A stretch of DNA of 64,000 bases from an uncultured Chloroflexia bacterium (lineage in GTDB: Bacteria > Chloroflexota > Limnocylindria > Limnocylindrales > CSP1-4), in contig CAWGWF010000002.1 in NCBI GenBank assembly GCA_963826225.1, positions 4,987 through 68,986 on the forward strand, in the 5' to 3' direction. The translations under genes and the position numbers were made by a program. Under the pieces are notes generated by a model. It did not search any database. It was not told the DNA's origin and was given only the letters and a program-made list of their open reading frames with translations. Of the stretch, positions 1-64,000 are shown piece by piece (positions within the stretch are counted from its first letter, which is position 1; every line of letters starts with the position of its first letter).

Positions 1-1481
1 CGGCCGACAAAGCTCGGGGTGAACGGGCGGTGGCGGCGCAGCGCGTCGACGCGGATGCCGTTCGTGCCCCCCGTCACGTGGATCCGCTCGAGCGCACGTG
101 TCACGCCGTCGACGGCGGGTCCGTCGTAGCGCGCCATCATCTCCGCCCGGGTGGAGATCGCCTGCGGGGGCGCGCTCCAGAAGACCTGCTCGTCGAACGC
201 CGGCGGCGAGGTGGGAAGGCCAACATCCGGCGTGAACAGGCCGCGTTCGATGTCGCGCTCGTTGACGAGCGCGCCGGCCAGCATGCCCAGCTCGATGTCA
301 CGGCCCTCGGCGTCGCGAGCGGTCGCACCCCACAGCGGTGTGGCCAGGTGCCCGAACGCGGTCCGGCCGGTCTCCTTGACCAGGACTCCCTGGGGAAACA
401 CCTGGTCCAGGTCGATCTTGAAGGTCGCGCGCACCGCGGGGTCGATGGCGACGTGCCAGAGCCCGGCGATGGCCTTGAGGAAGCTGTAGTGGCGGCCATA
501 CTCCCCGTCCACTCCCACAACCTCGCGCAGCCCTGGAGCGGCCTCCAGCGCGGCGGGTTCGCCAAGGCGGATCGCAAGGGCCGGGACGACAACCTCGTCG
601 ACCAGCCGCCGGGCATCGGCCTCGGTCACGACGACGACGTCCAGGTTGCGCAGGCCGCCGGCGCGCGCGAGCTCCGCCTCCACGTACGAGCGGGCGACGG
701 GGCCCAGGCCGTCGTGCGTCACGCTCACGGACAGCAGGCAGGTGACGCGGCCGGCGTCCGGCTCCACCTCCACGGCCTCGTCGAGCCCGCGCAACCCATA
801 GAGCAGCTCGTTGCCGGCCGGCTCCACTCCCAGCTCGATCGGGTGGTCATACCAGTAGCGCTGCTGGCCGGCGGCGGCGGTCGCGATCGCGTCCCGCAAC
901 GGCCGGGGGTACGGGAGCGCGCCGATGTCCTCACCCGCCGGTGGGGTCGTGAGCAGAACGTTCGAGGTGAACAGGATGTCCCGAGCGGGGTTCGTCATGG
1001 GATCGCGAGCCAGTCGGGTCACGGTGACGGTCCGGGCTGCTCGAAGCTCGCGGACGCGAAGCTCCTCGTTGCCGAGAAGTCCCACGGCCTGCGGGAAGAA
1101 CACCCGCCAGATGGCATCCCGCGTCTCCTCGGGACTCGTCGAGGCTTCCAGGAGACCCGGTGCGGCCGCCAACCGTTCGGCGACGTCCGGGCGGGACGCG
1201 GTGACTCGGCCGAGCTCGGCCGCGATCCGGGCCAGGGCGCTCGAGTAGAAGGCGGCGAGGTCGCCGGCCTGCCCCGGGCCTGGGGTCGCCAGCGCGGCCA
1301 CTGCGCGCTCGTAGCCCCGATGGCCGGGGCCTGCGGCCGCCACGAGGAACGCCCCCGTCACACGCTCGAGGGCATCGGCATCGTCAAGGAGAGAGGACGT
1401 CAGGTCGAGGATCGGCAGGCCCGGCGTCCCGCTCCCGGGCTCGAGCATCCGACCGAGGATCGCCGTCATCCGCTCGTCCAT
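1..1481 (-). CDS. conserved hypothetical protein, partial (3' end beyond left edge of window)
   Basis: Manual minus-strand translation from the ATG at 1481..1479 is open to position 1. It has normal composition (MDERMTAILGRMLEPGSG...QRYWYDHPIELGVEPAGNELLYGL...GEYGRHYSFLKAIAGLWHVAIDP...). It is absent from the ORF track because no stop lies in the window. The plus ORF 30..1610 is its R/G/D/H-rich antisense shadow. No family recognised. The start is uncertain (GTG at 1499 is also in frame). Confidence 0.5.
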   Translation of the reverse strand, partial: MDERMTAILGRMLEPGSGTPGLPILDLTSSLLDDADALERVTGAFLVAAAGPGHRGYERAVAALATPGPGQAGDLAAFYSSALARIAAELGRVTASRPDVAERLAAAPGLLEASTSPEETRDAIWRVFFPQAVGLLGNEELRVRELRAARTVTVTRLARDPMTNPARDILFTSNVLLTTPPAGEDIGALPYPRPLRDAIATAAAGQQRYWYDHPIELGVEPAGNELLYGLRGLDEAVEVEPDAGRVTCLLSVSVTHDGLGPVARSYVEAELARAGGLRNLDVVVVTEADARRLVDEVVVPALAIRLGEPAALEAAPGLREVVGVDGEYGRHYSFLKAIAGLWHVAIDPAVRATFKIDLDQVFPQGVLVKETGRTAFGHLATPLWGATARDAEGRDIELGMLAGALVNERDIERGLFTPDVGLPTSPPAFDEQVFWSAPPQAISTRAEMMARYDGPAVDGVTRALERIHVTGGTNGIRVDALRRHRPFTPSFVG

Positions 1482-1635
1482 GGGTGGGAAGGATGGCACG
1501 CCGTGAGGCGGAGGGCGCAGATCCGCGCCTCCCGCAGGGGTACGGAGGACCGGATGGTCCGCAGGGTCGGGAGGGCCCGGCGGTCCGGAGCCTCTTGCCT
1601 GCGCCGCTGAGGCGCGGCCGGATCGTCGGTCGGAG

Positions 1636-2445
1636 CTACCGGTCGCGCAGCATGGCATCGACGGTCGGTAGCCGCTCGAAGTGGGAGAACGTCCCCGAGT
1701 CGGCGATTTCGTGCGCCGCCTGCAGGAATCCCGCCCAGGCGGTGCGCGCCAGCGTGCCCCCCACGCTGATCCGCCGCACGCCCAGGGCCGCCGCCTCGGC
1801 AACCGTGATGAACGGGGCGTTGACCAGGAGATTCACCGGCTTGGGCGACACCGCGGCGACGACTGCGGCGACATGCTCGGCGCTGGCGATCCGAGGGGCG
1901 AAGAGACAGTCCGCACCGGCTTCTGCGTACGCGCGCAGCCGCCTGATCGTCTCATCGATGTCGGGCCGTCCGACCACGAACCCTTCGGAACGGCCGGTGA
2001 GGACGATGCCCGTGCCGCTCTCGTCGATCGCACGTCGCGCAGCTCGAACACGCTCGACCGCCAGATCGAAGTCATGGAGAGGCTCGCGTGGATCGCCCGT
2101 GGAGTCCTCGATGGAGAGGCCGGCGATGCCGGTGGCCGCGGCCAGTCTGACGTTGGTGGCGACGCCCTCCGGTTCGACCGCGAAACCGCCCTCGAAGTCT
2201 GCGTTCACGGGGACGCCTACCGCAGCCGCCACGACCCGCAGGTGTTCGAGCACCTCATCGAGCGTCACCTGATTGTCCGGGCGGCCCAGCGTCCAGGCGA
2301 ACCCGGCACTCGTCGTCGCCAGGGCCTTGAATCCCATCTGCTCCAGCGCCCGCGCGCTCCCCGCATCCCAGGGGTTCGGCATGACAAAGCAACCGGTGGC
2401 ATGCAGGCTGCGGAACGTCGCGATCCGATCGTCCGTCGTCGTCAC
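1636..2445 (-). CDS. isocitrate lyase / PEP mutase family protein (2-methylisocitrate lyase or carboxyvinyl-carboxyphosphonate phosphorylmutase-like)
   Basis: ORF 1636..2508. Family signature FRSLH...FVMPNPWDAGSARALEQMGFKALATTSAGFAW...GLSIEDS. The likely start is the GTG at 2445 (VTTTDDRIATF), preceded by GGGAG. The longer N-terminus from 2508 looks non-homologous. Confidence 0.85.
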   Translation of the reverse strand: MTTTDDRIATFRSLHATGCFVMPNPWDAGSARALEQMGFKALATTSAGFAWTLGRPDNQVTLDEVLEHLRVVAAAVGVPVNADFEGGFAVEPEGVATNVRLAAATGIAGLSIEDSTGDPREPLHDFDLAVERVRAARRAIDESGTGIVLTGRSEGFVVGRPDIDETIRRLRAYAEAGADCLFAPRIASAEHVAAVVAAVSPKPVNLLVNAPFITVAEAAALGVRRISVGGTLARTAWAGFLQAAHEIADSGTFSHFERLPTVDAMLRDR

Positions 2446-2509
2446 GTGCTGCTCCCGGGGTGAACCAGCGCCCTTGGCGCCATGCAGTGGCGCTTGCCAG
2501 AGCACCACA

Positions 2510-3127
2510 CTACGCTGCGAGCCCGCGAAGCAGCAAGGTGATCATCCGCTCGAAGGACCGATCGACGTCGCGCGGCAGCCCGAACCCGCCGGCCGCTTCG
2601 AGAACGACGAACCCGTGGAGCGCCGACCGCAGCGCCCTCGCCGCGTCGACCGCATCGTCACCGGCCAGCCCGACCTCGCCGAGGACGCCGAAGACCGGCG
2701 CCACGACGGCGTCGCTCGCCGCCGCGTGCTCTGCGTCGCCAGGCGGGGCGGCACGCACCGTGGCTGCGTAGCGGCCGGGGTGGGTCGTCGCGAAGGCACG
2801 ATACGCCCTCGCCAACGCGTCCAGGCGGACAACGGGGCTGGCGGTGGCATCAGCCTCACCCCCGCCCGCCGACCCGCCCGCAGTGCCGCCTCCCGGCCGG
2901 GCCGCCGTCAGCGCGACGGCGAGGGCAGCCCCGAGCTCGTCGAGGGCGAGGATCGTGACGCCGCGCCGCACGGCGTCGAGCCCATCGACGTGCTTGTAGA
3001 GACTGGGGACCCGAACGCCGAGGCGGCCCGCGAGCGCAGCAAGCGTCACGTGCTCCCAGCCGACCTCGTCGGCGAGCCGGGCTGCCTCGGCGATGACCGC
3101 CGTCGCCGTGAGCCCCGCCCTAGGCAC
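2510..3127 (-). CDS. TetR/AcrR family transcriptional regulator
   Basis: N-terminal HTH (AVIAEAARLADEVGWEHVTLAALAGRLGVRVPSLYKHV). GTG start overlaps the stop of the upstream hydrolase by 8 nt. Confidence 0.85.
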   Translation of the reverse strand: MPRAGLTATAVIAEAARLADEVGWEHVTLAALAGRLGVRVPSLYKHVDGLDAVRRGVTILALDELGAALAVALTAARPGGGTAGGSAGGGEADATASPVVRLDALARAYRAFATTHPGRYAATVRAAPPGDAEHAAASDAVVAPVFGVLGEVGLAGDDAVDAARALRSALHGFVVLEAAGGFGLPRDVDRSFERMITLLLRGLAA

Positions 3128-4028
3128 GCCCGGTGACCTCGCCGACGAACCCGACGATCACGGGCCCGACCACCTCGGGATACTCGGCTTGCGGATAGTG
3201 GCCGGCCTCGGGGACGACCAGCGTCCGCCCGCCGAGCCGCTCGGCGATCCAGGCCGCCTCGGCGGCCGGGTCGGCGAAGTCCGGATCGCGGCCGCCCATG
3301 ACGACGAGCGCCTGGGTCCGCACCTCGCCGAGCCGCGCCTCGACCGGGGCGTGGCTCGTCCGGGTCGTCGCCGCGAACGCGGACCAGCGGCCGGGACGCG
3401 CGAGGCTCGCCCGGATCCGCGCCCGGTGAGCATCGAGGTCGGCCGGGCGCCGGCCGGGGTAGAGCTTCGCGTACCAGGCGTTCCAGGCCGCGGGGCCCCA
3501 CGGTCGCAGCAGCGCGAGCCGGAAGGCGAGCGCCGCCCCTCGTCCGACCGGTGCGTTCCGCATGAACGCCCCGAGGAGGACGAGACCGGCCACGGCGTCG
3601 GGGGCCTCCGCGGCGGCCCAGGCAGCAGCACCGGCACCCATGGAGTTGCCGATGACGACCGCCGGTCCGCCGAGCTCGCGGACGAGGGCGACAACGTCGG
3701 AGCCGACGGCGACGTCGTCGTACGCATCGAACGTCGCGTCGCTGTCGCCGTGACCGCGCAGGTCCATCGCGGCAACTCGGTAGCCGGCGTCGACGAGCTG
3801 CGGGACGAGCGCCCGGTAGACGGAGCGCAGGTCGCCCATGCCGGGGACGCAGACGACGAGCGGCCCGTCGCCGCGGACGTCGTACGCCACGCGCCCGCCT
3901 GGTCGCTCGAGGAACCGGACGGCCGGGACCACCGGTTCGATCGTGGCTCGTGTCCCGCCTGATGTTGTCGTGGCGTTTCCGGTTGCAGCCGTGATCGCAG
4001 GGATCTCGGCGGTGGTGGCGGTGGTCAT
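3120..4028 (-). CDS. alpha/beta hydrolase fold protein
   Basis: ORF 3120..4151. Nucleophile elbow GNSMGA and HGDS motif, with typical length. The start is taken at the ATG at 4028 (MTTATTAEIP); upstream codons read through a low-GC promoter-like region. Confidence 0.85.
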   Translation of the reverse strand: MTTATTAEIPAITAATGNATTTSGGTRATIEPVVPAVRFLERPGGRVAYDVRGDGPLVVCVPGMGDLRSVYRALVPQLVDAGYRVAAMDLRGHGDSDATFDAYDDVAVGSDVVALVRELGGPAVVIGNSMGAGAAAWAAAEAPDAVAGLVLLGAFMRNAPVGRGAALAFRLALLRPWGPAAWNAWYAKLYPGRRPADLDAHRARIRASLARPGRWSAFAATTRTSHAPVEARLGEVRTQALVVMGGRDPDFADPAAEAAWIAERLGGRTLVVPEAGHYPQAEYPEVVGPVIVGFVGEVTGRA

Positions 4029-4083
4029 CTGGGGCTTCTCCTGGCTAGGGTTCTTAGCTTCAGCTGATGGCAGCATGGCTAAT

Positions 4084-4196
4084 AACCTTAGCTTTGTCAA
4101 GTCTCGTACCGATTTCGCGATGATCCGCGGATGCCGATGCTGGCCGACCACATCCCGATCGGCGTCCCCGCCGCGCGCAGCGGCGTCTCGACATCC
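4084..4196 (+). repeat. diverged direct repeat of the soxR promoter plus 5' coding region (partner 5650..5764)
   Basis: A shared 17-nt block gatgatccgcggatgcc and the shared first 22 codons. Upstream, the SoxR-box region is recognisable but carries indels (aaccttagctttgtcaagtc versus aacctcaagcgcacttgaagtcaagc). Confidence 0.7.
4131..4196 (+). pseudogene. truncated soxR 5' fragment (first 22 codons only)
   Basis: MPMLADHIPIGVPAARSGVSTS compares with MPVLPDQIPIGVLAARSGVSTS of the intact soxR at 5699. I counted 6 mismatches over these 66 nt. Homology stops at 4196, 19 nt before the stop of the convergent FAD oxidase. Confidence 0.65.
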
Positions 4197-4214
4197 TCGC
4201 CCGTCGGCCGGGTG

Positions 4215-5594
4215 CTATGCCGGGCGGATGTTGAAGTTGGCGCGGAAGACGTTGTCGGGGTCGTAGCGACGCTTGAGCTCGCGCAGGCGTGTCCAGGAGG
4301 ACGCCGGATAGGCGTCACGGACGGCGTCGGCGCCCTCGTCGCCCATGAAGTTGACGTAGGTCGCCGGACCGTCCGCGGGCAGCTCGGCGCGGAAGGCCGC
4401 GGTCCAGGCCTCGTTGGCGGCGGCCCGGGCAAGGTCCTTGTCGGGCGTGATGAGCCACAGCAGGGCGGGCCGATCGCGCCAGCCGAACGCGGTCGCATCA
4501 CCCGGGACGCGCGCCATGGCGCCGCCGAGGACGCGGAGCTGGACGATCGCCTCGGGTGCGCCGGGTTCGGTGAGCCGGCGCTCGATCACGTCGATCATGG
4601 CGTCGTCGAGGGCGTCGAGGAACAGGGCACGGCTTGAGATGGCCCATGTCGGTCCCTCGTCGGGGTCGACCGGGGAGAACAGGTCCGGGTACGGCTTCGG
4701 GGCGATCGTGTCGCTCATCGGCGTTGCGAGGGCGCGCAGCGGCGCCAGCGCCAGCTCACCGGCGTCCGGCGGACCCGCCCACACGACCGAGAGGTAGACC
4801 ACCGGGCGTCCCCGATGCGCATCCGGGATCGCCGGGTCCTCCGGCGCCAGCATGATGGTGGGCATCGCGGTCAGCTCGTCGGGAGCGGCGAGCAGGGTGG
4901 GGACCAGGCGGTGGAGCACGTCGCGCGTGGCCGGCAGGAGGATGTCGCCCGCGAGCACGTTGTCCAGCGGATGGAGCCGGAACTGCAGGCGGGTGACGAC
5001 GCCGAAGTTCGCCCCGGCGCCGCGCACGGCCCAGAACAGGTCGGGGTCCTCGACGGCGCTGGCGATCCGTCGCCGGCCGTCCGCCGTCACGATCTCGACC
5101 GCGAGCAGGCTGTCGATCGTCATCCCGTGCTTTCGGACCAGCCAGCCGACGCCGCCGCCGAGCGTGATCCCGGCGACGCCGACGGATCCGGTGTCCCCGA
5201 ACGGGGTCACGAGGCCATGCGCGTGGGTGGCGCTCGTGTACTCGCCGGCGAGCACGCCCGCGTCGGCCCAGGCCGTCCGCCCGACGGCATCGATCTCCAC
5301 GCCCCGCATCGCCGACAGGTCCAGGAGGAGCGCGCCGTCCCCCGTGCCGTGGCCCACCATGCTGTGGCCGCCGGCGCGAACGACCAGCGGCATGCCCCGG
5401 TCCCGGGCGTGCGCGACCAGGAGAGCCACGTCCGCCGTGTCGGTCGGACGGGCGATGAGGGCGGGGCGCCTGTCGACGGCCGCGTTGTGGACCCGACGGG
5501 CGCGGTCGTAGTCGTCGGCCTTGGGCGAGATCAGCCGGCCCCGGAACCCCGGGCCGAGGTCCGAGGCATACCGCGCGGTCTCCTGAAGCACCAC
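4215..5594 (-). CDS. FAD-binding oxidoreductase, berberine-bridge-enzyme-like (FAD_binding_4 + BBE C-terminus)
   Basis: RAGGHSMVGHG, GITLGGGVGWLVRKHG and DLFWAVRGAGANFGVVT, with the C-terminal RRYDPDNVFRANFNI. GTG start, divergent from soxR. Confidence 0.9.
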   Translation of the reverse strand: MVLQETARYASDLGPGFRGRLISPKADDYDRARRVHNAAVDRRPALIARPTDTADVALLVAHARDRGMPLVVRAGGHSMVGHGTGDGALLLDLSAMRGVEIDAVGRTAWADAGVLAGEYTSATHAHGLVTPFGDTGSVGVAGITLGGGVGWLVRKHGMTIDSLLAVEIVTADGRRRIASAVEDPDLFWAVRGAGANFGVVTRLQFRLHPLDNVLAGDILLPATRDVLHRLVPTLLAAPDELTAMPTIMLAPEDPAIPDAHRGRPVVYLSVVWAGPPDAGELALAPLRALATPMSDTIAPKPYPDLFSPVDPDEGPTWAISSRALFLDALDDAMIDVIERRLTEPGAPEAIVQLRVLGGAMARVPGDATAFGWRDRPALLWLITPDKDLARAAANEAWTAAFRAELPADGPATYVNFMGDEGADAVRDAYPASSWTRLRELKRRYDPDNVFRANFNIRPA

Positions 5595-5649
5595 GGTCGA
5601 TCGCTCCCTCTAGGCCGCGCCGGGCGACGCTGCGCTCCGGCGACGCTAC

Positions 5650-5764
5650 AACCTCAAGCGCACTTGAAGTCAAGCACTGTTTTCGAGATGATCCGCGGAT
5701 GCCGGTTCTGCCCGACCAGATCCCGATCGGCGTCCTCGCGGCGCGCAGCGGCGTCTCGACATCC
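5650..5764 (+). repeat. partner of the 4084..4196 repeat (intact soxR promoter and first 22 codons)
   Basis: See 4084..4196. Confidence 0.7.
5651..5670. promoter_or_regulatory. SoxR box (inverted repeat ACCTCAAG-CGCA-CTTGAAGT) in the soxR / FAD-oxidase divergent intergenic region
   Basis: The half-sites match in 7 of 8 positions and resemble the known CCTCAAG-N4-CTTGAGG SoxR operator. The box lies 29 nt upstream of the soxR ATG and 57 nt upstream of the oxidase start, in a locally low-GC stretch. Confidence 0.6.
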
Positions 5765-6148
5765 GCCCTGCGCTTCTACGAGTCCCGCGGCCTGATCGCC
5801 GCGAGCCGGAGCCCGGGCAACCAACGGCAGTACCCGCGCCACGCCCTGCGGCGAGTGGCCTTCATCCGCGCGGCGCGGCGGGTGGGTCTCTCGCTCGGCG
5901 AGATCGAGGGCGCGCTGGCCGGCATGCCGGTGGACAGGGCCCCCGCCAAGGCCGACTGGGCCCGGCTCAGCCGTGCCTGGCGCCCACGGCTCGACGCGCG
6001 GATCACGGAGCTGGAGCAGCTCCGCGACGAACTGACCGCGTGCATCGGATGCGGCTGCCTGTCACTCCGGACCTGCCGCCTCATCAACCGGGACGACGTC
6101 GCCGCCGCGGACGGCGCCGGCTCGTACCTCCAGTCGGACCGTGGATAG
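5699..6148 (+). CDS. soxR: redox-sensitive transcriptional activator SoxR (MerR family, [2Fe-2S])
   Basis: MerR HTH (IGVLAARSGVSTSALRFYESRGLI) and the diagnostic C-terminal cluster motif CIGCGCLSLRTC. Confidence 0.9.
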   Translation: MPVLPDQIPIGVLAARSGVSTSALRFYESRGLIAASRSPGNQRQYPRHALRRVAFIRAARRVGLSLGEIEGALAGMPVDRAPAKADWARLSRAWRPRLDARITELEQLRDELTACIGCGCLSLRTCRLINRDDVAAADGAGSYLQSDRG

Positions 6149-6370
6149 CTCGGGGATCGGGGTCGACAGTCGATCGGGACGGCGCGAGCGAACGCACCCT
6201 GCGGTCTTCAGCCAACCCCGGAGTAGCAGGGGCGCGGCGATTACCCGAGCGACCGCGTCAGCGTCGAGGCGCCGCCGTTTCCGGGGCCCGTGGGGCCGGG
6301 CGAACGACCATCCAGGCCAGAGCGCCGCCAGCAGCCCGACGACGAGCGCGGCCAGCGCCTGACGGAACCG

Positions 6371-6991
6371 ATGGTCGCGGCGCGGCGTCTCGCCGTGGTG
6401 ACTGAGACCACGACGCCGACAGCCCCGCTCGCCCGGTTCGAGGCGATCTTCGCGGCCCACCAACGCGCCGTGCTGGCCTACACGATGCGGCGCACCGACG
6501 CCCTCGCGGATGCCGAGGACGCAGCCTCCGAGACGTTCGCCGTCGCCTGGCGCAGGCTGTCGGCAATCCCGTCCGATCCACTCCCGTGGCTGTATGCCGT
6601 CGCACGGCGGGTCCTCGCCAATCAACGCCGCGGCAATGGCCGCCGACAGCGACTTGCGGCGTTCCTCCGCGTCGAGGATGTCCCAACCCCGCTTCGCGCC
6701 GGCGAGGATCTCGACGGACCCGTGTTCGAGGCGCTCGCCTCCCTGCCACCCGCCGACCAGGAGATCCTGCGTCTCGTCGCGTGGGAGGACCTGCGCAATC
6801 AGCAGATCGCCGAGGTGCTGGAGATCACGCCCAACGCGGTGGCCATCCGCCTGCATCGAGCCCGGGCCCGGTTCGCGGCGACGCTCGAGAGCGTTCAGCG
6901 AGAGAGCGACCTGAAAGATCCTGGCCTCAGCCGGACATTGGCTGATGTGAAGGGCACCCAGGGTGTCGCATGGAAGGGAGTGGCGGAATGA
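6371..6991 (+). CDS. ECF-type RNA polymerase sigma-70 factor
   Basis: Region 2 (FEAIFAAHQRAVLAYTMRR...ETFAVAWRR) and region 4 HTH (DQEILRLVAWEDLRNQQIAEVLEITPNAVAIRLHRAR). Start taken at the ATG at 6371 within ORF 6290..6991. The stop overlaps the next start (ATGA). Confidence 0.8.
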   Translation: MVAARRLAVVTETTTPTAPLARFEAIFAAHQRAVLAYTMRRTDALADAEDAASETFAVAWRRLSAIPSDPLPWLYAVARRVLANQRRGNGRRQRLAAFLRVEDVPTPLRAGEDLDGPVFEALASLPPADQEILRLVAWEDLRNQQIAEVLEITPNAVAIRLHRARARFAATLESVQRESDLKDPGLSRTLADVKGTQGVAWKGVAE

Positions 6992-7608
6992 GCATGCCGA
7001 ACGGAACCGGTCCGTTCGATCGGCTCCGTGATGCCGACCCGGTCCGTGCGCACGACGTGCCCGACGCGAGCCTCGCCCGCGTCTCGGCGAGGATCCAGGA
7101 GAGCATCATGACCGACATCCAGCCCACCCCCGCGGACAAGCACTCGCGCCGTCCGTTCGCCTTGCTCGGCGGGATTGCCCTCGCGGGCGCCCTGGCCCTC
7201 GCGGTGGCGATCGGGCTCGGCCCCGGCCTCGCGTCCGGGCAGCCCGAGGTGATCGGCAACGTGCCGACGCCGTCCTCCGACACCGTTGCCGGCGGCGGGA
7301 TGGCCTCGTGCCTGATGTACGAGCCGGCGATGCTGCCGACCTTCGATGTCGTCTTCGACGGCACGGTCACCGCCGTCGACGGCGACGAGATCACGTTCGC
7401 CGTGAATGCCGCCTGGAAGGGCGTGGACGACACCGTCACGCTCACGAGCCCGTCCGAGGGCGTGGCGCTCGTCGGACCCGTACCCGACTTCGAGGTCGGT
7501 GGGCGCTACCTCGTGACGGCGGCCGGAACGAACATCAACGCGTGTGGCTACACGCTCGAGTTCGACGCCGAGACGGCGGCCACCTGGGCAGCCGCGTTCG
7601 CCAACTGA
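6988..7608 (+). CDS. membrane-anchored protein, putative anti-sigma factor with TIMP/NTR-like ectodomain
   Basis: Translationally coupled to the ECF sigma. One TM helix (FALLGGIALAGALALAVAIGL). The C-terminal pattern SC...FDVVFDGTVTAV...AAWKG...GGRYLVTAAG..INACGYT resembles bacterial TIMP-like OB-fold proteins. The family call is tentative. Confidence 0.6.
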   Translation: MSMPNGTGPFDRLRDADPVRAHDVPDASLARVSARIQESIMTDIQPTPADKHSRRPFALLGGIALAGALALAVAIGLGPGLASGQPEVIGNVPTPSSDTVAGGGMASCLMYEPAMLPTFDVVFDGTVTAVDGDEITFAVNAAWKGVDDTVTLTSPSEGVALVGPVPDFEVGGRYLVTAAGTNINACGYTLEFDAETAATWAAAFAN

Positions 7609-7627
7609 TCCGGTCGAGACCACGGAC

Positions 7628-7653
7628 GAGGCCCCGCCGGAAGGCGGGGCCTC
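7628..7653 (+). terminator. GC-rich hairpin, probable intrinsic terminator after the sigma/anti-sigma pair
   Basis: Perfect 11-bp stem gaggccccgcc / ggcggggcctc with a ggaa loop, 20 nt after the stop at 7608. No U-tract follows, so this is not a canonical intrinsic terminator. Confidence 0.5.
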
Positions 7654-7940
7654 GTCGGGCGACGGTGACGGACAGCTGCCCGTGACGACCCTTGGGACGT
7701 ACCCGGTGCGCTCGACGACGCACCCATGGCGGACCGCGACACCGAGGGCGAGGTCCTCGTTCATTGCCGCGAGACATCGCTGCCGGAGCCCGAACCCCGT
7801 CTCCCGATCCACGTCCCGCGCCCGACACCCGCCGGGCGCGGGACAGCATGTCGTCCTGCGCCACGGATTGGCGACGCTCGCTGGTGGCCGGGTCGGCACG
7901 TCAGGCGGCGGCGGAGGCCGAATTGCGACATGCTTGGGCC

Positions 7941-9131
7941 ATGCTGGCCGACGACGTCATCGACCTTGCGCGACGCCTCATCGCGATCGACTCCGTCAAC
8001 CCGACGCTGGTCCCGGGAGGTGCCGGCGAGCACGAGATCGCACGGTTCATCCAACGATGGGCCGCGGAGAACGGCCTGCCGAGCCGGGTCATCCCCTCGC
8101 CCGACGGCCGACCCAACCTGGTGATCGGCGACGCGTCGTCGGACGCGGGCGACGCCGGGACCGGCGCGTCCGGGGGCGCGACCCGCGACACCCCGATCCT
8201 GATGCTCTACGGGCACCTCGACACCGTCGGCCTCGGGTCCATGGAAGCCCCGCTCGAGCCGCGCACCGACGGGGATCGGCTGATCGGCCGGGGTGCGTAT
8301 GACCAGAAGGCCGGCCTCGCCGCCGCGCTCGTCGCCGCCCGCGATCTGGCCCGGGAGCGCCCCCGCCCTGGTGCCCGGGGCAACGTCATCGTCGTCGCGG
8401 TTGCCGACGAGGAGGCGGCGAGCACGGGGATCCAGGAGGTGCTCCGTCACGTTCGGGCCGACGGCGCGGTCATCACCGAGCCCACGGAGATGGCGGTCGG
8501 GATCGGTCACCGCGGGTTCGCCTGGATCGAGATCGAGGTCCGCGGGAAGGCCGCCCACGGCTCACGGCCGCACCTTGGGGTCGATGCCATCTTCAGGGCC
8601 GCCCCCGTCATCACCGCGCTGGAGCGCTACACGGAACGGCTTGCCCGGCGGCCCCATCCCCTGCTCGGCGCGGGATTGCTCCACGCCTCGCTCATCCAGG
8701 GCGGCAGCGAGATGGCCACGCTGCCGGATCGCTGCCTGCTCTCGGTCGAACGGCGCACGCTGCCCGGCGAAACGCCCGACCGCGTGCTCGCCGAGATCGA
8801 GGCCATCCTCGACCAATGCCGTGCGGCTGATCCTGCGCTCGTCGCTTCCGCCCGGGTGACGCTCGCCCGCGACCCGTTCGAGATCGAGGCCGACGATCCG
8901 TTCGTCGCCCTCGTCCGGGGCGCGACCGCCCGCGCGACCGGCGCACTGCCTGAGATCGCCGGCCTCAGCTTCTGGGCAGATTCGGCCTACACCGGAGCCG
9001 CGGGCATCCCCACCGTGCTGCTGGGGCCACCCGGCGAAGGCGCGCACGCCGATGACGAGTGGGTGAGCGAGAGCGGCACCGTGGCCTGTGCGCGAGCCCT
9101 CGTGGAGATCGGCCGGGATTTCTGCGCCTGA
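7941..9131 (+). CDS. M20 family metallopeptidase (ArgE/DapE/acetylornithine deacetylase-like)
   Basis: LMLYGHLDTVG, VAVADEEAAS and the dimerisation-domain pattern. Start taken at the ATG at 7941 (MLADDVIDLARRLIAIDSVNP) inside ORF 7692..9131. Confidence 0.85.
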   Translation: MLADDVIDLARRLIAIDSVNPTLVPGGAGEHEIARFIQRWAAENGLPSRVIPSPDGRPNLVIGDASSDAGDAGTGASGGATRDTPILMLYGHLDTVGLGSMEAPLEPRTDGDRLIGRGAYDQKAGLAAALVAARDLARERPRPGARGNVIVVAVADEEAASTGIQEVLRHVRADGAVITEPTEMAVGIGHRGFAWIEIEVRGKAAHGSRPHLGVDAIFRAAPVITALERYTERLARRPHPLLGAGLLHASLIQGGSEMATLPDRCLLSVERRTLPGETPDRVLAEIEAILDQCRAADPALVASARVTLARDPFEIEADDPFVALVRGATARATGALPEIAGLSFWADSAYTGAAGIPTVLLGPPGEGAHADDEWVSESGTVACARALVEIGRDFCA

Positions 9132-9281
9132 GGCGGGGTCTTTCGTGACCGATGCCTTTGGCCACTGGTGATCCACCCCCTCAGACTTGGAACTCGCGCG
9201 GCGGGCGACGACGCGCCGCCCAAGGTTCGACCGCCGGAACCGCGCTGAGCCACCGGCGCCATCGCATGCAGCGGGCGAGGC

Positions 9282-11470
9282 GTGGATCCTTCGTACCACC
9301 CACGGGTATTCCGGGAGTCGATCAGGAATGATCGGTCGCGGGTGCAGGCCTACGTTGTGGCCGCGGCAGCCGTGCTCGTGGTCGGTGTCGGGCTGCTGGC
9401 CAACCTCATGAGCGACGGCAGCAGCGAGGCCCTGCTGCCGCTCCAGCCCTCCGGCACTCCGGTCGCGGCGGCGACCGCGACCGCGACGCCGCGTGCCACC
9501 CGCGGCCCGACTCCGGCGCCGACACCGGCGCCGACCCCAATGCCCACCCTTGCGCCAACGGTCGCGGCGATCACCACGGCCGAGCTCGCCCCGACCGGGG
9601 TGACCGTAGCGGACATCGGGGACCCCGCCCTCCACGGCCTCGTGGCCGACGTGAACGGCACGGTCTGGACGACCCGCGCAGGCGCAGTTCTCAACGTGGA
9701 TCCTCGGACGGGTCGAACCCGCGAGTGGACCCTCGCCGACGACCCGGCGTTCGAGGCGGGCGACATCGTTGCCTCGCGGCAGGGCGGCGTGTGGCTGGTG
9801 GGCCCTGAGCGGATCCGCCTCTTCGACGGGGAGCGGTTCCGCAAGGTCATCACAACGCCCGCGCCCCTGTGGCTCGTCGCCGAGGGGTCCGACGGCAGCC
9901 TCTGGGCACAGGTCGAGCAGTACGGGCTGATCCGCTGGGCTGACGGCGCCTGGGCCAGTGGCCCCCCGGGCCGCCCTGGCACCGGCGCGGGCAGCATCGT
10001 TGTCGATGCCGGAGGCCGGGTGTGGACGGTCGACATCGACGAGCGGGAGGACGGTGAATCGGGTCTCGCGAGGCATCTCCGTGTGGGACGGGTCAGGCTG
10101 GTCCACGTTCACCCGTGATGGCCTGCCGGGTCCCGTCTTCGTGGACGGCATCCCGGAGCTCATCGCGGCAGGCGACGGATCCGTGTGGGCTGCCAGCGGC
10201 AGGAGCCTGGTGCGCTTCCAGGCGGGCGAAGTCCACGACGTATCACCCCTCGAGGGCAGCGTCTCGTTGCGCGCCGTCGGCGATGACGGCCGGCGCTGGT
10301 TCGTCCGGGAGGACTGCGATTCGTGTGGCGTTCAGATCGTGGTGGACGACGGGTCCACGGTGGCCACCTACGACGCCGAGGACGGCCTGCCCGGGCCTGG
10401 GGACACCGGTTGGGAGCCAGCGACCGTCCTGCCCCGGGATGGCGACGTGCTCGCAGCGACGGGCGCCGGCATGTACCGGCTGACGGATGGGTCGTGGAGA
10501 CGGCTGGATCTGTCGCCACGCTCCGGGTCTGACACCCCGGGCTCGCGCTGGCCCGACGGCCGACGATCACTCGCGGCGCTATCCCGGACCGAAGCCTGGG
10601 TGGCAGTCCAGCGGTTCGGGACATGGGATGACGCCCCCCAGAGCGGCGGGCTCTTCCGCTTTGACAGCGCTGCCTGGCATGAGCAGCGGCTGCCGGTCGA
10701 GTCGACCCTCGGACGGGCGGTCGTGGCCCCGGATGGTGCGCTCTGGGTGGCTACCGACGCCGGCCCGCTGGTCCGCCGGAATGGCGCCTGGATCGATCTT
10801 GGCGACACGATCGCGGCGGCGGTGCCCGACCCAGGCGAAGCAGACGCTCGCTGCGGAGGTGCCGTGTTCATCGCCGGCAACGGGGTCGCCTACTACGCCG
10901 GAGCGCGTTCGGGGGGTCGGCTGGTTGCCCTCCGCCTGGTCGGGAGCGCCTGGGGAGCGAGCCTCATTCCGGCGCCTGCGCCCGGCCTGTGCTCCGAGGC
11001 GCTGGCGGCGACCGCCGACGGCACGATCTGGCTCCTCGAGGGTGGGGTGGGGCAACACCCTGTCCCGTGCGACAGGTGAGCGTTGGGAAACGGTCGACCT
11101 GGCGCCCAGCGGGGCGGCGGGCGGGCAGATCAATCCGATGGCGATCGCCGTCGATCGGGACGGCACGCTGTGGGTCGCGGGCAGCACGTTCGATCTGGCC
11201 ACCGATTCCGGGCACGCCGTCGTGATGCAGCTGGTCGACGGGCATTGGGTGCTCCGCGGCGACGGTGGAGGCATGGGGAGCATCCATGCGCTCACGGCGC
11301 TCCCCGATGGCTCGGTGATCGCCGTCGGGGATGGGATCGCCACGTTCGACGGACAGCGATGGCACCGGTCGTGGAACGGCGTCTGGCTCGACGCCGTGTC
11401 GGTTGCACGCGACGGCGCCGTGTGGGTCTCCGGCGAGAACGTGTATCTGCTCCCGCCTTCGCTCCCGTAG
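9282..11470 (+). pseudogene. membrane-anchored beta-propeller protein (two-component-regulator-propeller / Reg_prop-like repeats), interrupted by two +1-nt frameshifts
   Basis: ORFs 9282..10118, 9958..11079 and 10487..11470 read continuously as one protein if the frame changes near 10055-10075 (...DGESGLA|RGISVWDGSGWSTF...) and near 11040-11050 (...TIWLLEGG|WGNTLSRATGERWETVDL...). The N-terminus has a TM helix and a Pro/Thr linker. Repeats have the form DG.lW.a...Gl.r. Confidence 0.7.
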
Positions 11471-11479
11471 CCGGCGTCG

Positions 11480-11896
11480 TCATCCCTCCGGGAACGCGAG
11501 CAGCGAGCCGGCGACCAGCAGGCCGATCGACGCGACCGCACCCACGAGGCCGATTGCCATCGGGATCCCGTAGGCGGCGCGAGAACGGTCGGCGAGGACC
11601 CAGCCGAGGCTGTTCATCGACGTGTAGGCGAGGGCACCGAGCCCGATCGGCACGAGCCAGCTCCACGCGCCCGGGGCAGCCGCGGTCACGAGCCCGATCC
11701 CTCCGGCCACCAGGAGCAGCGCCGTCGCGTACTCGGCGATCCAGTGCGGGACGAGCAGCGAGCCCGTCGACCGGTCACGGGCCCGCAACATGCCGCGGGT
11801 GCGGTCGACCTGTGGGCTGCGGACGATGTCAACCGTCCAGATCCCCGCGATCCCGGCCCCCATGACGAGCATGAACAACCCGACCGGCAAGCTCAT
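11480..11896 (-). CDS. small integral membrane protein (4 predicted TM helices), hypothetical
   Basis: Only the last 138 codons of ORF 11480..12544 look protein-like (MSLPVGLFMLVMGAGIAGIWTV...). The rest is P/R-rich out-of-frame read-through. Confidence 0.55.
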   Translation of the reverse strand: MSLPVGLFMLVMGAGIAGIWTVDIVRSPQVDRTRGMLRARDRSTGSLLVPHWIAEYATALLLVAGGIGLVTAAAPGAWSWLVPIGLGALAYTSMNSLGWVLADRSRAAYGIPMAIGLVGAVASIGLLVAGSLLAFPEG

Positions 11897-12305
11897 TGCC
11901 CTGGCACCTGTGCTCCCACGTGAGACGACACGAGCGACAGCCGGATCCTCGTGGGGCCAGCCGGTGCGCTCGCGGGCCCTTCGGCGATCGCCGCAAGGGC
12001 ATCGGTTGTCAGTCGCGTGTTGCTCATCGGTACCTCCGGCGACAGTATGTGGCGGACTCTTGTCGCGCCGGGGGCCGGGAGCGTGGGGCGGGCCTCCGTG
12101 GCGCGGAGGGATCGCATGACCGCTTCGCGGCGCATCTTCGGGGAGAGGTGTATCGGCCGGTCTGCCGCAGCCGACCCTGAGGTGGGCGGCCCGGTGCGCG
12201 GCCGCCGGGACTTCGGCTCGAGGCCGTCGAGCCCCGGTCCCGGCAGCGGCGCGGGCGCCGGTGGAGGTGGCCGCGGCTGGTGCGGCACTCCGCCGCCGCG
12301 GCGTA

Positions 12306-14384
12306 TCAGGACCGCTGCACCAGGCTGAACAGCTCGGCGGATGCCAGCGATTCGCCACCGTTCGTGGATCCACCCACGACGAGGACGCGGCCATCCGCAA
12401 GCACGACGGCCGTATGCGAGGATCGAGCGGCTCGCATGTCCAGCGTCTCCGTCCATGCACCGGTGGCCGGATCGTAGATCTCGGCACTCGAGAGGATGTC
12501 GGTCGGGTCGCCGCCAGCGCGCTTGCCGCCCGCCACGAGCACACGCCCGTCGGGGAGCAGCGAGGCCACCTGCCCGAGGCGTGCGGCGAGCATGCTGCCC
12601 GTGAGCGCCCAGGTCAGCGTGCACGGGTCGTAGCGGGCAGCGTGCGCCGACCCGACGGCCCCGGGGCCGCTCGGGACGTCGCCTCCCGCGATCAGCACCG
12701 CCCCACCCGGCAGAAGGACCTCCGAGTACCCGAGGAACGGCTCCGGAAGCCGCGCGCCGTCCGCCCAGAGCCCTGAGGCCGGATCGTAGACCTCCGTCGA
12801 CGCCAGGCGCGGACCGGCGTACCCACCGGCGACGAGCACGGTCCCGTCGGTCAGGAGCACCGCCGCATGGCCATGGCGACCCTGCGCCATGCTGCCCGTG
12901 GCGGCCCAAGTCCGGGTTTGCGGGTCGTACAGCTGGGCGGAGGCGAGTTTCGGTCCGAAGGGTTCGGTGGACCCCCAGCCGCCGGCGACCAGGACGCGAC
13001 CATCGGGCAGGAGCGTCGTCGCCCCGCCGCTCACCGCTTCGAGCATGCGCCCGGCCCCGCTCCACGTGCCGGTCTTCGGGTCGTACAGCTCGGCCGAACC
13101 CAGCTCGATGTCCTCTCCGGGGCCGCCCGCGTAGCTGATGCCGCCGGCCACCAGCACCGAGCCATCGGCGAGGAGCGTTGCGGAGTGCCCGGCTCGGGCC
13201 GTGGCCATGCTTCCCGTCGTGGTCCACGATCCGATCGATGGGTCGTACAGCTCCGCGCTTGCCAGAGCCTCGCGGGCGTTCATTCCGCCGACGACGAGCA
13301 CCCTGCCGTCCCGCAGCAGGGTCGCACTGTGGCCATCGCGGCCCTCGGCCATGCTCCCGGTCGGCGCCCAGCCCGCCACCATGTCGGGAGCGGTCGCCGG
13401 CGAAGCCACGCTCGCCTGTGCGCATGGGCCCGACGCAGCCGCGCTCGCGCCGTCGAACTCGATCGAGTCGACGATCTGCTGGATCTCCTGCTCAAGGCGG
13501 GCCCGCCCGGAATCGGTTATCGCAACTCCGGGTACGAGGTCACGGTGCGTCTCGCCGGCGATGAACAGGAGCCGTGGGCCGACCTGAACAAGCCAGACGC
13601 TGATCCTGTCGCCCGGCACGGTGTTCACCCACATATCCCCGCCCGTCTGCGCCTTCCAGTTGTAGAAGAACCCCGGATCGCACCCCGCTTCCTCGCGAAC
13701 GACGACAACGACATGCTTCGCCGGGTATCCGCCCACGGTGACGTCCTCGGGAGCGGCAACGAGCGCCGTCCCGGGGGCCGAGGCGATGTACTCCGCGGCA
13801 TCAGTGGCGGTCCATCGTTCGATCGGCGCATCGATGCACGGGTCCGCCTCGGTGCCGTCCGGGAAACCGGCCCAGTACACGACGGCTTCCGCGCCCTGGG
13901 GCCCGCTGATGCTCTTGCTGACGAGCAGGCTCCCGAACATTCCCCAGCCGTGGCCAAGCTTCGGGGGCGGCAGGCGCAAGGAGAAGGACACCCCGTCGAC
14001 GGTCAGCGAGTGAGCGAGATCGGGCGAGTCGGCGCTCGTTGCCGCCGGTGACGCAGAGCCGGTCGCCTCCGTCGGCGAGGGTGATGATGAAGGCAGCAAG
14101 GGCAGCCCGCCGACGATGCCGAACGATGGCACCAGGCTGATGCCCGCAACCGCGACGACCGCCGCCGCCGCAATGGCCGTCACGAGCCAGCGCGCCCTGA
14201 CCCGGCGGGCCGGCAGCCGGGTCAGCCACCACGCGACGCGCGTCGTGCCCGGCACGCGTTGGCGGCGCCGACTCCGCTCGACGGCAGCGTGTGCGATGAC
14301 CGTGGCATTGACCGGGCGAAGGCCGCCTCGCGCGTAGTCCCGAAGGGCGCCTGCCAGGCGCGGATCCAGGCCGTCGTCAGTCAT
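12306..14384 (-). CDS. membrane protein with C-terminal Kelch-repeat beta-propeller, putative anti-sigma factor
   Basis: The start MTDDGLDPRLAGAL overlaps the sigma stop by 8 nt. There is one TM helix, a Ser/Pro linker and a central domain, followed by about 7 repeats of the type H.a.lL.DGrVLVaGG...l.SAElYDP.tg.W. The N-terminal 133 aa of ORF 12306..14783 are rejected. Confidence 0.85.
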   Translation of the reverse strand: MTDDGLDPRLAGALRDYARGGLRPVNATVIAHAAVERSRRRQRVPGTTRVAWWLTRLPARRVRARWLVTAIAAAAVVAVAGISLVPSFGIVGGLPLLPSSSPSPTEATGSASPAATSADSPDLAHSLTVDGVSFSLRLPPPKLGHGWGMFGSLLVSKSISGPQGAEAVVYWAGFPDGTEADPCIDAPIERWTATDAAEYIASAPGTALVAAPEDVTVGGYPAKHVVVVVREEAGCDPGFFYNWKAQTGGDMWVNTVPGDRISVWLVQVGPRLLFIAGETHRDLVPGVAITDSGRARLEQEIQQIVDSIEFDGASAAASGPCAQASVASPATAPDMVAGWAPTGSMAEGRDGHSATLLRDGRVLVVGGMNAREALASAELYDPSIGSWTTTGSMATARAGHSATLLADGSVLVAGGISYAGGPGEDIELGSAELYDPKTGTWSGAGRMLEAVSGGATTLLPDGRVLVAGGWGSTEPFGPKLASAQLYDPQTRTWAATGSMAQGRHGHAAVLLTDGTVLVAGGYAGPRLASTEVYDPASGLWADGARLPEPFLGYSEVLLPGGAVLIAGGDVPSGPGAVGSAHAARYDPCTLTWALTGSMLAARLGQVASLLPDGRVLVAGGKRAGGDPTDILSSAEIYDPATGAWTETLDMRAARSSHTAVVLADGRVLVVGGSTNGGESLASAELFSLVQRS

Positions 14385-14922
14385 CGCCAAGCTCCGTTCG
14401 CAGGCGGGCAGCTGCTCGCGCCAGGCGCGAGCGAACCCCCGAAGGGGACATCCCCATGGCACGGCCGATCTCCGTCGCATCGAACCCCGCGACGTGGCGC
14501 AACGCGAGGACCGATCGATCCTCCGGCGAGAGGCGTCGCAGCGCCGCCGACAGGTCGAACCGGGTGGCGCGCCCGGACGGGTCGTGCTCGTCGGAACCGA
14601 CGTCTGCCACCTCGATCTGCACGACGCCGTGGCGTCGCTGGCGACGCATGGCCTGGCGCGCCTCGTTCGCGGCGATCGTGACCAACCACGGCTGCAGGCG
14701 TTCCGGCTCCCTGAGCGAGGTGAGCTTGCGCCATGCGATGGCCCATGCGGCTTGGACAGCGTCCTGGGCCATGTCCCTGTCACCGGAGATCACGAAGCAC
14801 ACGCGCGCCATGTCGTCGTGGTGCTCGGCCACGATGCGCGCGAAGGCCCCGACATCGCCCGCCGCGGCCTCCGACACGACGAGGACTGCCATCGGTACGG
14901 GGGTCGCCAGCTCGCGCTCCAT
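14377..14922 (-). CDS. ECF-type RNA polymerase sigma-70 factor
   Basis: Region 2 (FARIVAEHHDDMARVCFVISGDRDMAQDAVQAAWAIAWRKL) and region 4 (EDRSVLALRHVAGFDATEIGRAMGMSPSGVRSRLARA). Confidence 0.85.
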   Translation of the reverse strand: MERELATPVPMAVLVVSEAAAGDVGAFARIVAEHHDDMARVCFVISGDRDMAQDAVQAAWAIAWRKLTSLREPERLQPWLVTIAANEARQAMRRQRRHGVVQIEVADVGSDEHDPSGRATRFDLSAALRRLSPEDRSVLALRHVAGFDATEIGRAMGMSPSGVRSRLARAAARLRTELGDD

Positions 14923-15430
14923 GCCCTACAGATGCTCCCGATCGTCCAAGTGTCTCAGGTGCCGACCACGTCCTCCTCGGGACGATCATCGAGCACGTCA
15001 CTTGCCGGCCCTGTCGGCGGCGCTTCGCGCGGACGAGCTCGACCGGCCTGGCCTCGAGGGGCGTCCGCGGTCGGCCACGATGGGGAGAGCCCAGTCACCA
15101 CCTGCTGCGTAGGTGACCGGACGATCCATGCTGATGATCGCCGGACGATCGGGATCGATCCGCGCTCGCCGCTCGATCCACGAGCCGACGCGACCTCTGC
15201 CGTTGCCTGGACGCTCACTGCGACAGGATGCCAGACGACTGGAAAGGCTCGATGGACCGCCAGGGTCACCCGCTCCCGTTGTCGTTCCTGCGCGCCCGAC
15301 CCCTTGCGGGCGGGCGCCCTCGCGGGCATGAGACAGTCGGTCTGCGGATCGGTCGTCAGGACTAGGATGGACCGGAAGCGTCCGGATCCATTGAGCATTC
15401 ATCTGCGACGCCCGATGAGGTCACCGTCCC

Positions 15431-16447
15431 ATGGCCAGCACCCGGTTCGAATCCTCCGTCATCTCGATCTCCTGGATCCCGTCTGAGGCGATCGCAGGCC
15501 TGTCGAAGGTCCCGTTCGAGCTGGGGGTCACCCACTACGACCAGGTCCCACCGGACCAGATCGAGGATCTGGAGGAGCTGCGCCGCACGGATCGGTTCCG
15601 TGAGGCGAACGAGCTCCGGGCGTTCATCGAGGTCGAGGATGGGCGGATCGTCGGGTACGGTCACCTGGGACAGGGGCACATCGGCGCGACGACGGTGCGC
15701 GTCGGCCCGAGTGCCATCCGCTTCCCGGCGGTGCACCTGCCGGACATCCGTCCCGAGCCCGACGTGACCCCGACATCGGTCCGGTTCGTCCAGACGGTCG
15801 GCGGACGGATGGGTCTGCCGACACCACGCCCCGTCCGACACAAGCCGTTCGTGCAATTCTGGCCATCGATCGCGTGGACGACGCTGGCCCTCACCATCGA
15901 CGTCGACGGCGCATCGACGCATGAGCTGGTCGGCGCCAGCCCGTTCCCGCGTCACTGGATCTACGACCAGGGCGGGCGGCTCGTGCAGAAGTCGGGCGTG
16001 GTCGACTTCACGACGTGGTTCAACGACTCGTTCGGCGATCGCACGCCATGGGGTACCTCGGACTCTCCTGCCGTCGTCGCCGCCGTCGAGTCCGCCCTCG
16101 AGCGACGACTCTCCGGGGACATCATGCGAGGGGGCGCCAAGCCCAGGATCCGCACGATCGCCCAAGGAGAAGCGCTCGTGGAACAGGGTGCTCAGGGAAC
16201 GGACGTCTACCTGATCCTGGATGGGATCTTCGTGGTCGAGGTGGACGGCGATCAGGTCGCCGAGATCGGCCCCGGAGCCGTCGTGGGCGAGCGCGCCGGG
16301 CTGGAAGGTGGCATCCGCACCGCCACGCTGCGAGCCACGACACGAGCGAGAGTGGCCGAGGTCCCGCCTGAAGGGCTCAGTACGGATGACCTGGACACGC
16401 TCTCGGCAGCGCACCGACGCGAGGGGGATGTCGCCCCGAACGGCTGA
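15431..16447 (+). CDS. cyclic-nucleotide-binding domain protein with uncharacterised ~230-aa N-terminal domain
   Basis: C-terminal cNMP fold (GEALVEQGAQGTDVYLILDGIFVVEVDG..VAEIGPGAVVGERAGLEGGIRTATLRATT). The N-terminal domain matches no family I recognise. Confidence 0.8.
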   Translation: MASTRFESSVISISWIPSEAIAGLSKVPFELGVTHYDQVPPDQIEDLEELRRTDRFREANELRAFIEVEDGRIVGYGHLGQGHIGATTVRVGPSAIRFPAVHLPDIRPEPDVTPTSVRFVQTVGGRMGLPTPRPVRHKPFVQFWPSIAWTTLALTIDVDGASTHELVGASPFPRHWIYDQGGRLVQKSGVVDFTTWFNDSFGDRTPWGTSDSPAVVAAVESALERRLSGDIMRGGAKPRIRTIAQGEALVEQGAQGTDVYLILDGIFVVEVDGDQVAEIGPGAVVGERAGLEGGIRTATLRATTRARVAEVPPEGLSTDDLDTLSAAHRREGDVAPNG

Positions 16448-16853
16448 CCTGCGCGGACCGCCCGTCGCCCGTGAGGGTCGGCTGGATGGACAGCCGACGC
16501 GTACTGCTCGTGCGCTGCAGTCGCCCTCCGAGCGGCTGCGTCCGACGCAGCGTCGCCGGCTGGCTCAGGGCAGCGCGGCGGATGACCGTGGCCCGGAACG
16601 GGCCCGCCAGCAGCTCGAGCACCGGGCCATAGGCACCGGCGGCCATGGCCTTGGCGAGATGCGCCGTCCGTGCCTCGGGCGACTCCCAGTCGGCGATGTC
16701 GATGAGCAGGTCGGGGTCGTCGAGCGACTCGTAGTACGTGCTCCCGTGGTAGCCGCCCGGTCGATCGCGGGCGGCGAGCTGCTCGATGAGCGCTCGCAAC
16801 TCGTCTCGCCGGCCTGCCTTGGCCTTCAGCTCGACGATGACCTTGACTGCCAT
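16377..16853 (-). CDS. antibiotic-biosynthesis-monooxygenase (ABM) / dimeric alpha-beta-barrel domain protein
   Basis: MAVKVIVELKAKAGRRDELRALIEQL...LLIDIADWESPEARTAHL is ABM-like over about 95 aa. The remaining ~60 codons are low-complexity and overlap the convergent gene by 70 nt, so the 3' end is suspect. Confidence 0.55.
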   Translation of the reverse strand: MAVKVIVELKAKAGRRDELRALIEQLAARDRPGGYHGSTYYESLDDPDLLIDIADWESPEARTAHLAKAMAAGAYGPVLELLAGPFRATVIRRAALSQPATLRRTQPLGGRLQRTSSTRRLSIQPTLTGDGRSAQVSRSGRHPPRVGALPRACPGHPY

Positions 16854-16981
16854 GGCACTTCTCCCGTCGGGATCCCGGTCCGGCCGAGCCTCGGCGATGC
16901 CGGGCGGCGATCGTAGCGAAACGGCGGCGCCGCAGGCTGGCCTTGCGCGCCCGACAGCCAGGGGCGCACCAGCCGCCTCCC

Positions 16982-17524
16982 TCAGGCGCCGGCCTCGACG
17001 TCGCCGCCAGCGCTCCTGGTCCGCCCGCGGCGAGGGTCCGACGCGCGCTCGAGGCTGCGGGCATGGACCCGGATGTGGTCGCGCACCACCTCCAGGTGCT
17101 CGCTGGGGGTGTACTGGCGCGAGCCGGCCCGGTATGGGATCAGGCCGAGCGTCGGCGACAGGATCGCGGCGCGGATCGTGGCGTGAGCGACTCGGAGGCG
17201 CTCGACGATCGTGTCCAACGGCACGGTTCTCGCCTCTGCCACGCTTCGCTCGTTGAGGTCCGAGAGGCGGCCTCGAAGGGGGGTCGGCCGGCGTCCATGG
17301 ACCAGGTCGCCCACGTTGCGGGCGAAGCTCTCGTGCCAGAACGTGACGTGGCCGACGACGTCGCGAACCGCCCACGAGCCATCGACCAGCACGTCGTCGG
17401 AGGCGCTCGCCGCCGCGGCCAGGAGCCGCTCGACGGCCGAGTCGAGCTCGATGAGCAGGTCGGCGCGCACGGTCAGCTCCGAACGATCCGCGACCTCGGG
17501 GCCGGAGCCGTCCTCGTGCGCCAT
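16982..17524 (-). CDS. DinB-like / mycothiol-dependent-enzyme-type four-helix-bundle protein
   Basis: WAVRDVVGHVTFWHESFARNVGDL...YTPSEHLEVVRDHIRVH (His-rich DinB-type pattern). A near-identical paralog lies at 45564..46105. Confidence 0.75.
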   Translation of the reverse strand: MAHEDGSGPEVADRSELTVRADLLIELDSAVERLLAAAASASDDVLVDGSWAVRDVVGHVTFWHESFARNVGDLVHGRRPTPLRGRLSDLNERSVAEARTVPLDTIVERLRVAHATIRAAILSPTLGLIPYRAGSRQYTPSEHLEVVRDHIRVHARSLERASDPRRGRTRSAGGDVEAGA

Positions 17525-17540
17525 GGGGGGATCTTCGCCG
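16982..17540. repeat. gene-sized dispersed repeat (partner 45564..46122)
   Basis: The nucleotide sequence is alignable end to end from ctcaggcgccggcctcgacgtcgc to catggggggatcttcgccgatc, with scattered substitutions and a 1-nt indel. Confidence 0.85.
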
Positions 17541-17819
17541 ATCCTGACGCAGCACGGCAGTCGCGGGAGCGGGCTCGGCGTGGCGCGGAGACCGAGGACC
17601 CGATGGCTGGCCCCGGATCGTCGTAACGGGTCGCCGTCCGTGCTTCCTCATGGTGCTCGCCCACGTCGGGGCGAGTGCCGGCCGCGGTTCGGGCATCGCC
17701 TGGCAGCACGTCACCGTCAAGTCAGCGCGCCACCGTCAAGATTGAGCAGATCGGTTGGGTGCCGCCGTCAATACGGGCAACACGTGACCGTTGAGGCCGC
17801 GTTGGTGGCTGGAGGGGAC

Positions 17820-18371
17820 ATGAGACGCGATCTCGTCGAGGCGGCACGCCGCGGGGACCACGAGGCCTTCGAGGCCCTCGCGACCTCCGCCGGCGATCGC
17901 CTGTACGCGGTCGCTCGCCTGATCCTGCGGGACGATGGGCTTGCAGAGGACGCCGTGCAGGAAGCGCTCGTTCGCGCGTGGCAGCAGCTTCCGTCGCTGC
18001 GCGACCCGGAGCGGTTCAACGCCTGGCTCTATCGCCTGGTGGTCAACGCCTGCGCAGACCAGGGCCGGCAGCTGCGTCGCTGGTCGCAGCAGGTGCGACA
18101 GCTCCCGGTCGACATCTCGGTCGGCGATGACACGGGTTCCGTGGCAGATCGGGAACAGCTCGAGCGGGGGTTCGGTCGGCTCAAGCCCGAGCAGCGGGCG
18201 GTAATCGTCCTCCACTACTACAGCGGGTTCTCGGCTGCCGAGATCGCACGGATCCTCGGCACACCCGAGGGGACCGCCAGATCACGATTGCACTACGCGA
18301 CCGAGGCGATGCGCGCTGCCCTCGAGGCCGACGCGCGGCAGCCCGGGTTCGCCCAGAAGAGGACGGCATGA
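17820..18371 (+). CDS. ECF-type RNA polymerase sigma-70 factor
   Basis: ATG at 17820 preceded by GGAGGGG. Region 2 (FEALATSAGDRLYAVARLILRDDGLAEDAVQEALVRAWQQL) and region 4 (QRAVIVLHYYSGFSAAEIARILGTPEGTARSRLHYA). The upstream part of ORF 17211..18371 is rejected. Confidence 0.85.
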   Translation: MRRDLVEAARRGDHEAFEALATSAGDRLYAVARLILRDDGLAEDAVQEALVRAWQQLPSLRDPERFNAWLYRLVVNACADQGRQLRRWSQQVRQLPVDISVGDDTGSVADREQLERGFGRLKPEQRAVIVLHYYSGFSAAEIARILGTPEGTARSRLHYATEAMRAALEADARQPGFAQKRTA

Positions 18372-20305
18372 TGAGCACGGGCGAGCGGTTCGACGAGTCG
18401 ATCAGCGGGTGGTTGGAGGCAACCGCCCCGCAAGGGATCCCCGGGCGCGTGCTGGAGGCCACCTTCGAGCGGACGCGCGCGAGCAGGCAGCAGACCAGTT
18501 GGCGCGGGCTCCTCGGCAGGTCACGCATGGCGCTCTTCGCACCCGTGCTCGGCGGCGCCGCGGTGGTCGTGGTGGCTGCCGCCCTGGCGCTGAGCTTCAA
18601 TGCCGGGCAACCGGCCGTCGGCGGGCCGGTGGCCACTCCAGATCCGCGAGGCGCCTTCCTTGGCACCTGGATCAGCACCACCGATGCCGACGGCGGCACG
18701 CAGACGATGACCGTCCGTGCGACGCAGGACGGTGCGGTCGAGATCCTGGTGGGCGACGACGTCGCCACGGTGTGCTCGGGCGGCCCGTCGATGATGACGG
18801 GGACCGGGCGAATCGGGGGCATCAGCCTGCTCGTCATCCCCTCGCCGGTGTACACGTGCGACGACGGGAGCGAGCCCGAGACCCTGAGCGGGCCTCCCCT
18901 CCAGGAGCAGCTGCGGAACCTGACCTTCGTCCTCGACACCGCGACCGAGACCCTCACGGACAACTTCGGGGGAGTCTGGCTGCGGGAGGGGGCGGAGGTC
19001 CCGGAGCCGGAGATCTCCGGCGAGATGTGGCCGCAGTCGACGCTCGACGAGGTCCGGGCCGCCCAGGAACGCGCCGACGCCAGTGACCCGGACTACAGGT
19101 GGCAGGTCGACGCGCAGCTCGCGGGCGACGATTCCAACACGTGGGAGCGCCTGTCCAACGGGCAGGTCGAACTCGTCGACCGGTTCCTCCGCGAGATGTT
19201 GGGCTGGGAGGCATACATCCAGAACCGCCTCGTCGGTGGCGCTGATCACTCACTTGCGGACCAACGGTTCCTGCGTTGTGCGCCGGGCCGCACGAACCCG
19301 CTCTACCCGCCGCAACCTGGCTCGAACCAGGCCGGAGAGTCGTGCGCGCCGACGCTCGACGACCTCAGCTACGAATTGGTGAGCCTCGACCTTGTCCAAC
19401 CGGACCGCCAGGGGCCGGGCGGGATCTGGGTGGTGAGCCGCTGGAGTCTGACGGCGCCGTTCGAGCAGGCCGACCCAGCGGTTGCCGAGGCCCAGGCAAC
19501 AGAGCGCCTGGAGAGGTTCCTGGCCGCACGGATCGCTGGACAAGGCGCCGAGGGGCACGTGGACGTCTACGCCCAGTGGGTCGAACAACAGGTTCCGCTC
19601 CTGTACACCACCACCTCGGGCGCCCCGTACGAGCGCTTCGAGTTCGAGCGGATGGCGGGGCCGACGTGGCCCTACGGGGGCTACATCGAGTTCATGGTTC
19701 GCCTGTTCGCCGAGGATGGGACCGTGATCGAGCAGGAGATCTACTCGCATTGGGACGGAGGCGCCTCGGTGGGGATCGAGGGCGCCTTGGGGATGGCCAG
19801 CACGACGACCGAGAACGGCCAGCCCGTCCCCATGCTCTTCGCGCAGTTCGACGGCGAAGTCACCTACTCGTCGCCGAGCCCTTGGTCGATGGACGTTGGA
19901 GACGACGGTCTCATCGACTTCACTGATCCAGTCGTCTTCTGGTCGGAGTGTGCACGAGGGCCGGTGCCGGCCGACGCTGCTGCGTTCGCGCAGGCGGTCA
20001 TCGCGGACCCCAACTTCGAGACCACTGCGCCCGTCGCCGCGCGCGTCGGTGGTGTCCAGGCCGTGGCGATGGATGTTGCCCTGTCCCCCGCCGGCCGTGT
20101 TTGCTGGGCGTACCGCACGGACGCTCACCGTTGGATCCATGCGCTGGAACCAGGAAGACGCCTACGCCTGTTCCTCGTCGACCTCCCGGACCGGATGTCG
20201 ATGCGGACCATGGCGATCACCGTCATGGCGCCCCACGAGCGCTTCGAGGAAGTGATCGAAGAGGCCACGCCGATCATCGAGTCCATCGAGTTCCACGCTC
20301 GATGA
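18368..20305 (+). CDS. membrane protein, putative anti-sigma factor with large (~560 aa) uncharacterised ectodomain
   Basis: ATGA overlap with the sigma gene. The N-terminal segment ERFDESISGWLEATAP is typical of actinobacterial sigma partners. One TM helix (ALFAPVLGGAAVVVVAAALAL). Confidence 0.75.
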   Translation: MMSTGERFDESISGWLEATAPQGIPGRVLEATFERTRASRQQTSWRGLLGRSRMALFAPVLGGAAVVVVAAALALSFNAGQPAVGGPVATPDPRGAFLGTWISTTDADGGTQTMTVRATQDGAVEILVGDDVATVCSGGPSMMTGTGRIGGISLLVIPSPVYTCDDGSEPETLSGPPLQEQLRNLTFVLDTATETLTDNFGGVWLREGAEVPEPEISGEMWPQSTLDEVRAAQERADASDPDYRWQVDAQLAGDDSNTWERLSNGQVELVDRFLREMLGWEAYIQNRLVGGADHSLADQRFLRCAPGRTNPLYPPQPGSNQAGESCAPTLDDLSYELVSLDLVQPDRQGPGGIWVVSRWSLTAPFEQADPAVAEAQATERLERFLAARIAGQGAEGHVDVYAQWVEQQVPLLYTTTSGAPYERFEFERMAGPTWPYGGYIEFMVRLFAEDGTVIEQEIYSHWDGGASVGIEGALGMASTTTENGQPVPMLFAQFDGEVTYSSPSPWSMDVGDDGLIDFTDPVVFWSECARGPVPADAAAFAQAVIADPNFETTAPVAARVGGVQAVAMDVALSPAGRVCWAYRTDAHRWIHALEPGRRLRLFLVDLPDRMSMRTMAITVMAPHERFEEVIEEATPIIESIEFHAR

Positions 20306-20454
20306 CGACGCAGACCCGGCGACTCCTCGCGCACCGGGCGCGGAGCAGGGCGCGCGCCGAAGGGAGGCCGTGCCTATAAGGACCAGGTCGGCGGCGCAGC
20401 GTTCCGTCCCGCCATGCATGACGCGGGACAGCCGAGAGACAGGAGGATGGTTCG

Positions 20455-20856
20455 GTGAGACGGATTCTGACGGGCGGGCTCGCCCTTTGGCTTGTTGCAG
20501 CGGGCATGCTTGCCCTCGCCCCGGCCGTGTCCGCGGCGGACCCCGGGTTCGCGGGGACCTGGGTGTCGATCGACACGGATGGCAGCACGCAGGCGCTCGC
20601 GATCGGGCGAGGTTCGACGCCCGCCGTGACCTACCAGGACTTCTGGGCCAGCTCGTGCGCCAACGATGGCGCGTCATCGACCCACTTCGTCGCGACCGGG
20701 CGTGGCGTGATCGATGGCTCCTTGCTGTGGGTCGACTTCCGCAACGGCGCTTGTGGCTGGCGCAAGATCGGACCGTTCGGGATGGGCCTCAGCTACGACG
20801 GCGGCAGCGACACCCTGACCGACGACTTCGGGATCACCTGGTACCGGTTCCCGTAA
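20455..20856 (+). CDS. small secreted protein (signal peptide), shares a domain with the ectodomain of 18368..20305
   Basis: Signal peptide MRRILTGGLALWLVAAGMLALAPAVSA. The mature part GFAGTWVSIDTDGSTQAL...C...C...DTLTDDFGITWYRF parallels GAFLGTWISTTDADGGTQTM...C...C...ETLTDNFGGVWLRE in the neighbouring gene. Confidence 0.7.
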   Translation: MRRILTGGLALWLVAAGMLALAPAVSAADPGFAGTWVSIDTDGSTQALAIGRGSTPAVTYQDFWASSCANDGASSTHFVATGRGVIDGSLLWVDFRNGACGWRKIGPFGMGLSYDGGSDTLTDDFGITWYRFP

Positions 20857-21130
20857 CCTCCTGGGCTCCCCCGAGGGGCAAGGATCGCCGGAAGCCCCCG
20901 GGATCTCGGCGGACCTGCCCCGAGGGGAGAGCCCCCCATGCGGAGGCCGCGCTCGTCTTCCGCCAGCTCGTCAGGCGCGACGCCATCAACTGCCACGCCG
21001 GCCGTTTCTCGGCCGTCGTCGTGTCGTCAGGGCCTGCCCGAAAGCGAGCTGACCGAGGCAGTGGGGGGCTGGCTGGACGGCCTGGAGCCGGGCACCGCGG
21101 TCGTCGATGCGGATCTTCCCGCCCGCGACG

Positions 21131-21547
21131 TCACCGGGGCCTGGGATCGACCAGGGCCTTGCCGACGATGACGAACACGGCACCGAGGGCAACCTGCGTG
21201 GCGGCCATCCCGAAGGCGAGGATCGCGGTGAACAGCGACGAGCGGATCAGCGACGCGTCCAGCGCCATTCGCGCCTTCGGGTCGTCCTCGGCCATCTCGC
21301 CGTAGGTCCTGCCGCCGGTCGCCTTCAGCGTGATGCGTCGGACGACCTCGGCTTCCTCGAACGCGGTCAGCGGGTCCCGGACCGTCCTGTTCGGGAACCA
21401 TCGCGCACTCCCGGGAACCACGATCCTCTCGTCGGCCAGCCGCCTGCTCACCACCGCCCAGACCGCCGCTCCCACCAGGATCTCGACGATGCCCGCCGCG
21501 GTCACGAACCTCCCGAGCACCGCCGTCGAGCCATCTGCCTGGGTCAT
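21131..21547 (-). CDS. hypothetical membrane protein (2 TM helices)
   Basis: ORF with hydrophobic termini (AAGIVEILVGAAVWAVV; LFTAILAFGMAATQVALGAVFVIVG). Same strand as the cytochrome c gene and 50 nt downstream of it. Confidence 0.55.
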   Translation of the reverse strand: MTQADGSTAVLGRFVTAAGIVEILVGAAVWAVVSRRLADERIVVPGSARWFPNRTVRDPLTAFEEAEVVRRITLKATGGRTYGEMAEDDPKARMALDASLIRSSLFTAILAFGMAATQVALGAVFVIVGKALVDPRPR

Positions 21548-21597
21548 GTCGGAACCTCCAACCAGAACATTTCAGGGTCTGACCGCCGGATCGACGG

Positions 21598-21948
21598 TCA
21601 GTGACGAAGTCCGGCCACGTAATCGGCAAGGGCGTCGATCTGCTCGTCGCTCATGCCGTCCGCCGAGGCAGGCATCCCGCCCACGCCGTAGCGGATGGCG
21701 TTGATGACCGCCTGGCGGTCGGCGGCCGAGTCCTCGTCGAGCGGCACGCCCGACAACCCGCCTTCCCCAAGGGGTCCGTGACAGGCGCCGCATGCGGCGA
21801 CGAAGAGCCCCGCCGCACCCTGCGGTCCGGTAACGGGGAGCGTCGGGGCCGCCGCCTGGGCGCCGGAGCCACCGCATGACGCGGTCACCAAGGTGATCGC
21901 CAGCATCGTGACGCCGGCCAGGGAGAGGATCTGATGTCGCGCGGACAC
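21598..21948 (-). CDS. class I c-type cytochrome, probably membrane-tethered or lipoprotein
   Basis: Heme motif CGACH and distal GGMP methionine region. N-terminal signal-anchor ending in ...LVTASCGG. Confidence 0.85.
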   Translation of the reverse strand: MSARHQILSLAGVTMLAITLVTASCGGSGAQAAAPTLPVTGPQGAAGLFVAACGACHGPLGEGGLSGVPLDEDSAADRQAVINAIRYGVGGMPASADGMSDEQIDALADYVAGLRH

Positions 21949-21991
21949 GCTCGCATTCCTCGAAGCTGAAGGGGTCCTGTGAGCGGCCGGC

Positions 21992-22498
21992 CTACACGAA
22001 CCGCGCGAGGGGCATGGTCGCGAGCGCGACCAGGACGAGCGCGAAGTCCACCCGCTCGAGCCGGTCCATGCGACGGCCGAGGCGGGCCAGGGTCGTGGCC
22101 TGCTCCGGGGTCGGGGGCCGTCCGTTCATCTCGTCGCTGATCTTGGCCAGCTTCATGCCCGTGGGGGTGAGCCCACCCAGGCCGACGGTCATGGCACCGA
22201 TGGTCGCGACAATGCCGACGAAGATCATCAGGCCCCAGCCGGTCGTCAGCAGGCTGCCGAGATCGCCAGCACGCATATTGAAGGTGATGATCGTCCCGGA
22301 GATGAAGACGATGAACGCACTCGCGAACATCGCTGGGACCACTCGCGGCATGATGGCCCCCATGACCGGCTTCTCGTAGCTGGGGCCGAGCTTGGCGAGC
22401 CGGGGCTTCAGGATCAGGACGGTGAAGAGCACCGAGCCGACCCAGAAGACGCCGAAGAGAACGTGGATCAGGCGAACGATTCCGAGCCAGTTGTCCAT
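21992..22498 (-). CDS. integral membrane protein (4 TM helices), CopD/HemJ-like pattern, function unknown
   Basis: MDNWLGIVRLIHVLFGVFWVGSVLF has a conserved His/Trp pattern in TM1. Four hydrophobic segments. The family call is tentative. Confidence 0.65.
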   Translation of the reverse strand: MDNWLGIVRLIHVLFGVFWVGSVLFTVLILKPRLAKLGPSYEKPVMGAIMPRVVPAMFASAFIVFISGTIITFNMRAGDLGSLLTTGWGLMIFVGIVATIGAMTVGLGGLTPTGMKLAKISDEMNGRPPTPEQATTLARLGRRMDRLERVDFALVLVALATMPLARFV

Positions 22499-22572
22499 CT
22501 CAATTTCCTCTCTGATGTCTGTGTCCTGGGTGCTGAGGCAACGGGTGTGATGCAGTCCACGGGCGTCGTTGC

Positions 22573-22863
22573 CTACAGTCCTCGTTGAAAGACGATCTCG
22601 CCGGCGATCGTCCTGGCGCCCTCGAGTCCACCTTCGGAAGGCGACAGATGCACGTCTCGCCCTGCAGCCTCCTGGGCGGCCCGCATGTCGTCCAGGGTCT
22701 CGAAGATCTCGACGGTGAGCAGGACACCGTCATCTCCCCTGATCGCCAGGAGGGTGACGAAGCCGGTGGTCCTCTCCAGCGCCTCGATGCGTGAACGCGC
22801 CGTCTCCGGAACGTCGGAAACGGTGTGTCCGCCGGCTTCAGATACCCGGACTACCGCGTACAT
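22573..22863 (-). CDS. small alpha/beta-barrel-like hypothetical protein
   Basis: 96-aa ORF with balanced composition, on the same strand and closely spaced with the downstream membrane and cytochrome genes. Confidence 0.5.
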   Translation of the reverse strand: MYAVVRVSEAGGHTVSDVPETARSRIEALERTTGFVTLLAIRGDDGVLLTVEIFETLDDMRAAQEAAGRDVHLSPSEGGLEGARTIAGEIVFQRGL

Positions 22864-22889
22864 GCGTTCGTTGACCTCCCCATGCAGAT

Positions 22890-23138
22890 CTAGGCGGATC
22901 GCCCCTCGAGGCGGATCGCCGCAGCCGTCGCCGCGTCGGCGACCGACCGGCTGGCCCTGCGGAGCGCCCAGAAGGGTCGGGCGACGAGCTCCAGCCTCCG
23001 AAACGACCGGGTCGTCGCTGCGGCACCGCCCTGGCCGGCCCGGAGGTGGTAACGGGCTGCGGCCCGCTCCAGGCCCCGGTTGCGTTCTCGCGCGATGTCC
23101 TGGGCGGCCCAGGCGTGAAGCATCCAGGCGTAGAGCAT
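22890..23138 (-). CDS. small hypothetical protein (82 aa)
   Basis: Only the last 82 codons of ORF 22890..23990 are plausible. ATG at 23138 with GGAG about 10 nt upstream. No family recognised. Confidence 0.3.
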   Translation of the reverse strand: MLYAWMLHAWAAQDIARERNRGLERAAARYHLRAGQGGAAATTRSFRRLELVARPFWALRRASRSVADAATAAAIRLEGRSA

Positions 23139-23416
23139 CTCGTGGTCTCCTACTCGTTGGTTCTGGCGCTCACAGCCTTCGCTTGGTCTTCCGTGCCGCG
23201 GGCGGAGCGTGATGAGAAGGTGGCACCCGGGAGGGCGGATTCCTATCCAGAGGCTCCATAACTTCGGGTGCATGTCTTTCGGGGCGGGCGGCTCGCCCGT
23301 GTGTACACAGTCCTGACGACTACGTACCCATGAGGGCCCGGGACGGCCTCGCGCCGGCGAGCGCGGGCGGCGGGTCCAGGGAGGCGGTCGAGCGGGCCAC
23401 CAGGTCGGGCCGGCGC

Positions 23417-25732
23417 CTACTGCGTCCTGAGCAGGCCCTTCAGCTCGGGGGCATCGGCCACCTGGACGCGTGAGCGCAGGCCGAGCTTGCCGAGGATGTG
23501 ATGCACGTGAAGGCTGGCCGTGCCACGCGTGATGACGAGCTCCTCGGCGATCTCCTGGTCGGTACGGCCAAGGGCCAGCAGCCTGGCCACCTCCAGCTCG
23601 CGAGGGGTCAGTCCGGCTGCCCGATCCGGGCGGTGTCCGGCGCCGTGCGCCTCTCCCCCGTGGCCCTCGAGCGGCGCTTCGCCCAGCACCGATCGGACGA
23701 CATCGTCGAGGCTTGAGGCATACCCCTCCGCCCAGGCCGCCGCGAAGCCCGCGTCCCCCAGCGTTGCGCGAGCCGCACCGAGATGCCGATCGATGTCGTC
23801 CTGTTCGGCCAGGAGCGTGAGGACCCCGAGCGATTCCCGCGCGGCCCGGGCGGCCGCGAACAGCGCGACCTGGGTGGCCGCCCGGTGCTTCCCCATCCTG
23901 CCGGCGAAGTACTCGAGCGCTCCGACCACCGCCACCAGGTCGGCCTGGTCGCGATAGACGCTGATCGCCGACAGGGCTCCCTCCTGCCACAGGTCCACCG
24001 AGTGGTCATCGAAGGAGGCGATGATCCGGTCGGCCGACGCCATCCCCCATGGATCGCCCGCCTCGGAGAAGGCCGTGCGGGCTTGCCGGACGAGCGGCAG
24101 GGCCGTTCCGGCGTCGCCGCGGACCCGCGCAACCTGGGCCATCAGCAACGGGGCCTGTCCGGGGTATGCCCGCGAGCCCACCTCGTCCGCGAGCGCCGCG
24201 GCACGCTCGGCCAGCGCCTGGGCCTTGTCGAGGTCCCCCTCGGCGAAGGCGATGTAGCCCAGCGTGACCAGGGTCCAGACAAGCTCCGGCGATGGACCTG
24301 CCTCCTCGAAGTGGGTCAGCGCCGTCATCCCGAAGGCCGTCCCCTTGGCGTGATCGGCGAGGAAGGAACAGGTGAGCGCGAGGGCCATCGCGGCCCGGGC
24401 TCGCACCTCCGGCGCAGCATCGCCGCCACGCTCGAGACCGGCCTCGAGCCAGCGCTGGCCCTCGCGCAGGTGGTAGCGGAGCCAGAAGTACCAGTAGAGG
24501 GGCGCCGCCAGCCTCAGCGCCGTCTCCGTCCTGCCCTGGTCCAGCGCCCCGTGGAACATCCCGCGGATGTTGTCGAACTCGCCGTCCAGGATGCGCAGCC
24601 AGCGTGCCTGGGCGTGCGTGTGGAGCTCGGGCTCGCTCCTTTCCACCAGTCGGATGAAGTAGTGCTCGAGCCGGTCCCGGGTGGCGTCGACCTCGGCCCG
24701 ATCGGTGAGGTGGCGCAGCGCGTACTGGCGCACCGGCTCAAGCATCCGGTAGCGAACGATCCCGGCCTGCTCCCCGGTCACGACGAGGGACTTGTCCACG
24801 AGGCGCTCCAGCAGGGGCAGGACGTCCTCCTCCTCGAGACCAGCGGCCGGACACACGCCTTCCGCTGCCTCGAGGCTCCAGCCAGTCGAGAACAGCGAGA
24901 GCTGCCGGAGCAGCGTCTGTTCCGCCGGCGAGAGCAGGTTGTAGCTCCAGTCGAGTGTCGCGCGGATCGTCTGCTGTCGGCTGGGCGCGGATCGGCTGGT
25001 GCCGGCCAGGAGGCGGACGCAGTCGTCGAGTCGCTCGTGGATCTGCGCCGGCGTCAGCACGCCGATGCGCGCTGCCGCCAGCTCGATCGCGAGGGGGATC
25101 CCGTCGAGGAGACCGCAGATCGCAGCGACCGAGTCCGCATTGTGCGGATCCAGCGCGAAGCCACTGTCGACGACCGTCGCTCGCTCCACGAACAGGCGCA
25201 CTGCCGGGTAGTCCATGAGCGTTTCGAAGGGGGCGCTGATCCCGGGCTTCGGCGCGGTCAGCGGCGGCACCCGCAGCTGGCGCTCACCCGCGATCTGCAT
25301 CGGCTCGCGACTCGTGGCAAGCACCCTCAGCTCCGGGCACGACGAGAGCAGGTCGTCCACGAGTGCCGCACAGGCCTCGATGACGTGCTCGCAGTTGTCG
25401 AGCACGAGCAGCACACGCTTCGTCCCGATCGTCTCCTGCAGCCGCTCCAGGGGGGCATCGCCCACCGCCTCCGAGAGTCCCAGCGACGCGGCCACCGCCT
25501 CGGGAACGTGGGCCGGGTTCGATATGCGGGCCAGCTCGACGACCCCGACTCCGTCCGGGAAGGATCCCCGGGACGCGGCGAGCACCTCGAAGGCCAGGCG
25601 GGTCTTGCCGCACCCGCCAACTCCCGTGAGGCTCACCAGCCGCTGGGGGCCGTCGGTCACGAGCGCCACCGCCCTGGCGACGTCGCCCTCCCGGCCGATG
25701 AACGAGGTGCGGGGAACCGAGAGCCGAGCCAT
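23417..25732 (-). CDS. LuxR-family transcriptional regulator with N-terminal STAND/AAA ATPase and TPR-like middle region
   Basis: Walker A GVGGCGKT, Walker B VLLVLDNCEH, a long helical repeat region, and the C-terminal HTH LTPRELEVARLLALGRTDQEIAEELVITRGTASLHVHHILGKLG. Confidence 0.9.
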   Translation of the reverse strand: MARLSVPRTSFIGREGDVARAVALVTDGPQRLVSLTGVGGCGKTRLAFEVLAASRGSFPDGVGVVELARISNPAHVPEAVAASLGLSEAVGDAPLERLQETIGTKRVLLVLDNCEHVIEACAALVDDLLSSCPELRVLATSREPMQIAGERQLRVPPLTAPKPGISAPFETLMDYPAVRLFVERATVVDSGFALDPHNADSVAAICGLLDGIPLAIELAAARIGVLTPAQIHERLDDCVRLLAGTSRSAPSRQQTIRATLDWSYNLLSPAEQTLLRQLSLFSTGWSLEAAEGVCPAAGLEEEDVLPLLERLVDKSLVVTGEQAGIVRYRMLEPVRQYALRHLTDRAEVDATRDRLEHYFIRLVERSEPELHTHAQARWLRILDGEFDNIRGMFHGALDQGRTETALRLAAPLYWYFWLRYHLREGQRWLEAGLERGGDAAPEVRARAAMALALTCSFLADHAKGTAFGMTALTHFEEAGPSPELVWTLVTLGYIAFAEGDLDKAQALAERAAALADEVGSRAYPGQAPLLMAQVARVRGDAGTALPLVRQARTAFSEAGDPWGMASADRIIASFDDHSVDLWQEGALSAISVYRDQADLVAVVGALEYFAGRMGKHRAATQVALFAAARAARESLGVLTLLAEQDDIDRHLGAARATLGDAGFAAAWAEGYASSLDDVVRSVLGEAPLEGHGGEAHGAGHRPDRAAGLTPRELEVARLLALGRTDQEIAEELVITRGTASLHVHHILGKLGLRSRVQVADAPELKGLLRTQ

Positions 25733-26084
25733 TTCCGGCGTTATACCACGCCGCCGATGGCCGTCTGAGCGCCATGGATCGTGCCGAGTGGTGGGTACGG
25801 CAATTCAACCCGTGCCCGTACGGGCAGCTGGACGTCGCGGATCTCGTCTGCAACGCGTTGGACGCCGGTGCCGGGTGGCTGATCGGGGTGGCAATCGGGC
25901 GAACGGCGCCGTTCGCCAACCCATCGCCCGTGTCCGACACGGACGCCCCATCCGTCCGGCGGCGGATCGGGGGCGTCGTTCAGCGACCTCGTCGTGGTGA
26001 GCCTCGCATGCGCCGGGATGCTCCCCGCCGGCGGCGCCGCCCGGTTATCGTTGTCCTCTGGAGCCAAGATGCGAGGAGGGCACG

Positions 26085-27590
26085 GTGCCGAACGGAAGGC
26101 CCAACATCGTCGTCTTCTGGGGCGACGACATCGGGATCACCAACCTGAGCTGCTACAGCGACGGCCTCATGGGCTACCGCACCCCGAACATCGATCGGGT
26201 CGCGGCCGAGGGCGCCCGCTTCACGGACTCGTACGGCGAGCAGAGCTGCACCGCCGGGCGGTCGGCCTTCATCACCGGGCAGAGCGTCTATCGCACGGGT
26301 CTCAGCAAGGTGGGCTTCCCGGGGGCGCCGACCGGGATGCCGGCCGAGGACCCCACGATCGCGGAGCTGCTCAAGGTCCAGGGGTACGCCACGGGCCAGT
26401 TCGGCAAGAACCACCTGGGCGACCGGGACGAGCACCTGCCGACGGCCCACGGGTTCGACGAGTTCTTCGGCAACCTCTATCACCTCAACGCCGAGGAGGA
26501 ACCCGAGCACCCGGACTACCCGGACCCGGAGCGGTACCCGAACTTCAAGGGCAACTACGGTCCGCGTGGCGTCCTCCGCTGCAAGGCGAACCCCGACGGG
26601 ACCCAGGAGATCGAGGACACCGGCCCGCTGACGAAGAAGCGGATGGAGACGGTCGACGACGAGATCGTCGACGCAGCCCTGGAGTACATCGACCGCAAGC
26701 ACGCCGAAGGGGCGCCCTTCTTCACCTGGATCAACACCACCCACATGCATTTCCGGACCCACCCCAAGCCGGAGAGCATCGGCCAGGCCGGCAAGTGGCA
26801 GTCCGCGTACCACGACACGATGATCGACCACGATCGGCACGTTGGCCGGGTGCTGGACAAGCTCGACGCGCTGGGGATCGCCGACGACACGATCTTCGTC
26901 TACTCCACGGACAACGGGCCCCACATGAACACCTGGCCGGACGGGGCGATGACGCCCTTCCGGTCCGAGAAGAACACGAACTGGGAGGGAGCCTTCCGCG
27001 TCCCCCAGGTGGTCCGCTGGCCGGGGCACATCCCGGCCGGTGCCGTCCTGAACGGCATCGTCAGCCACATGGACTGGCTGCCGACCCTCCTGGCCGCGGC
27101 GGGCGAGCCCGCCATCAAGGAGCAGCTCCTGACCGGCTTCGAGGCCGGCGGCAGGACATTCAAGGTCCATCTCGACGGCTACGATCTGCTGCCGTACCTC
27201 ACCGGGGAGGCTGACCAGAGCCCAAGGACCGAGTTCTTCTACTTCTCGGACGACGGCGACCTCGTGGCGATGCGCTACGACAACTGGAAGCTCGTGTTCA
27301 TGGAGCAGCGGCTCACCGGCACCCTGCAGGTCTGGTTCGAGCCGTTCGTGCCGCTTCGCGTCCCGCGGATGTACAACCTGCGGACGGATCCGTTCGAGCG
27401 CGCCGACGTCACCTCGAACACCTACTGGGACTGGTTCATCGACCGGGCCTTCCTGGTCCTGCCCGCCCAGCAGATCGTCGGCAACTTCCTGGGCACCTTC
27501 GTCGAGTACCCACCCCGGATGAAGGCGGCGAGCTTCACCATCGACCAGGTCCAGGCCAGGCTCGAAGCGGCGATCGGCGCGGGTCACTGA
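26085..27590 (+). CDS. arylsulfatase (formylglycine-dependent sulfatase family)
   Basis: NIVVFWGDDIG metal site. Formylglycine motif SCTAGRSAFITG (C-x-A-x-R variant). GKNHLGD. Confidence 0.9.
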   Translation: MPNGRPNIVVFWGDDIGITNLSCYSDGLMGYRTPNIDRVAAEGARFTDSYGEQSCTAGRSAFITGQSVYRTGLSKVGFPGAPTGMPAEDPTIAELLKVQGYATGQFGKNHLGDRDEHLPTAHGFDEFFGNLYHLNAEEEPEHPDYPDPERYPNFKGNYGPRGVLRCKANPDGTQEIEDTGPLTKKRMETVDDEIVDAALEYIDRKHAEGAPFFTWINTTHMHFRTHPKPESIGQAGKWQSAYHDTMIDHDRHVGRVLDKLDALGIADDTIFVYSTDNGPHMNTWPDGAMTPFRSEKNTNWEGAFRVPQVVRWPGHIPAGAVLNGIVSHMDWLPTLLAAAGEPAIKEQLLTGFEAGGRTFKVHLDGYDLLPYLTGEADQSPRTEFFYFSDDGDLVAMRYDNWKLVFMEQRLTGTLQVWFEPFVPLRVPRMYNLRTDPFERADVTSNTYWDWFIDRAFLVLPAQQIVGNFLGTFVEYPPRMKAASFTIDQVQARLEAAIGAGH

Positions 27591-27657
27591 CGCGCCGCGC
27601 CCGGGCGGCCGCCGGGGTGGCCGGAAGGCCGCCCCGGGCCGGCGATAGACTCGTGGC

Positions 27658-29076
27658 ATGACCGCGTCCCAGCCGGCAGCGCCGGCGCGCTTCCACGTGA
27701 TGGCGAAGCCGACGGGAGCGGTCTGCAACCTCGGCTGCTCGTACTGCTTCTTCCTGGACAAGGAGGCGCTCTACCCGGGTTCCACCTTCCGGATGTCGGA
27801 CGAGGTGCTGGAGCGGTACGTCGAGCAGCTGATCGCCTCGCATCGATCGGACACGGTGACGTTCGCCTGGCAGGGCGGCGAGCCCACCCTCATGGGCCTC
27901 GACTTCTTCCGGCGGGCGGTGGAGCTGCAGGAGCGCCACCGGCGCCCCGGGATGACGATCGAGAACACGCTCCAGACGAACGGGACCCGCCTCGACGAGG
28001 AGTGGGCCGCCTTTCTCGCCGAGCAGGGCTTCCTCATCGGCATCTCGATCGACGGGCCGCGCGAGCTCCACGACGGCAACCGGGTGGACAAGGGCGGCAA
28101 GCCGACCTTCGACCAGGTCATGCGGGGGTTGCGGCTGCTCCAGGCGCACGAGGTCGAGTACAACGTCCTGACGACCGTCAATCGCCTCAATGGCGACCAC
28201 CCGCTCGAGGTGTACCGGTTCCTGCGCGACGAGGTCGGGACGGACTGGATGCAGTTCATCCCGGTCGTCGAGCGGCTGGACACGTCCGGCCGGCCGGACC
28301 CGATGGAAGGGACCGTTGCGTCGGCCCGCTCGGTTCGGGCGGAGCAGTTCGGCCGGTTCCTCATCGCGATCTGGGACGAGTGGGTCCGCCGTGACGTCGG
28401 GCGGGTCTTCGTCCAGACGTTCGAGGCCACGCTGCGGAACTTCTACGGGGCCGGCGGATCGGGCCTGTGCGTCTTCGACGAGACCTGCGGCGCGGGTCTG
28501 GCCCTCGAGCACACCGGTGATCTCTACTCGTGCGACCACTTTGTCGAGCCGCAGCACCGGGTCGGCAGCATCCGGGAGCTCCCGATGCTCGACCTCGTCG
28601 GCTCGGAGCAGCAGCGAGCGTTCGGTGCGGCCAAGCGGGACACGCTCCCGCGGATGTGCCGCGAGTGCGACGTCCGCTTTGCCTGCCACGGCGAGTGCCC
28701 CAAGAACCGCTTCCTCCTGACGCCCGAGGGCGAGCCCGGGCTCAACTACCTGTGCGCCGGATTGATGGCCTTCTTCCGCCACGTCGACGTGCCCGCCCGG
28801 GTCATCGTCCGGCTGCTCCAGACCGGCCGCGAGGCGTCGGAGGTGATGCCGCTCCTGGCGCGGCGCGACGCCGAGCTGGCGACGGTCGTGGCCGCGGCTC
28901 ATCGGAACGACCCCTGCCCGTGCGGCAGCGGGCGCAAGGTGAAGCAGTGCCACGGCGAGACGCGGCCCGTGCGGCCCCCGGCCGATCTGTCCGGTATCCC
29001 GCTCGGGACGCCCCGGCCGCCGGTGATCCGGGGCTCGCGCGGTCCGGATGACGCCGGGCCGGACGCAGTGACCTAG
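27658..29076 (+). CDS. anaerobic sulfatase-maturating enzyme (radical SAM/SPASM) with C-terminal SEC-C motif
   Basis: Radical-SAM CNLGCSYC. Cys-rich SPASM region (CVFDETCG..., CDHF, CRECDVRFACHGECPKNR). C-terminal NDPCPCGSGRKVKQCHG. Confidence 0.9.
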   Translation: MTASQPAAPARFHVMAKPTGAVCNLGCSYCFFLDKEALYPGSTFRMSDEVLERYVEQLIASHRSDTVTFAWQGGEPTLMGLDFFRRAVELQERHRRPGMTIENTLQTNGTRLDEEWAAFLAEQGFLIGISIDGPRELHDGNRVDKGGKPTFDQVMRGLRLLQAHEVEYNVLTTVNRLNGDHPLEVYRFLRDEVGTDWMQFIPVVERLDTSGRPDPMEGTVASARSVRAEQFGRFLIAIWDEWVRRDVGRVFVQTFEATLRNFYGAGGSGLCVFDETCGAGLALEHTGDLYSCDHFVEPQHRVGSIRELPMLDLVGSEQQRAFGAAKRDTLPRMCRECDVRFACHGECPKNRFLLTPEGEPGLNYLCAGLMAFFRHVDVPARVIVRLLQTGREASEVMPLLARRDAELATVVAAAHRNDPCPCGSGRKVKQCHGETRPVRPPADLSGIPLGTPRPPVIRGSRGPDDAGPDAVT

Positions 29077-29279
29077 CCCGAAGCGGGGCACGGGCCCGCC
29101 CGAACACGACGCCGCACCGTGCCTCACGGTCTGCCCGCTGGCGCCGGCCGGCCCCACCTCGCGCGCGGAGAGTCGGCCTGGACGCGACGGTATCCTAGGT
29201 GGCGGACACCACTCGGAGGCAGCCTCGTGCGGCTCGGGGGTCGCGCGACAGCGTGGTCCCACCCGTGCCGGAGGACGTA

Positions 29280-31289
29280 ATGGCGCGCAGCCCCCGCTTC
29301 GACTGCCTCTTCGAGCCCGTTCGCATCGGTCCCGTGACCGCGCCGAATCGCTTCTACCAGGTTCCCCACTGCACGGGCATGGGCCACCGACGTTCCCGGA
29401 CGCTGGCTGCCATGCGCGGCGTCAAGGCCGAGGGTGGCTGGGGGACCGTGTGCACCGAGTTCTGCTCGATCCACCGGACCTCGGACGACGAGCCGTTCCC
29501 GTATGCCGCCCTGTGGGACGACCGTCACGTTCGAGCGATGGGTCGCACCGCCGACGCGATCCATGCCCATGGCGCGCTCGCAGGCGTGGAGCTGTGGCAC
29601 GGCGGCGCTCGCAGCGCCAATCACTACTCCCGGGAGACGCCCCTGGGGGTGCGGTCGCGGCCGGCCGGCGTGTACGACCCGGTCCAGACCAGGGCGATGG
29701 ACAAGTCCGACATCCGGCAGTTCAGACAGCGTCACCGCGAGGCCGCAAGGCGGGCGAAGCGCGCCGGGTTCGACATTGTCTACGTGTATGCGGCGCACGG
29801 GTACCTGGTCAACCAGTTCCTCTTTCCCTCCAACCGGCGAACCGACGAGTACGGCGGATCGCTCGAGAACCGGGCACGCCTGCTGAAGGAGCTGCTCGAG
29901 GAGACGAAGGATGCCGTCGGTGACACGTGCGCCGTGGCCGTGCGCTTCTCCGCCAGCTCCGGTGGTGACGACGGCCATCACGACACCGCCGAGCCGAGGG
30001 CGATGATCGAGCTGCTGGCGGACCTGCCCGACCTGTGGGACATCACCGTCCATGACTACACGCTGGAGATGGGCACCTCGCGCTTCGTGAAGGAGGCCGC
30101 GCTCGAGGCGACGATGTCGTGGGTCAAACAGGTGACGCAGAAGCCCGTGGTCAGCGTGGGACGGTTCACGTCCCCGGAGACGATGCTGCGCCTGGTCCGC
30201 ACGGGCGTCGTCGATCTCATCGGCGCGGCCCGGCCATCCATCGCCGATCCGTTCCTCCCCCGGAAGATCGCCGAGGGACGAGAGGACGAGATCCGGGAGT
30301 GCATCGGCTGCAACATCTGCTACACGGGCGATCAGACGGCCACGCCGATCCGGTGCACCCAGAACCCCACCATGGGCGAGGAGTGGCGCAAGGGCTGGCA
30401 CCCGGAGCGGATCCCGCCCAAGGGCTCGGACGCGTCCGTCCTGATCGTGGGCGGCGGGCCCGCCGGGCTGGAGGCGGCGGTGGCGCTGGGGCGGCGCGGC
30501 TACCGGGTCACGCTGGCCGAAGCCCGCACCCAGCTGGGGGGCCGGGCCTCGCTGGAATCGACGCTGCCCGGGCTTACGGAGTGGGTTCGCGTCCGGGACT
30601 GGCGCCTTGGGCAGCTCGCCACGCTCCGGAACGTCGATGTCTACCTCGGCAGCCTGGTGGACGAGGAGCAGATCCTGGGGTTCGGGGCGGATCGCGTCGC
30701 CATCGCCACCGGGTCCCGGTGGCGCCGGGATGGGATCGGGCGCCATCTCGACGACCCGGTGCCCGGCTGGGATCGACCGTCGGTGCTCACGCCCGACGAC
30801 ATCATGGCCGGCGCCCGGCCCTCCGGCCCGGTCGTCGTCTTCGACGACGACCACTACTACATGGGGAGCGTGGTCGCCGAGGCCCTGCGGCGACTGGGAT
30901 GCGACGTCACGCTGGTGACCCCCGCCAACGAGGTCTCCACCTGGACGTGGCGGACCGACGAGCAGCCACGGATCCAGCGGCGGCTGCTCGAGATCGACGT
31001 GGCGATCGTCACCGGGACGTCCCTGGGGCGCATCGCCGAGGGCTCGGTCGCCCTGGAGTGCGTGTACACCGGCCGCGTGCACGAGGTCGGGGCGGCAACT
31101 GTCGTGATGGTCACGTCCCGGGCACCCGAGGATTCGCTGTTCCGGACACTGGACGGGCGCATCGCCATCGGGCGGATCGGCGACTGCGACGCCCCGGGCA
31201 CGATTGCCACCGCCGTCTACTCCGGGCACCGCTACGCGCGCGAGATGGACGCCACCCAGGGGCGGCTGGCCGGCTTCAGACGGGAGTAG
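29280..31289 (+). CDS. NADH:flavin oxidoreductase of the trimethylamine dehydrogenase / 2,4-dienoyl-CoA reductase type (OYE-like TIM barrel + [4Fe-4S] + FAD/NAD(P) domain)
   Basis: FEPVRIGPVTAPNRFYQVPH, Fe-S motif CIGCNICYTGDQTATPIRC, dinucleotide fold VLIVGGGPAGLEAA. Start taken at the ATG at 29280 within ORF 29199..31289. Confidence 0.9.
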   Translation: MARSPRFDCLFEPVRIGPVTAPNRFYQVPHCTGMGHRRSRTLAAMRGVKAEGGWGTVCTEFCSIHRTSDDEPFPYAALWDDRHVRAMGRTADAIHAHGALAGVELWHGGARSANHYSRETPLGVRSRPAGVYDPVQTRAMDKSDIRQFRQRHREAARRAKRAGFDIVYVYAAHGYLVNQFLFPSNRRTDEYGGSLENRARLLKELLEETKDAVGDTCAVAVRFSASSGGDDGHHDTAEPRAMIELLADLPDLWDITVHDYTLEMGTSRFVKEAALEATMSWVKQVTQKPVVSVGRFTSPETMLRLVRTGVVDLIGAARPSIADPFLPRKIAEGREDEIRECIGCNICYTGDQTATPIRCTQNPTMGEEWRKGWHPERIPPKGSDASVLIVGGGPAGLEAAVALGRRGYRVTLAEARTQLGGRASLESTLPGLTEWVRVRDWRLGQLATLRNVDVYLGSLVDEEQILGFGADRVAIATGSRWRRDGIGRHLDDPVPGWDRPSVLTPDDIMAGARPSGPVVVFDDDHYYMGSVVAEALRRLGCDVTLVTPANEVSTWTWRTDEQPRIQRRLLEIDVAIVTGTSLGRIAEGSVALECVYTGRVHEVGAATVVMVTSRAPEDSLFRTLDGRIAIGRIGDCDAPGTIATAVYSGHRYAREMDATQGRLAGFRRE

Positions 31290-31310
31290 CCCGGGGCGGG
31301 CAGCGCGCGA

Positions 31311-32130
31311 GGCGGGCGGTCCGCCCGTCACGGGGGCGTCACGGGGCAAGGGCACGCTCTGGGCAACCACCACACGGAGCCGTTCATGTCGCTCATCGGA
31401 GATCTCGGCAGCTTCATCCTCGGAACCGCGTATGCGCTGCGCGTCCCGTTCGCGATCGCGGGGATCGTCGCGCTCGTCGTCCTGGCCGCGGTCGCCCGCC
31501 GGCGAGGCTGGGTCGTCGTCGCGCGGCGCCATCCGCTGGCGTCGGCGGTCGCGATCGGCGCCGCGGCGATCGTGGCGGTGCCGCTCGGCTGGTACCTCGT
31601 GTCACCCCTGTTCATCTCGACGGAGCTGCAGGAGGCGCCGGTCGTCGCCGCGGCGAACCCGTCCCCGTCCCCGGTCGCGCCCACGACGCCGGCGCCGACC
31701 GCATCCACCAGCCCGCGACCCGACGCCTCTGCAACGGTGGCACCCACCGCCTCGCCGCCGCCGACGCCCGAACCCTGGACGCCGGCGCCACCGCGACGGG
31801 GCGAGTTCGTCGGGACCGACGAGTTCCACTTCGGACGGGGCACCGCCACCCTGAGCGAGGTCGCGCCGGGGGAGTGGGTCGTCCGGTTCGACGACTTTGC
31901 CGTCCGCAACGGCCCGGACCTCTTTGTCTACCTGTCGCCCGATGCCGACGGCTATGTGGACGGCGCGATCGAGGTCGCCCGTCTCAAGGCCGACAAGGGC
32001 AGCTTCAACACGCAGGTCCCGTCCGGCACGGACGTCTCGGGCGCCAGGTCCGTGCTCATCTGGTGCAAGCAGTTCTCGCACCTGTTCGCGGTGGCCACCC
32101 TCGACCGCTGAGGGAGCGGCGCACGTGCTG
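31311..32130 (+). repeat. 820-bp direct repeat, copy A (contains DM13 gene)
   Basis: Matches 37141..37961 base for base. The only differences I can see are one 1-nt indel at the left end and two substitutions (ctctgggcaacc versus ctctgtgcaacc; gcatccaccagc versus gcatccgccagc). Confidence 0.9.
31386..32111 (+). CDS. DM13 domain-containing membrane protein, copy 1
   Basis: Two N-terminal TM helices, a Pro/Thr/Ala linker and a C-terminal DM13 pattern (GEFVGTDEFHFGRGTATL...FAVRNGPDLFVYLS...KGSFN...SVLIWCKQFSHLFAVA). Confidence 0.8.
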   Translation: MSLIGDLGSFILGTAYALRVPFAIAGIVALVVLAAVARRRGWVVVARRHPLASAVAIGAAAIVAVPLGWYLVSPLFISTELQEAPVVAAANPSPSPVAPTTPAPTASTSPRPDASATVAPTASPPPTPEPWTPAPPRRGEFVGTDEFHFGRGTATLSEVAPGEWVVRFDDFAVRNGPDLFVYLSPDADGYVDGAIEVARLKADKGSFNTQVPSGTDVSGARSVLIWCKQFSHLFAVATLDR

Positions 32131-32440
32131 ACGGTTCGAAGCCGCCGGCGATCGTCCGGTAACGGGCCCGGGACCGGCGCCCTCGGGGTGGTGGGATCCG
32201 GCTGCAAGCCAGGACCGACTCTGCGGCGCCGCGGGGGACGCCAGTCCGTCGGGGCTGCGACCGCAGGGTCCGCGCGGCGCCGCCTCGGCAGGGTGCTGCA
32301 GGAACGGGGGTGCCAACCGGGCACAATGCGTTGACTCCACGCACCCAACCGGGCCGCCAGGCCCTTACCATTGGCGGTCACGACCGGGACCATCGGCGGC
32401 CAGAGGGGGACGCCGGAGCACATCGACGAAGGAGGATCCG

Positions 32441-33292
32441 TTGAGCAAGAAGGTATTGCGGACGATCGCGACCCTCGTGGCGGCCGCGGCACTTGCGCTG
32501 ACGTTCGTGGCGCCCGCATCGGCGATCACGGGCGGCGAACGGGATGGCGCGGGCCACCCGAACGTGGGCCTGATCCTGTTCTACGACGCCGGGGGCCGGT
32601 TCCGGTGCTCGGCGACGCTCGTCTCGCCGACCGTCGTCCTGACCGCGGCCCACTGCACCCTCGGCACGCTGGGCAAGACCGGGGTGACGTTCGAGTCCGA
32701 GATTGCCGAGCAGGGACCGTCGCCGTTCCCGCCCGCCGCCGATCCGTCGGCCGGCTACACGGCGGCCGAGCTCGAGGCCATGGGCATGCTGTCCGGGACC
32801 GCGTATACCCACCCGGACTACTCGGACTTCACGGACATTCGGAACTGGAACGACGTCGGCGTGATCGTGCTCGATGAGCCGGTGGCAGGAATCGCCCCCG
32901 CCTCGCTGCCGCCGCGCGGCTACCTCGGTGGCTTCGCGCAGCCGACGCTCAACAGCACGCTGTTCACGGTCGTCGGCTACGGCACCGAGGTCCGCAAGCC
33001 CGTCTCCGGGCCCCAGAAGCCCCAGCCGATGAGCTACCCGCTCGTGCGCCGGGTCACGACCTCGCCGGGGCAGAAGCTCACGCCCCAGATCCTGCAGCTG
33101 AACGGCGTCATCAACGATGTCCGTGGCGGCGGCGGGACGTGTTTCGGGGACTCGGGCGGCCCGGTGTTCCTCAACGGATACCTCGTCGCGGACACGAGCT
33201 ACGGCTACACGCTCAACTGCCGCTACCTCGGCGGCTACCAGCGGCTGGACATCAAGGTCGTCCAGGACTGGCTGGCGACCTTCGGGCTCTAG
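32441..33292 (+). CDS. secreted trypsin-like serine protease (S1 family)
   Basis: TTG start after GGAGGA. Signal peptide ...FVAPASA. Catalytic LTAAHC and GDSGGP. Confidence 0.9.
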   Translation: MSKKVLRTIATLVAAAALALTFVAPASAITGGERDGAGHPNVGLILFYDAGGRFRCSATLVSPTVVLTAAHCTLGTLGKTGVTFESEIAEQGPSPFPPAADPSAGYTAAELEAMGMLSGTAYTHPDYSDFTDIRNWNDVGVIVLDEPVAGIAPASLPPRGYLGGFAQPTLNSTLFTVVGYGTEVRKPVSGPQKPQPMSYPLVRRVTTSPGQKLTPQILQLNGVINDVRGGGGTCFGDSGGPVFLNGYLVADTSYGYTLNCRYLGGYQRLDIKVVQDWLATFGL

Positions 33293-33465
33293 CACCCAGC
33301 TCCTGACCGATGGCGCCGGCCCCGCCGGCATGACGAGCCCGGGCGCCGTGACCCTCCACCCTCTCGATGCGCTGGAGGACACGACCCGGGCTCGACAGCA
33401 TCTCGATCCGGCGAGGCGGGCGCTCAGCCTGGTCCGCCGGGGTTCACGCCAGTAGGATCGGGCCC

Positions 33466-33630
33466 ATGGACGCCATCGACCTGCGATCCGACACGGTCAC
33501 GCGGCCGTCTCGTGGCATGCGCGAAGCGATGGCCCGCGCGGAAGTGGGGGACGACCAGTTCGGCGAGGATCCGACCGTCAACCGGTTGCAGGAGCGCATC
33601 GCCGACCTGCTGGCGAAGGAAGCCGCGCTA
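33466..33630 (+). pseudogene. 5' fragment of low-specificity L-threonine aldolase (about 55 codons)
   Basis: [55 protein letters not shown] is the canonical N-terminus of the family. Homology ends where the convergent SDR reading frame begins. Confidence 0.65.
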
Positions 33631-34357
33631 ACCCGCCGTCGACCGCGATCACCTGGCCGGTGATCCATGCCGCGTCGGCCGAGACCAGGAACACCGCGAG
33701 ACCGGCCACGTCCTCCGGCTCGCCCACCCGGCCGAGCGGGTGCATCGCGACCGACGCGCGCAGGGTCCCCTCGTGCTCTATCAGGCGGCGGGTCAGGTTC
33801 GAGCGGACGAGTCCCGGTGCGATGGCGTTCACCCGAATGCCGCGTCCGGCATACGTTGCGGCCGCGGATGTGACCAGGCCTTCGATGCCACCCTTGGCCG
33901 CCGCGATGGCCTCGTGATTGAGCAGGCCGATCCGGGTGGCCGCCGACGACATCAGGACGACCGACGCCGGCCGCCCGCGCGGCACGGCCCGGACGAACGG
34001 CCGAAGTGCGTAGAAGGCCGACAGGAGGTTGACCGCCAGGACGTCGTCCAGCTCGGCGTCGGAGAGGGCATGGGCCGGTTTGAGCAACGTGGAGCCCACT
34101 GCGTGGATCAGGGCATCCGGCGGGCCGAGTCGCTCCGCCGCGCCGGCGATCGCCGCGGTCATCTCATCGGCGACGGTCGCGTCGGCGACGAAGCCAGCGG
34201 CCGAGGGCCCCAGCTCGGCGACCAGGGCATCGGTGCGGCCGCGGTCACGGCCCACGACCGCCACGTCCCACCCGGCGGCAACGAGGCGGCGGCCGATCGC
34301 TGAGCCGATGGCGCCCGTTGCTCCGGTCACGATCGCGACTCGAGCGCCGGCCGTCAT
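33578..34357 (-). CDS. short-chain dehydrogenase/reductase family protein (atypical: catalytic Tyr position is Ile)
   Basis: [12 protein letters not shown] Rossmann motif and [11 protein letters not shown]. The expected YxxxK reads IAAAK. The last ~16 codons ([16 protein letters not shown]) read into the aldolase fragment. Confidence 0.8.
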
Positions 34358-34914
34358 CGCTGCCCCTCCGCCGCCGGCTCCGCCCGCAGCTGGCCGCCGC
34401 GGACGGTCCCGCCGATCACCATGGCAGCGGCCACCAGGACGAGGTTCTTGATGATGTACTGGCCCTCCAGCGTCGGGGCGATCGGAACGACCGTGAAGGT
34501 CTCCGTGGGATAGAGCAGCAGCGGCGTCATGGTCCCCAGCATCTGCACGGCCAGCAGCAGCAGGGTCGCGCGCAGGAAGCGTCCGCTCAGCAGTCCCAGC
34601 CCGATGAGGACCTCCCACACGGCCAGCGCCGGCAGGGAGACGGTCGCCGGCACCAGGCCGAAGGTCAGCGCCTCGATGGTGCGCGTCGCGAGGTCCTGCG
34701 CCGGGCTGAGACCCGGGACGAGCTTCAGGGCGCCGAACCACAGGAACACGAGCCCCAGCGCGATGCGCAGCAGCGGCACGGCGGCAGCGGCGAGCGCCAT
34801 CGTGATCGTGCGGTCGAGGTTGTCGAACCCGATGCGCCATCGGGCGTCGGGCGAGCTGAGCGAGTCGAGCATGGGCGTGATCCAGGGTGCGGCGGCTTCA
34901 GGCTCTTCCATCAT
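34354..34914 (-). CDS. DUF417/YkgB-like (DoxX-related) membrane protein
   Basis: LRIALGLVFLWFGALKL...WEVLIGLGLL...EGQYIIKNLVLVAAAM. ATGA overlap with the SDR gene. Start taken at the ATG at 34914. Confidence 0.7.
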   Translation of the reverse strand: MMEEPEAAAPWITPMLDSLSSPDARWRIGFDNLDRTITMALAAAAVPLLRIALGLVFLWFGALKLVPGLSPAQDLATRTIEALTFGLVPATVSLPALAVWEVLIGLGLLSGRFLRATLLLLAVQMLGTMTPLLLYPTETFTVVPIAPTLEGQYIIKNLVLVAAAMVIGGTVRGGQLRAEPAAEGQR

Positions 34915-35039
34915 GGCACGGAGGGGACGCTGCGGCCGCCAGCGCACGTCCCGGGCAGGAGCCGTGCCCGCCGTTGCCAATGCCACCGCAGTCCTCGCAC
35001 CCGCATGGCTGGGCGCCCATGGCCCTCCGGGCGGCTACC

Positions 35040-35850
35040 ATGTCGCCGATGCGGTCCCCTGCCTCCACGCTCCCCGACAGCCTCCGGCGTCGCGTCGTCC
35101 GCGAGGCCGAGGAGCTGTTCTCCCATGCGGAGGACCCTCTTGCCGACACGCTCCGCTATGCGGGTGATCCGGGACTCTTCGGTCCGGATTCCATCACCTG
35201 GGAGATCATGGGCGACGCGTCGACCTTCATCGGGGGCATCCGCGCGCTGCTGGTCCAGGCGGCACACCCGGAGGTCGTGGCCGGCGTCGCGGATCACTCG
35301 CGCTACCGGGAGGATCCGCTCGGACGGCTGTCGCGGACCTCGAACTACGTGACCGCCACCTCGTACGGCGCCATGCCGGAGGTGGAAGCGGCCGTCGACG
35401 CGGTGCGGCGCGCGCACGTCAGGGTGCGCGGGACGTCCCATCGCGGGATCCCGTACACGGCGGCGGATCGGCGCTGGCAGCCTGGGTCCACAACTCGCTC
35501 ACGGACTCGTTCCTCGTCGCGGCCAGGTGTTCGGTCCGCGTTCGCTGTCGACGGAGGAGGCCGACCGGTTCGTCACCGAGCAGGCGCTCGTCGGCCGTCT
35601 CCTCGGGGCCGATCCGCTGCCCCAGACGGCGGTGGACCTCGCCGGCTGGGTCGCGGAGCACCCCGCCGTCGCGCGTCCCCGGGAATGGAGGAGGCCGTCC
35701 GGTTCCTCAGGCACCCGCCCCTCGCCCCCGCAGTGTTGCTCAGCTATCGCCTGTTGGCGGGGGCTGCAGTGGGCACACTCCGGGGCGGCTGCGCAAGGTC
35801 GGGACCTTCGCGCCCGCCGGGCTCTTCGCCCTCGACCACAACCTTGGGCG
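35040..35850 (+). pseudogene. MpaB-family oxygenase (DUF2236), at least three 1-nt frameshifts
   Basis: The family pattern runs through three frames: ...GPDSITWEIMGDASTFIGGIRALLVQAAHPEV...IPYTAAD | ALAAWVHNSLTDSFLVAA | VFGPRSLSTEEADRFVTEQALVGRLLG...DLAGWV | PGMEEAVRFLRHPPLAPAVLLSYRLL. Shifts lie near 35468, 35522 and 35680. The 3' end is approximate. Confidence 0.6.
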
Positions 35851-36265
35851 CTCGCAGAGGATCTGCGAAGGCCAGGGCCATCGAGTCGGTCACCAGGAAC
35901 CACTGGTTCTCGAGACGGCGGGCGTCGGGCGGCAGGGCCCGGTAGTCGAGGTCGTCGAGCCCGTGGCCCTGGGCGCGTTGCCCGGCCGCCCACGCGGTGA
36001 CCCGGGTTCCAGCAGCCAGGAGAGCCCGGTACCGGTCCGCCTCGACGTCGAACTTGGCGGCCACCTGGAAGCCGACCAGGAGGCGTCCCCCTCTCGAGGC
36101 GCGCTCGATGTCCCGGGTCGTTCGCAGCATGGTCCGGGGGTCGTAGGTGAAGCGCGTGGCATCCGGTGCGCGACCCAGCGCCTCCGCGAGACGTCGGCCG
36201 ATCTCGAAGATCCCCGAGTCGCCGGCGCCGGCAGGGTAGGTCCAGTCCATGTCCCTGGCAGCCAT
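35744..36265 (-). CDS. stand-alone DICT-like sensory domain protein
   Basis: LLVGFQVAAKFDVEADRYRALLAAGTRVTAW...LPPDARRLENQWFLVTDSMALAF resembles the DICT pattern (FQ..kF..e..rY..L...v......L..EWFlV). The C-terminal ~40 codons are probably read-through. Confidence 0.5.
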   Translation of the reverse strand: MAARDMDWTYPAGAGDSGIFEIGRRLAEALGRAPDATRFTYDPRTMLRTTRDIERASRGGRLLVGFQVAAKFDVEADRYRALLAAGTRVTAWAAGQRAQGHGLDDLDYRALPPDARRLENQWFLVTDSMALAFADPLRAPKVVVEGEEPGGREGPDLAQPPRSVPTAAPANRR

Positions 36266-36346
36266 ATCGCTGCGCTCCTTGCGATGGTCCGTCTTGGCTA
36301 CCTGGTCATTCGCGAGTTGCTATGTTCGCTCACTTTGCGTCGGTTC

Positions 36347-36362
36347 GCGCAACGAGTTGCGC
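36347..36362. promoter_or_regulatory. perfect 7-bp inverted repeat gcgcaac-ga-gttgcgc in a low-GC stretch upstream of the DICT-like gene
   Basis: Read directly from the sequence, about 85 nt upstream of the start at 36265. Function unknown. Confidence 0.25.
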
Positions 36363-36474
36363 CAGCCATTCGTCAGGCCGCGCGCGCCGAGGCTTCGTCC
36401 GACGCCGCGTCGAGGCAGGACCCCAGCGCCCGGCGCCACAGCCCGGCCTTGCCGGACTCCTTCGACCGCGGAAC

Positions 36475-37007
36475 TCAGCCGCCCTTCGCCTGCTCGGTGG
36501 CACGAGCGAGGTCCGCAGTCGCGCTCCATGTCGTCGCGCGTCGAGGCGGACAATCCGCCGCCGAGCATGCGCTGGACGAGCGTTCCGACACGTTCGTCGC
36601 GCCGATCTCGAACCGCAGAGTCGTCATCGTGCCGTCGTCGTCCGGGACCAGCCGCCACGTCGTCCGGTACGTCGCGCCGGCCTCGCGGGCGACCGCGGCT
36701 AGGAGGCTGGCGGCTCCCATGCGACGACACTCAGCTCCTGGGCGTGCTCACGATCGAAGACCCGGCGTGTCTGCCGCCAGCGGGTCCCCACGCCCGCCGA
36801 CTGCGCCGTGAGGTACTCGACGCAGACGTACGAGGCGACGACCCCTGGATAGCGATCGATCGCGCTGACGGTGGCCCACGCAGCGTCGACGGGCGCGATG
36901 ACGCGCCGCTCAACCTCGATCGTGATCACGTTCGCGGTCCATGGACTATCGGGGGCGGCTCCTTCGACGACGGGTGCTCGGGCAGCTCGCTCGCAGCCAT
37001 GAAGCAT
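36475..37007 (-). pseudogene. SRPBCC (polyketide cyclase/START-like) protein, frameshifted
   Basis: ORF 36699..37064 (...VITIEVERRVIAPVDAAWATVSAIDRYPGVV...VVAWEPPAS*) continues in another frame as ORF 36475..36720 (LLAAVAREAGATYRTTWRLVPDDDGTMTTLRFEIGA). There is a 1-nt shift near 36700, and the C-terminus probably holds further shifts. Confidence 0.55.
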
Positions 37008-37140
37008 CAAGGTGCGTGCGGCGCGTCTCGGCAAGGCGCAGGCCGGGCGGGTACCGTCGGCCACGTCGCGGCGGAGGCGGACGCGGCCCCCGGAGCGGAG
37101 CCCGGCCGCCCGGGCCTTCGGGGTGACCCCGGGACGCCTC

Positions 37141-37961
37141 GGCGGGCTGGTCCGCCCGTCACGGGGGCGTCACGGGGCAAGGGCACGCTCTGTGCAACCA
37201 CCACACGGAGCCGTTCATGTCGCTCATCGGAGATCTCGGCAGCTTCATCCTCGGAACCGCGTATGCGCTGCGCGTCCCGTTCGCGATCGCGGGGATCGTC
37301 GCGCTCGTCGTCCTGGCCGCGGTCGCCCGCCGGCGAGGCTGGGTCGTCGTCGCGCGGCGCCATCCGCTGGCGTCGGCGGTCGCGATCGGCGCCGCGGCGA
37401 TCGTGGCGGTGCCGCTCGGCTGGTACCTCGTGTCACCCCTGTTCATCTCGACGGAGCTGCAGGAGGCGCCGGTCGTCGCCGCGGCGAACCCGTCCCCGTC
37501 CCCGGTCGCGCCCACGACGCCGGCGCCGACCGCATCCGCCAGCCCGCGACCCGACGCCTCTGCAACGGTGGCACCCACCGCCTCGCCGCCGCCGACGCCC
37601 GAACCCTGGACGCCGGCGCCACCGCGACGGGGCGAGTTCGTCGGGACCGACGAGTTCCACTTCGGACGGGGCACCGCCACCCTGAGCGAGGTCGCGCCGG
37701 GGGAGTGGGTCGTCCGGTTCGACGACTTTGCCGTCCGCAACGGCCCGGACCTCTTTGTCTACCTGTCGCCCGATGCCGACGGCTATGTGGACGGCGCGAT
37801 CGAGGTCGCCCGTCTCAAGGCCGACAAGGGCAGCTTCAACACGCAGGTCCCGTCCGGCACGGACGTCTCGGGCGCCAGGTCCGTGCTCATCTGGTGCAAG
37901 CAGTTCTCGCACCTGTTCGCGGTGGCCACCCTCGACCGCTGAGGGAGCGGCGCACGTGCTG
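37141..37961 (+). repeat. 820-bp direct repeat, copy B (contains DM13 gene)
   Basis: See 31311..32130. Confidence 0.9.
37217..37942 (+). CDS. DM13 domain-containing membrane protein, copy 2
   Basis: 241 aa, identical to copy 1 except for one residue (TASASP versus TASTSP). Confidence 0.8.
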   Translation: MSLIGDLGSFILGTAYALRVPFAIAGIVALVVLAAVARRRGWVVVARRHPLASAVAIGAAAIVAVPLGWYLVSPLFISTELQEAPVVAAANPSPSPVAPTTPAPTASASPRPDASATVAPTASPPPTPEPWTPAPPRRGEFVGTDEFHFGRGTATLSEVAPGEWVVRFDDFAVRNGPDLFVYLSPDADGYVDGAIEVARLKADKGSFNTQVPSGTDVSGARSVLIWCKQFSHLFAVATLDR

Positions 37962-37990
37962 TGGAGGCTCGACGCGGACGACGTGGCGCC

Positions 37991-38923
37991 ATGACGACGA
38001 CGGACACCGCCCCACGCCGGTCGGCCGGGATGGCCTCCGCGCGTGTCGTGGTCACGGCCGTCGTCGCCATGGCGCGACCCAGCCAGCTCCTGCTCGTCGC
38101 CACGGTCATGCTGCTGGGCGTCGCGTTCGCCGCGGCGCACGGCGCGTCGCCGGGCTCGGCGGCGCTGGTGGTCGGGCTGCTGGCGTTGCTCCCGGTGGCG
38201 GCCGGCATCCATCTCGCCAACGAGTACGCCGATCACGAGACCGACAGCCTGACGGCGAGGACGCTGTTCTCCGGCGGGTCCGGCGCGCTCGCCCGGACGG
38301 GGCTCCCGCGCTCGATGGCGCTGCGCGCGGCGCAGGCCGCCACGCTCGCGGGCTTCGGCGCCGCGGTCGCCGGCTGGTCGGCGGGCGTTCTCCCCGGGCC
38401 GGCGTTCGTGATCCTCGGGCTCGGTGCTGCCGGTGGATGGGCCTACTCGCTTGGGCCGTTCCCGCTCGCCTGGCATGGTCTGGGCGAGGCGGCCAACGGG
38501 ATCCTCGGCGGGATGCTCCTACCGCTCTACGGTGTGGCGGTCGCGGGCGCCAGCCTGGATGCGGCCGCAGTCGCGGTGTTCGTGCCGCTCACGCTGGTCG
38601 TGATGGCCAACCTCCTGGCGACCACATGGCCCGATCGCGTGGCCGACGCCGCGGTCGGCAAGCGCACCCTCGCGACCCGCTGGCAGCCGGCCGGCCTGCG
38701 CCGACTGTTCGCGACCCTCGCGGCGAGCGCCACGGCGCTGATCGCGGCAGGACTGCTGGCCTGGCCGGTCGTTGTCGTGCTTGCCGGGCTGTCGGCCGTG
38801 CCGTTGCTGATCGTCGGGCTCGCCTGGTACACCCGCCGCGAGTCGCCATTCCCGACGGTCGCCGCAATGGTCTGGCTCGTCGTCGCCCAACTGGGAGCGT
38901 GGGCGCTCGTCGCGCAGGGGTGA
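37991..38923 (+). CDS. UbiA-family prenyltransferase
   Basis: 8-9 TM helices. First Asp-rich motif NEYADHETD. Start taken at the ATG at 37991. Confidence 0.8.
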   Translation: MTTTDTAPRRSAGMASARVVVTAVVAMARPSQLLLVATVMLLGVAFAAAHGASPGSAALVVGLLALLPVAAGIHLANEYADHETDSLTARTLFSGGSGALARTGLPRSMALRAAQAATLAGFGAAVAGWSAGVLPGPAFVILGLGAAGGWAYSLGPFPLAWHGLGEAANGILGGMLLPLYGVAVAGASLDAAAVAVFVPLTLVVMANLLATTWPDRVADAAVGKRTLATRWQPAGLRRLFATLAASATALIAAGLLAWPVVVVLAGLSAVPLLIVGLAWYTRRESPFPTVAAMVWLVVAQLGAWALVAQG

Positions 38924-39244
38924 GGCTGGCGGATGGATGAGACAGCCTGGGCCGCGGATCCGGCGTCCTCGTCACCGAGCGGACGCGCGCACGTGCGCTT
39001 GCACCTCCACGGGCAGGGAGCGTTCTCCTGGAGGCGATCGACGCCCCGTTGTGATCGCCGCGGACTGCGTGGGATGCGGTTCGTCGCTCCCGTCGCAACG
39101 TTTCGGCAGGCTGCGCCCAAGTGGCGCAGACTCCTCCCTCGACGCCGGGCGGATCTCCGCCGATGGATCGCCTGGCACGGTGGTGCGGCGGCACGGACAT
39201 GTTCGGCGGCTGGGAGGGCGGCGTTGAACCAGAAGCATCCGGAG

Positions 39245-40942
39245 ATGGTGGCCCTCAACGCCGACGTGGTGGGCTACAGCGGACTCATCGCCGACGATCT
39301 CGAGGCGACGACGGCGACGATGGAGGACTACCGGGAGCTCGTCGAACGAAGGGTTCGAGAGAACCGCGGAACCCTCGTCAACTTCGTCGGTGACAACTTC
39401 ATGGCCGTCTTCGACGACGCCATGGACGCGATGCGGACCGCCATCGCGATCACCACCGAGATCGAGACCCGCCATCCCGGGCACGCCGCGTCGCGGCGAG
39501 CGCGATTCCGGATGGGCATGGACCAGGGCGTCGTCGCCGTGTCAGGCGACGAGTACTTCGGTGACGCGCTCAACATCGCCGCCCGCATCCAGGCCCTCGC
39601 GCAGGCCGGGGGGATCAGCGTCTCCGGGCGGGTCTATCGCGCCCTGGACGAGCCTGCCCTGCGCTTTCGGCCCATCGGCCGGCAACGCCTGAAGAACATC
39701 CCCGAGGAGATCGAGGTATACGAGTTCTCGGATCTCCCCGTGGAGGCCTCCGCCTCGCCCGTCCGACGCTCACTGTCGCTCGAGGCACCCATCGTCGCGG
39801 TGCTCCCGATCCATGCGGAGATGGAGGACGCCTCCGTTCGCGCCACGGCGGACGTCCTGCGGGTGGACCTGATCCACCGCCTCGCCAGGATCCCGCAGCT
39901 GAAGGTGATCGACGCCAGGGCCGAGCCGTCCGGCACCGTCACTCGCGACACGGCTCGCTACATGCTCGAGACCGGCGTCCACCAGGCGGGCGACACCGTC
40001 CGGATCTACGCCGAGGTCATGGACGTGACCTCCATCAACATCGTCAAGTCCTTCAAGTGGACCGCGAAGGCAGCCGACCTGTTCCTGATGTCGGATGCGA
40101 TCGCCGATGAGATCGGGCGCGCGCTCGAGGTCGATCTCGTGGTCGGCGAGCCGGCCGGCCTCTACGCCGACCTTGACGACCCCGAGGCGATCGAACAGGT
40201 CTACCTCGGCTGGTACCAGATCACCTCCGCGACGCCCGAGGGATGGGCGCGCTCGCTGGAGCACTTCGGCAGGGTGGCGCGCGCCCATCCGGACAAGCCC
40301 TATGGACACGTGCTGTCCGCGTTCGCGAACTGGATGGGCGCCAGCAACGGCTGGACTCGGGATCCCGAGGCGGCGTTGCGCGTCGCCCGGGAGCAGGTGC
40401 AGGCCGGCCTCGCGGCGGGCGATCAGACCGGCATGGCCCAGACGGTCGGGGCGGCGATCCTGATGTCCGAACGGCGCGGACAGGAGGCCCTCGACGCGAT
40501 CGAGAGCGCAGAGATCCTCAGGCCCACCTGCGATGCCACCTACGGCGTGGCCGGGAGCGTCCGCCGCTACCTCGGCCAATTCGATCAGGCGATCGACCTG
40601 ACGACGACGGCGATGCGGCTGACACCCGTCAACAAGCCCTGGTATCCCACCGTGCAGGCCTGCTCCCTGTTCCTGGGCGGGCGGGTCGAGCAGGCCGCGA
40701 CCGTGGCGGAGATGGTCCTCGAGCACCAGCCGCAGAACCTGGAGGCGCTCCTCGTGCTGGCGGCCGCCCAGGTCGAGCTCGGCCTTGACCGGCGCGCCCG
40801 GGCGACGGCCGAGCTGATCCGCGAGCGATACCCGACCGTGGACGTCGACAGGTGGCTGGCGGACAACCCCTACCAGGCCCAGGACCTTGTGGACCGGTGG
40901 CGTGACGACCTCGTCACCGCCGGGGTGATCGCCCCGGCCTGA
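39245..40942 (+). CDS. class III adenylate/guanylate cyclase fused to a TolB-N-like segment and TPR-like C-terminal domain
   Basis: VALNADVVGYSGL, FVGDNFMAVF, GDALNIAARIQ and EIEVYEF, then a long helical-repeat region. The start is the ATG at 39245 or the TTG at 39224. Confidence 0.85.
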   Translation: MVALNADVVGYSGLIADDLEATTATMEDYRELVERRVRENRGTLVNFVGDNFMAVFDDAMDAMRTAIAITTEIETRHPGHAASRRARFRMGMDQGVVAVSGDEYFGDALNIAARIQALAQAGGISVSGRVYRALDEPALRFRPIGRQRLKNIPEEIEVYEFSDLPVEASASPVRRSLSLEAPIVAVLPIHAEMEDASVRATADVLRVDLIHRLARIPQLKVIDARAEPSGTVTRDTARYMLETGVHQAGDTVRIYAEVMDVTSINIVKSFKWTAKAADLFLMSDAIADEIGRALEVDLVVGEPAGLYADLDDPEAIEQVYLGWYQITSATPEGWARSLEHFGRVARAHPDKPYGHVLSAFANWMGASNGWTRDPEAALRVAREQVQAGLAAGDQTGMAQTVGAAILMSERRGQEALDAIESAEILRPTCDATYGVAGSVRRYLGQFDQAIDLTTTAMRLTPVNKPWYPTVQACSLFLGGRVEQAATVAEMVLEHQPQNLEALLVLAAAQVELGLDRRARATAELIRERYPTVDVDRWLADNPYQAQDLVDRWRDDLVTAGVIAPA

Positions 40943-41013
40943 CCCAGGGGGCGCACGGCACGGCTGGTCCCCCGGCAACGCCCGACACGTTCGGGTTGAC
41001 CCGCCCGCCACGA

Positions 41014-42072
41014 TCACACGTGTCCGGCGCCTGCGGGCGGCGGTGCGTCACCGGCGAAGCGACCGAAGATCGGAGCGTACTTGCGCCGGTATGCCGCCGG
41101 CGTCAGCCCGGTGACGCGCTTGAACAGCCGTCGGAAGAACGTCGGGTCCGCGTAGCCGACCGCGAAGCCGATGTCGTCGACCGCTTCGTCACCGGTCTCG
41201 AGGCGCTCGCGGGCGACTTCGATCCGGAGGGCGTGGACGTAGTCGATCGGCCGGCGCCCCGTCGCGGCCCGGAAGCGCCGCGCGAATGTCCGGGACGTGA
41301 GCCCCGAGCGCTGCGTCATCGCGGCGACGGGATTGGGTGTCGCGTAGTCCGTCTCGAGCCAGGCAGCGCTGTCGGCGACGATGCGATCCTCCAGATGCGG
41401 CCGGCGGGTCATCGCCGAGAACGGCAGCTGACCGTCCTGGTGGCCGGCGAGGAGGTAGATCCGGGCCGTCCTCGTGGCGTGCACCGGGCCGCAGAGGCGC
41501 CCGATCAGGTAGAGGGCGAGCTCCTGCCAGGATGTCGCGCCACCCGCCGTCACGACGCCCGTCGCCTCGCTCGAGAGGTCGAGGATCGAGCCCGCCTTGA
41601 AGCGCACGCGGGGGTAGGACGAGGCGAACAGATCGACGTAGGCCCAGTGGCCGGCACAGGACCGCCCATCGAGCAGCCCGGACTCGGCGAGCAGCAGCGA
41701 CCCGGCGCACACGCTCGCGATCACGGCGCCACCCTGGTGCATCGAGCGCAGCCAGGCCGACTCCGCGACATACCGGCCGTGTGGCGGCGCGTCGATCGGC
41801 GTGAACATGTCACACACCACGACAGCGTCGGCGTCATGGACGTCGGCGATGGCCGCGTGCGGCTCGATCCGGACGCCGCCGTAGCAGCGGAATGGCTCGG
41901 CCGTCGCGGCGACGATCCGGACATCGAGGAGCGGGTCCCCGGACGTGGCGGAGGTCATGTCCGGCCAGGCGGTCCCGACGGAGCCCAGGACGTCGTACAA
42001 CCCGTAGAGCACCGCCGCGGACGTCTCCGGCGCGGCGAACAGGACGATTCGAGGACGCCGATCCGATGTCAT
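41014..42072 (-). CDS. GlxA-family transcriptional regulator (DJ-1/PfpI domain + AraC HTH)
   Basis: Nucleophile elbow SVCAGSLLLAESG. C-terminal AraC HTH (IGFAVGYADPTFFRRLFKRVTGLTPAAYRRKY). Start taken at the ATG at 42072. Confidence 0.9.
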   Translation of the reverse strand: MTSDRRPRIVLFAAPETSAAVLYGLYDVLGSVGTAWPDMTSATSGDPLLDVRIVAATAEPFRCYGGVRIEPHAAIADVHDADAVVVCDMFTPIDAPPHGRYVAESAWLRSMHQGGAVIASVCAGSLLLAESGLLDGRSCAGHWAYVDLFASSYPRVRFKAGSILDLSSEATGVVTAGGATSWQELALYLIGRLCGPVHATRTARIYLLAGHQDGQLPFSAMTRRPHLEDRIVADSAAWLETDYATPNPVAAMTQRSGLTSRTFARRFRAATGRRPIDYVHALRIEVARERLETGDEAVDDIGFAVGYADPTFFRRLFKRVTGLTPAAYRRKYAPIFGRFAGDAPPPAGAGHV

Positions 42073-42164
42073 TTTTGCCCCGCTTCGGTGGATTCTCGCT
42101 CTTCCAGCATGACACGGGGCGACGGATACTGCGAGACGCGACCCCAATCCCTCGGGAGTGAACC

Positions 42165-43553
42165 ATGAACGACACCCATGCGGATTCGGCCATCGCCGCG
42201 CTGCGCGCTCGCGTCGCCGGCCGCGTCCTGACGGCCGACCACCCTGACTTCGACGAGGCCCGCCGGGTCTGGAACGGGATGATCGACCGGCGGCCGCTCG
42301 TCATCGTCCAGGCCGCCTCGACGGACGACATCGCCCCGACGATCGACCTCGCCCGCACCACGGGCCTCCGGCTGGCCATCCGGGGCGGGGGTCACAACGT
42401 GGCCGGGAACGGCACCGTGGACGGCGGTGTGATCCTCGACCTGGGCGGGCTCGATGGGGTCGATGTTGACGCCCGGTCCCGCCTGGTCCGCACCGGTCCC
42501 GGGGCGAAGCTCGGGGACATCGACCGGGCGACCGAGCCGCACGGACTCGCGGTCCCGGTCGGCGTCGTCTCGGGAACCGGCGTCGCGGGCCTCACCCTCG
42601 GGGGCGGCGTCGGCTGGCTCGTCCGGCGTCACGGCCTGACGATCGACAACCTCGTCTCGGCCGAGGTCGTCCTGGCGACCGGAGCGCGGGTCACGGCCAG
42701 CGAGACCGAGCACCCGGACCTGTTCTGGGGGCTGCGCGGCGGAGGCGGCAACTTCGGCGTCGTGAGCTCGTTCACCTTCCGGGCCCATCTGCTGGACCAG
42801 GACGTGTTCGCGGGCACGCTCGTCTACGAGCGCTCGCGGTGGCGGGAGGCGCTGGCGTCGTTCGCGACCCTCGCCCCGGAGCTGCCCGACGACCTCACCG
42901 TGCTGATGACGGTGCTGGTGCCGCCGGCCGATTGGGAGCTCGGGGACCGCGTCCTCCTCTTGATGGGCTTTGCCTGGGCCGGCACCGACCGGGCGGCCGG
43001 CGAGGCCGTCGTCCGTCGCATCCAGGACGCCTGTGCCCCGGACGTCGCCGTGCTGGACCCGACCCGATGGCTGACCTTCCAGTCCGCCTTCGACGCCGCC
43101 CTGCCCAAGGGCTCACGAGCGTACTGGCGCAATGCCTCGTTCGATCGCCTCGACGGCCCGGTGATCGATCGGCTCGTCGAATGGTGCGGTGCCCAGACGT
43201 ACGGGACCGCCGTCGACCTCCATCACATGGGCGGTGCCTTCGGCCGGGTGCCGGAGGACGCCACGGCGTACCCGAGCCGGGCCGCCGAGTACCTGCTGAA
43301 CATCTACGGCTTCTGGACCGATCCCGCCGAGGACGCGGAGCGGATCGCCTGGGTGAAGGGCTTCTCGACCGCGATGGATCCCTACGCGATGGTCGGCCAG
43401 TACGTGAACTTCCTGGGGCACGACGAGACCGACGCCCGGTCCAAGGCCCTCGCCGCCTACGGCCCGGCGAAGTACGAGCGGCTCGTCGCGGTCAAGCGGA
43501 AGTACGACCCGGAGAACCTGTTCCGGATCAACCACAACATCCCGCCGAGCTGA
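42165..43553 (+). CDS. FAD-binding oxidoreductase, berberine-bridge-enzyme-like (paralog of 4215..5594)
   Basis: RGGGHNVAGNG, GLTLGGGVGWLVRRHG and DLFWGLRGGGGNFGVVS, with the C-terminal KRKYDPENLFRINHNI. Confidence 0.9.
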   Translation: MNDTHADSAIAALRARVAGRVLTADHPDFDEARRVWNGMIDRRPLVIVQAASTDDIAPTIDLARTTGLRLAIRGGGHNVAGNGTVDGGVILDLGGLDGVDVDARSRLVRTGPGAKLGDIDRATEPHGLAVPVGVVSGTGVAGLTLGGGVGWLVRRHGLTIDNLVSAEVVLATGARVTASETEHPDLFWGLRGGGGNFGVVSSFTFRAHLLDQDVFAGTLVYERSRWREALASFATLAPELPDDLTVLMTVLVPPADWELGDRVLLLMGFAWAGTDRAAGEAVVRRIQDACAPDVAVLDPTRWLTFQSAFDAALPKGSRAYWRNASFDRLDGPVIDRLVEWCGAQTYGTAVDLHHMGGAFGRVPEDATAYPSRAAEYLLNIYGFWTDPAEDAERIAWVKGFSTAMDPYAMVGQYVNFLGHDETDARSKALAAYGPAKYERLVAVKRKYDPENLFRINHNIPPS

Positions 43554-43699
43554 GGCGACCACCGACCGATGACGACCACCCTGCCGACCAAGGAGCTGCC
43601 CGTCCTTCCCGTCGCAACACGGAGGCACGTTGCGCAACGGGGGCGCAGACTCACCCCCCACCTCGGGCGGACCTTGCCGCCGGTGGGTCGGAGGACAGC

Positions 43700-44239
43700 T
43701 TGGCAGCCCGGTACCACTTCCTGAGCGACTTCACCCTGACCAGCCCTCCCGACGCCGCCTGGACCGTGCTCCTCGCCGCCGAGGCATGGCCCTCATGGTG
43801 GCGATGGCTGAAGCGCATCGACACCGTCCGCGAGGCCACGTCGGGGAATGGCGTCGGGGCGATCTTCCGCAACCACATCGGCTCCCCGGCGGGCTACAGC
43901 TTCACCTTCGAGAGCGAGATTGCGGCGGCGGAGCCCCTCCTCCGGATCGACATGATCCTGACCGGCGAGATCGACGGTCGGATCAGGTACCTCCTGTCAG
44001 GCACCCCATCCGGCGGGACGAACATCACCTACGCGCAGCTCGTCGAGACCCCGAAGTGGTGGATGAACCTGCTCGCGCCGATCGCCCGGCCCGGGTTCAC
44101 CTGGAACCACGACAAGTTGATGACCGACTTCGGGCGGGGCCTTGCGAAAGCCTCGGGCGGCGAGCTCACGAGCGTCCGCAACTGGACCGTGAAGCCCGGC
44201 GCCCCCGGCTTCTACGAGATGCCCCCACTCGAGGCCTGA
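43700..44239 (+). CDS. SRPBCC family protein
   Basis: ARYHFLSDFTLTSPPDAAWTVLLAAEAWPSWWRWLKRID... The only plausible start is the TTG at 43700 after GGAGGA. The upstream part of ORF 42839..44239 is out-of-frame overlap with the oxidase. Confidence 0.65.
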   Translation: MAARYHFLSDFTLTSPPDAAWTVLLAAEAWPSWWRWLKRIDTVREATSGNGVGAIFRNHIGSPAGYSFTFESEIAAAEPLLRIDMILTGEIDGRIRYLLSGTPSGGTNITYAQLVETPKWWMNLLAPIARPGFTWNHDKLMTDFGRGLAKASGGELTSVRNWTVKPGAPGFYEMPPLEA

Positions 44240-44255
44240 CCGCGGAGCCCTGCTG

Positions 44256-45464
44256 ATGCTCGCCCGGCCCGAACCGGCCTGTCTCGTCATCGCCGACATC
44301 GCGGGGTACAGCGACTACCTCGCCGGCGTGGAGCTCGACCACGCCCAGGACATCCTCGCCGACCTGATCGACACGGTCGTCGGCGCGCTGCGCCCGTCCT
44401 TCAAGCTGGCGAAGCTCGAGGGCGACGCCGCATTCATGTGGGTGCCCACGGAGACGGTCGACGGCCCCGGCCTCCAGGACGTCATCGGGGGCTGCTACTT
44501 CGCGTTCCAGCGCCGGATCCGGGACATCCGCCAGGCATCGACCTGCGAGTGCAACGCCTGTGTGCGGATGCCCGGGCTCGACCTCAAGTTCGTTGCCCAT
44601 CACGGCGCCGTCGCCCGGCAGCGGATGGCCGGCCGAGAGGAGCTCGTGGGGACGGATATCGTCGTCGTCCACCGCCTGCTCAAGAACCGCATCGGCGAGG
44701 ACCTCGGCGTGCCGGCCTATGCCCTGTACACCGACGCACTCGTGGGCGCCATGGGGCTCGAGGATCCCGCGGCCGCCGGGATGCACCCGCACCGCGAGAC
44801 CTTCGAGTCCGTGGGCGAGGTGGCGGGCTGGGTCACCGATCTCGGGGCCGCCTGGGAGGCGGAACAGCGGCGCGTGCGGACGAAGGTGACCGACGATGAT
44901 GCGCTCGCGGTGATCACGATCCCGGCGGCCGTCCCGCGCGAAATCCTGTGGGAGTGGACGACATCGCCGGCGCGGCGGATCCGCTGGACGTCGGGCATGA
45001 CGCGGGTCACCGAGGATCTTGCGAACGGTAGGCGGGGGATCGGCACCGTCAACCACTGCGCGCATGGCAGGAACGTGTCCATCGAAGAGGTCATCGACTG
45101 GGTCCCGCCCGAGTACGAGACGAAGCGGGTCAACACCGGGTTCAGGGGCGTCCCGCGACTCGTGATCACGACGGAGCTCATCGCGCGCGGCCCCGGTCAG
45201 ACCGACCTTGTCTATCGCGTCGCCCGGCCACGCTCGCTCAAGGACCGGCTCATCCTGCAGGTGATGGAGCGGCAGTTCCGGACCGCCGTGGTGCGCGACG
45301 GCGCAACGCTCATCGAGCTCGCCGCGGCCGACGCCGCGGAGCGTGCCGCCGGCCGTGAGACGGAGCCGGACGTCCCGGCGAGCACCGCCCGCCACCAGTC
45401 GGCGCCCGTGGCGGCCACCGGGGGACCCATCGCCTACCTGCCCGATGATGGGGGCGCCGGGTAG
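44256..45464 (+). CDS. DUF2652 (nucleotidyl-cyclase-like fold) protein fused to a C-terminal SRPBCC domain
   Basis: CLVIADIAGYSDYL and KLEGDAAFMW mimic cyclase catalytic-core strands. Cys cluster CECNAC. The C-terminal half (REILWEWTTSPARRIRW...) is START/SRPBCC-like. Confidence 0.8.
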   Translation: MLARPEPACLVIADIAGYSDYLAGVELDHAQDILADLIDTVVGALRPSFKLAKLEGDAAFMWVPTETVDGPGLQDVIGGCYFAFQRRIRDIRQASTCECNACVRMPGLDLKFVAHHGAVARQRMAGREELVGTDIVVVHRLLKNRIGEDLGVPAYALYTDALVGAMGLEDPAAAGMHPHRETFESVGEVAGWVTDLGAAWEAEQRRVRTKVTDDDALAVITIPAAVPREILWEWTTSPARRIRWTSGMTRVTEDLANGRRGIGTVNHCAHGRNVSIEEVIDWVPPEYETKRVNTGFRGVPRLVITTELIARGPGQTDLVYRVARPRSLKDRLILQVMERQFRTAVVRDGATLIELAAADAAERAAGRETEPDVPASTARHQSAPVAATGGPIAYLPDDGGAG

Positions 45465-45563
45465 CGAGCCGCGGCTGTCATCGCGCCGCCAGTCCCCCCG
45501 CCCGTTGCGGCTGGCTGTCGTCCAGGCGCGTCGAGCGCCCTCCGGGCGCGCCGGTACCGTGCC

Positions 45564-46105
45564 TCAGGCGCCGGCCTCGACGTCGCGGACAGCGCGCGTC
45601 GTCCGCCCGCGGCGAGGGTCCGACGCGCGCTCGAGGCTGCGGGCATGGACCCGGATGTGGTCGCGCACCACCTCCAGGTGCTCGCTGGGGGTGTACTGGC
45701 GTGAACCGGCCCGGTATGGGATCAGGCCGAGCGTGGGTGACAGGATCGCGGCGCGGATCGCCGCCTGAGCGGCTCGGAGGCGCTCGACGATCGTGTCCAA
45801 CGGCACGGTTCTCGCCTCTGCCACGCTTCGCTCGTTGAGGTCCGAGAGGCGGCCTCGAAGGGGCGTCGGCCGGCGTCCATGGACCAGGTCGCCCACGTTG
45901 CGGGCGAAGCTCTCGTGCCAGAACGTGACGTGGCCGACGACGTCGCGAACCGCCCACGAGCCATCGACGAGCACCTCGTCGGAGACGCTGGCGGCGCGGC
46001 CAGGAGCCGCTCGACGGCCGAGTCGAGCTCGATGAGCAGGTCGGCGCGCACGGTCAGCTCCGAACGATCCGCGACCTCCGGGCCGGGGCCGTCCTCGTGC
46101 GCCAT
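45564..46105 (-). pseudogene. DinB-like protein, second copy, 1-nt deletion frameshift
   Basis: ORF 45722..46105 carries the N-terminus, and the tail of ORF 45564..46694 carries the rest. Relative to copy 1, ggaggcgctcgccgccgcggcc reads ggagacgctggcggcgcggcc, which is one base shorter. Confidence 0.7.
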
Positions 46106-46161
46106 GGGGGGATCTTCGCCGATCGAGCGACTCGGTCACGGGGCGCCCGTACCATGCCGTC

Positions 46162-47436
46162 GTGCACGAGATGACGCCGACCGGCGACGCGGCGACCGGG
46201 CCTCCGGGGCCGCCGCGGCTGGCGCCGATCATCCTGCTCGAGGCCGCCAACATCGCGTCCGGCGTCGGGAACGCGATCGTCATGCTGACGATCCCGTGGC
46301 TGGTGCTGGAGCGAACCGGGTCCGCGGCCTCGGCGGGCCTGGTCGCCGCGGTGAGCGCCCTCCCCGCGATCCTGGTGGCGCCGTTCGTCGGCTGGCTCGT
46401 GGACCGGTTCGGCCGCCGGGTGGTCAGCGTCGTCTCGGACATCCTGTCAGCACTCGCCGTCGCCAGCATCCCGGTGGTGGCGATGCTCGGCGGCCTGGAC
46501 TTCCCGGCCATCCTTGCGCTGGCCGTGCTCGGCGCCACGTTCGATCCCGCGGGCTCCACGGCACGCCGTTCCATCCTGCCGGACGCCGCCGAGGCCGCCA
46601 ACCGGCCGGTCGACACGCTGAACGGCGTCCACGAAGGGATCTTCGCGATCGGCTGGACGGTCGGGCCCGTCGTCGGGGCGGCGCTGATCGCCACCGTTGG
46701 CGCGGAGCAGTCGTTCTGGGCGCCGTTCGTCCTGTTCCTGGTCGCGAGCGGGTGCGTCGCCGCAATGCGCGTGGGCGACGCGGGTCAGCGGGCCCGCGCC
46801 GAGGCGGACGAGGGGATGGGGGCGGACTTCGGCTGGGCGAGCCTGACCAGGGGGTTCACGACCCTGTGGCACGACCGGCCGCTGCGCCTGGTCACCATCG
46901 CCGTAGTCGTCCTGGCCGCCATCTACCTGCCGACCGAGGCCGTCCTGCTGCCGACGTACTTCGAGCGGCTGGGCGACCCGGGTGCGCTCGGGATCGTGAT
47001 CTCCGCGCTCGCGCTGGGCGCGATGATCGGGGCGTTCAGCTACGGGTGGCTGCGGCGGCGGCTGCGGCTCTCTGCGCTCGCCCGGCTCGTCCTGGCCGGC
47101 GTGGCGCTCAGCATCGTTCCGATGGCGATCCTGCCTCCGCTCCCGGTGCTCGCCGTCGCGGCGTTCTGCCTGGGCCTCTCCTGGGGACCGGCCGACCCGA
47201 TGATGAGCACGCTCGTGCAGACCCGTATCCCACCCGACGAGCAGGGCCGCGTCTATGGCGTGCAGATGTCCGTGTTCTACGCGGTCCCGCCGATCGCCAT
47301 GCTGATCATCGGCGGCGCCGTCGAGCAGCTCGGACTCGCGTGGACGTACCTCGCGCTCGCCCTCCTGCTTGCGGCGTTCTCGATCGCGGCGATGCTCTCG
47401 CCGGGCGTCAGGGAGCTGGACCGGACTGGTCCTTGA
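46162..47436 (+). CDS. MFS transporter
   Basis: 12 predicted TM helices. The loop 2-3 motif GWLVDRFGRRVV is typical of the MFS. Confidence 0.85.
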   Translation: MHEMTPTGDAATGPPGPPRLAPIILLEAANIASGVGNAIVMLTIPWLVLERTGSAASAGLVAAVSALPAILVAPFVGWLVDRFGRRVVSVVSDILSALAVASIPVVAMLGGLDFPAILALAVLGATFDPAGSTARRSILPDAAEAANRPVDTLNGVHEGIFAIGWTVGPVVGAALIATVGAEQSFWAPFVLFLVASGCVAAMRVGDAGQRARAEADEGMGADFGWASLTRGFTTLWHDRPLRLVTIAVVVLAAIYLPTEAVLLPTYFERLGDPGALGIVISALALGAMIGAFSYGWLRRRLRLSALARLVLAGVALSIVPMAILPPLPVLAVAAFCLGLSWGPADPMMSTLVQTRIPPDEQGRVYGVQMSVFYAVPPIAMLIIGGAVEQLGLAWTYLALALLLAAFSIAAMLSPGVRELDRTGP

Positions 47437-47597
47437 CCGGATCCTGAGGCGGGCCCCGGTCTTCAGACCAAGGGGCGAAGCTCGTCCCGCAGGGCGTCTC
47501 GAAGTGGGCGAAGCGACGCCTCGGTTTCCAGCGGCTCCTGCCCCAGCGTCGTGGAGCCGCCGATGAGGACGACCAGACGGCGCGTGTGGCACTCAGG

Positions 47598-48842
47598 TCA
47601 GCGTGCGAGCGGCTCCAGGAGCCGGTGCGCGACACTGGTCCAGCTCCACCTGCCCACGGCGGCCCGCCGCGCCGACGCCCGGATCGCCACCCGATCGCGC
47701 GGGCCGAGGGCGAGGAGCTCGGTGAGCTTCGCCCGGAGGTCGCCGGCGTCGCCCGAGGTGAACCCGGCGAGGTGGCGGAGCTTCGGGGGGTACTCCTCCG
47801 CGAGCCCGGCGGCGATCTCCGCGAGCCCGGAGTGGCGCGCGACCAGCGGCGGACATCCCGTCGCAGCGGCTTCGGCGGCCACCATCCCGAACGCCTCGGG
47901 GAAGATCGAGGGGACGACGCACGCATCGGCCAAGGCGAGCAGGTGCACGAGATGCCGGTGCTCGAGCGGGCCCGTGAACAGGACATCCTTGCCGGCGATC
48001 CCTTCCAGCTCGGCGCGGTCCTCCCCGAAGCCGACGATGACCGTGCGCGCGTTCATGCCCTCGAGCGCCTCGAGGAGCAGGTGCACGCCCTTGTTCCGCA
48101 TGAGCTTGCCGAAGTAGACGACCGTCGGCCGGTCGCCGGCCAGGAACCGGCCGAGGCGCTCGGCGTTGCCCTCGTCGGGCAGCCGCTCCTCGGCGTTGGC
48201 CGGGTTCGGCGGGTCGCGCCGCGCCTCGGCCAGGAGGGCGGCGAGCGCCGTCGGCCGGTCCGCCGGCCTCCAGGCTTCGATGTCCACGCCGGGAGGGACC
48301 TCGTGGACACGATCGACGTGGCCGCACACCTCCTCCAGAACGCGGCGGACGTGGGCGGAGCCGACGAAGGTGGCCGCGGCCTGCTCGAGGCAGTCTCGCC
48401 CCCACGCCGCGAGGGTCGGGTTGCCCCGCATCGCGTACTCGAGCTCCGAGCCATGCGCCTTGACCGCGAAGCGGGCCCCGCTGGCCACCCCGACCGGTCC
48501 CCCGAGCAGGACGTGGTTGCAGAACACGACGTCGGCCGGGAGGTGCTCGCGGAGGGCCGCGGCGTTCGCCTCCACCCAGCGCTCGAGCTCGTCGGTCCGG
48601 CAGTCCCCGACGAGCCTGACCTCGTACCCCTCGTACCGGTCGAGCACGAACACCGGCAGCAGCCCACCGACGTCGGGGCGGACGACGCGTGCCCCGCCGA
48701 GATCGTGCGACTCGGGTCGCGGGTCCTGGCAGAACACCGTGACGTCGTGCCCCGCCCGCATCCACGCGCGCGCGAGCTGTCGCGTGTAGACGTTGGAGCC
48801 GGTGCCGCCGAGCAGGTAGCCGTGCCACAGCAGGATCCGCAT
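47598..48842 (-). CDS. glycosyltransferase family 4
   Basis: MRILLWHGYLLGGTGSNVY and the E-x7-E region EAFGMVAAEAAATGCPPLV. Start taken at the ATG at 48842. Confidence 0.9.
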   Translation of the reverse strand: MRILLWHGYLLGGTGSNVYTRQLARAWMRAGHDVTVFCQDPRPESHDLGGARVVRPDVGGLLPVFVLDRYEGYEVRLVGDCRTDELERWVEANAAALREHLPADVVFCNHVLLGGPVGVASGARFAVKAHGSELEYAMRGNPTLAAWGRDCLEQAAATFVGSAHVRRVLEEVCGHVDRVHEVPPGVDIEAWRPADRPTALAALLAEARRDPPNPANAEERLPDEGNAERLGRFLAGDRPTVVYFGKLMRNKGVHLLLEALEGMNARTVIVGFGEDRAELEGIAGKDVLFTGPLEHRHLVHLLALADACVVPSIFPEAFGMVAAEAAATGCPPLVARHSGLAEIAAGLAEEYPPKLRHLAGFTSGDAGDLRAKLTELLALGPRDRVAIRASARRAAVGRWSWTSVAHRLLEPLAR

Positions 48843-48971
48843 GCGCCCATCCTGCCTGAGCACGGGCCGGCGGGCGCTGTCCCGGCGCGCGTCTATGCGG
48901 CATCCCAGATCCTCGCGGAGCCGGACGTGCGCCGACGTTGTGGTCAGGCAGGTCCCCTACAATCGCCCGGC

Positions 48972-49769
48972 ATGGTCACCGTCATCGCCCACCGAGGCGC
49001 ACGCAGCCTCGCGCCGGAGAACACCCTGGCCGCGGCCCGGAAGGCCCAAGCCGTCGGCGCCGACCTGTGGGAGACCGACGTCGCGGTCACCGCGGACGAT
49101 CGACTCGTCCTGATGCACGACAATTCCATGATGCGGACCACCGACGTCGCGGACCGGTTCCCGGAGCGCGTCCCAGCGCCGTTCTCGACGTACACCCTCG
49201 CCGAGATCCGGTCGCTCGACGCCGGGGCATGGTTCGAGCGCGACGATCCCTTCGGGCAGGTCGCCGCCGGCGCGGTCACGCGCGGCGAGCTGCTCGCCTA
49301 CGTCGGCGAGAAGGTCCCGACGCTTGAGGAGGCGTTCGAGCTGACGCTCGAGCTTGACTGGTTCCTCAACCTGGAGCTCAAGGCCCAGCCGAAGCCCAAG
49401 GACACGTTCGACGTGGTCGGCGCCGTCCTCGCGCTGGCCGACGAGGTGGGGATCGGGCCCGACCACCTGCTGTTCTCGTCGGCCCGGCACGCGTGGCTGA
49501 AGGCCCTCAAGCAGCGCAGGCCCGAGTTCGAGGTCCAGGCCGTCCTGGGCCTCTTCCCCGAGGACCCCATCGACTTCGGTGACCCGTTCTTCGCCACGTT
49601 CAACCCGCGGATCACACGCGTCTCGATGGAGCAGATCGAGGAGCAGGTGGCCCGCGGAACCCGGCTCAACCCCTTCGCGGTCAACGAGCCGGAGTACATC
49701 GCACGGCTCATCGAGATCGGGGTCACCGGCCTCATCACCGACTTCCCGCAGCGAGTGGCACGACCATGA
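48972..49769 (+). CDS. glycerophosphodiester phosphodiesterase family protein
   Basis: VIAHRGARSLAPENTLAA, ETDV...LVLMHD and NLELK. Only this part of ORF 47586..49769 is protein-like. Confidence 0.9.
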   Translation: MVTVIAHRGARSLAPENTLAAARKAQAVGADLWETDVAVTADDRLVLMHDNSMMRTTDVADRFPERVPAPFSTYTLAEIRSLDAGAWFERDDPFGQVAAGAVTRGELLAYVGEKVPTLEEAFELTLELDWFLNLELKAQPKPKDTFDVVGAVLALADEVGIGPDHLLFSSARHAWLKALKQRRPEFEVQAVLGLFPEDPIDFGDPFFATFNPRITRVSMEQIEEQVARGTRLNPFAVNEPEYIARLIEIGVTGLITDFPQRVARP

Positions 49770-50635
49770 CCTCACCCACCACGATGGCGTCGCACCGGTT
49801 CTGCATCGTGAACTGCTATCCGGCGGCCAGCCGCGAGAACTTCGACCGGTTCGACGTCGGTCACCCCCACGACCTGTTCCGCGACTTCCTGCGCCGGGAG
49901 GCGCCCAACGCGACCTCGGAGATCGTGTACGTCGCCGACCCTGACTTCGCGCTGCCACCCGGGACGTCCATCGACGACTTCGACGGGTTCATCTGGACGG
50001 GATCGGACCTCACCGTGTACCGCACCGACGACCCCAGGGTCGCCGGCCAGATCGCCTTTGCGCAGGCGCTGATCCGGGCGGGGGCGGCCAGCTGGGGGAG
50101 CTGCTGGGGGATCCAGCTCGCGTCGCAGGTCGCCGGCGGGGAGGTGGCCGCCAACCCCCGCGGCCGCGAATGGGGCATCGCCCGCGACATCCGGCTGACC
50201 GACGCCGCGCTGAGCTCGCCGATGCATGCGGGCAAGCCGGAGCAGTTCGACGCCTTCATCATGCACTTGGATGAGGTCACGCGCCTGCCTGATGGCACGC
50301 CGCTGCTGGCCACCAACACCCACACGCCGATCCAGGCTGCCATCATCGAGGACGGGGCCGCCTCGTTCTGGTGCACCCAGTACCACCCCGAGTACAACCT
50401 GCACGAGATGGGGCGCCTGATCGCAGCACGGGCGAGGGCCCTGGTGAGGGAAGGCTTCTTCCCTGACGTCGCCGCCGTCGCGAGCTACGCAGCCAGGATG
50501 AAGGAGCTCGCCGCCAACCCGGCCTCGGTGGAGCTGCGAGCGGAGCTCGACCTGGGTGACGACATTCTCGACCCGCGGATCCGGGAGGTCGAGCTGCGCA
50601 ACTGGCTGCGGTTCATCGACTCCAGAACGGGGTAG
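49766..50635 (+). CDS. class I glutamine amidotransferase-like protein
   Basis: Nucleophile elbow GSCWGIQ and QYHPE. ATGA overlap with the phosphodiesterase gene. Confidence 0.85.
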   Translation: MTSPTTMASHRFCIVNCYPAASRENFDRFDVGHPHDLFRDFLRREAPNATSEIVYVADPDFALPPGTSIDDFDGFIWTGSDLTVYRTDDPRVAGQIAFAQALIRAGAASWGSCWGIQLASQVAGGEVAANPRGREWGIARDIRLTDAALSSPMHAGKPEQFDAFIMHLDEVTRLPDGTPLLATNTHTPIQAAIIEDGAASFWCTQYHPEYNLHEMGRLIAARARALVREGFFPDVAAVASYAARMKELAANPASVELRAELDLGDDILDPRIREVELRNWLRFIDSRTG

Positions 50636-50686
50636 CGGGAACGGCCGCCGGACCCGCGTGCGTCCGGGCGACCCCGTGCCGCTGGA

Positions 50687-52126
50687 CTAGCGCATCGTCT
50701 GGGCGGCGAACGCACGGACTGCAGCGGCCGTGCCGCGACCCGACAGCGGGAACCCGTGACCGGTGGCGAGAACGGTGGGCTCGAGGTCCGCGATCTCGCC
50801 GATCGAGGCGGCGGCCGCCTGCCGGTCCCATGTCGTGTACCAGGGCGGGCCGGACAGTCCCTGCCGCCCGCGCAGGATGCCCGGCCAGGTGTTGACCTGC
50901 AGGGTCAGGAGCGCGTCTCCGCTGATGACGACCCGGTCGCGATGCCGGGCATACGCCACGTGCCCCGGGGTGTGGCCCGGCGTGTGGATCCACGCCCAGT
51001 CCTCGACGCCCGGGATGGTGCCCCCGGGACCGAGCGGCTCGACGATCCCGGCCAGGCTGGAGCCGGCGAGGGCCGCCTCGCGTCGACGCCTGCCGATGGC
51101 GCGCATGAGGGGCAGGATCAGCCATCGGTCCAGCGGCCCCGCGTACCTCGCCATGGCCCCGAGATCGCCCGTGGCGAGCGGGATCTCGGCCGGGTGGACG
51201 AGGACCGGACATCCCCATGCCCGGGCCAGCTCGCGAGCCGACCCGTCGTGATCCGGGTGGGCGTGGGTCAGGAGGATCGCCGAAGGGGCAAGCCCCGGAC
51301 CCAGCAGCGATCGCGCGGCCGCCTGGATGCGCGGTCCATCGCCCTCCCAGCCGGCGTCGACCAGGATCCACGACGACCCGTCGCGGACCAGGTAGACGTT
51401 CGTCTGGGTCCGGCCCCACGGCCCGAGGAGGTGCACGTCCGGCGCGATCTCCGTGGCGAGGGCCCTCGCGGCTCCGGCGGCCGTCGATGACACGCCCGCC
51501 GCCGGGTCCTCCCTCCCTTCCGCGCGATCCCGGAGGCCGAGCAGCATCCGCCGTTCCATGACCCACGACGCCGGCACCAGCAGGAGCCACGTCGCCACCC
51601 GGGCCGGCAGCGACGACCTGGAGGTGGACATCCGCGTGCGGCTGATGAGGCGGGTCGAGCCGTCGCCGGCGGGCTCCAGGACCCATGTCCAGGCCCACGT
51701 CCCGTCGTCGGTGCGCGTCGCCAGCACGCGCTCGGGCTCGATGACCTGGACGCGCAGCCCCGTCCCGTCGTTGGCCACCGGGATCACGTCGCCGACGGCC
51801 AGGCCCTGGAGCTCCGGCACGATCCGGCGGCTGCTCCGCATGTCGAGGCCGAACAGCCGGTCCAGCCAGTCCCAGGAGTAGGCCCCCGCCCGGCCCACGC
51901 CGATCTGCACGAGCCAGGGCCACACCTCGGCGCTCGGGGCGGTGATGGAGATCGCCCGGGTGGCGACCAGGTCCGCGTCGGGGAGGAGCTCGTCCCCCGG
52001 GAGCGGGCGGTGGACCTCCTCCGCCGTGGCACCCCAGTCCAGCATGCGTCGCCACAGGCGAGGCCCCACCAGGGCCCCGAGCGCCGCCAGCAACCCGCCT
52101 CCAGCCAGGATTCCGATCCGCGTCAC
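50687..52126 (-). CDS. fusion protein: N-terminal SRPBCC domain + C-terminal MBL-fold metallo-hydrolase
   Basis: WGATAEEVHRPLPGDELL...VWPWLVQIGVGRAGAYSWDWL (SRPBCC), then LLTHAHPDHDGS and TPGHTPGH (MBL). GTG start at 52126. The upstream part of ORF 50687..52285 is rejected. Confidence 0.75.
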   Translation of the reverse strand: MTRIGILAGGGLLAALGALVGPRLWRRMLDWGATAEEVHRPLPGDELLPDADLVATRAISITAPSAEVWPWLVQIGVGRAGAYSWDWLDRLFGLDMRSSRRIVPELQGLAVGDVIPVANDGTGLRVQVIEPERVLATRTDDGTWAWTWVLEPAGDGSTRLISRTRMSTSRSSLPARVATWLLLVPASWVMERRMLLGLRDRAEGREDPAAGVSSTAAGAARALATEIAPDVHLLGPWGRTQTNVYLVRDGSSWILVDAGWEGDGPRIQAAARSLLGPGLAPSAILLTHAHPDHDGSARELARAWGCPVLVHPAEIPLATGDLGAMARYAGPLDRWLILPLMRAIGRRRREAALAGSSLAGIVEPLGPGGTIPGVEDWAWIHTPGHTPGHVAYARHRDRVVISGDALLTLQVNTWPGILRGRQGLSGPPWYTTWDRQAAAASIGEIADLEPTVLATGHGFPLSGRGTAAAVRAFAAQTMR

Positions 52127-52233
52127 GAGCGCAGTCTCCCCGGCCCGCCGCTGCGACTGTAGAGGCGAACGGCCCAAGCGCCGCGGCCGCGACAGCCCCG
52201 GCGGTTGCGGCAAGCGCGTAGGATCAGGGCGAG

Positions 52234-53043
52234 ATGACCCGCGACGCGTCGCTGACCCGCCGAACATTCCTCGCCCGGGTCGCACGTGTCTCGGGCGGGC
52301 TCGTCGTCGTGGGGATCGCGGGCTGCATGCCCGGAGCCGGCACGTCGGTGCCCGGGTCGCCGGCCCGACCGAGCACCACGCCTCTGCCCGACCCCACCCG
52401 GACGCCGGAGACCTCGCCCCCCACGGGCGGCGCGACGCCCTCCGCCGCCGGCGACGGCGTTGCCTGGACCCGCGTCGACCTGGGCAACGTGTCCGCCTAC
52501 GTCCTCGTTCGCGGCGGCGAGGCGGCGGTCGTCGACACCGGGAACCCAGGCGCCGACGACGAGATCGCGGACGCGCTGGCCTCGATCGGGCTCGACTGGG
52601 GGGCTGTCGGCCACGTCATCCTCACCCATCGCCATTCGGACCACGTCGGCAGTGTCTCGGCGGTGCTGGAGGCGGCCCCGGCTGCGACCGGCTATGCCGG
52701 CGCGGCGGACCTTGCCTCGATCGACGCCCCGCGGGAGCTCCGAGCGGTCGCCGACGGTGACACCGTGTTCGGCCTGCAGATCGTCGCCACCCCGGGCCAC
52801 ACGGCGGGCCACGTGAGCGTGCTCGACCCGGTCGGCGGAATCCTCGTGGCCGGCGACGCCTTGAACACGAGCGGCGGCAAGGTCACCGGCCCCAACCCGG
52901 GCTACACCGCAGACATGGCGACGGCCTCCGATTCGGTCGCCAGGCTCGCGGCGCTGTCGTTCGAGACGCTCCTGGTCGGGCACGGCGACCCGATCGAGGG
53001 CGGAGCGTCGGCGATGGTCGCCGCCCTGGCGGCCGGCGGCTGA
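52234..53043 (+). CDS. MBL-fold metallo-hydrolase, Tat-exported lipoprotein
   Basis: Twin-arginine TRRTFL, lipobox GIAGC, a Pro/Thr linker, THRHSDHVG and TPGHTAGH. Confidence 0.85.
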   Translation: MTRDASLTRRTFLARVARVSGGLVVVGIAGCMPGAGTSVPGSPARPSTTPLPDPTRTPETSPPTGGATPSAAGDGVAWTRVDLGNVSAYVLVRGGEAAVVDTGNPGADDEIADALASIGLDWGAVGHVILTHRHSDHVGSVSAVLEAAPAATGYAGAADLASIDAPRELRAVADGDTVFGLQIVATPGHTAGHVSVLDPVGGILVAGDALNTSGGKVTGPNPGYTADMATASDSVARLAALSFETLLVGHGDPIEGGASAMVAALAAGG

Positions 53044-53094
53044 CGGCGAGCCGGGGGTCGACCCGGGCCCTGCGGCGCCGGCGTTCCCGGTCCG

Positions 53095-53802
53095 CTACTC
53101 GAAGCCCGGAGCGCGGGCATCCAGGATCCCGTGCCGGATCGAGGCCGGGGAGCCGTAGGTGCCGAGGAGCGACACCAGCTCTCCGAGCGCCAGGGCAACA
53201 TCGTCCGAGGCGGTCGCGTGGTGCCCTTCGACCGTGACCAGGATGTCCGTGGTGTCGAGGCGCGCGGCACTCCCGGCGCTCTGCCGCCAGCACCAGCGGC
53301 GGGCGCTCACGACGTCGGCCTCGTCGGCAAAGATCACCTCGCCCGGCTCCGGGTGCTCGGCCAGGCTTGAGCCCAGGTCTGCCCATGGCTCGTCACCACG
53401 GGCGAACCGGACCGTCGTGCCGACCGAGATCCCGCGCAGGTCGAAGACGGCGACCGGGAGCGCATGCCGGATGCTGACCAGGTTCGCGACATCCACCAGC
53501 GTCCCGATCGACGGCAGGTCTCCCTGCCTGATCAGGCGGCGGAGCAGGGCCTCGGCCGCCGAGCGGTACTGCGTCGGATCGACGCCGAAGCCGCGGAACA
53601 CCCTGCGCCAGGCCGCGAGGGTGGGCAGCTCGCTGAGGGGCGTTGCGCCGATCCGTGCCCGCACCGCCACGGTCTCGTCGCGGAAGGCTGCGGCGAGACG
53701 GGGCGGCGTCGGCTCGTTGTGCACGCCGGCGGCATGGATGACGCCGCCGACCACCGCCGGGAAGCGCTCGATGATGGCCGGGTCATAGCGGAAGCGCGTC
53801 AC
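53095..53802 (-). CDS. B3/B4 tRNA-binding-domain protein (PheT B3/4-like)
   Basis: LAAWRRVFRGFGVDPTQYRSAAEALLRRL...LPSIGTLVDVANLVSIRHALPVAVFD. It starts 16 nt after the HypA-like stop on the same strand. Confidence 0.75.
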   Translation of the reverse strand: MTRFRYDPAIIERFPAVVGGVIHAAGVHNEPTPPRLAAAFRDETVAVRARIGATPLSELPTLAAWRRVFRGFGVDPTQYRSAAEALLRRLIRQGDLPSIGTLVDVANLVSIRHALPVAVFDLRGISVGTTVRFARGDEPWADLGSSLAEHPEPGEVIFADEADVVSARRWCWRQSAGSAARLDTTDILVTVEGHHATASDDVALALGELVSLLGTYGSPASIRHGILDARAPGFE

Positions 53803-53817
53803 GGCGGCTCCCGGGCG

Positions 53818-54102
53818 TCACGCGGGGGCCGGCGCCCGGTCGAGGTCGTCCTCCGGGCACTCGACGTCCACCCAGACCAGGCGGAGCGCCCGCTCGTCCG
53901 TCGCCGCCAGGAAGTGGAGCTCCGCGCCCTCGACCATGGTGCCGCGCGCGGCCTCCTCGAGGTGGAAGGCGACAGCCTCCTCGGTTGCCCCGGCGTCCTC
54001 ACCGATCTCGAGGTGCAGGTCGGTGATCCTGGTCGCGCCGGCCTGGTGCGCGTGGTCGAGCGCGAGGGCCACGATCCGTTCGGCGATCCCCGATTCGTGC
54101 AT
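53818..54102 (-). CDS. HypA-like hydrogenase nickel-insertion protein lacking the zinc-finger module
   Basis: N-terminal MHE nickel motif, then ...ITDLHLEIGEDAGATEEAVAFHLEEAARGTMVEGAELH parallel to HypA. Only 94 aa with a single Cys, so the CxxC...CxxC zinc site is absent. ATGA overlap with the protease gene. Confidence 0.6.
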   Translation of the reverse strand: MHESGIAERIVALALDHAHQAGATRITDLHLEIGEDAGATEEAVAFHLEEAARGTMVEGAELHFLAATDERALRLVWVDVECPEDDLDRAPAPA

Positions 54103-54869
54103 CAGCCCGGATCGTACCCGCGGGCGCCGGGCGCCGCCGCTCCACCCTGCGCCGCTCCGGCCTGCGGCGCACCGCCGCCCACGATGCGCGCCATCACCCT
54201 CCCGGCCACCATGGGCACCGCCGCCGCCACCGGTGCGGTCATCCGGCCGCCCACGGTCGTGCTGTCGCCGGCCTCCACGGCGATGATGGCCACGTCGGCA
54301 GGCACCGCCAGGCCGAGCATGCGGGCCAGCTCCAGGGCCTCAAGGAGCCCGATGTAGTGGGGTGAGCCGCCGCGCGGGCCGTCCAGGTCGGCCTCCGTCA
54401 GCTCGAGGACGGTGCCCGGCTCCACCGTGCCGCTCAGCACGGAGTCGATCACGATGAGCTTCGAGGCCCCCACGACGGCCTCGAGCAGGTACATGCCGGT
54501 GAGAGCGGTCTCCACGACCTCCACGCGCCCGACCGCCGGCAGCTCGAAGGCCTGGCCTGTCGCCGCCGGGTCGAACGATGGCCCGGCCGGCACCTGGGTG
54601 CCCGCGATGGCGAGGCGCCTGGCCAGCTCTCGCGCGGCGACGATGCCCACGGCGTCGTCGGCGATGAGCTCGTTGCCCAGGCACAGCACCCGGATGGGGC
54701 CGGTGACGACCGCGACCCCCGGCGCGAGCGCGATCCCGGCGGTGGATGCGCTCGCGACCGGGGCGGTGACTTCCGTCGCGGCGGCGACGCCCGCGTCGAC
54801 GCAGCCCGTCGCGGCGGCGCCAGTCTCGATCACGGGGACGCTACTCGCGGTGGATGCTGCCATCGGCAT
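54102..54869 (-). CDS. [NiFe]-hydrogenase maturation endopeptidase (HycI/FrhD/HoxW family)
   Basis: RVLCLGNELIADDAVGIVAA, LIVIDSV...PGTV and SPHYIGLLEALELA. It carries a ~55-aa Ala/Thr/Val-rich N-terminal extension and a Gly/Ala-rich tail. The start is uncertain (ATG 54869 or 54863, or GTG 54833). Confidence 0.8.
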   Translation of the reverse strand: MPMAASTASSVPVIETGAAATGCVDAGVAAATEVTAPVASASTAGIALAPGVAVVTGPIRVLCLGNELIADDAVGIVAARELARRLAIAGTQVPAGPSFDPAATGQAFELPAVGRVEVVETALTGMYLLEAVVGASKLIVIDSVLSGTVEPGTVLELTEADLDGPRGGSPHYIGLLEALELARMLGLAVPADVAIIAVEAGDSTTVGGRMTAPVAAAVPMVAGRVMARIVGGGAPQAGAAQGGAAAPGARGYDPG

Positions 54870-56415
54870 CCCGGCGCAGGAGCGACACTGTCTCGCCCCC
54901 GGATCCGCGCACTGTCACCACGAGCGGCATGCTTCCCGGCAGCGAGTGCGTGGCACACGCGTGGCAGGGATCGTAGGCGCGGAAGGCCATCTCCACCTTG
55001 TTGAGGATGCCGGCCGACACCTCTCCCTTCGAGATCAGCCCCTTGGCCGCCTTCTCCACGCTCATCGCCATGCGGGCCGAGTTGTTCTGCGTCGCGACGA
55101 TCAGGTTGGCCTGCTCGATGATCCCGTTGTCATCCGTGACGTAGTGGTGGAACAGGGTGCCGCGTGGCGCCTCGACCACCCCGACGCCCTCACGCGGCGT
55201 CGCGGTGGGCAGCGTGCGCACGTTGGGGTCGATCAGCTCCGGGTCCGCGGCGAGCTCCTTGAGCCGCTCCGCGGCATACAGCAGCTCGACCACCCTGGCC
55301 CAGTGGTTGGCCAGGGTGTGATGCACGGGCTTGCCCCCGAGCGTGGTGAACAGCTCCTCGTAGGCCTCCTGGGCCAGCGGCGTCGCCATCCCGTCGGCGG
55401 CATTGAGCCGCGCCAGCGGCGCGACCGAGTAGATGCCGCTGTCGGCCCCGTCGGTGAAGCCGTTCCAGCCGACGGGCTTGAGATAGCAGAACTTGACGTA
55501 GGACCAGGGTTCGACGTGCTCGGCCACGAAATCGAGGTATTGGGAGGCCTCGAACGAAGCGTAATGGGCGCCCCCGGGATCGACCACGCGGACCCGACCG
55601 TCGTAGAAGTTGGGGTGGTTCCCCTCGTCCATGAGGCCCATGTAGTAGGTGCGGTGGGTGAAGGCGTCGGAGACGATGAGGTCCACGTAGGCCGGGTTGG
55701 CCAGGACCACGCCGCGGAAGGTGTCGAGGGTGAACTTGGCGAACTCGAGGGCGTCGTCGGCGACGGCGACGATCTCCGCCTGCTGCTCCGCGGTCACCCG
55801 CTTGGCGACGCCGCCCGGGAGCCCGAGCACCGGGTGGATCACCTTGCCGCCGAGCAGCGTGATGACCTCCCGGAGCCGGCGCCGGTTGGCGATCACGCGC
55901 AGCCCGACCTCCAGGCCCACCGCGCCGATGACGCCCAGGATGTTGCGCTGGGCGGCGGGCGCATCGGGACCGACCACGAAGTCGGGGCCGCCGAGGAAGT
56001 AGAAGTGCAGCGCGTGATCCTCGACCATGAAGGTCGAGTAGACCAGCTCCCGGATCTTCTTCGCCGCCGGCGGCGGGTCCACCTGGTACAGGGCGTCGAG
56101 CGCCTTGGTGGCCGCCATGTGGTGCGCCGTGGGGCACACCCCGCAGATGCGCGAGGTGATCTGGGGCATGTCCTCGGCCGGGCGGCCCTGGGCGAACTTC
56201 TCGAAGCCGCGCAGCTCGGGGACCTGGAAGTAGGCCCGCTCGACGTCGCCGTCGTCGTCGAGGAAGATGTCGATCTTGCCGTGTCCCTCGAGGCGGGTGA
56301 TGGGATCGACGGTGATGCGGCGCCGGGCGTAGGCGCCCTGGGCCCCCTGGGACGCCCGGCTCAACGCCTCCTGGGTGGCCATCGTGTCTGTCATGGGTCG
56401 GGGCTCCTCAGGCAT
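54841..56415 (-). CDS. mvhA: [NiFe] hydrogenase large subunit, group 3 (MvhA-like by gene context)
   Basis: RLEGHG start, N-terminal NiFe ligands RICGVCP, C-terminal ligands DPCHACATH followed by a 34-aa cleavable extension. Confidence 0.92.
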   Translation of the reverse strand: MPEEPRPMTDTMATQEALSRASQGAQGAYARRRITVDPITRLEGHGKIDIFLDDDGDVERAYFQVPELRGFEKFAQGRPAEDMPQITSRICGVCPTAHHMAATKALDALYQVDPPPAAKKIRELVYSTFMVEDHALHFYFLGGPDFVVGPDAPAAQRNILGVIGAVGLEVGLRVIANRRRLREVITLLGGKVIHPVLGLPGGVAKRVTAEQQAEIVAVADDALEFAKFTLDTFRGVVLANPAYVDLIVSDAFTHRTYYMGLMDEGNHPNFYDGRVRVVDPGGAHYASFEASQYLDFVAEHVEPWSYVKFCYLKPVGWNGFTDGADSGIYSVAPLARLNAADGMATPLAQEAYEELFTTLGGKPVHHTLANHWARVVELLYAAERLKELAADPELIDPNVRTLPTATPREGVGVVEAPRGTLFHHYVTDDNGIIEQANLIVATQNNSARMAMSVEKAAKGLISKGEVSAGILNKVEMAFRAYDPCHACATHSLPGSMPLVVTVRGSGGETVSLLRRDADGSIHRE

Positions 56416-57418
56416 CGACTGCGGCCAGCTCGGCCGTGGCCGGCTGCTCGGGGTCCATCTTCCGGCGGCGGAGCAGGCTGCCCGCCAGGCCGTAGCGGTA
56501 GAACGTGCCGATCGGGTCGGGGATGCTGTCCAGGGCGACCTCGACGGCGTCGTCGTCGGTCGCCGAGAGCATCGAGGCCACGGCCGACAGGTACTTGCCG
56601 CCCTGGTCGTGGACCTTGCTGGTCGGGCCGAAACAGCCGGTGCAGGGCATGTTGCCCCGGATGCACAGCTGGCCGCAGCCCGCCCGGGTCGCGGGGCCCA
56701 TGCACAGCAGGCCCTGGGCCAGCAGGCAGGTCTCCTCGTCGATCAGGATCTCGTGCGGCCGGAAGAACCGGTCGAGGGCGAGGTCCTGGGGCTTGGTCTC
56801 CAGGCGCGGGCACTCCTCGCACAGGGCCCGGTCCTCGGTGAGCACCGTCCCCTTCGGCGGCAGCTCACCCGACAGCAGGGTCTGCACGGCGCCCGCGATC
56901 ACGTTGGGCGTCGGCGCGCAGCCCGGGATGTAGTAGTCCACGTCGGTGACCTGGTCGAGGGCACGGACCGTGTTGTAGAACGTGGGCAGCGTCACCCACT
57001 CGCCGTCGTGCGGCGTGGCAACCCGGGGCAGCACCCCGTCTGGGTTGACCGTGGACGGCGTGGTCCGGTAGGCGGTGTCGAAGATGGACGCCCGATCCCA
57101 CAGGTTGGCCAGGGCGGGGATCCCGCCCAGGTGGGCGCAGGCGCCGAAGGCGACCAGCACCTTCGCCTTGCGCCGCAGGAGGTGGGCCATCTCCTCCTGC
57201 TCGGAGGTCCGGATGGCACCGTTGACGAAGGCGGCCAGGATCGACCCGTCCTCCATCGCCTCCACGTCGGCCTTCTTGAAGTCGAGGGCGACCGGCCAGA
57301 ACACGATGTCCACCGCGGCCACGACGTCGAGGATCCCCTCGGCGAGGTCCACGACCGCCTCCTCGCAGCCGCCGCACGAGGCGCACCAGTAGAAGGCGAC
57401 CTTGGGCTTGTCGCTCAT
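56408..57418 (-). CDS. mvhG: [NiFe] hydrogenase small subunit, group 3 (MvhG-like)
   Basis: MSDKPKVAFYWCASCGGCEEA, GACAHLGGIP, IPGCAPTP and the distal clusters CEECP...CLLAQGLLCMGPATRAGCGQLCIRGNMPCTGCFGP. Only the last 336 codons of ORF 56408..57841 are used. Confidence 0.9.
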   Translation of the reverse strand: MSDKPKVAFYWCASCGGCEEAVVDLAEGILDVVAAVDIVFWPVALDFKKADVEAMEDGSILAAFVNGAIRTSEQEEMAHLLRRKAKVLVAFGACAHLGGIPALANLWDRASIFDTAYRTTPSTVNPDGVLPRVATPHDGEWVTLPTFYNTVRALDQVTDVDYYIPGCAPTPNVIAGAVQTLLSGELPPKGTVLTEDRALCEECPRLETKPQDLALDRFFRPHEILIDEETCLLAQGLLCMGPATRAGCGQLCIRGNMPCTGCFGPTSKVHDQGGKYLSAVASMLSATDDDAVEVALDSIPDPIGTFYRYGLAGSLLRRRKMDPEQPATAELAAVDA

Positions 57419-57918
57419 GCCGTCACCTCCGCCAGCTCGGCAGCCCGTGGCGTCGCGCCCGGGGCCGCCTCGATCGGCACTTCGAGGTGCAGCGGGCCGA
57501 GCGCTCGCACCTGCTCCACCATCTCGTTCACCACGTCGCGCAGCTTGTCGGCCTCGGCGGCCGAGATCCACTCGAGGCGGAACCGCTCCTCCTCGATCCC
57601 CATGCCGGCCAGGACGCGTCGCAGCAGCCGGAAGCGCCGGAACGCCTTGTGGTTGCCCGACTGGTAGTGGCAGTCGCCGAAGTGGCAGCCGCCGACAAGC
57701 ACGCCGTCGGCGCCGCTCGCGAACGCCTGCATCACGAACTGGGGGTCGACCCTGCCCGAGCACATCAGCCGGATGACGCGGGTGTTGGGCGCGTACTTCA
57801 TCCGAGACGTGCCGGCCAGGTCGGCCGCCAGGTAGGTGCACCAGTTGCAGAAGAAGGCGACGATCCTCGGCTCCCAGCCGGCGGCGCTCTCCTGCTGGAC
57901 TTCGATCGGCTCAGGCAT
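57415..57918 (-). CDS. mvhD: methyl-viologen-reducing hydrogenase delta subunit (MvhD/FlpD)
   Basis: IVAFFCNWCTYLAADLAG, RLMCSGRVD and VGGCHFGDCHY. ATGA overlap with mvhG and an 8-nt overlap with hdrA. Confidence 0.9.
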   Translation of the reverse strand: MPEPIEVQQESAAGWEPRIVAFFCNWCTYLAADLAGTSRMKYAPNTRVIRLMCSGRVDPQFVMQAFASGADGVLVGGCHFGDCHYQSGNHKAFRRFRLLRRVLAGMGIEEERFRLEWISAAEADKLRDVVNEMVEQVRALGPLHLEVPIEAAPGATPRAAELAEVTA

Positions 57919-59901
57919 GGGCCAGCACCCCCAGGATCTCTTCGAAGATCTCTTCGTCTTCGAACAGGTTCTGCCGGATGGACCCGGACGGGCAGGCGGC
58001 CACGCAGGTGCCGCATCCCTTGCACAGCACCGGGTTGATCTCGGCCTTCCCATCCACCCGGACGATCGCGGTGTAGGGGCACAACGGGATGCAGGTCTTG
58101 CAGCCCGAGCACTCCTCGGCGATCACGTAGGCGGTGTTCGGCTCCATCTCCACGTAGCCCCGGTCGACCAGGGCCAGCGCCTCGGCGGCGGCGGCCCCGG
58201 CCTGGGCCACGGTGTCCGGGATGTCCTTGGGGCCCTGGCAGGCGCCGGCCAGGAAGATGCCGTCGGTGAACGTGCTCACCGGGGCCAGCTTCGGGTGGCG
58301 CTCCAGGAAGAACCCGCCCCCGGCGCAGGTGATGTTGAAGGTGCGGCGCACATCCTCGGCGTCCGCCTGCGGCTCGAGACCGGTGGCCAGGACCACCATG
58401 TCCACCGGGATCTTGCGCACCCGGCCGAGCAGCGTGTCCTCGGCCTGGAGGACGACCCGGCCGGTGTTGCCGGCCTCCGGGAAGACGTCGGCCACCTTGC
58501 CCCGGATGAAGTGGACCCCCTCCTCGCCGACCCGGTTGTAGAACTCCTCCATGCCCTTCCCGGGAGCCCGGATGTCGATGTAGAAGTTGTAGATCTCGGC
58601 CCCGGTCTTCTCCTTGATCAGGTGAGCGAGCTTGAGGGAGTACATGCAGCACACCCGGGAGCAGTACTCGTTGGTGTTGACGTCGCGGCTCCCGATGCAG
58701 TGGAGGATCCCCACCGTCCTGGGGGTGCTTCCGTCCTTCAGGATGACGTGCCCTTCGGTGGGCCCCGACGAGTTCACCAGCCGTTCCAGCTCCAGGGCGG
58801 TGTACACGTTCGGGAAGACCCCGTAGCCGTACGAGGGTGCCCGCCGCGGGTCGAAGGTCTTGAAGCCGGTCGCCAGGATCATCGTGCCCACCTCGACCGT
58901 GTCGAACGTGGGGACCTGGGTGAAGTCGATGGCGTTGCGGTCCGCGCACACCTCGACGCAGGTCTTCTTGCACGGCCGGACTTGAACTCGATGCAGGCCT
59001 CCTGGTCGATGACCACGACCTGCGGCACGGCCTGGGGGAACGGGATGTAGACGGGCTTGCGCATGGACAGGCCGAGGTTGAACTCGTCGGCCGTCTTGCC
59101 CACCTTGTACACGCAGGCCTCGATGCACTCGAGGCACCCGACGCAGGCTTCCTCCACGATGAAGCGTGGCTTGTGGCGCACCGTCACCGTGTAGTTGCCC
59201 ACGTATCCATCGACCCTGTCGATCTCGGCCATCGTCCACAGGGTGATGTTGGGGTTGGACCGCACGTCGGTCATCTTCGGGGTGAGGATGCAGGCGGCAC
59301 AGTCGAGGGTCGGGAAGGTCTTGTCGAACTGGGCCATGTGGCCGCCGATCGACGGCTCCCGCTCCACGAGGTAGACGTGCTTGCCGGCGTTGGCCATGGT
59401 CAGGGCCGCGTGGATGCCGGCGATCCCGCCGCCGACCACCATCACGGCGGGGTTGACGGGTACCCGCGACCGCTCCAGGGGCTTGTGGAAGCGCACCCGG
59501 TGGACCGCCGCGCGGAGCAGGTCCTTGGCCTTGAGGGTCGCCTCCACGTGATCGCTGTGCACCCACGAGTCCTGCTCGCGGATGTTGACCATGTGGAAGA
59601 AGTAGGGGTTGATACCCCCCTCGGCCGTCGCGCGGCGGAAGGTCGCCTCGTGCAGCGTCGGCGAGCAGGAGGCAACGACCACCCGCTCCAGGTCGTTGGC
59701 CCGGATGTCCTCCTTGATGAGCTCCTGGCCCGGGTCGGAGCACATGTACTTGTACGCGCGTGCCACCGACACCCCGGGGAGGCCTTCCGCGTAGGCCCGC
59801 ACGGCCTCCACGTCGACCGTGCCCGCGATGTTGGTGCCGCAGTGGCAGACGTACACCCCGATCCGCGGCTGGCCGTTCCTGCTCTCGTCGGCCGAGTTCA
59901 T
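57911..59901 (-). CDS. hdrA: heterodisulfide reductase subunit A-like flavoprotein (HdrA), apparent 1-nt frameshift near 58973-58978
   Basis: The N-terminal part is ORF 58879..59901 (IGVYVCHCGTNIAG, VMVVGGGIAGIHAAL, CVGCLECIEAC). The C-terminal part is in the frame of ORF 57911..59908 (PCKKTCVEVC..., GILHCIGSRD, CCMYSLK, FLAGACQGPKDI, CSGCKTCIPLCP, CKGCGTCVAACP). The junction reads ...IDQEACIEFKSG|PCKKTC... inside a ferredoxin-type Cys motif. Confidence 0.85.
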
Positions 59902-61802
59902 AGGTCACTCCTCGACGTCACACCCATGGCGTCTTCCACCAGCTCCACGATGTCTCTCACCCCGAGCGTCCCTTCCAGGCCCGTCGTCTTGACGGCGTCA
60001 CGGAACATCACCAGGTCCTTGGGACACGCACACACGAGCGTCGTCACGCCCGCCAGGCCGGCTGCCTCGCGCACCCGGCTCTCGGCGGGACGCTCGCCCT
60101 CGCGTGCGGCGTCCTCCATCCAGATCCTCCCGCCGCCCGCACCGCAGCAGTACGCGGCGGACCGGTTGCGGGGCATCTCGACCACGTTCATGCCCAGCGC
60201 GCCCAGGACGTGGCGCGGGGCTTCGTACACGCCGCCGTAGCGGCCGAGGTAGCACGGGTCGTGGTAGGTGACCCGGGCGCCTCCGTTGCGGGCCACCGGC
60301 AGGCTGCCCGACGAGATCAGCCCGTCGAGGACCTCCGTGTAGTGCTTGACCGTGCCGTCCAGCCCGTACTCGTTCTTCAGCACGTGGTAGGTGTGGGGAT
60401 CGGTGGTCACGATCGTCCGGAACTCCGAGGATTCGAGCGCCGCGAGGTTCTTGTCCCGCAGCATCTCGAACAGGCCCTCCTCGCCCAGGCGGCGGACGTC
60501 GTTGCCCGCGTTCTGCTCGCCGTCGTAGAGGATCCCGAAGTCCAGGCCAGCCGCGGCGAAGACCCGCGCCGCCGTCCTGGTCACCTCCTGGACGCGGGGG
60601 TCGAACGAGGCGTAATCGCCCACGAACCACAGGTACTCCACGGGCTCCCGGCGGGCGTCCTTGACCTCGAGCTCGAGGTCGCGCGTCCACTTGGGCCGGG
60701 TGCGGGGCGACTGGCCGAACGAGTTCCCATAGCGGGTCATGCCCATCAGCATGTCCCCGACGCCCTGGCCCACAGCGCCTTCTCCGATCAGGTGCCGCCG
60801 CATCTGGACGACCAGTGGCACGTGCTCGTTGAGGACGGGGCAGCGCGCCATGCACGCACCGCACGTGGTGCACGCCCAGACCGCGTCCGCGCCGACGGCA
60901 TCGACCAGGCTCCCGTGGCCGTCGCCCGAGGCGGCGCCGATGACCATCAGCTTCACGCCGTGAACGAGGTCCTGGGGCGACATCGCCCCGCCCATCGCGA
61001 ACGCTGGACACGACCGGTCGCACCGGCCGCATTCGGCGCACGAGAGACCGTTGAGCAGCTGCCGCCAGGTGAACTGCTCGAGGTGAGCGGCGCCCTCCGA
61101 TGGCGGCGGCATCGCGCTGCGGTCCAGGGACCCGGTGAACACGTTGAAGGGCGAGGCCAGCAGGTGGAGATGCTTGGAGTACGGCAGGTAGGCCAGGAAG
61201 CCCAGCACCGCCACCATGTGGATCCACCACATCGCCGTGTACAGCGTCTCGGCGGCGGACGAGGACAGGCCGCCGAGACCGGCGGCGGCCACCTGGCCGA
61301 CCAGGAACGTCACCACGAGCAGCGCGATCAGGGCGAGGATGAACGCGGCGTCGCCCGATTGGGTGAGGCGTGCCGGCCTGACCACGAACCTGCGGATGGC
61401 CGCCCCCGCGAGCGCCACCACGGTGGCCAAGCTGAGCACGACCATCGGGATCGTGAACCAGGCGACCTCGTCGGAGTACGGGATCGGCAGGGCGGGGACG
61501 AGACCCCGGACCAGGTTCCAGGCGAAGCTGGTGGCGTAGAACAGGAACGTCCAGAAGATCACCAGGTGGGCCAGCCCCACGCCCGGGTTGTCGAACATCC
61601 GGCGTTGGGCCAGGACGTTGACCACCACGCTCCGGGCGCGGGCAGGCAGCCGGTCGAGGCGGCGCTCCGGCCGGCCCCTCGCGAGGGCCCGCACCAGCCG
61701 ATAGACCCGGGTCCCGAACAGGACGACGGCGATCGCCGTGAACGCCCACAGCCAGGCGACGCCGGGGATGAGCAGCGAGGTCGAGGCGGTCGGGTCGGGC
61801 AT
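59898..61802 (-). CDS. membrane-bound Fe-S oxidoreductase: NarI/DsrM-like cytochrome b domain fused to an HdrD/DsrK-like domain (2x[4Fe-4S] + CCG domains)
   Basis: About 5-6 TM helices with conserved His residues (HLVIFWTF; WWIHMVAVLGFLAYLPYSKHLHLLASPFNVF). CAECGRCDRSCP and CTTCGACMARCP. CCG-type motifs YHDPCYLGR and AAYCCGAGGG. Start at the ATG at 61802; ATGA overlap with hdrA. Confidence 0.85.
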   Translation of the reverse strand: MPDPTASTSLLIPGVAWLWAFTAIAVVLFGTRVYRLVRALARGRPERRLDRLPARARSVVVNVLAQRRMFDNPGVGLAHLVIFWTFLFYATSFAWNLVRGLVPALPIPYSDEVAWFTIPMVVLSLATVVALAGAAIRRFVVRPARLTQSGDAAFILALIALLVVTFLVGQVAAAGLGGLSSSAAETLYTAMWWIHMVAVLGFLAYLPYSKHLHLLASPFNVFTGSLDRSAMPPPSEGAAHLEQFTWRQLLNGLSCAECGRCDRSCPAFAMGGAMSPQDLVHGVKLMVIGAASGDGHGSLVDAVGADAVWACTTCGACMARCPVLNEHVPLVVQMRRHLIGEGAVGQGVGDMLMGMTRYGNSFGQSPRTRPKWTRDLELEVKDARREPVEYLWFVGDYASFDPRVQEVTRTAARVFAAAGLDFGILYDGEQNAGNDVRRLGEEGLFEMLRDKNLAALESSEFRTIVTTDPHTYHVLKNEYGLDGTVKHYTEVLDGLISSGSLPVARNGGARVTYHDPCYLGRYGGVYEAPRHVLGALGMNVVEMPRNRSAAYCCGAGGGRIWMEDAAREGERPAESRVREAAGLAGVTTLVCACPKDLVMFRDAVKTTGLEGTLGVRDIVELVEDAMGVTSRSDL

Positions 61803-61807
61803 CGGCG

Positions 61808-62776
61808 TCACCCCTTGCGCGTCCTCACGGCCTCGGCCATCGCCTCGAGCACGTCGGTGGCGTCGTCGACGATCCCGTAGTGGGCGATCGAGAAGATCGG
61901 CGCGCCGGCGTCGGTGTTGACCGCGACGATGAGCTCGGCGTCCTTCATGCCTTCGACGTGCTCGGGGGCCCCGCTGATGCCGGCGGCCACGTACAGGCGC
62001 GGCTTGACGGTGAGGCCGGACTTGCCGACCTGGCGCACCATCGGCAGCCAGCCCTGGTCGATCACCGGGCGGGACCCGCACACCGCACCGCCGAGGGCCT
62101 CGGCCAGCTCCTCGGCCACCTCGAGGTTCGCCTCGCTGGTGATCCCCCGCCCCACCGCGACCAGCACCTCCTGGGCGGTGATGTCCACGTCACCGGCCTC
62201 GGGCTCCTCGTAGCCGACCAGGCGCACCGGAGGCTCGCCGGGGAGGTCGACCGCCACGTCCTCGACGGCCGGCGCCGGGGCGCCATCCACCGCGGTCGCC
62301 GCCCCGGGCAGGACGGCCAGCACGACGGGGCCGGGCCCGGGCGCCACGGTCACGGTCATCTTGCCGCCGTACAGCAGGCTGCTGACGACGAGGGCGCCAT
62401 CGACGACCCTCACCTCCCGGCAGACGTTGACCAGCGGCGAACCCAGCCGCGCGGGCAGGAGGCCCAGCAGGTCCCAGCTCACGTTGGTGGTGGGCACCAG
62501 GACGACGGACGGAGCACGTTCGGCGGCCAGGGCAGCCAGCGCCCGGCTCGCCTGGAGCCCCGTCGCATCCGCGAGCGTGGGGTGGTCCACGTACAGCACG
62601 GTGTCCGCGGGGCCCAGCGAGGCGGCCAGGCCGCGCATCCCGTGGCCCAGGAGCACGGCCTCGAGGCGAGTGCCCAGCGAATCGGCGAGCGAGCGCCCCA
62701 GCGCCAGCAGCTCGCCGGTGGCGTCCGAGATGGTTCCCCGCCAGTGCTCCGCCACGACCCAGACATTGCCTGTCAT
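61808..62776 (-). CDS. etfA: electron transfer flavoprotein alpha subunit
   Basis: The C-terminal FAD domain VAVGRGITS...AVCGSRPVIDQGWLP...QVGKSGLTVKPRLYVAAGISGAPEHVEGM...IVAVNTD..APIF matches the Etf alpha signature. Confidence 0.9.
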   Translation of the reverse strand: MTGNVWVVAEHWRGTISDATGELLALGRSLADSLGTRLEAVLLGHGMRGLAASLGPADTVLYVDHPTLADATGLQASRALAALAAERAPSVVLVPTTNVSWDLLGLLPARLGSPLVNVCREVRVVDGALVVSSLLYGGKMTVTVAPGPGPVVLAVLPGAATAVDGAPAPAVEDVAVDLPGEPPVRLVGYEEPEAGDVDITAQEVLVAVGRGITSEANLEVAEELAEALGGAVCGSRPVIDQGWLPMVRQVGKSGLTVKPRLYVAAGISGAPEHVEGMKDAELIVAVNTDAGAPIFSIAHYGIVDDATDVLEAMAEAVRTRKG

Positions 62777-62786
62777 CGCCGTCTCC

Positions 62787-63566
62787 TCAGACCAGCCCGC
62801 GGGCGGCCAGGAGGTCGACCACCCGTTCCGCCACGTCCCGCACCGACCCCTGCAGCATTTCCGCGTGCCCGGCGGACTCGGGCTTGGCCATGGCCGTCAC
62901 CGTGAGCGGCGCGACGGGAGGACCGCCCGCCGCCGGGATCGTCTCGATGCCGCCCGCCGCCATGGCCGCCCGCACCTTGGCGATCGGGACGTAGCGCGGC
63001 GGCTTCTCGCAGCCCTGGATGCCCAGGAACGCCGGCAGGGCGACCTCGAAGCGCCCCATGACGCCGCCCGGGTACTCGCGCGCGACGACCGCGGCGGACG
63101 CCCCCGCCTCGAGCGTGACCCGGCTGACCAGGCCCAGGTACGGCAGCTGGAGCGCGTCGGCCAGCAGTGGCGCCGTGAAGCCGTCGAGATCGTCGTTGGC
63201 CCCGCAGCCGCTGAGCACGAGGTCCGCGGGCAGGGCGCCCGCGATCCCGGGCAGCGTGGCCGCCATCGCCACCGCCGTGACCCGGGTGCCCGCGGTGGGC
63301 GGGATCCCGTACACCCGGATGACCCGGTCGGCGCCCTTGGCCAGCGCGGTGTGGAGGACGTCGTCCACCTCGGGCGCCTCCGGGGCGACCACCGTGACCG
63401 TCGCCCCCAGCCGGTCCTTGAGCAGCAGCGCCTGCTCGAGGGCGTAGTCGTCGCGCTCGTTGACGATGAAGCGCAGGTACTCCGCGTCGAGCGAGGTGCC
63501 GTCGCCGGCGACCTCCAGCTCCTCCACGATGTCCGGCACCATCCTCATCATGACCAGGATCTTCAT
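62787..63566 (-). CDS. etfB: electron transfer flavoprotein beta subunit (divergent)
   Basis: MKILVMMRMVPD...NERDDYALEQALLLKD...ADLVLSGCGANDDLDGFTAPLLADALQLPYLGLVS. Overall Etf beta architecture with an unusual central motif. Confidence 0.88.
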   Translation of the reverse strand: MKILVMMRMVPDIVEELEVAGDGTSLDAEYLRFIVNERDDYALEQALLLKDRLGATVTVVAPEAPEVDDVLHTALAKGADRVIRVYGIPPTAGTRVTAVAMAATLPGIAGALPADLVLSGCGANDDLDGFTAPLLADALQLPYLGLVSRVTLEAGASAAVVAREYPGGVMGRFEVALPAFLGIQGCEKPPRYVPIAKVRAAMAAGGIETIPAAGGPPVAPLTVTAMAKPESAGHAEMLQGSVRDVAERVVDLLAARGLV

Positions 63567-63614
63567 GGCGCCTGCGCGTCCTCCTCGCTCGATCCCGCCA
63601 CCGGTCTCTGCCCG

Positions 63615-64000
63615 TCAGTCACCGAGCGCCTCGTCGACCAGCTCCATCACGTCGCGCACGACCATCCGGTCGTCGTAGCCGAGCACCTTCAGCGAGTCCT
63701 CGAACCGCGGCACCTCGAACGGGCAGGAGACGGCCAGGACGTCGGCGCCGGTCTCGATCGCCTCCAGCACCCGGATGTCGGACAGGCGGACGTGGCCCTT
63801 GGCCTTGTAGTGGGTGTCCAGCCACATGCCGCCGCCACCGCCGCCGCAGCAGATCGTGTTGTCCCGGTTGTGGGTCATCTCCACGAGGCTCACGCCGGGC
63901 AGGGCCGCCAGGATCCGCCGCGGCTCCTCGTGCATGTGGTTGTGGCGGCCCAGCACGCACGAATCGTGGTAGGTCACCCGGTACCCCAGCTGCCTGGTCA
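63615..64000 (-). CDS. CCG-domain (HdrB/HdrD/GlpC-like) Fe-S oxidoreductase, C-terminal part only (5' end beyond right edge)
   Basis: VTYHDSCVLGRH and TICCGGGGGGMW CCG motifs. The frame stays open upstream of the GTG at 63977 to the window end (...TRQLGYR VTYHDSC), so the gene is partial. Confidence 0.75.
   Translation of the reverse strand, partial: TRQLGYRVTYHDSCVLGRHNHMHEEPRRILAALPGVSLVEMTHNRDNTICCGGGGGGMWLDTHYKAKGHVRLSDIRVLEAIETGADVLAVSCPFEVPRFEDSLKVLGYDDRMVVRDVMELVDEALGD

Follow-up and report, generated by a model that had tools for sequence, protein, structure and literature searches.

The question raised by this locus is how two nearly identical copies of one complete gene came to bracket a 5-kb patchwork of other genes. 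The locus lies in an uncultured Limnocylindria-like Chloroflexota genome from a soil metagenome, and the whole stretch of DNA that was analysed, 64 kb in length, is called the window. The repeat is referred to as R and the segment between its two copies as X, so the arrangement reads R-X-R.

The DM13 repeats and their flanks

Copy A of the repeat (31311..32130, +) and copy B (37141..37961, +) are direct repeats of 820 and 821 bp on the same strand, with 5,010 bp in between. Local alignment and self-BLAST place them at 99.6% identity over 821 columns and bear out the single indel and two substitutions seen in the initial annotation. Each repeat comprises a whole gene, preceded by 75 bp and followed by 19 bp (31386-32111 in copy A, 37217-37942 in copy B); the copy A gene encodes 241 aa and is assigned to the DM13 family by Pfam (E=7e-12). 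Beyond either end, identity falls at once to background in the alignment. Since just three further repeats were found by self-BLAST in the 64-kb window, the DM13 pair is far beyond chance. Only 1.3% of placements of a random 820-bp segment follow the boundaries of a gene as these do.

The few differences between the copies are informative. The indel is one extra T in copy B, at 37148, and the substitutions are G/T at 31362/37193 (site 1) and A/G at 31707/37538 (site 2). The A at 31707 gives Thr108, which is unique within the 90%-identity cluster of copy A (n=5 members), and the site 2 difference is a mutation private to copy A. Both the extra T of copy B and its T at site 1 also occur in outgroup relatives, and the G of copy A at site 1 is common to L001 and L002, two contigs described below. 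In the 15 nt that lie 5' of a conserved GGTCC anchor, copy B agrees with the relative L003 at 11/15 positions and copy A at 7/15.

Copy A stands 3' of a flavin oxidoreductase gene with Oxidored_FMN and Pyr_redox_2 domains (left flank 29199..31300, +; stop at 31289), and copy B stands 5' of a UbiA prenyltransferase gene, as first described. The right flank (37967..38923, +) begins with a 24-bp remnant and continues into UbiA from a probable start at ATG 37991, with a product of 310 aa on record. Similarity of the oxidoreductase to relatives stops at about 31300, which puts the left breakpoint within 31300-31311. On the other side, similarity to the relative L146 starts 6 bp past the right end of copy B, and the 24-bp remnant is the 3' end of the upstream neighbour gene, DUF547 in relatives. 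Both outer joints are illegitimate, the left at 31300-31311 and the right at 37961-37967, inside the DUF547 remnant.

Relatives place every gene of the DM13 region among other neighbours. DM13 comes after an ECF sigma/anti-sigma pair in its closest relatives, UbiA follows DUF547, the oxidoreductase has different neighbours, and the protease gene of X (89-90% aa identity) is found in the order PEMT(-)|protease|325-aa gene|GGDEF. The check proposed at the outset, for an oxidoreductase-DM13-UbiA order without the insert, drew a blank among species-level relatives, which share none of the window's adjacencies at this locus, and was answered by one contig only, L001. Judged from such sequence comparisons, DM13 has acquired lineage-specific, novel junctions on both sides (oxidoreductase|DM13 and DM13|UbiA), so the "chromosomal DM13 gene" of the initial annotation was not an old resident. 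The DM13 family is multi-copy in these genomes, with two loci in some genome bins, and two DM13 genes within 10 kb of each other were found at 0 of about 140 related loci. An ancient stable duplication, which the initial annotation had named as an alternative, can be set aside because no relative carries a diverged two-copy arrangement.

A second pair of direct repeats surrounds the first. A DinB/MDMPI_N family gene at 16980..17543 (-) has its partner in a DinB-family gene at 45562..46124 (-), which is 96% identical and carries a 1-bp deletion that shifts its frame. This repeat, too, has edges close to those of a single gene, as do 0.75% of random placements, and its copies enclose 28.6 kb with the DM13 locus wholly inside. 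Neither of the nested pairs has mobility genes nearby.

The mosaic segment between the repeats

Segment X (32131..37140; 5,010 bp) opens with an intact gene for a secreted S1 (trypsin-like) protease, identified by Pfam at 32441..33292 (+), whose homology to relatives is confined to 32317-33296. It is followed by an N-terminal stub of a Beta_elim_lyase (threonine-aldolase-type) gene at 33478..33630 (+), which covers profile positions 1-51/288 and corresponds to residues 38-88 of the ORF 33367-33663. On the opposite strand lies a pair of genes recognized by Pfam (33578..34986, -), a DoxX-family membrane protein gene (34354-34986) and, 8 bp on, an SDR gene (33578-34345). The protease, the aldolase fragment, the SDR pair and the frameshifted genes are thus as originally listed, with the correction that the product of 34354-34986 is matched by Pfam to DoxX and not to DUF417; the two are related families. 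The SDR match stops at residue 404 of the ORF 33578-34840 (-), at about nt 33629, and the tail of the SDR reads into antisense aldolase sequence. The stub and the SDR gene are in this way joined tail-to-tail at about 33630, where both family similarities end, and this joint is a candidate for the scar left when a circle closed.

The remainder of X consists of damaged genes. A pseudogene of an MpaB/Lcp-type oxygenase (35022..35745, +) has profile matches in two frames, positions 1-93 in one and 114-156 in another, with about three reading-frame changes between 35400 and 35700. Next comes a DICT-domain gene (35744..36265, -; Pfam DICT) that is apparently 3'-truncated: its similarity to the L003 homologue, matched over aa 19-145 only, stops at about 35884, and the open frame of that homologue runs for at least 365 aa and continues past the contig end. 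An SRPBCC/Polyketide_cyc2 pseudogene (36478..36990, -) carries one frameshift near 36700-36720, and its repaired translation matches Polyketide_cyc2 positions 2-110/142 across the break. Assembly indel errors are an unlikely source of these frameshifts, since 0 indels separate the window from short-read contigs over 3.2 kb of repeat, flanking sequence and protease gene, the two pseudogenes lying outside this comparison.

In composition, X is native. Its GC content is 71.8%, that of the window 71.3%, and the tetranucleotide distance of X falls at the 24th percentile among 5-kb windows. No mobility or replication genes were found in X, and its plasmid or phage similarity amounts to nothing beyond single-gene matches. 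Nothing points to a foreign or autonomous circular element, which counts against the initial proposal of a Campbell-type integration, a proposal that is supported in part. Several ORFs of the window have no Pfam match at all.

Possible crossover or break repair at the DM13 locus

Two further contigs bear directly on the history of the locus, at which strain-level variation between contigs is 0.1-0.8%. L001, a 1,313-bp short-read contig that is 99.9% identical, has the order oxidoreductase-DM13-UbiA without X, and L002, which comes from a different sample and is 99.5% identical (0.5% diverged), has the order oxidoreductase-R-X. L001 stops 56 bp beyond the repeat and L002 29 bp beyond it, and both look like low-coverage fragments. 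L001 may reflect a genuine pop-out, or the repeat may have collapsed there at low coverage; a fragment that ends so soon past the repeat is possibly not a true empty site. Taken at face value, the single-copy state of the nearest strain and the insert junction of a more diverged one favour a recent loss of X over a recent gain.

The reading tentatively preferred here, with slightly less than even confidence, is that R-X-R is a real chromosomal feature and the cointegrate of a single homologous crossover between DM13 copies. Two DM13 copies whose homology is limited to that gene would undergo a RecA-type single crossover: a 5.8-kb native circle of DM13 and X, its ends joined illegitimately at about 33630, would recombine with a DM13 copy between the oxidoreductase and UbiA, no site-specific recombinase being called for, and the reverse recombination would remove X and one repeat to give oxidoreductase-DM13-UbiA. 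With homology limited to the gene setting the length of the repeat, edges that follow the gene ends are to be expected, and the gene contexts here are truly gene-limited. Because the crossover would run both ways, the presence of X is expected to vary between cells and X should in principle be amplifiable.

Campbell-type integration is known for a direct duplication of the homology round the insert, hybrid repeats and reversibility, with no recombinase supplied by the element. The DM13 locus has the same geometry as its laboratory form, insertion-duplication, with two direct copies flanking the insert. It differs in having no identifiable donor circle, replicon or selectable function, in an insert that is native and partly made of pseudogenes, and in a resident copy that is recent in its context. 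In favour of the original proposal are the geometry, the split of site 1 and the indel, the joint at 33630 and the arrangement of L001. The direct orientation, the 99.6% identity and the abrupt ends all support a single crossover, as do the derived left end of copy A next to the outgroup-like left end of copy B, and the shared end of the aldolase and SDR similarities at about 33630. Also in its favour are the gene-following edges of the DinB pair, the orders read in L001 and L002, the short-read contig starts that may mark both right junctions in one sample, and the presence of both DM13 alleles on the deposited contig, the last two described further below. Site 1 and the indel are split between the copies as a crossover predicts for hybrid repeats, a pattern drawn from two differing sites only and also compatible with mutation after duplication.

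Several points weigh against it. A circular or tandem form, with the right end of X, R and then the left end of X, is absent from all contigs retrieved. The joint at 33630 need not be a circle closure, since X carries several other scars, the DICT/MpaB joint at about 35884 and the frameshifts among them. The similarity of the strains speaks against insertion, the nearest being single-copy and a more diverged one having the insert junction. The resident DM13 copy presupposes two illegitimate junctions of its own, formed earlier around a single gene, and the crossover would then only shift the origin of the module back by one step. What the data show directly are the repeat with its sharp gene-following edges, the broken genes and joints of X, the lack of mobility genes, the novelty of both outer junctions among related genomes and the independent short-read contigs across the junctions. 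We infer the circular intermediate, homologous recombination and the order of events, and either the two-copy or the single-copy form may have come first, by insertion or by deletion.

Duplication during the repair of a double-strand break fits the data about as well, and is judged somewhat unlikely. Either the DM13 module alone would have been copied from copy B, whose left flank has an ancestral look, to a site 5 kb upstream, or a fragment of more than one unit from a circular or tandem template would have been inserted between the oxidoreductase and UbiA, leaving an 820-bp terminal redundancy. Homologous recombination would act only later, deleting X to give the form seen in L001. Both outer junctions are illegitimate, similarity to relatives extends about 8-15 nt further in the left flank of copy B than in that of copy A, and the similarity of the strains favours R-X-R as the older state. 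There is also experimental precedent: in Streptomyces ambofaciens, pieces of the cell's own DNA between 30 bp and 18.8 kb long are copied and pasted into repaired breaks via illegitimate joints, which gives dispersed duplicates with no mobile element (PMC5869714). By itself, however, this route leaves unexplained an exact one-gene duplicate and a second case in the same window, where edges that follow a gene would be a coincidence twice over. The junctions show no evident sign of microhomology or filler sequence, and no Ku/LigD gene is among those recognized in the window.

Other explanations and known systems

An assembly artefact, in which a path fuses two strains or loci at DM13 or wrongly takes in a 5.8-kb circle that is separate from the chromosome, is unlikely. 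On this account no one genome would have both DM13 copies 5.8 kb apart, and it draws on the window being part of a metagenome-assembled contig, on the 0.1-0.8% variation between contigs and on the path in L001 that skips X. The copies, however, are told apart by the indel and by two base changes, of which one is found in copy A alone, both alleles are present on the deposited 207,979-bp contig, and X is unique sequence, unbroken between them. The order oxidoreductase-R-X is read independently in L002, and the junctions recur in short-read contigs of other samples, which speaks against the misassembly that the initial annotation allowed for. In one sample the protease contig and the UbiA contig both begin exactly 30 nt inside the right end of the repeat, the expected fork into X and UbiA. 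Taking 30 nt to be k-1 of those short-read assemblies (assuming k = 31), both right junctions would coexist in that sample as a de Bruijn fork. A repeat of 820 bp is also probably below typical long-read length, the assemblies of close relatives being Nanopore/Flye (PMC12313526).

It is similarly improbable that old DM13 paralogues, long in separate contexts, were recently homogenised by gene conversion, in which case their near-identity would say nothing about a recent insertion. The family is multi-copy, gene conversion acts well on direct repeats at a distance of 5.8 kb, and edges that follow the gene would be expected if homology had never gone beyond it. The near-identity, however, takes in the 75-bp leader and continues for 19 bp after the stop codon, and then drops to background with no older fringe of lower similarity, the related loci hold no such close pair, and an original gene-sized duplication would still be required.

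A site-specific mobile element ended by the DM13 repeats, be it a genomic island, prophage remnant, integron cassette or composite transposon, has only the geometry of direct repeats around an accessory gene block in its favour and is very improbable: no called ORF of the 64-kb window has a Pfam match to integrase, transposase, recombinase or relaxase families, as the initial annotation had noted for the first two, the window has no tRNA or tmRNA gene, Rfam match or att-like feature, and inspection of the repeat ends by eye showed neither terminal inverted repeats nor target-site duplications. The product of the repeat is a DM13-domain protein and no transposase, and the 820 bp are ordinary coding sequence in place of short att sites. 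An integron cassette was likewise rejected, with only 19 bp past the stop inside the repeat and no IntI-type integrase found. In IS26-type translocatable units and composite transposons, which also have the form R-X-R, R and X leave together as a circle that re-enters at another R; here R encodes a DM13 protein and lacks both inverted repeat ends and target duplications.

A closer parallel is offered by the amplifiable units of Streptomyces, high-GC soil bacteria, in which, on the model of Young and Cullum, direct repeats of several hundred nt lead to a circle, a deletion or an amplification; these units are RecA-dependent, 14-33 kb long and found in plastic accessory regions (PMC5869714). The DM13 locus shares the segment bounded by direct repeats, and differs in having one copy of X, no amplification in the assembly and a host in the Chloroflexota, not an actinomycete.

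The nested DM13 and DinB repeats suggest a wider, rather doubtful reading, that gene-anchored single-crossover re-entry of circularised DNA, native or from related strains, is a regular route by which these soil Chloroflexota reshuffle accessory DNA and take it up. Fragments would circularise and re-enter on one conserved gene, building gene-by-gene mosaics without transposases or integrases; the 28.6-kb block bounded by DinB would be the older insertion and the 5.8-kb DM13 unit the younger one inside it.

The DM13 locus reveals no new kind of element or mechanism; it has the look of an ordinary and unstable structure made by homologous recombination, rather than of a mobile element. Annotators are alerted to two genuine pseudogenes (MpaB and SRPBCC) and two apparently truncated genes, and for assembly, the locus illustrates how 5.8 kb can be skipped in short-read contigs at a repeat of less than 1 kb. 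Should the forms with one copy and with two truly coexist, the locus would represent a natural, recombination-driven gain or loss of a 5.8-kb segment, an example from an uncultured, abundant soil lineage that proceeds without mobile-element machinery.

Geometry and gene content of the DM13 repeat pair

A repeat search, local alignment and self-BLAST agree that the stretches at 31311–32130 (copy A) and 37141–37961 (copy B) are direct repeats, with 99.6% identity over 821 aligned columns, which confirms the initial annotation of two near-identical repeats that each hold a complete DM13 gene. The copies differ by an extra T at 37148, by G/T at 31362/37193 (site 1) and by A/G at 31707/37538 (site 2), and by nothing else. 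Each contains an intact gene for a 241-amino-acid DM13-domain protein (Pfam PF10517, E = 7e-12), and the repeat also takes in 75 bp 5' of the gene and 19 bp after its stop codon; outside either end, similarity falls at once to background. Since self-BLAST found only three other repeats in the 64-kb window, the pair is no chance match. The A at 31707 gives copy A a Thr108 that is absent from all other members of the 90%-identity cluster, and the 207,979-bp source contig, deposited at NCBI and ENA, carries both alleles. Exact-protein look-ups of the 320-aa UbiA start and the 121-aa SRPBCC open reading frame from this region returned no match, nor did that of copy A, although the collection does contain the copy A protein.

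Gene calls and Pfam agree with the earlier placement of copy A after a two-domain flavin oxidoreductase gene (29199–31289, its stop codon 21 bp before the repeat) and of copy B before a UbiA prenyltransferase gene (ATG at 37991, 30 bp past the repeat). The 5,010-bp segment between the copies, X (32131–37140), holds an intact gene for a secreted S1 protease (32441–33292), a Beta_elim_lyase (aldolase) stub covering only profile positions 1–51 of 288, a DoxX-family gene paired with a short-chain dehydrogenase gene on the minus strand (33578–34986), an MpaB-type oxygenase gene with about three reading-frame changes in the interval 35400–35700, a DICT-domain gene whose resemblance to a longer homologue breaks off at about 35884, and an SRPBCC/Polyketide_cyc2 gene with one frameshift. 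The gene list in the initial annotation was accurate, the sole correction being that the membrane protein is DoxX by Pfam and not DUF417. The aldolase stub and the dehydrogenase abut tail-to-tail, and as both lose their Pfam family similarity at about 33630, this position marks an illegitimate joint. Three contigs assembled from short reads of other samples matched 3,247 bp of the window with no indel. The matched sequence comprises the repeat with its flanks and the protease gene, and lies outside the pseudogenes; given this agreement across neighbouring sequence, assembly indel errors are an unlikely source of the frameshifts. Peptidases of actinomycetes, Micromonospora among them, share 73–76% protein identity with the S1 protease, an unusually high value across phyla that suggests horizontal transfer.

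At the left edge of the repeat, copy B has the extra T and the T at site 1 in common with the outgroups, which it also matches at 11 of the 15 bases just 5' of a conserved GGTCC anchor, compared with 7 of 15 for copy A, about background for this GC content. The derived left end of copy A is common to L001 and L002, short-read contigs of two other strains. From this comparison, copy B appears to have kept slightly more ancestral sequence at its left junction, and 31300–31311 is a true breakpoint; the right edge is uninformative on which copy is older. A palindrome or ECF-type promoter at the left edge was considered and dropped, as copy B does not conserve it. The scan for sigma-70 promoters and terminators gave nothing useful, its sole "terminators" falling inside the DM13 coding sequence.

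Neighbourhoods in related genomes and a second, enclosing repeat

Relatives of the DM13 protein come from soils and sediments, nearly all in bins labelled Chloroflexota, Chloroflexia or Candidatus Limnocylindrales/Limnocylindria, and the nearest named relative of the protease carries the same taxon label. The best species-level relatives, found by DM13 protein search of genome and metagenome collections, share 80–88% nucleotide identity with the window, and 88–90% was measured for the two closest species (loci L003 and L015). The two closest relatives stem from the Microflora Danica project, in which Nanopore reads were assembled with Flye and polished with Medaka (PMC12313526). Loci were compared with the window by blastn and tblastn, unfiltered tblastx having given high-GC noise only. 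In none of the relatives compared does an oxidoreductase or a UbiA gene stand beside DM13. In L003 and L015, the DM13 module lies directly 3' of a gene pair for an ECF sigma factor and a putative anti-sigma factor, and the counterpart of this pair in the window (6227–7608) has no DM13 behind it. In these relatives (L003 2213–4362, L015 8617–10760), the DM13 gene begins 7 bp past the pair and its terminator-like hairpin, which corresponds to window 7628–7653. The pair is retained in the window (6227–7657) with 90% nucleotide identity, and an M20 peptidase gene stands where DM13 would be. DM13 may be a target of that ECF sigma factor. About 3 kb of extra genes right downstream of DM13 set the two relatives apart (L003 4536–7237 versus L015 10760–10889), so the downstream side of DM13 is variable in other lineages too. 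About 21 related loci (e.g., L024 13259–14533) carry, no more than 10 kb from DM13, a homologue of the NB-ARC/TPR/LuxR-type regulator at window 23417–25732, with about 38% amino acid identity, which may reflect a recurring association.

The other genes of the region lead to different surroundings. UbiA homologues (82% and 70% amino acid identity) are preceded by YjeF_N, Crp and DUF547 genes; similarity to one such related locus, L146, starts at 37967, 6 bp past the repeat end, and a 24-bp remnant of the DUF547 gene 3' end remains 5' of UbiA in the window. The oxidoreductase homologues (89% and 84%) have unrelated neighbours, similarity ending about 11 bp past the stop codon at 31300, a weaker comparison in that the family has many paralogues and paralogy may confound it. 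The protease homologues (89–90%) occur in a conserved setting of PEMT, protease, a 325-aa gene and GGDEF, and only 32317–33296 of the protease region can be aligned to relatives. Because UbiA, oxidoreductase and protease each belong to a different conserved neighbourhood, no ancestral arrangement could be reconstructed from their homologues. Since no relative shares an adjacency, the region is mosaic from gene to gene, and the repeat pair has lineage-specific junctions on both its outer sides. A second DM13 gene within 10 kb was found in none of about 140 related DM13 loci, so this is no ancient conserved duplication, an alternative that the initial annotation had raised.

The DM13 structure lies within another repeat of the same kind. 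A complete DinB/MDMPI_N-family gene is directly duplicated on the minus strand (16980–17543 and 45562–46124, 96% identity), with a 1-bp deletion causing a frameshift in the second copy. The repeat boundaries fall within about 20 bp of the gene ends, and the pair encloses 28.6 kb, including the entire DM13 structure. The L146 locus runs contiguously (2979–6038) from UbiA to a DUF2652 gene (homologue of window 44256–45464) and on to a homologue of the small gene at window 20455–20856; the window sequence concerned lies at 37967–45464 and 20387–20855. In the window, the DUF2652 and small-gene blocks stand in reverse order relative to L146, 5.3 kb (adenylate cyclase-TPR, AraC/DJ-1 regulator and BBE oxidase) separate UbiA from DUF2652, and the small gene is about 17 kb upstream of UbiA. 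Were the DinB-bounded block closed to a circle, the blocks of this one relative would adjoin again, with the DinB gene and the genes at 17544–20305 between them. On an approximate gene map, a segment placed at random takes in exactly one complete gene and ends between genes on both sides in 1.3% of cases if it is 820 bp long, and in 0.75% if it is 564 bp long, which makes two gene-following repeats in one window unlikely to be coincidence. Elsewhere in the window, 98-bp direct repeats (4099–4196 and 5667–5764, 88–92% identical) border a BBE/FAD-linked oxidase gene on the minus strand (4215–5594); as the start of a MerR regulator gene (5699–6148) falls in the right copy, the left may be a duplicated MerR 5' fragment. 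A paralogous BBE oxidase (42165–43553) accounts for a 76% inverted repeat (4947–5181 and 42578–42815).

Origin of the two-copy structure

Boundaries that follow a gene are expected of a single homologous crossover with Campbell geometry, because two DNA molecules with nothing but that gene in common can recombine only within it, and the length of their shared stretch then becomes the length of the repeat. In the preferred account, a 5.8-kb native piece carrying DM13 and X would have been circularised by an illegitimate joint, for which about 33630 is the candidate, and the circle would have recombined with a DM13 copy that had the oxidoreductase gene on one side and UbiA on the other. Recombination in the opposite direction would delete X, and later gene conversion could hold the copies near-identical. 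The Campbell-type integration first proposed is partly supported: it agrees with the geometry, with the pattern of alleles and with a possible empty site, and there is no sign of a foreign or autonomous circle. The main weakness is that the resident DM13 must itself owe its position to two illegitimate joints, one on either side of this single gene.

The strongest competing account is duplication in the course of break repair. The DM13 module would then have been pasted by itself upstream of X, or else a circular or tandem template would have yielded a copied fragment, longer than one unit, for insertion at a break. In Streptomyces, experiments have shown stretches of endogenous DNA, from 30 bp up to 18.8 kb, inserted at repaired breaks, and direct repeats of several hundred nucleotides recombining to give circles and amplification (PMC5869714). 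Break repair and the preferred circle-and-crossover account put the events in a different order but imply the same behaviour of the locus today.

The direction of change is addressed by L001 (SRR18684939, 1,313 bp), which runs from 437 bp of the oxidoreductase 3' end through one DM13 module and reaches 56 bp into the UbiA side, and differs from the window by one base (99.92%). It has G at both sites, which could reflect a single copy of the ancestral kind, crossing over between site 1 and site 2 in a genome like that of the window, or a collapsed repeat threaded by a short-read assembler. That the contig ends 56 bp past the repeat suggests low coverage, at which assemblers may trim alternative branches as tips. 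An oxidoreductase–DM13–UbiA arrangement free of the insert, sought as a check on the integration, is thus displayed by this contig but not by the species-level relatives, which have other neighbours, and L001 is only suggestive of an empty site. L002 (99.46% identical to the window) has the junction into X, and the closest-matching L001 is without X; if L001 is real, parsimony would make the single-copy form the result of a recent loss rather than the ancestral form. The available evidence leans towards loss.

An assembly artefact, the other alternative initially raised, is probably not the explanation, and a chimeric assembly path was given a low probability. The DM13 copies are distinguishable, not least by the Thr108 peculiar to copy A, and X is unique sequence, unbroken from copy to copy. 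In another sample, L002, 0.54% diverged, passes from the oxidoreductase flank through the repeat into 29 bp of X. In sample ERR12037369, the protease contig begins at window 32101 and the UbiA contig at 37932, so that each starts exactly 30 nt short of where the repeat ends on the right (positions derived from gene offsets). This length is taken to be k−1 for these assemblies, assuming k = 31. Such starts would reflect a de Bruijn graph fork, and both right-hand junctions would then exist within one sample.

Mobile-element readings were rejected, as Pfam scans of called open reading frames over all 64 kb (several without any match) found no resolvase or relaxase and, in line with the initial annotation, no integrase or transposase; the 64 kb holds no tRNA or tmRNA genes and no Rfam families, no inverted repeats or target duplications were seen by eye at the repeat ends, and the 6.65-kb region has plasmid similarity in the single DoxX gene only (about 69%) and essentially no phage similarity. 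With their defining features looked for and absent, the locus falls outside the integrase-, transposase- and integron-based families. By its composition, X was judged not to be of foreign origin: its GC content is 71.8% (71.3% for the window), and among 5-kb windows its tetranucleotide distance to the overall profile ranks at the 24th percentile.

In its workings the DM13 locus resembles a Campbell-type cointegrate, or a small amplifiable unit with direct repeats at its ends. The structural variation is of a known kind, and this is a further case of it, from a soil lineage that has been little studied. The more interesting possibility, that these bacteria regularly reshuffle their genomes by recombination anchored on single genes, is a minority reading and unlikely. 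Under both the circle-and-crossover and the break-repair accounts, the 820-bp repeats are substrates for the deletion of X and possibly for its amplification.

Follow-up and report, generated by a model that had tools for sequence, protein, structure and literature searches.

Ten minus-strand genes at positions 53818-64000 of the window (the whole stretch of DNA analysed, 64,000 nucleotides) appear, on balance, to encode a modular and probably reversible H2:ETF/ferredoxin flavin-based electron-bifurcating system equipped with its own connection to the quinone pool. The arrangement, a conserved cluster, would join a methanogen-type H2-splitting bifurcating enzyme to an electron-transfer flavoprotein (ETF) and a membrane quinone reductase. 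Between HdrA and the ETF, the evidence points to a soluble HdrC-HdrB fusion, hereafter sCCG, as HdrA's partner.

Gene layout and the hydrogenase module

The ten genes lie in series where the first-pass annotation had placed them, and the names that it had given were upheld by Pfam, NCBIfam and matches to solved structures; all coordinates below refer to the minus strand. Most junctions were also as described, with gaps of 48 nt (sCCG gene/etfB), 10 nt (etfB/etfA) and 5 nt (etfA/EMO gene), and overlaps of 4 nt (ATGA, EMO gene/hdrA), 8 nt (hdrA/mvhD) and 4 nt (mvhD/mvhG). Two required correction: protease and hypA overlap by 1 nt (TGATG), not by ATGA, and mvhG/mvhA is more probably a 13-nt gap than an 8-nt overlap, as the true start of mvhA is likely ATG 56394, which is preceded by GAGGAG and yields the 517 aa called in relatives.

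The large subunit gene, mvhA (54841..56415), contains both previously reported NiFe ligand motifs, RICGVCP and DPCHACATH, the latter followed by a C-terminal extension for proteolytic maturation. The protein matched Pfam NiFeSe_Hases at 2.2e-37. It is classified here as group 3c-like, and hence within group 3, because VhuA was its best NCBIfam family (1e-120, 403 bits; next family, 169 bits) and MvhA-type chains were its best solved relatives (about 1e-105 to 1e-111 for 5odc_F, which is MvhA, 9sw2_F and 7t2r_D, versus 1.4e-95 for the group 3d chain 5xf9_D). The small subunit gene, mvhG (56408..57418, 336 aa), was assigned through Pfam Oxidored_q6 (2.1e-22) and NCBIfam VhuG (1.1e-60), and no signal peptide is evident in the protein, whose N-terminus is MSDKPKVAFYWCASCGGC. 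Next to it, mvhD (57415..57918, 167 aa) encodes the [2Fe-2S] adaptor that connects the hydrogenase with HdrA. The protein covers the whole Pfam FlpD/MvhD profile (8.4e-54) and, in NCBIfam, matches VhuD as well as the HdrA2 C-terminal domain.

Two maturation genes complete the module. The HycI/HyaD-type endopeptidase (54102..54869; start candidates ATG 54869, GTG 54833 or GTG 54689) was identified by Pfam HycI (1.6e-10), the NCBIfam hydrogenase maturation protease family (4.1e-24) and a gene position that is the same in relatives. The short HypA-like protein (53818..54102, 94 aa) matched Pfam HypA at 1.2e-12 over profile residues 1-64 of 112 only; it comprises the N-terminal MHE nickel-binding part without the Zn-site CxxC pairs and has a single Cys. 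This short form also occurs at relative locus L007, and canonical HypA is found at L005, L021 and L074.

The flavoprotein gene hdrA (57911..59901), earlier listed as a single gene, is split into two frames in this assembly (N-part, 58879-59901; C-part, 57911-58972) by the loss of one nucleotide between 58973 and 58972, within the inserted ferredoxin domain, where the window reads GGC CG/TGC (slash at the deletion) and relatives read GGC CGC TGC (G-R-C). The pieces matched Pfam FAD and Fer4 families, and the repaired 663-aa protein is a full-length methanogen-type bifurcating flavoprotein that aligns end to end, inserted and C-terminal ferredoxin domains included, with the solved bifurcating methanogen HdrA 8rvu_a (6.4e-217). 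The frameshift is probably an assembly error, since HdrA is intact at 663 aa in L003 and L087-L090. Taken at face value, the deletion would mean that the locus is decaying and that its hydrogenase module no longer works in this organism. We consider this highly improbable: the deletion is the sole lesion seen among the ten genes, the window HdrA is 89-91% identical to its L003 and L007 orthologues over 100% of its length, third-position GC of the N-part is still 0.92, the gene is intact in relatives at 94-95% EMO identity, and the same genes show clear indel artefacts in a related long-read assembly (L004).

The HdrC-HdrB fusion, ETF and the membrane oxidoreductase

The window ends within the sCCG gene, of which the 3' end is present (63615..64000, 127 codons plus stop) and which encodes a soluble Fe-S protein of ~400 aa consisting of an HdrC-like two-cubane domain and an HdrB-like CCG domain with a non-cubane cluster. 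The full-length orthologue from L003 contains Fer4_8/Fer4_17 and CCG domains; its N-terminus matched methanogen HdrC at 5e-14 and the remainder M. smegmatis EtfD at 1.5e-48. Identity between sCCG and Amycolatopsis sHdrB3, from a type II sHdr cluster, is 41-49%. The earlier remark that hdrB and hdrC are lacking therefore stands for separate genes inside the window only, as the partial CCG protein is itself an HdrC-HdrB fusion. Nor does it describe the locus: in the closest relatives with upstream DNA, hdrC-hdrB adjoin the sCCG gene just beyond what would be coordinate 64000 (L088, L087 and L007, at 94%, 86% and 79% EMO identity, respectively). The reported absence of HdrBC is thus largely a window-edge effect, and this organism probably has separate hdrC-hdrB genes, along with a two-component regulator, just upstream of the window.

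The ETF is encoded by etfB (62787..63566, 259 aa; Pfam ETF), whose start is preceded by GAGGAGG, and etfA (61808..62776, 322 aa; Pfam ETF and ETF_alpha). The nearest solved relative of EtfB is the beta subunit of the non-bifurcating W3A1 ETF (1o94_C, 3.9e-26), and EtfA resembles bifurcating ETFs just as closely, with matches to 5ol2_A, 6fah_A and 1o94_D at 1e-43 to 1e-45. The adjoining membrane protein (59898..61802, 634 aa), first described as a cytochrome-b/HdrD fusion, would in this reading act as a standard ETF:menaquinone oxidoreductase (EMO/EtfD), with ETF as the shuttle. It matched Pfam CCG and Fer4, and M. smegmatis EtfD (9ojn_A) at 1.6e-64 across both the transmembrane and Fe-S parts. 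Its NarI-like cytochrome b domain has five predicted transmembrane helices, and His79, His195 and His213, which correspond to EMO heme ligands, are invariant. The protein's 13 Cys are distributed over two cubane [4Fe-4S] motifs (eight) and one CCG domain (five), exactly the set that two cubane clusters plus a single non-cubane one require; in contrast to M. smegmatis EtfD, the four distal-cluster Cys are replaced.

HdrA had been proposed to hand electrons directly to Etf and the membrane fusion. The comparison points instead to sCCG as its partner, rather than EMO or HdrC, because the HdrC match is 5e-14 for sCCG versus 2.9e-4 for EMO, and because in rearranged clusters (L013, L015, L016, L021, L026, L045 and L068) sCCG sits directly upstream of hdrA with etfB-etfA-EMO kept together. 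From this similarity and gene order, we infer that sCCG docks on HdrA. A membrane-bound H2:menaquinone/ferredoxin bifurcating complex, in which HdrA-MvhAGD docks directly on EMO as an HdrDE-like stand-in for HdrBC and EtfAB plus sCCG provide an extra or alternative electron input to EMO, could be argued from the 4-nt EMO/hdrA overlap and their adjacency in most clusters, from the homology of the soluble part of EMO to HdrC and HdrB, and from QmoABC, where HdrA-like proteins pair with a cytochrome-b/Fe-S membrane subunit (the EMO transmembrane part matched QmoC at 1.6e-9). We regard it as unlikely, however, given the weak HdrC likeness of EMO, the seven clusters in which sCCG comes between an unbroken etfBA-EMO block and hdrA, and five in which ~5 kb with kinases and hdrCB part EMO from hdrA. 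Moreover, characterised EMO and EtfD are fed by ETF and not by a docked flavoprotein, and the membrane association expected of class II benzoyl-CoA reductase (BCRII) proved to be mediated by soluble ETF (bioRxiv 10.64898/2026.04.10.717634).

With sCCG as the partner of HdrA, H2 would be oxidised by MvhAG and the electrons passed via MvhD to the FAD of HdrA, where they would be bifurcated. The low-potential electron would leave through the HdrA ferredoxin domains to a ferredoxin, the putative low-potential partner, and the high-potential electron would enter sCCG, travelling along its two cubane clusters to the non-cubane cluster and on to the FAD in co-encoded EtfAB, the presumed acceptor. Reduced ETF would be re-oxidised by the membrane EMO with reduction of menaquinone (MK), for a net reaction, if run forward, of 2 H2 + MK + 2 Fd(ox) → MKH2 + 2 Fd(red) + 2 H+; the forward direction is our presumption as to physiology. 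The potentials are -414 mV for H2, about -450 to -500 mV for ferredoxin, and about +16 mV and -74 mV for ETF/MK, and the split of H2 electrons between ferredoxin and ETF/MK would be strongly exergonic overall. Separate hdrC-hdrB, where encoded, would give the HdrA dimer a second, HdrB-type site, as proposed for type II sHdr. In such clusters, canonical HdrABC with an unknown disulfide substrate may alternatively be the main high-potential branch, and sCCG-ETF-EMO may then do something else.

Conservation of the cluster and comparison with known systems

Gene order was compared across 80 retrieved species-representative genome loci. The suggested search for etfBA-(cytb/hdrD)-hdrA-mvhDGA revealed a common arrangement, with sCCG–etfB–etfA–EMO–hdrA–mvhD–mvhG–mvhA–hycI present in about 30 of the 80 loci, all carriers being MAGs, many of them from uncultured bacteria of soils and sediments; their labels are Chloroflexota, Acidobacteriota, Verrucomicrobiota, Ignavibacteriota, FCB group and, for one bin, Thermoplasmata. 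In a neighbour-joining tree, all Mvh-linked EMOs formed one clade, beside the type II sHdr-linked EMOs. Conserved order in several phyla and a single EMO clade support the earlier proposal that a single H2-linked unit, bifurcating or confurcating, is coupled to Etf and the quinone pool. They also make it improbable, to a greater degree than direct docking, that two independent systems merely lie side by side, EtfAB/EMO/sCCG serving acyl-CoA or other dehydrogenases and HdrA-MvhAGD being a separate soluble hydrogenase with partners encoded elsewhere. Although etfBA-EMO is found alone in many genomes and hdrA-mvhDGA modules exist without Etf in other bacteria, the linkage survives several rearrangements, the genes in the window overlap or sit at most 48 nt apart with no terminator-like site predicted across 53000-64000, and no acyl-CoA dehydrogenase gene is conserved beside the cluster in the loci compared.

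Separate hdrC-hdrB genes, beside hdrA or upstream of sCCG, occur in about one third of the clusters (at least 11 Mvh-linked ones, the window's nearest relatives included). HdrABC-MvhAGD, with hdrC-hdrB outside the window, might accordingly use H2 to reduce an unknown carrier, a disulfide or persulfide, and sCCG-EtfAB-EMO might convey thiol or sulfane-sulfur electrons to menaquinone as in type II sHdr, making this a thiol/disulfide- or sulfur-linked pathway and not one of direct HdrA-to-ETF transfer. The neighbouring EMO clades and a composition of HdrC, HdrB, HdrA, B3-like protein, EtfAB and EMO that parallels shdrC1B1AH-B3-etfAB-emo (PMC11094781) fit such a role. We nonetheless give it a small chance, comparable to that of direct docking: LbpA, lipoate ligase and short sHdrA, which were found in Mvh-less, sHdr-type loci, never occurred within ±10 kb of an Mvh-linked locus, about two thirds of Mvh-linked clusters lack separate hdrCB within 10 kb, the conserved genes of the cluster include no candidate disulfide carrier, and sCCG and EMO hold one non-cubane cluster apiece where HdrB-type disulfide chemistry uses two.

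The preferred H2:ETF/ferredoxin route follows a known principle, and the first-pass view that this wiring lacked a characterised example is outdated. The route from HdrA through an HdrBC fusion, ETF and EMO to menaquinone was demonstrated in 2026 for BCRII, in which the high-potential electron passes from HdrA-like BamE through BamD, an HdrBC fusion likened here to sCCG, to a non-bifurcating ETF; ETF was seen in situ at the BamD non-cubane clusters, and measurements showed BCRII-dependent reduction of ETF (bioRxiv 10.64898/2026.04.10.717634). The non-cubane clusters of the S. aciditrophicus EMO serve as a docking site for ETF (bioRxiv 10.64898/2026.08.18.745454). In type II sHdr clusters, where sHdrB3 is the counterpart of sCCG, EtfAB and EMO are the suggested electron route to menaquinone (PMC11094781), and the gene association in Chloroflexi had already been remarked upon in a 2021 preprint (bioRxiv 10.1101/2021.08.23.457424). 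Both the components and the principle of their wiring are hence already known, and the cluster would add their H2-driven combination, predicted here from the genes.

Gene content, hydrogenase class and the hdrA frame

Ten consecutive genes occupy the minus strand between 53818 and 64000, in a window whose GC content is ~72% throughout, and Pfam bore out the identity proposed for every one of them in the first-pass annotation. Read from the window edge, they encode a CCG-domain protein truncated by that edge, with its final 127 codons present (sCCG; 63615–64000), EtfB (62787–63566), EtfA (61808–62776), a membrane Fe-S protein of 634 aa and putative ETF:menaquinone oxidoreductase (EMO; 59898–61802), HdrA (57911–59901), MvhD/FlpD (57415–57918; Pfam 8.4e-54 and an NCBIfam VhuD match), the small and large subunits of a [NiFe] hydrogenase (mvhG, 56408–57418, NCBIfam VhuG 1.1e-60; mvhA, 54841–56415, NCBIfam VhuA), a HycI-type maturation protease (54102–54869) and a short HypA-like protein (53818–54102). 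The mvhD and hdrA genes lie directly upstream of the hydrogenase subunits with overlaps of 4–8 nt. The protease/hypA junction, previously described as an ATGA overlap, is instead a 1-nt TGATG overlap. For mvhA, ATG 56394 appears the more likely start, since it has a GAGGAG box upstream and yields 517 aa, as called in relatives. A promoter/terminator scan, little informative at 72% GC, returned no terminators and one weak internal promoter-like match.

The HypA-like protein (94 aa) keeps the N-terminal MHE nickel site, has a single cysteine and lacks the zinc-binding CxxC...CxxC domain. The short form is also present in L007 (handles of this type denote retrieved homologous loci), and canonical HypA of 114–127 aa occurs in L005, L021 and L074. 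A gene for a B3/4-domain protein follows on the same strand after a 15-nt gap (53095–53802, minus); L003 and L005, the relatives checked, have no such gene there, and it probably lies outside the cluster. The downstream neighbours, including this protein, an MBL hydrolase, a glycosyltransferase, an MFS transporter and others, were considered as cluster members and rejected as unrelated. Elsewhere in the window (37127–38923, plus strand), a gene for a DM13 ("electron transfer") domain protein abuts that of a UbiA-family prenyltransferase downstream, and the pair is unrelated to the operon.

The large subunit contains both NiFe ligand motifs, RICGVCP and DPCHACATH. Its best NCBIfam family was VhuA at 403 bits, which lies under the 800-bit equivalog cut-off but well ahead of the second-best family at 169 bits. 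Its best solved relatives were MvhA-type chains at ~1e-111 (5odc_F, 6.8e-111), followed by group 3d (5xf9_D, 1.4e-95) and group 1 (1e-40 or weaker). The earlier placement within group 3 holds on these NCBIfam and PDB match scores, which, together with the motifs, assign the protein to predicted group 3c (Mvh/Vhu-type). Among non-methanogenic bacteria, [NiFe] hydrogenases of group 3c are common; to our knowledge, their high-potential acceptor in the absence of CoM-S-S-CoB has been unclear.

In this assembly, hdrA is divided between two reading frames. One nucleotide is missing between 58973 and 58972 on the minus strand, where the window reads GGC CG followed directly by TGC and all relatives read GGC CGC TGC, within TTC AAG ACC GGC CGC TGC AAG AAG (K-T-G-R-C-K-K). 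With one base restored, HdrA comprises 663 aa, the same length as the intact orthologues in L003 and L087–L090, and as the intact protein of relatives at 94–95% EMO identity. Residues 10–658 of the repaired protein align to 10–651 of the methanogen chain 8rvu_a (6.4e-217), and the repaired frame covers the FAD domain and both the inserted and the C-terminal ferredoxin domains of a full-length HdrA. In the long-read assembly L004, two compensating indels bound a short out-of-frame stretch of hdrA (11871–13856), and mvhA (15250–16830) has a frame switch, both of which are apparent assembly errors. Given these indel artefacts, and since the window HdrA shares 89–91% identity with its L003 and L007 orthologues along the entire protein, the lesion in the window is probably also an assembly error. 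Selenocysteine was considered for L004 HdrA and rejected, since the split arises from the compensating indel pair, which is assembly noise, and not from a UGA codon.

The membrane protein, the CCG-domain protein and ETF

The membrane protein, earlier described as a cytochrome-b/HdrD fusion, matches EtfD of M. smegmatis (MsEtfD; PDB 9OJN) at 1.6e-64 across both membrane and Fe-S parts, with its soluble region aligning at 2.7e-55. The NarI-like membrane part has four strong hydrophobic segments and a fifth around residues 190–210. His79 and His213 align to the MsEtfD heme b ligands His78 and His241, and His195 precedes His213 by 18 residues, which is the spacing of SaEMO H233/H251 and MsEMO H223/H241, where the first residue is the distal-heme histidine; all three histidines are invariant in 10/10 homologues. 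Of its 13 cysteines, eight form two cubane [4Fe-4S] motifs of the type CxxCxxCxxxCP (255/258/261/265 and 311/314/317/321) and five belong to the single CCG domain found by Pfam (517/552/553/591/593). None of the four positions aligned to the distal-cluster ligands of MsEtfD (Cys503, 538, 581 and 584) is a cysteine in the window protein. Loss of these ligands has also been reported for FadF and DgcB, and the feature varies within the family. A five-helix cytochrome b with heme-ligand histidines, two cubane motifs and a proximal non-cubane CCG domain are all recognisable, and these features identify the membrane fusion as a predicted EMO/EtfD-type protein.

The full-length sCCG orthologue of L003 (399 aa) matches methanogen HdrC in its N-terminus (5e-14) and the non-cubane-cluster domain of EtfD in the remainder (1.5e-48). 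On these matches, what had been annotated as a partial CCG protein is a predicted HdrC–HdrB fusion, in which only 2/4 distal-cluster cysteine positions are retained. Over ~87% of its length, sCCG is 41–49% identical to a protein of L051 (Amycolatopsis alkalitolerans) and similar loci, encoded between a short sHdrA gene and the genes for lipoate ligase and LbpA. We assign that protein, from sequence, as sHdrB3 of the type II sHdr system, an HdrC2/B2 fusion with one non-cubane cluster. The best match of EtfB was the AMP-containing W3A1 ETF (3.9e-26), followed by the Paracoccus ETF (7.4e-16) and the bifurcating 5ol2_B and 4kpu_B (~1e-14); an exact-match look-up of EtfB returned two short Logan contigs only. 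EtfA scored about as well against bifurcating as against non-bifurcating ETFs. Bifurcating (group 2) ETFs are marked by a second FAD in EtfB where others hold AMP, and by NADH dehydrogenase activity.

Distribution of the cluster and separate hdrCB genes

EMO homologues number in the thousands, and those at 56–95% identity come from many metagenomes. Neighbourhoods of chosen homologues and of 80 species-representative genome loci were scanned by tblastn; the sCCG query cross-matches EMO, and sCCG presence was taken from non-overlapping match tables. The search for the gene order across genomes, proposed in the first-pass annotation, found it to be common, with sCCG-etfB-etfA-EMO-hdrA-mvhD-mvhG-mvhA-hycI present in about 30 loci from several phyla, all MAGs (species-representative set n=80). 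Carriers are labelled Chloroflexota (including Anaerolineae and Ardenticatenia), Acidobacteriota (Solibacteraceae, Bryobacteraceae, Terriglobia and Vicinamibacterales), Verrucomicrobiota and Ignavibacteriota, together with an FCB-group bin and one Thermoplasmata bin.

Three variants of this order were found. In the first, sCCG is relocated directly upstream of hdrA (L013, L015, L016, L021, L026, L045 and L068). In the second, ~5 kb with two histidine kinases, a response regulator, hdrC and hdrB separates EMO from hdrA (L022, L023, L025, L028 and L034), and in the third the kinase/regulator/hdrC/hdrB block lies upstream of sCCG (L087). Wherever an Mvh-linked locus, i.e. one carrying mvhDGA, holds etfB, etfA and EMO, the three are contiguous, as they are in the window. 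A neighbour-joining tree of EMO placed all Mvh-linked sequences in one clade, with type II sHdr EMOs as its neighbours.

In about two thirds of the Mvh-linked clusters, separate hdrCB genes are lacking within 10 kb, so that hdrCB is excluded from the conserved core, which consists of sCCG, EtfAB, EMO, HdrA, MvhDGA and HycI. For the window, the earlier statement that hdrB and hdrC are missing stands insofar as neither is present as a separate gene within the 64 kb, save for weak matches inside EMO. It is misleading in that sCCG is itself a predicted HdrC–HdrB fusion and that the closest relatives carry hdrC-hdrB beyond the point at which the window ends. The three closest relatives with upstream DNA, namely L088 (1–306), L087 (1238–6534) and L007 (5134–6572), with 94%, 86% and 79% EMO identity, respectively, have hdrC-hdrB immediately upstream of sCCG, accompanied in L087 by a Cache-domain histidine kinase, a hybrid kinase and a response regulator. 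The pair is absent from this position in L003 (79% EMO identity). Judging from the upstream DNA of these relatives, the window edge probably cuts off hdrC-hdrB, as found in L087, L088 and L007, and regulator genes as in L087. Since the window ends inside sCCG, it does not allow the claim that this organism lacks HdrBC, and such a claim would probably be wrong; part of the original framing is an effect of the window edge.

Several loci depart further from the common order. A ~7-kb insert splits hdrA in L045 (2374–11576), L015 and L017, from Ignavibacteriota and Vicinamibacterales bins. It encodes DRTGG and HATPase proteins, a PHP protein, proteins resembling an [FeFe] hydrogenase, NuoE and NuoF, and a fusion of a NuoG N-terminus with an HdrA C-terminus, with mvhD next in line; the arrangement resembles a HydBC/BamGHI-type input joined to the sCCG-ETF-EMO output. 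L074 (DATBXC010000095.1), labelled as a Thermoplasmata archaeon, carries the whole bacterial-type cluster, with 51%, 63% and 69% identity to the window for EMO, HdrA and MvhA, respectively, which reflects either horizontal transfer or mis-binning. In L004, the DNA directly upstream of the main cluster (2006–6198) holds another hycI-hdrC-hdrB-hdrA set and, after it, a partial MvhD-like match, which gives this genome two hdrA copies side by side. The Verrucomicrobiota loci L068 and L077 are rearranged, with mvhDGA upstream of the etf/EMO genes, and L068 has a second hdrA.

Proposed electron route and comparison with known systems

In the route that we propose, MvhAG would oxidise H2 and MvhD would hand the electrons to the FAD of HdrA, which would bifurcate them. 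The low-potential electron would leave through the HdrA ferredoxin domains to ferredoxin, and the high-potential electron would pass to sCCG, docked at the binding place of HdrC, and onwards through ETF and EMO to menaquinone. The core from H2 through MvhD to HdrA-FAD bifurcation is probably the same as in methanogens, and the co-encoding of a single non-cubane-cluster fusion with EtfAB and EMO points to ETF/menaquinone, not heterodisulfide, as the high-potential acceptor. Passage from sCCG through ETF and EMO to menaquinone is the most economical reading and uses every conserved gene. The first-pass annotation had HdrA distributing electrons between Etf and the quinone pool through the membrane fusion, a wiring in which EMO would directly replace HdrBC. 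EMO does match HdrC, but only at 2.9e-4, compared with 5e-14 for sCCG. Moreover, it is sCCG, not EMO, that adjoins hdrA in rearranged clusters, and etfBA sit firmly beside EMO. On these grounds sCCG is preferred as the partner of HdrA, and direct replacement by EMO is ranked lower.

The direction of electron flow in the sCCG route was inferred from standard potentials and our own estimate: H2 oxidation is strongly exergonic, and H2 formation from reduced ETF and reduced ferredoxin is estimated to be feasible only at very low H2. We place at slightly below an even chance the generalisation that the bacterial group 3c hydrogenases of Acidobacteriota, Chloroflexota, Verrucomicrobiota and Ignavibacteriota, which are widespread in soils and sediments, pair HdrA bifurcation with ETF/menaquinone, not heterodisulfide, as an "H2:ETF, ferredoxin oxidoreductase". 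If so, H2 would both yield reduced ferredoxin and supply the respiratory chain. Where H2 is very low, the reverse reaction would let electrons from ETF-linked dehydrogenases (e.g. of beta-oxidation) exit as H2 with the help of ferredoxin, in a soluble alternative to the membrane reverse redox loop.

Each link of this route has a precedent, namely the Mvh-HdrA core of methanogens, the docking of ETF onto the non-cubane clusters of EMO (bioRxiv 10.64898/2026.08.18.745454) and the path from an HdrA-like protein to menaquinone in class II benzoyl-CoA reductase (BCRII). With MvhAGD-HdrABC of hydrogenotrophic methanogens, an H2:CoM-S-S-CoB, ferredoxin oxidoreductase (PDB 5ODC, 8RVU), the operon shares MvhA, MvhG, MvhD and a full-length HdrA. 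It differs in that the host is a high-GC bacterium, whose nearest homologues are labelled Chloroflexota/Limnocylindrales and Actinomycetota, and in that a one-non-cubane-cluster HdrC–HdrB fusion, EtfAB and EMO are co-encoded, with no separate HdrC (two cubane clusters) or HdrB (two non-cubane clusters) in the window; no methanogenesis genes were seen there either. Compared with EtfAB:EMO/EtfD of S. aciditrophicus and mycobacteria (PDB 9OJN; PMC13083937; bioRxiv 10.64898/2026.08.18.745454), the cytochrome b, two-cubane and non-cubane domains, the heme-ligand histidines and the adjacency to etfBA are alike, whereas the window EMO lacks the distal non-cubane cluster ligands and the long disordered C-terminus, and is encoded within a hydrogenase/HdrA operon, not in a beta-oxidation context.

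Type II sHdr clusters are arranged as shdrC1B1AH-B3-etfAB-emo, and a B3-EtfAB-EMO route has been proposed for them (PMC11094781). Given the sHdrB3 match of sCCG and this published order, sCCG-etfB-etfA-EMO appears homologous to the B3-etfB-etfA-emo module, with a shared order; identities to the Amycolatopsis cluster L051 are 47% for sCCG, 41% for EtfB, 43% for EtfA and 41% for EMO. In contrast, HdrA is of the methanogen type (663 aa) here and sHdrA has ~350 aa there. No LbpA, lipoate ligase or sulfur transferases were found near any Mvh-linked cluster; in their place stand a hydrogenase and its maturation protease. LbpA, LplA and short sHdrA were present in 11–13 Mvh-less loci and in 0 Mvh-linked loci, a comparison that covers the window up to its edge within sCCG. 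Membership in the sulfur-oxidising type II sHdr system was rejected on account of these three missing genes. Of note, L051 (404–12000; Amycolatopsis alkalitolerans) and L027 (Alicyclobacillus tolerans) are from cultured isolates with type II sHdr-like clusters, which comprise short sHdrA, sHdrB3, lipoate-protein ligase, GcvH-like LbpA, etfBA and EMO, with B3-etfBA-EMO homologous to the window genes.

A group 3c hydrogenase beside Hdr and ETF genes was described by West-Roberts et al. in Anaerolineae and Dehalococcoidia, with bifurcation suggested (bioRxiv 10.1101/2021.08.23.457424). That account concerns the Chloroflexi supergroup only and gives no wiring or biochemistry, whereas the present analysis covers several further phyla, matches the parts to sHdrB3/BamD and EMO, and proposes a specific path.

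A comparable wiring is that of BCRII (BamBCDEFGHI) of Geobacter metallireducens, with an HdrA-like BamE, an MvhD-type adaptor BamF and a soluble HdrBC-fusion BamD that carries two cubane clusters and whose distal non-cubane cluster is degenerate; its high-potential route runs from BamD through ETF and EMO to menaquinone, and BamD-bound ETF was seen in situ and ETF reduction measured (bioRxiv 10.64898/2026.04.10.717634). All five component types (HdrA, MvhD, HdrBC fusion, ETF and EMO) are encoded in the window operon, sCCG being likened to BamD by domain make-up. The input here is a [NiFe] hydrogenase instead of the NADH/ferredoxin-confurcating BamGHI, the ETF and EMO genes lie within the operon, and there is no tungsten BamBC output, the low-potential electron presumably going to ferredoxin instead. 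The earlier remark that no characterised example of such wiring was known is out of date as regards the HdrA-type-to-ETF output, which is described in the BCRII preprint (bioRxiv 10.64898/2026.04.10.717634); for a hydrogenase coupled to ETF/EMO through HdrA, literature searches returned no biochemical characterisation.

The cluster is widespread and not categorically new. To the question of what the group 3c hydrogenases of bacteria reduce, it offers an answer that can be tested: a complete candidate acceptor chain from an HdrCB fusion through ETF and EMO to menaquinone. As all parts are in one ~12 kb operon, heterologous expression and assay look feasible. If correct, the route would provide a defined physiological reaction for a hydrogenase class of abundant uncultured soil lineages, tie H2 turnover to ferredoxin supply and the quinone pool, and carry over to hydrogen metabolism the "HdrA to ETF" output principle recently shown for benzoyl-CoA reductase.
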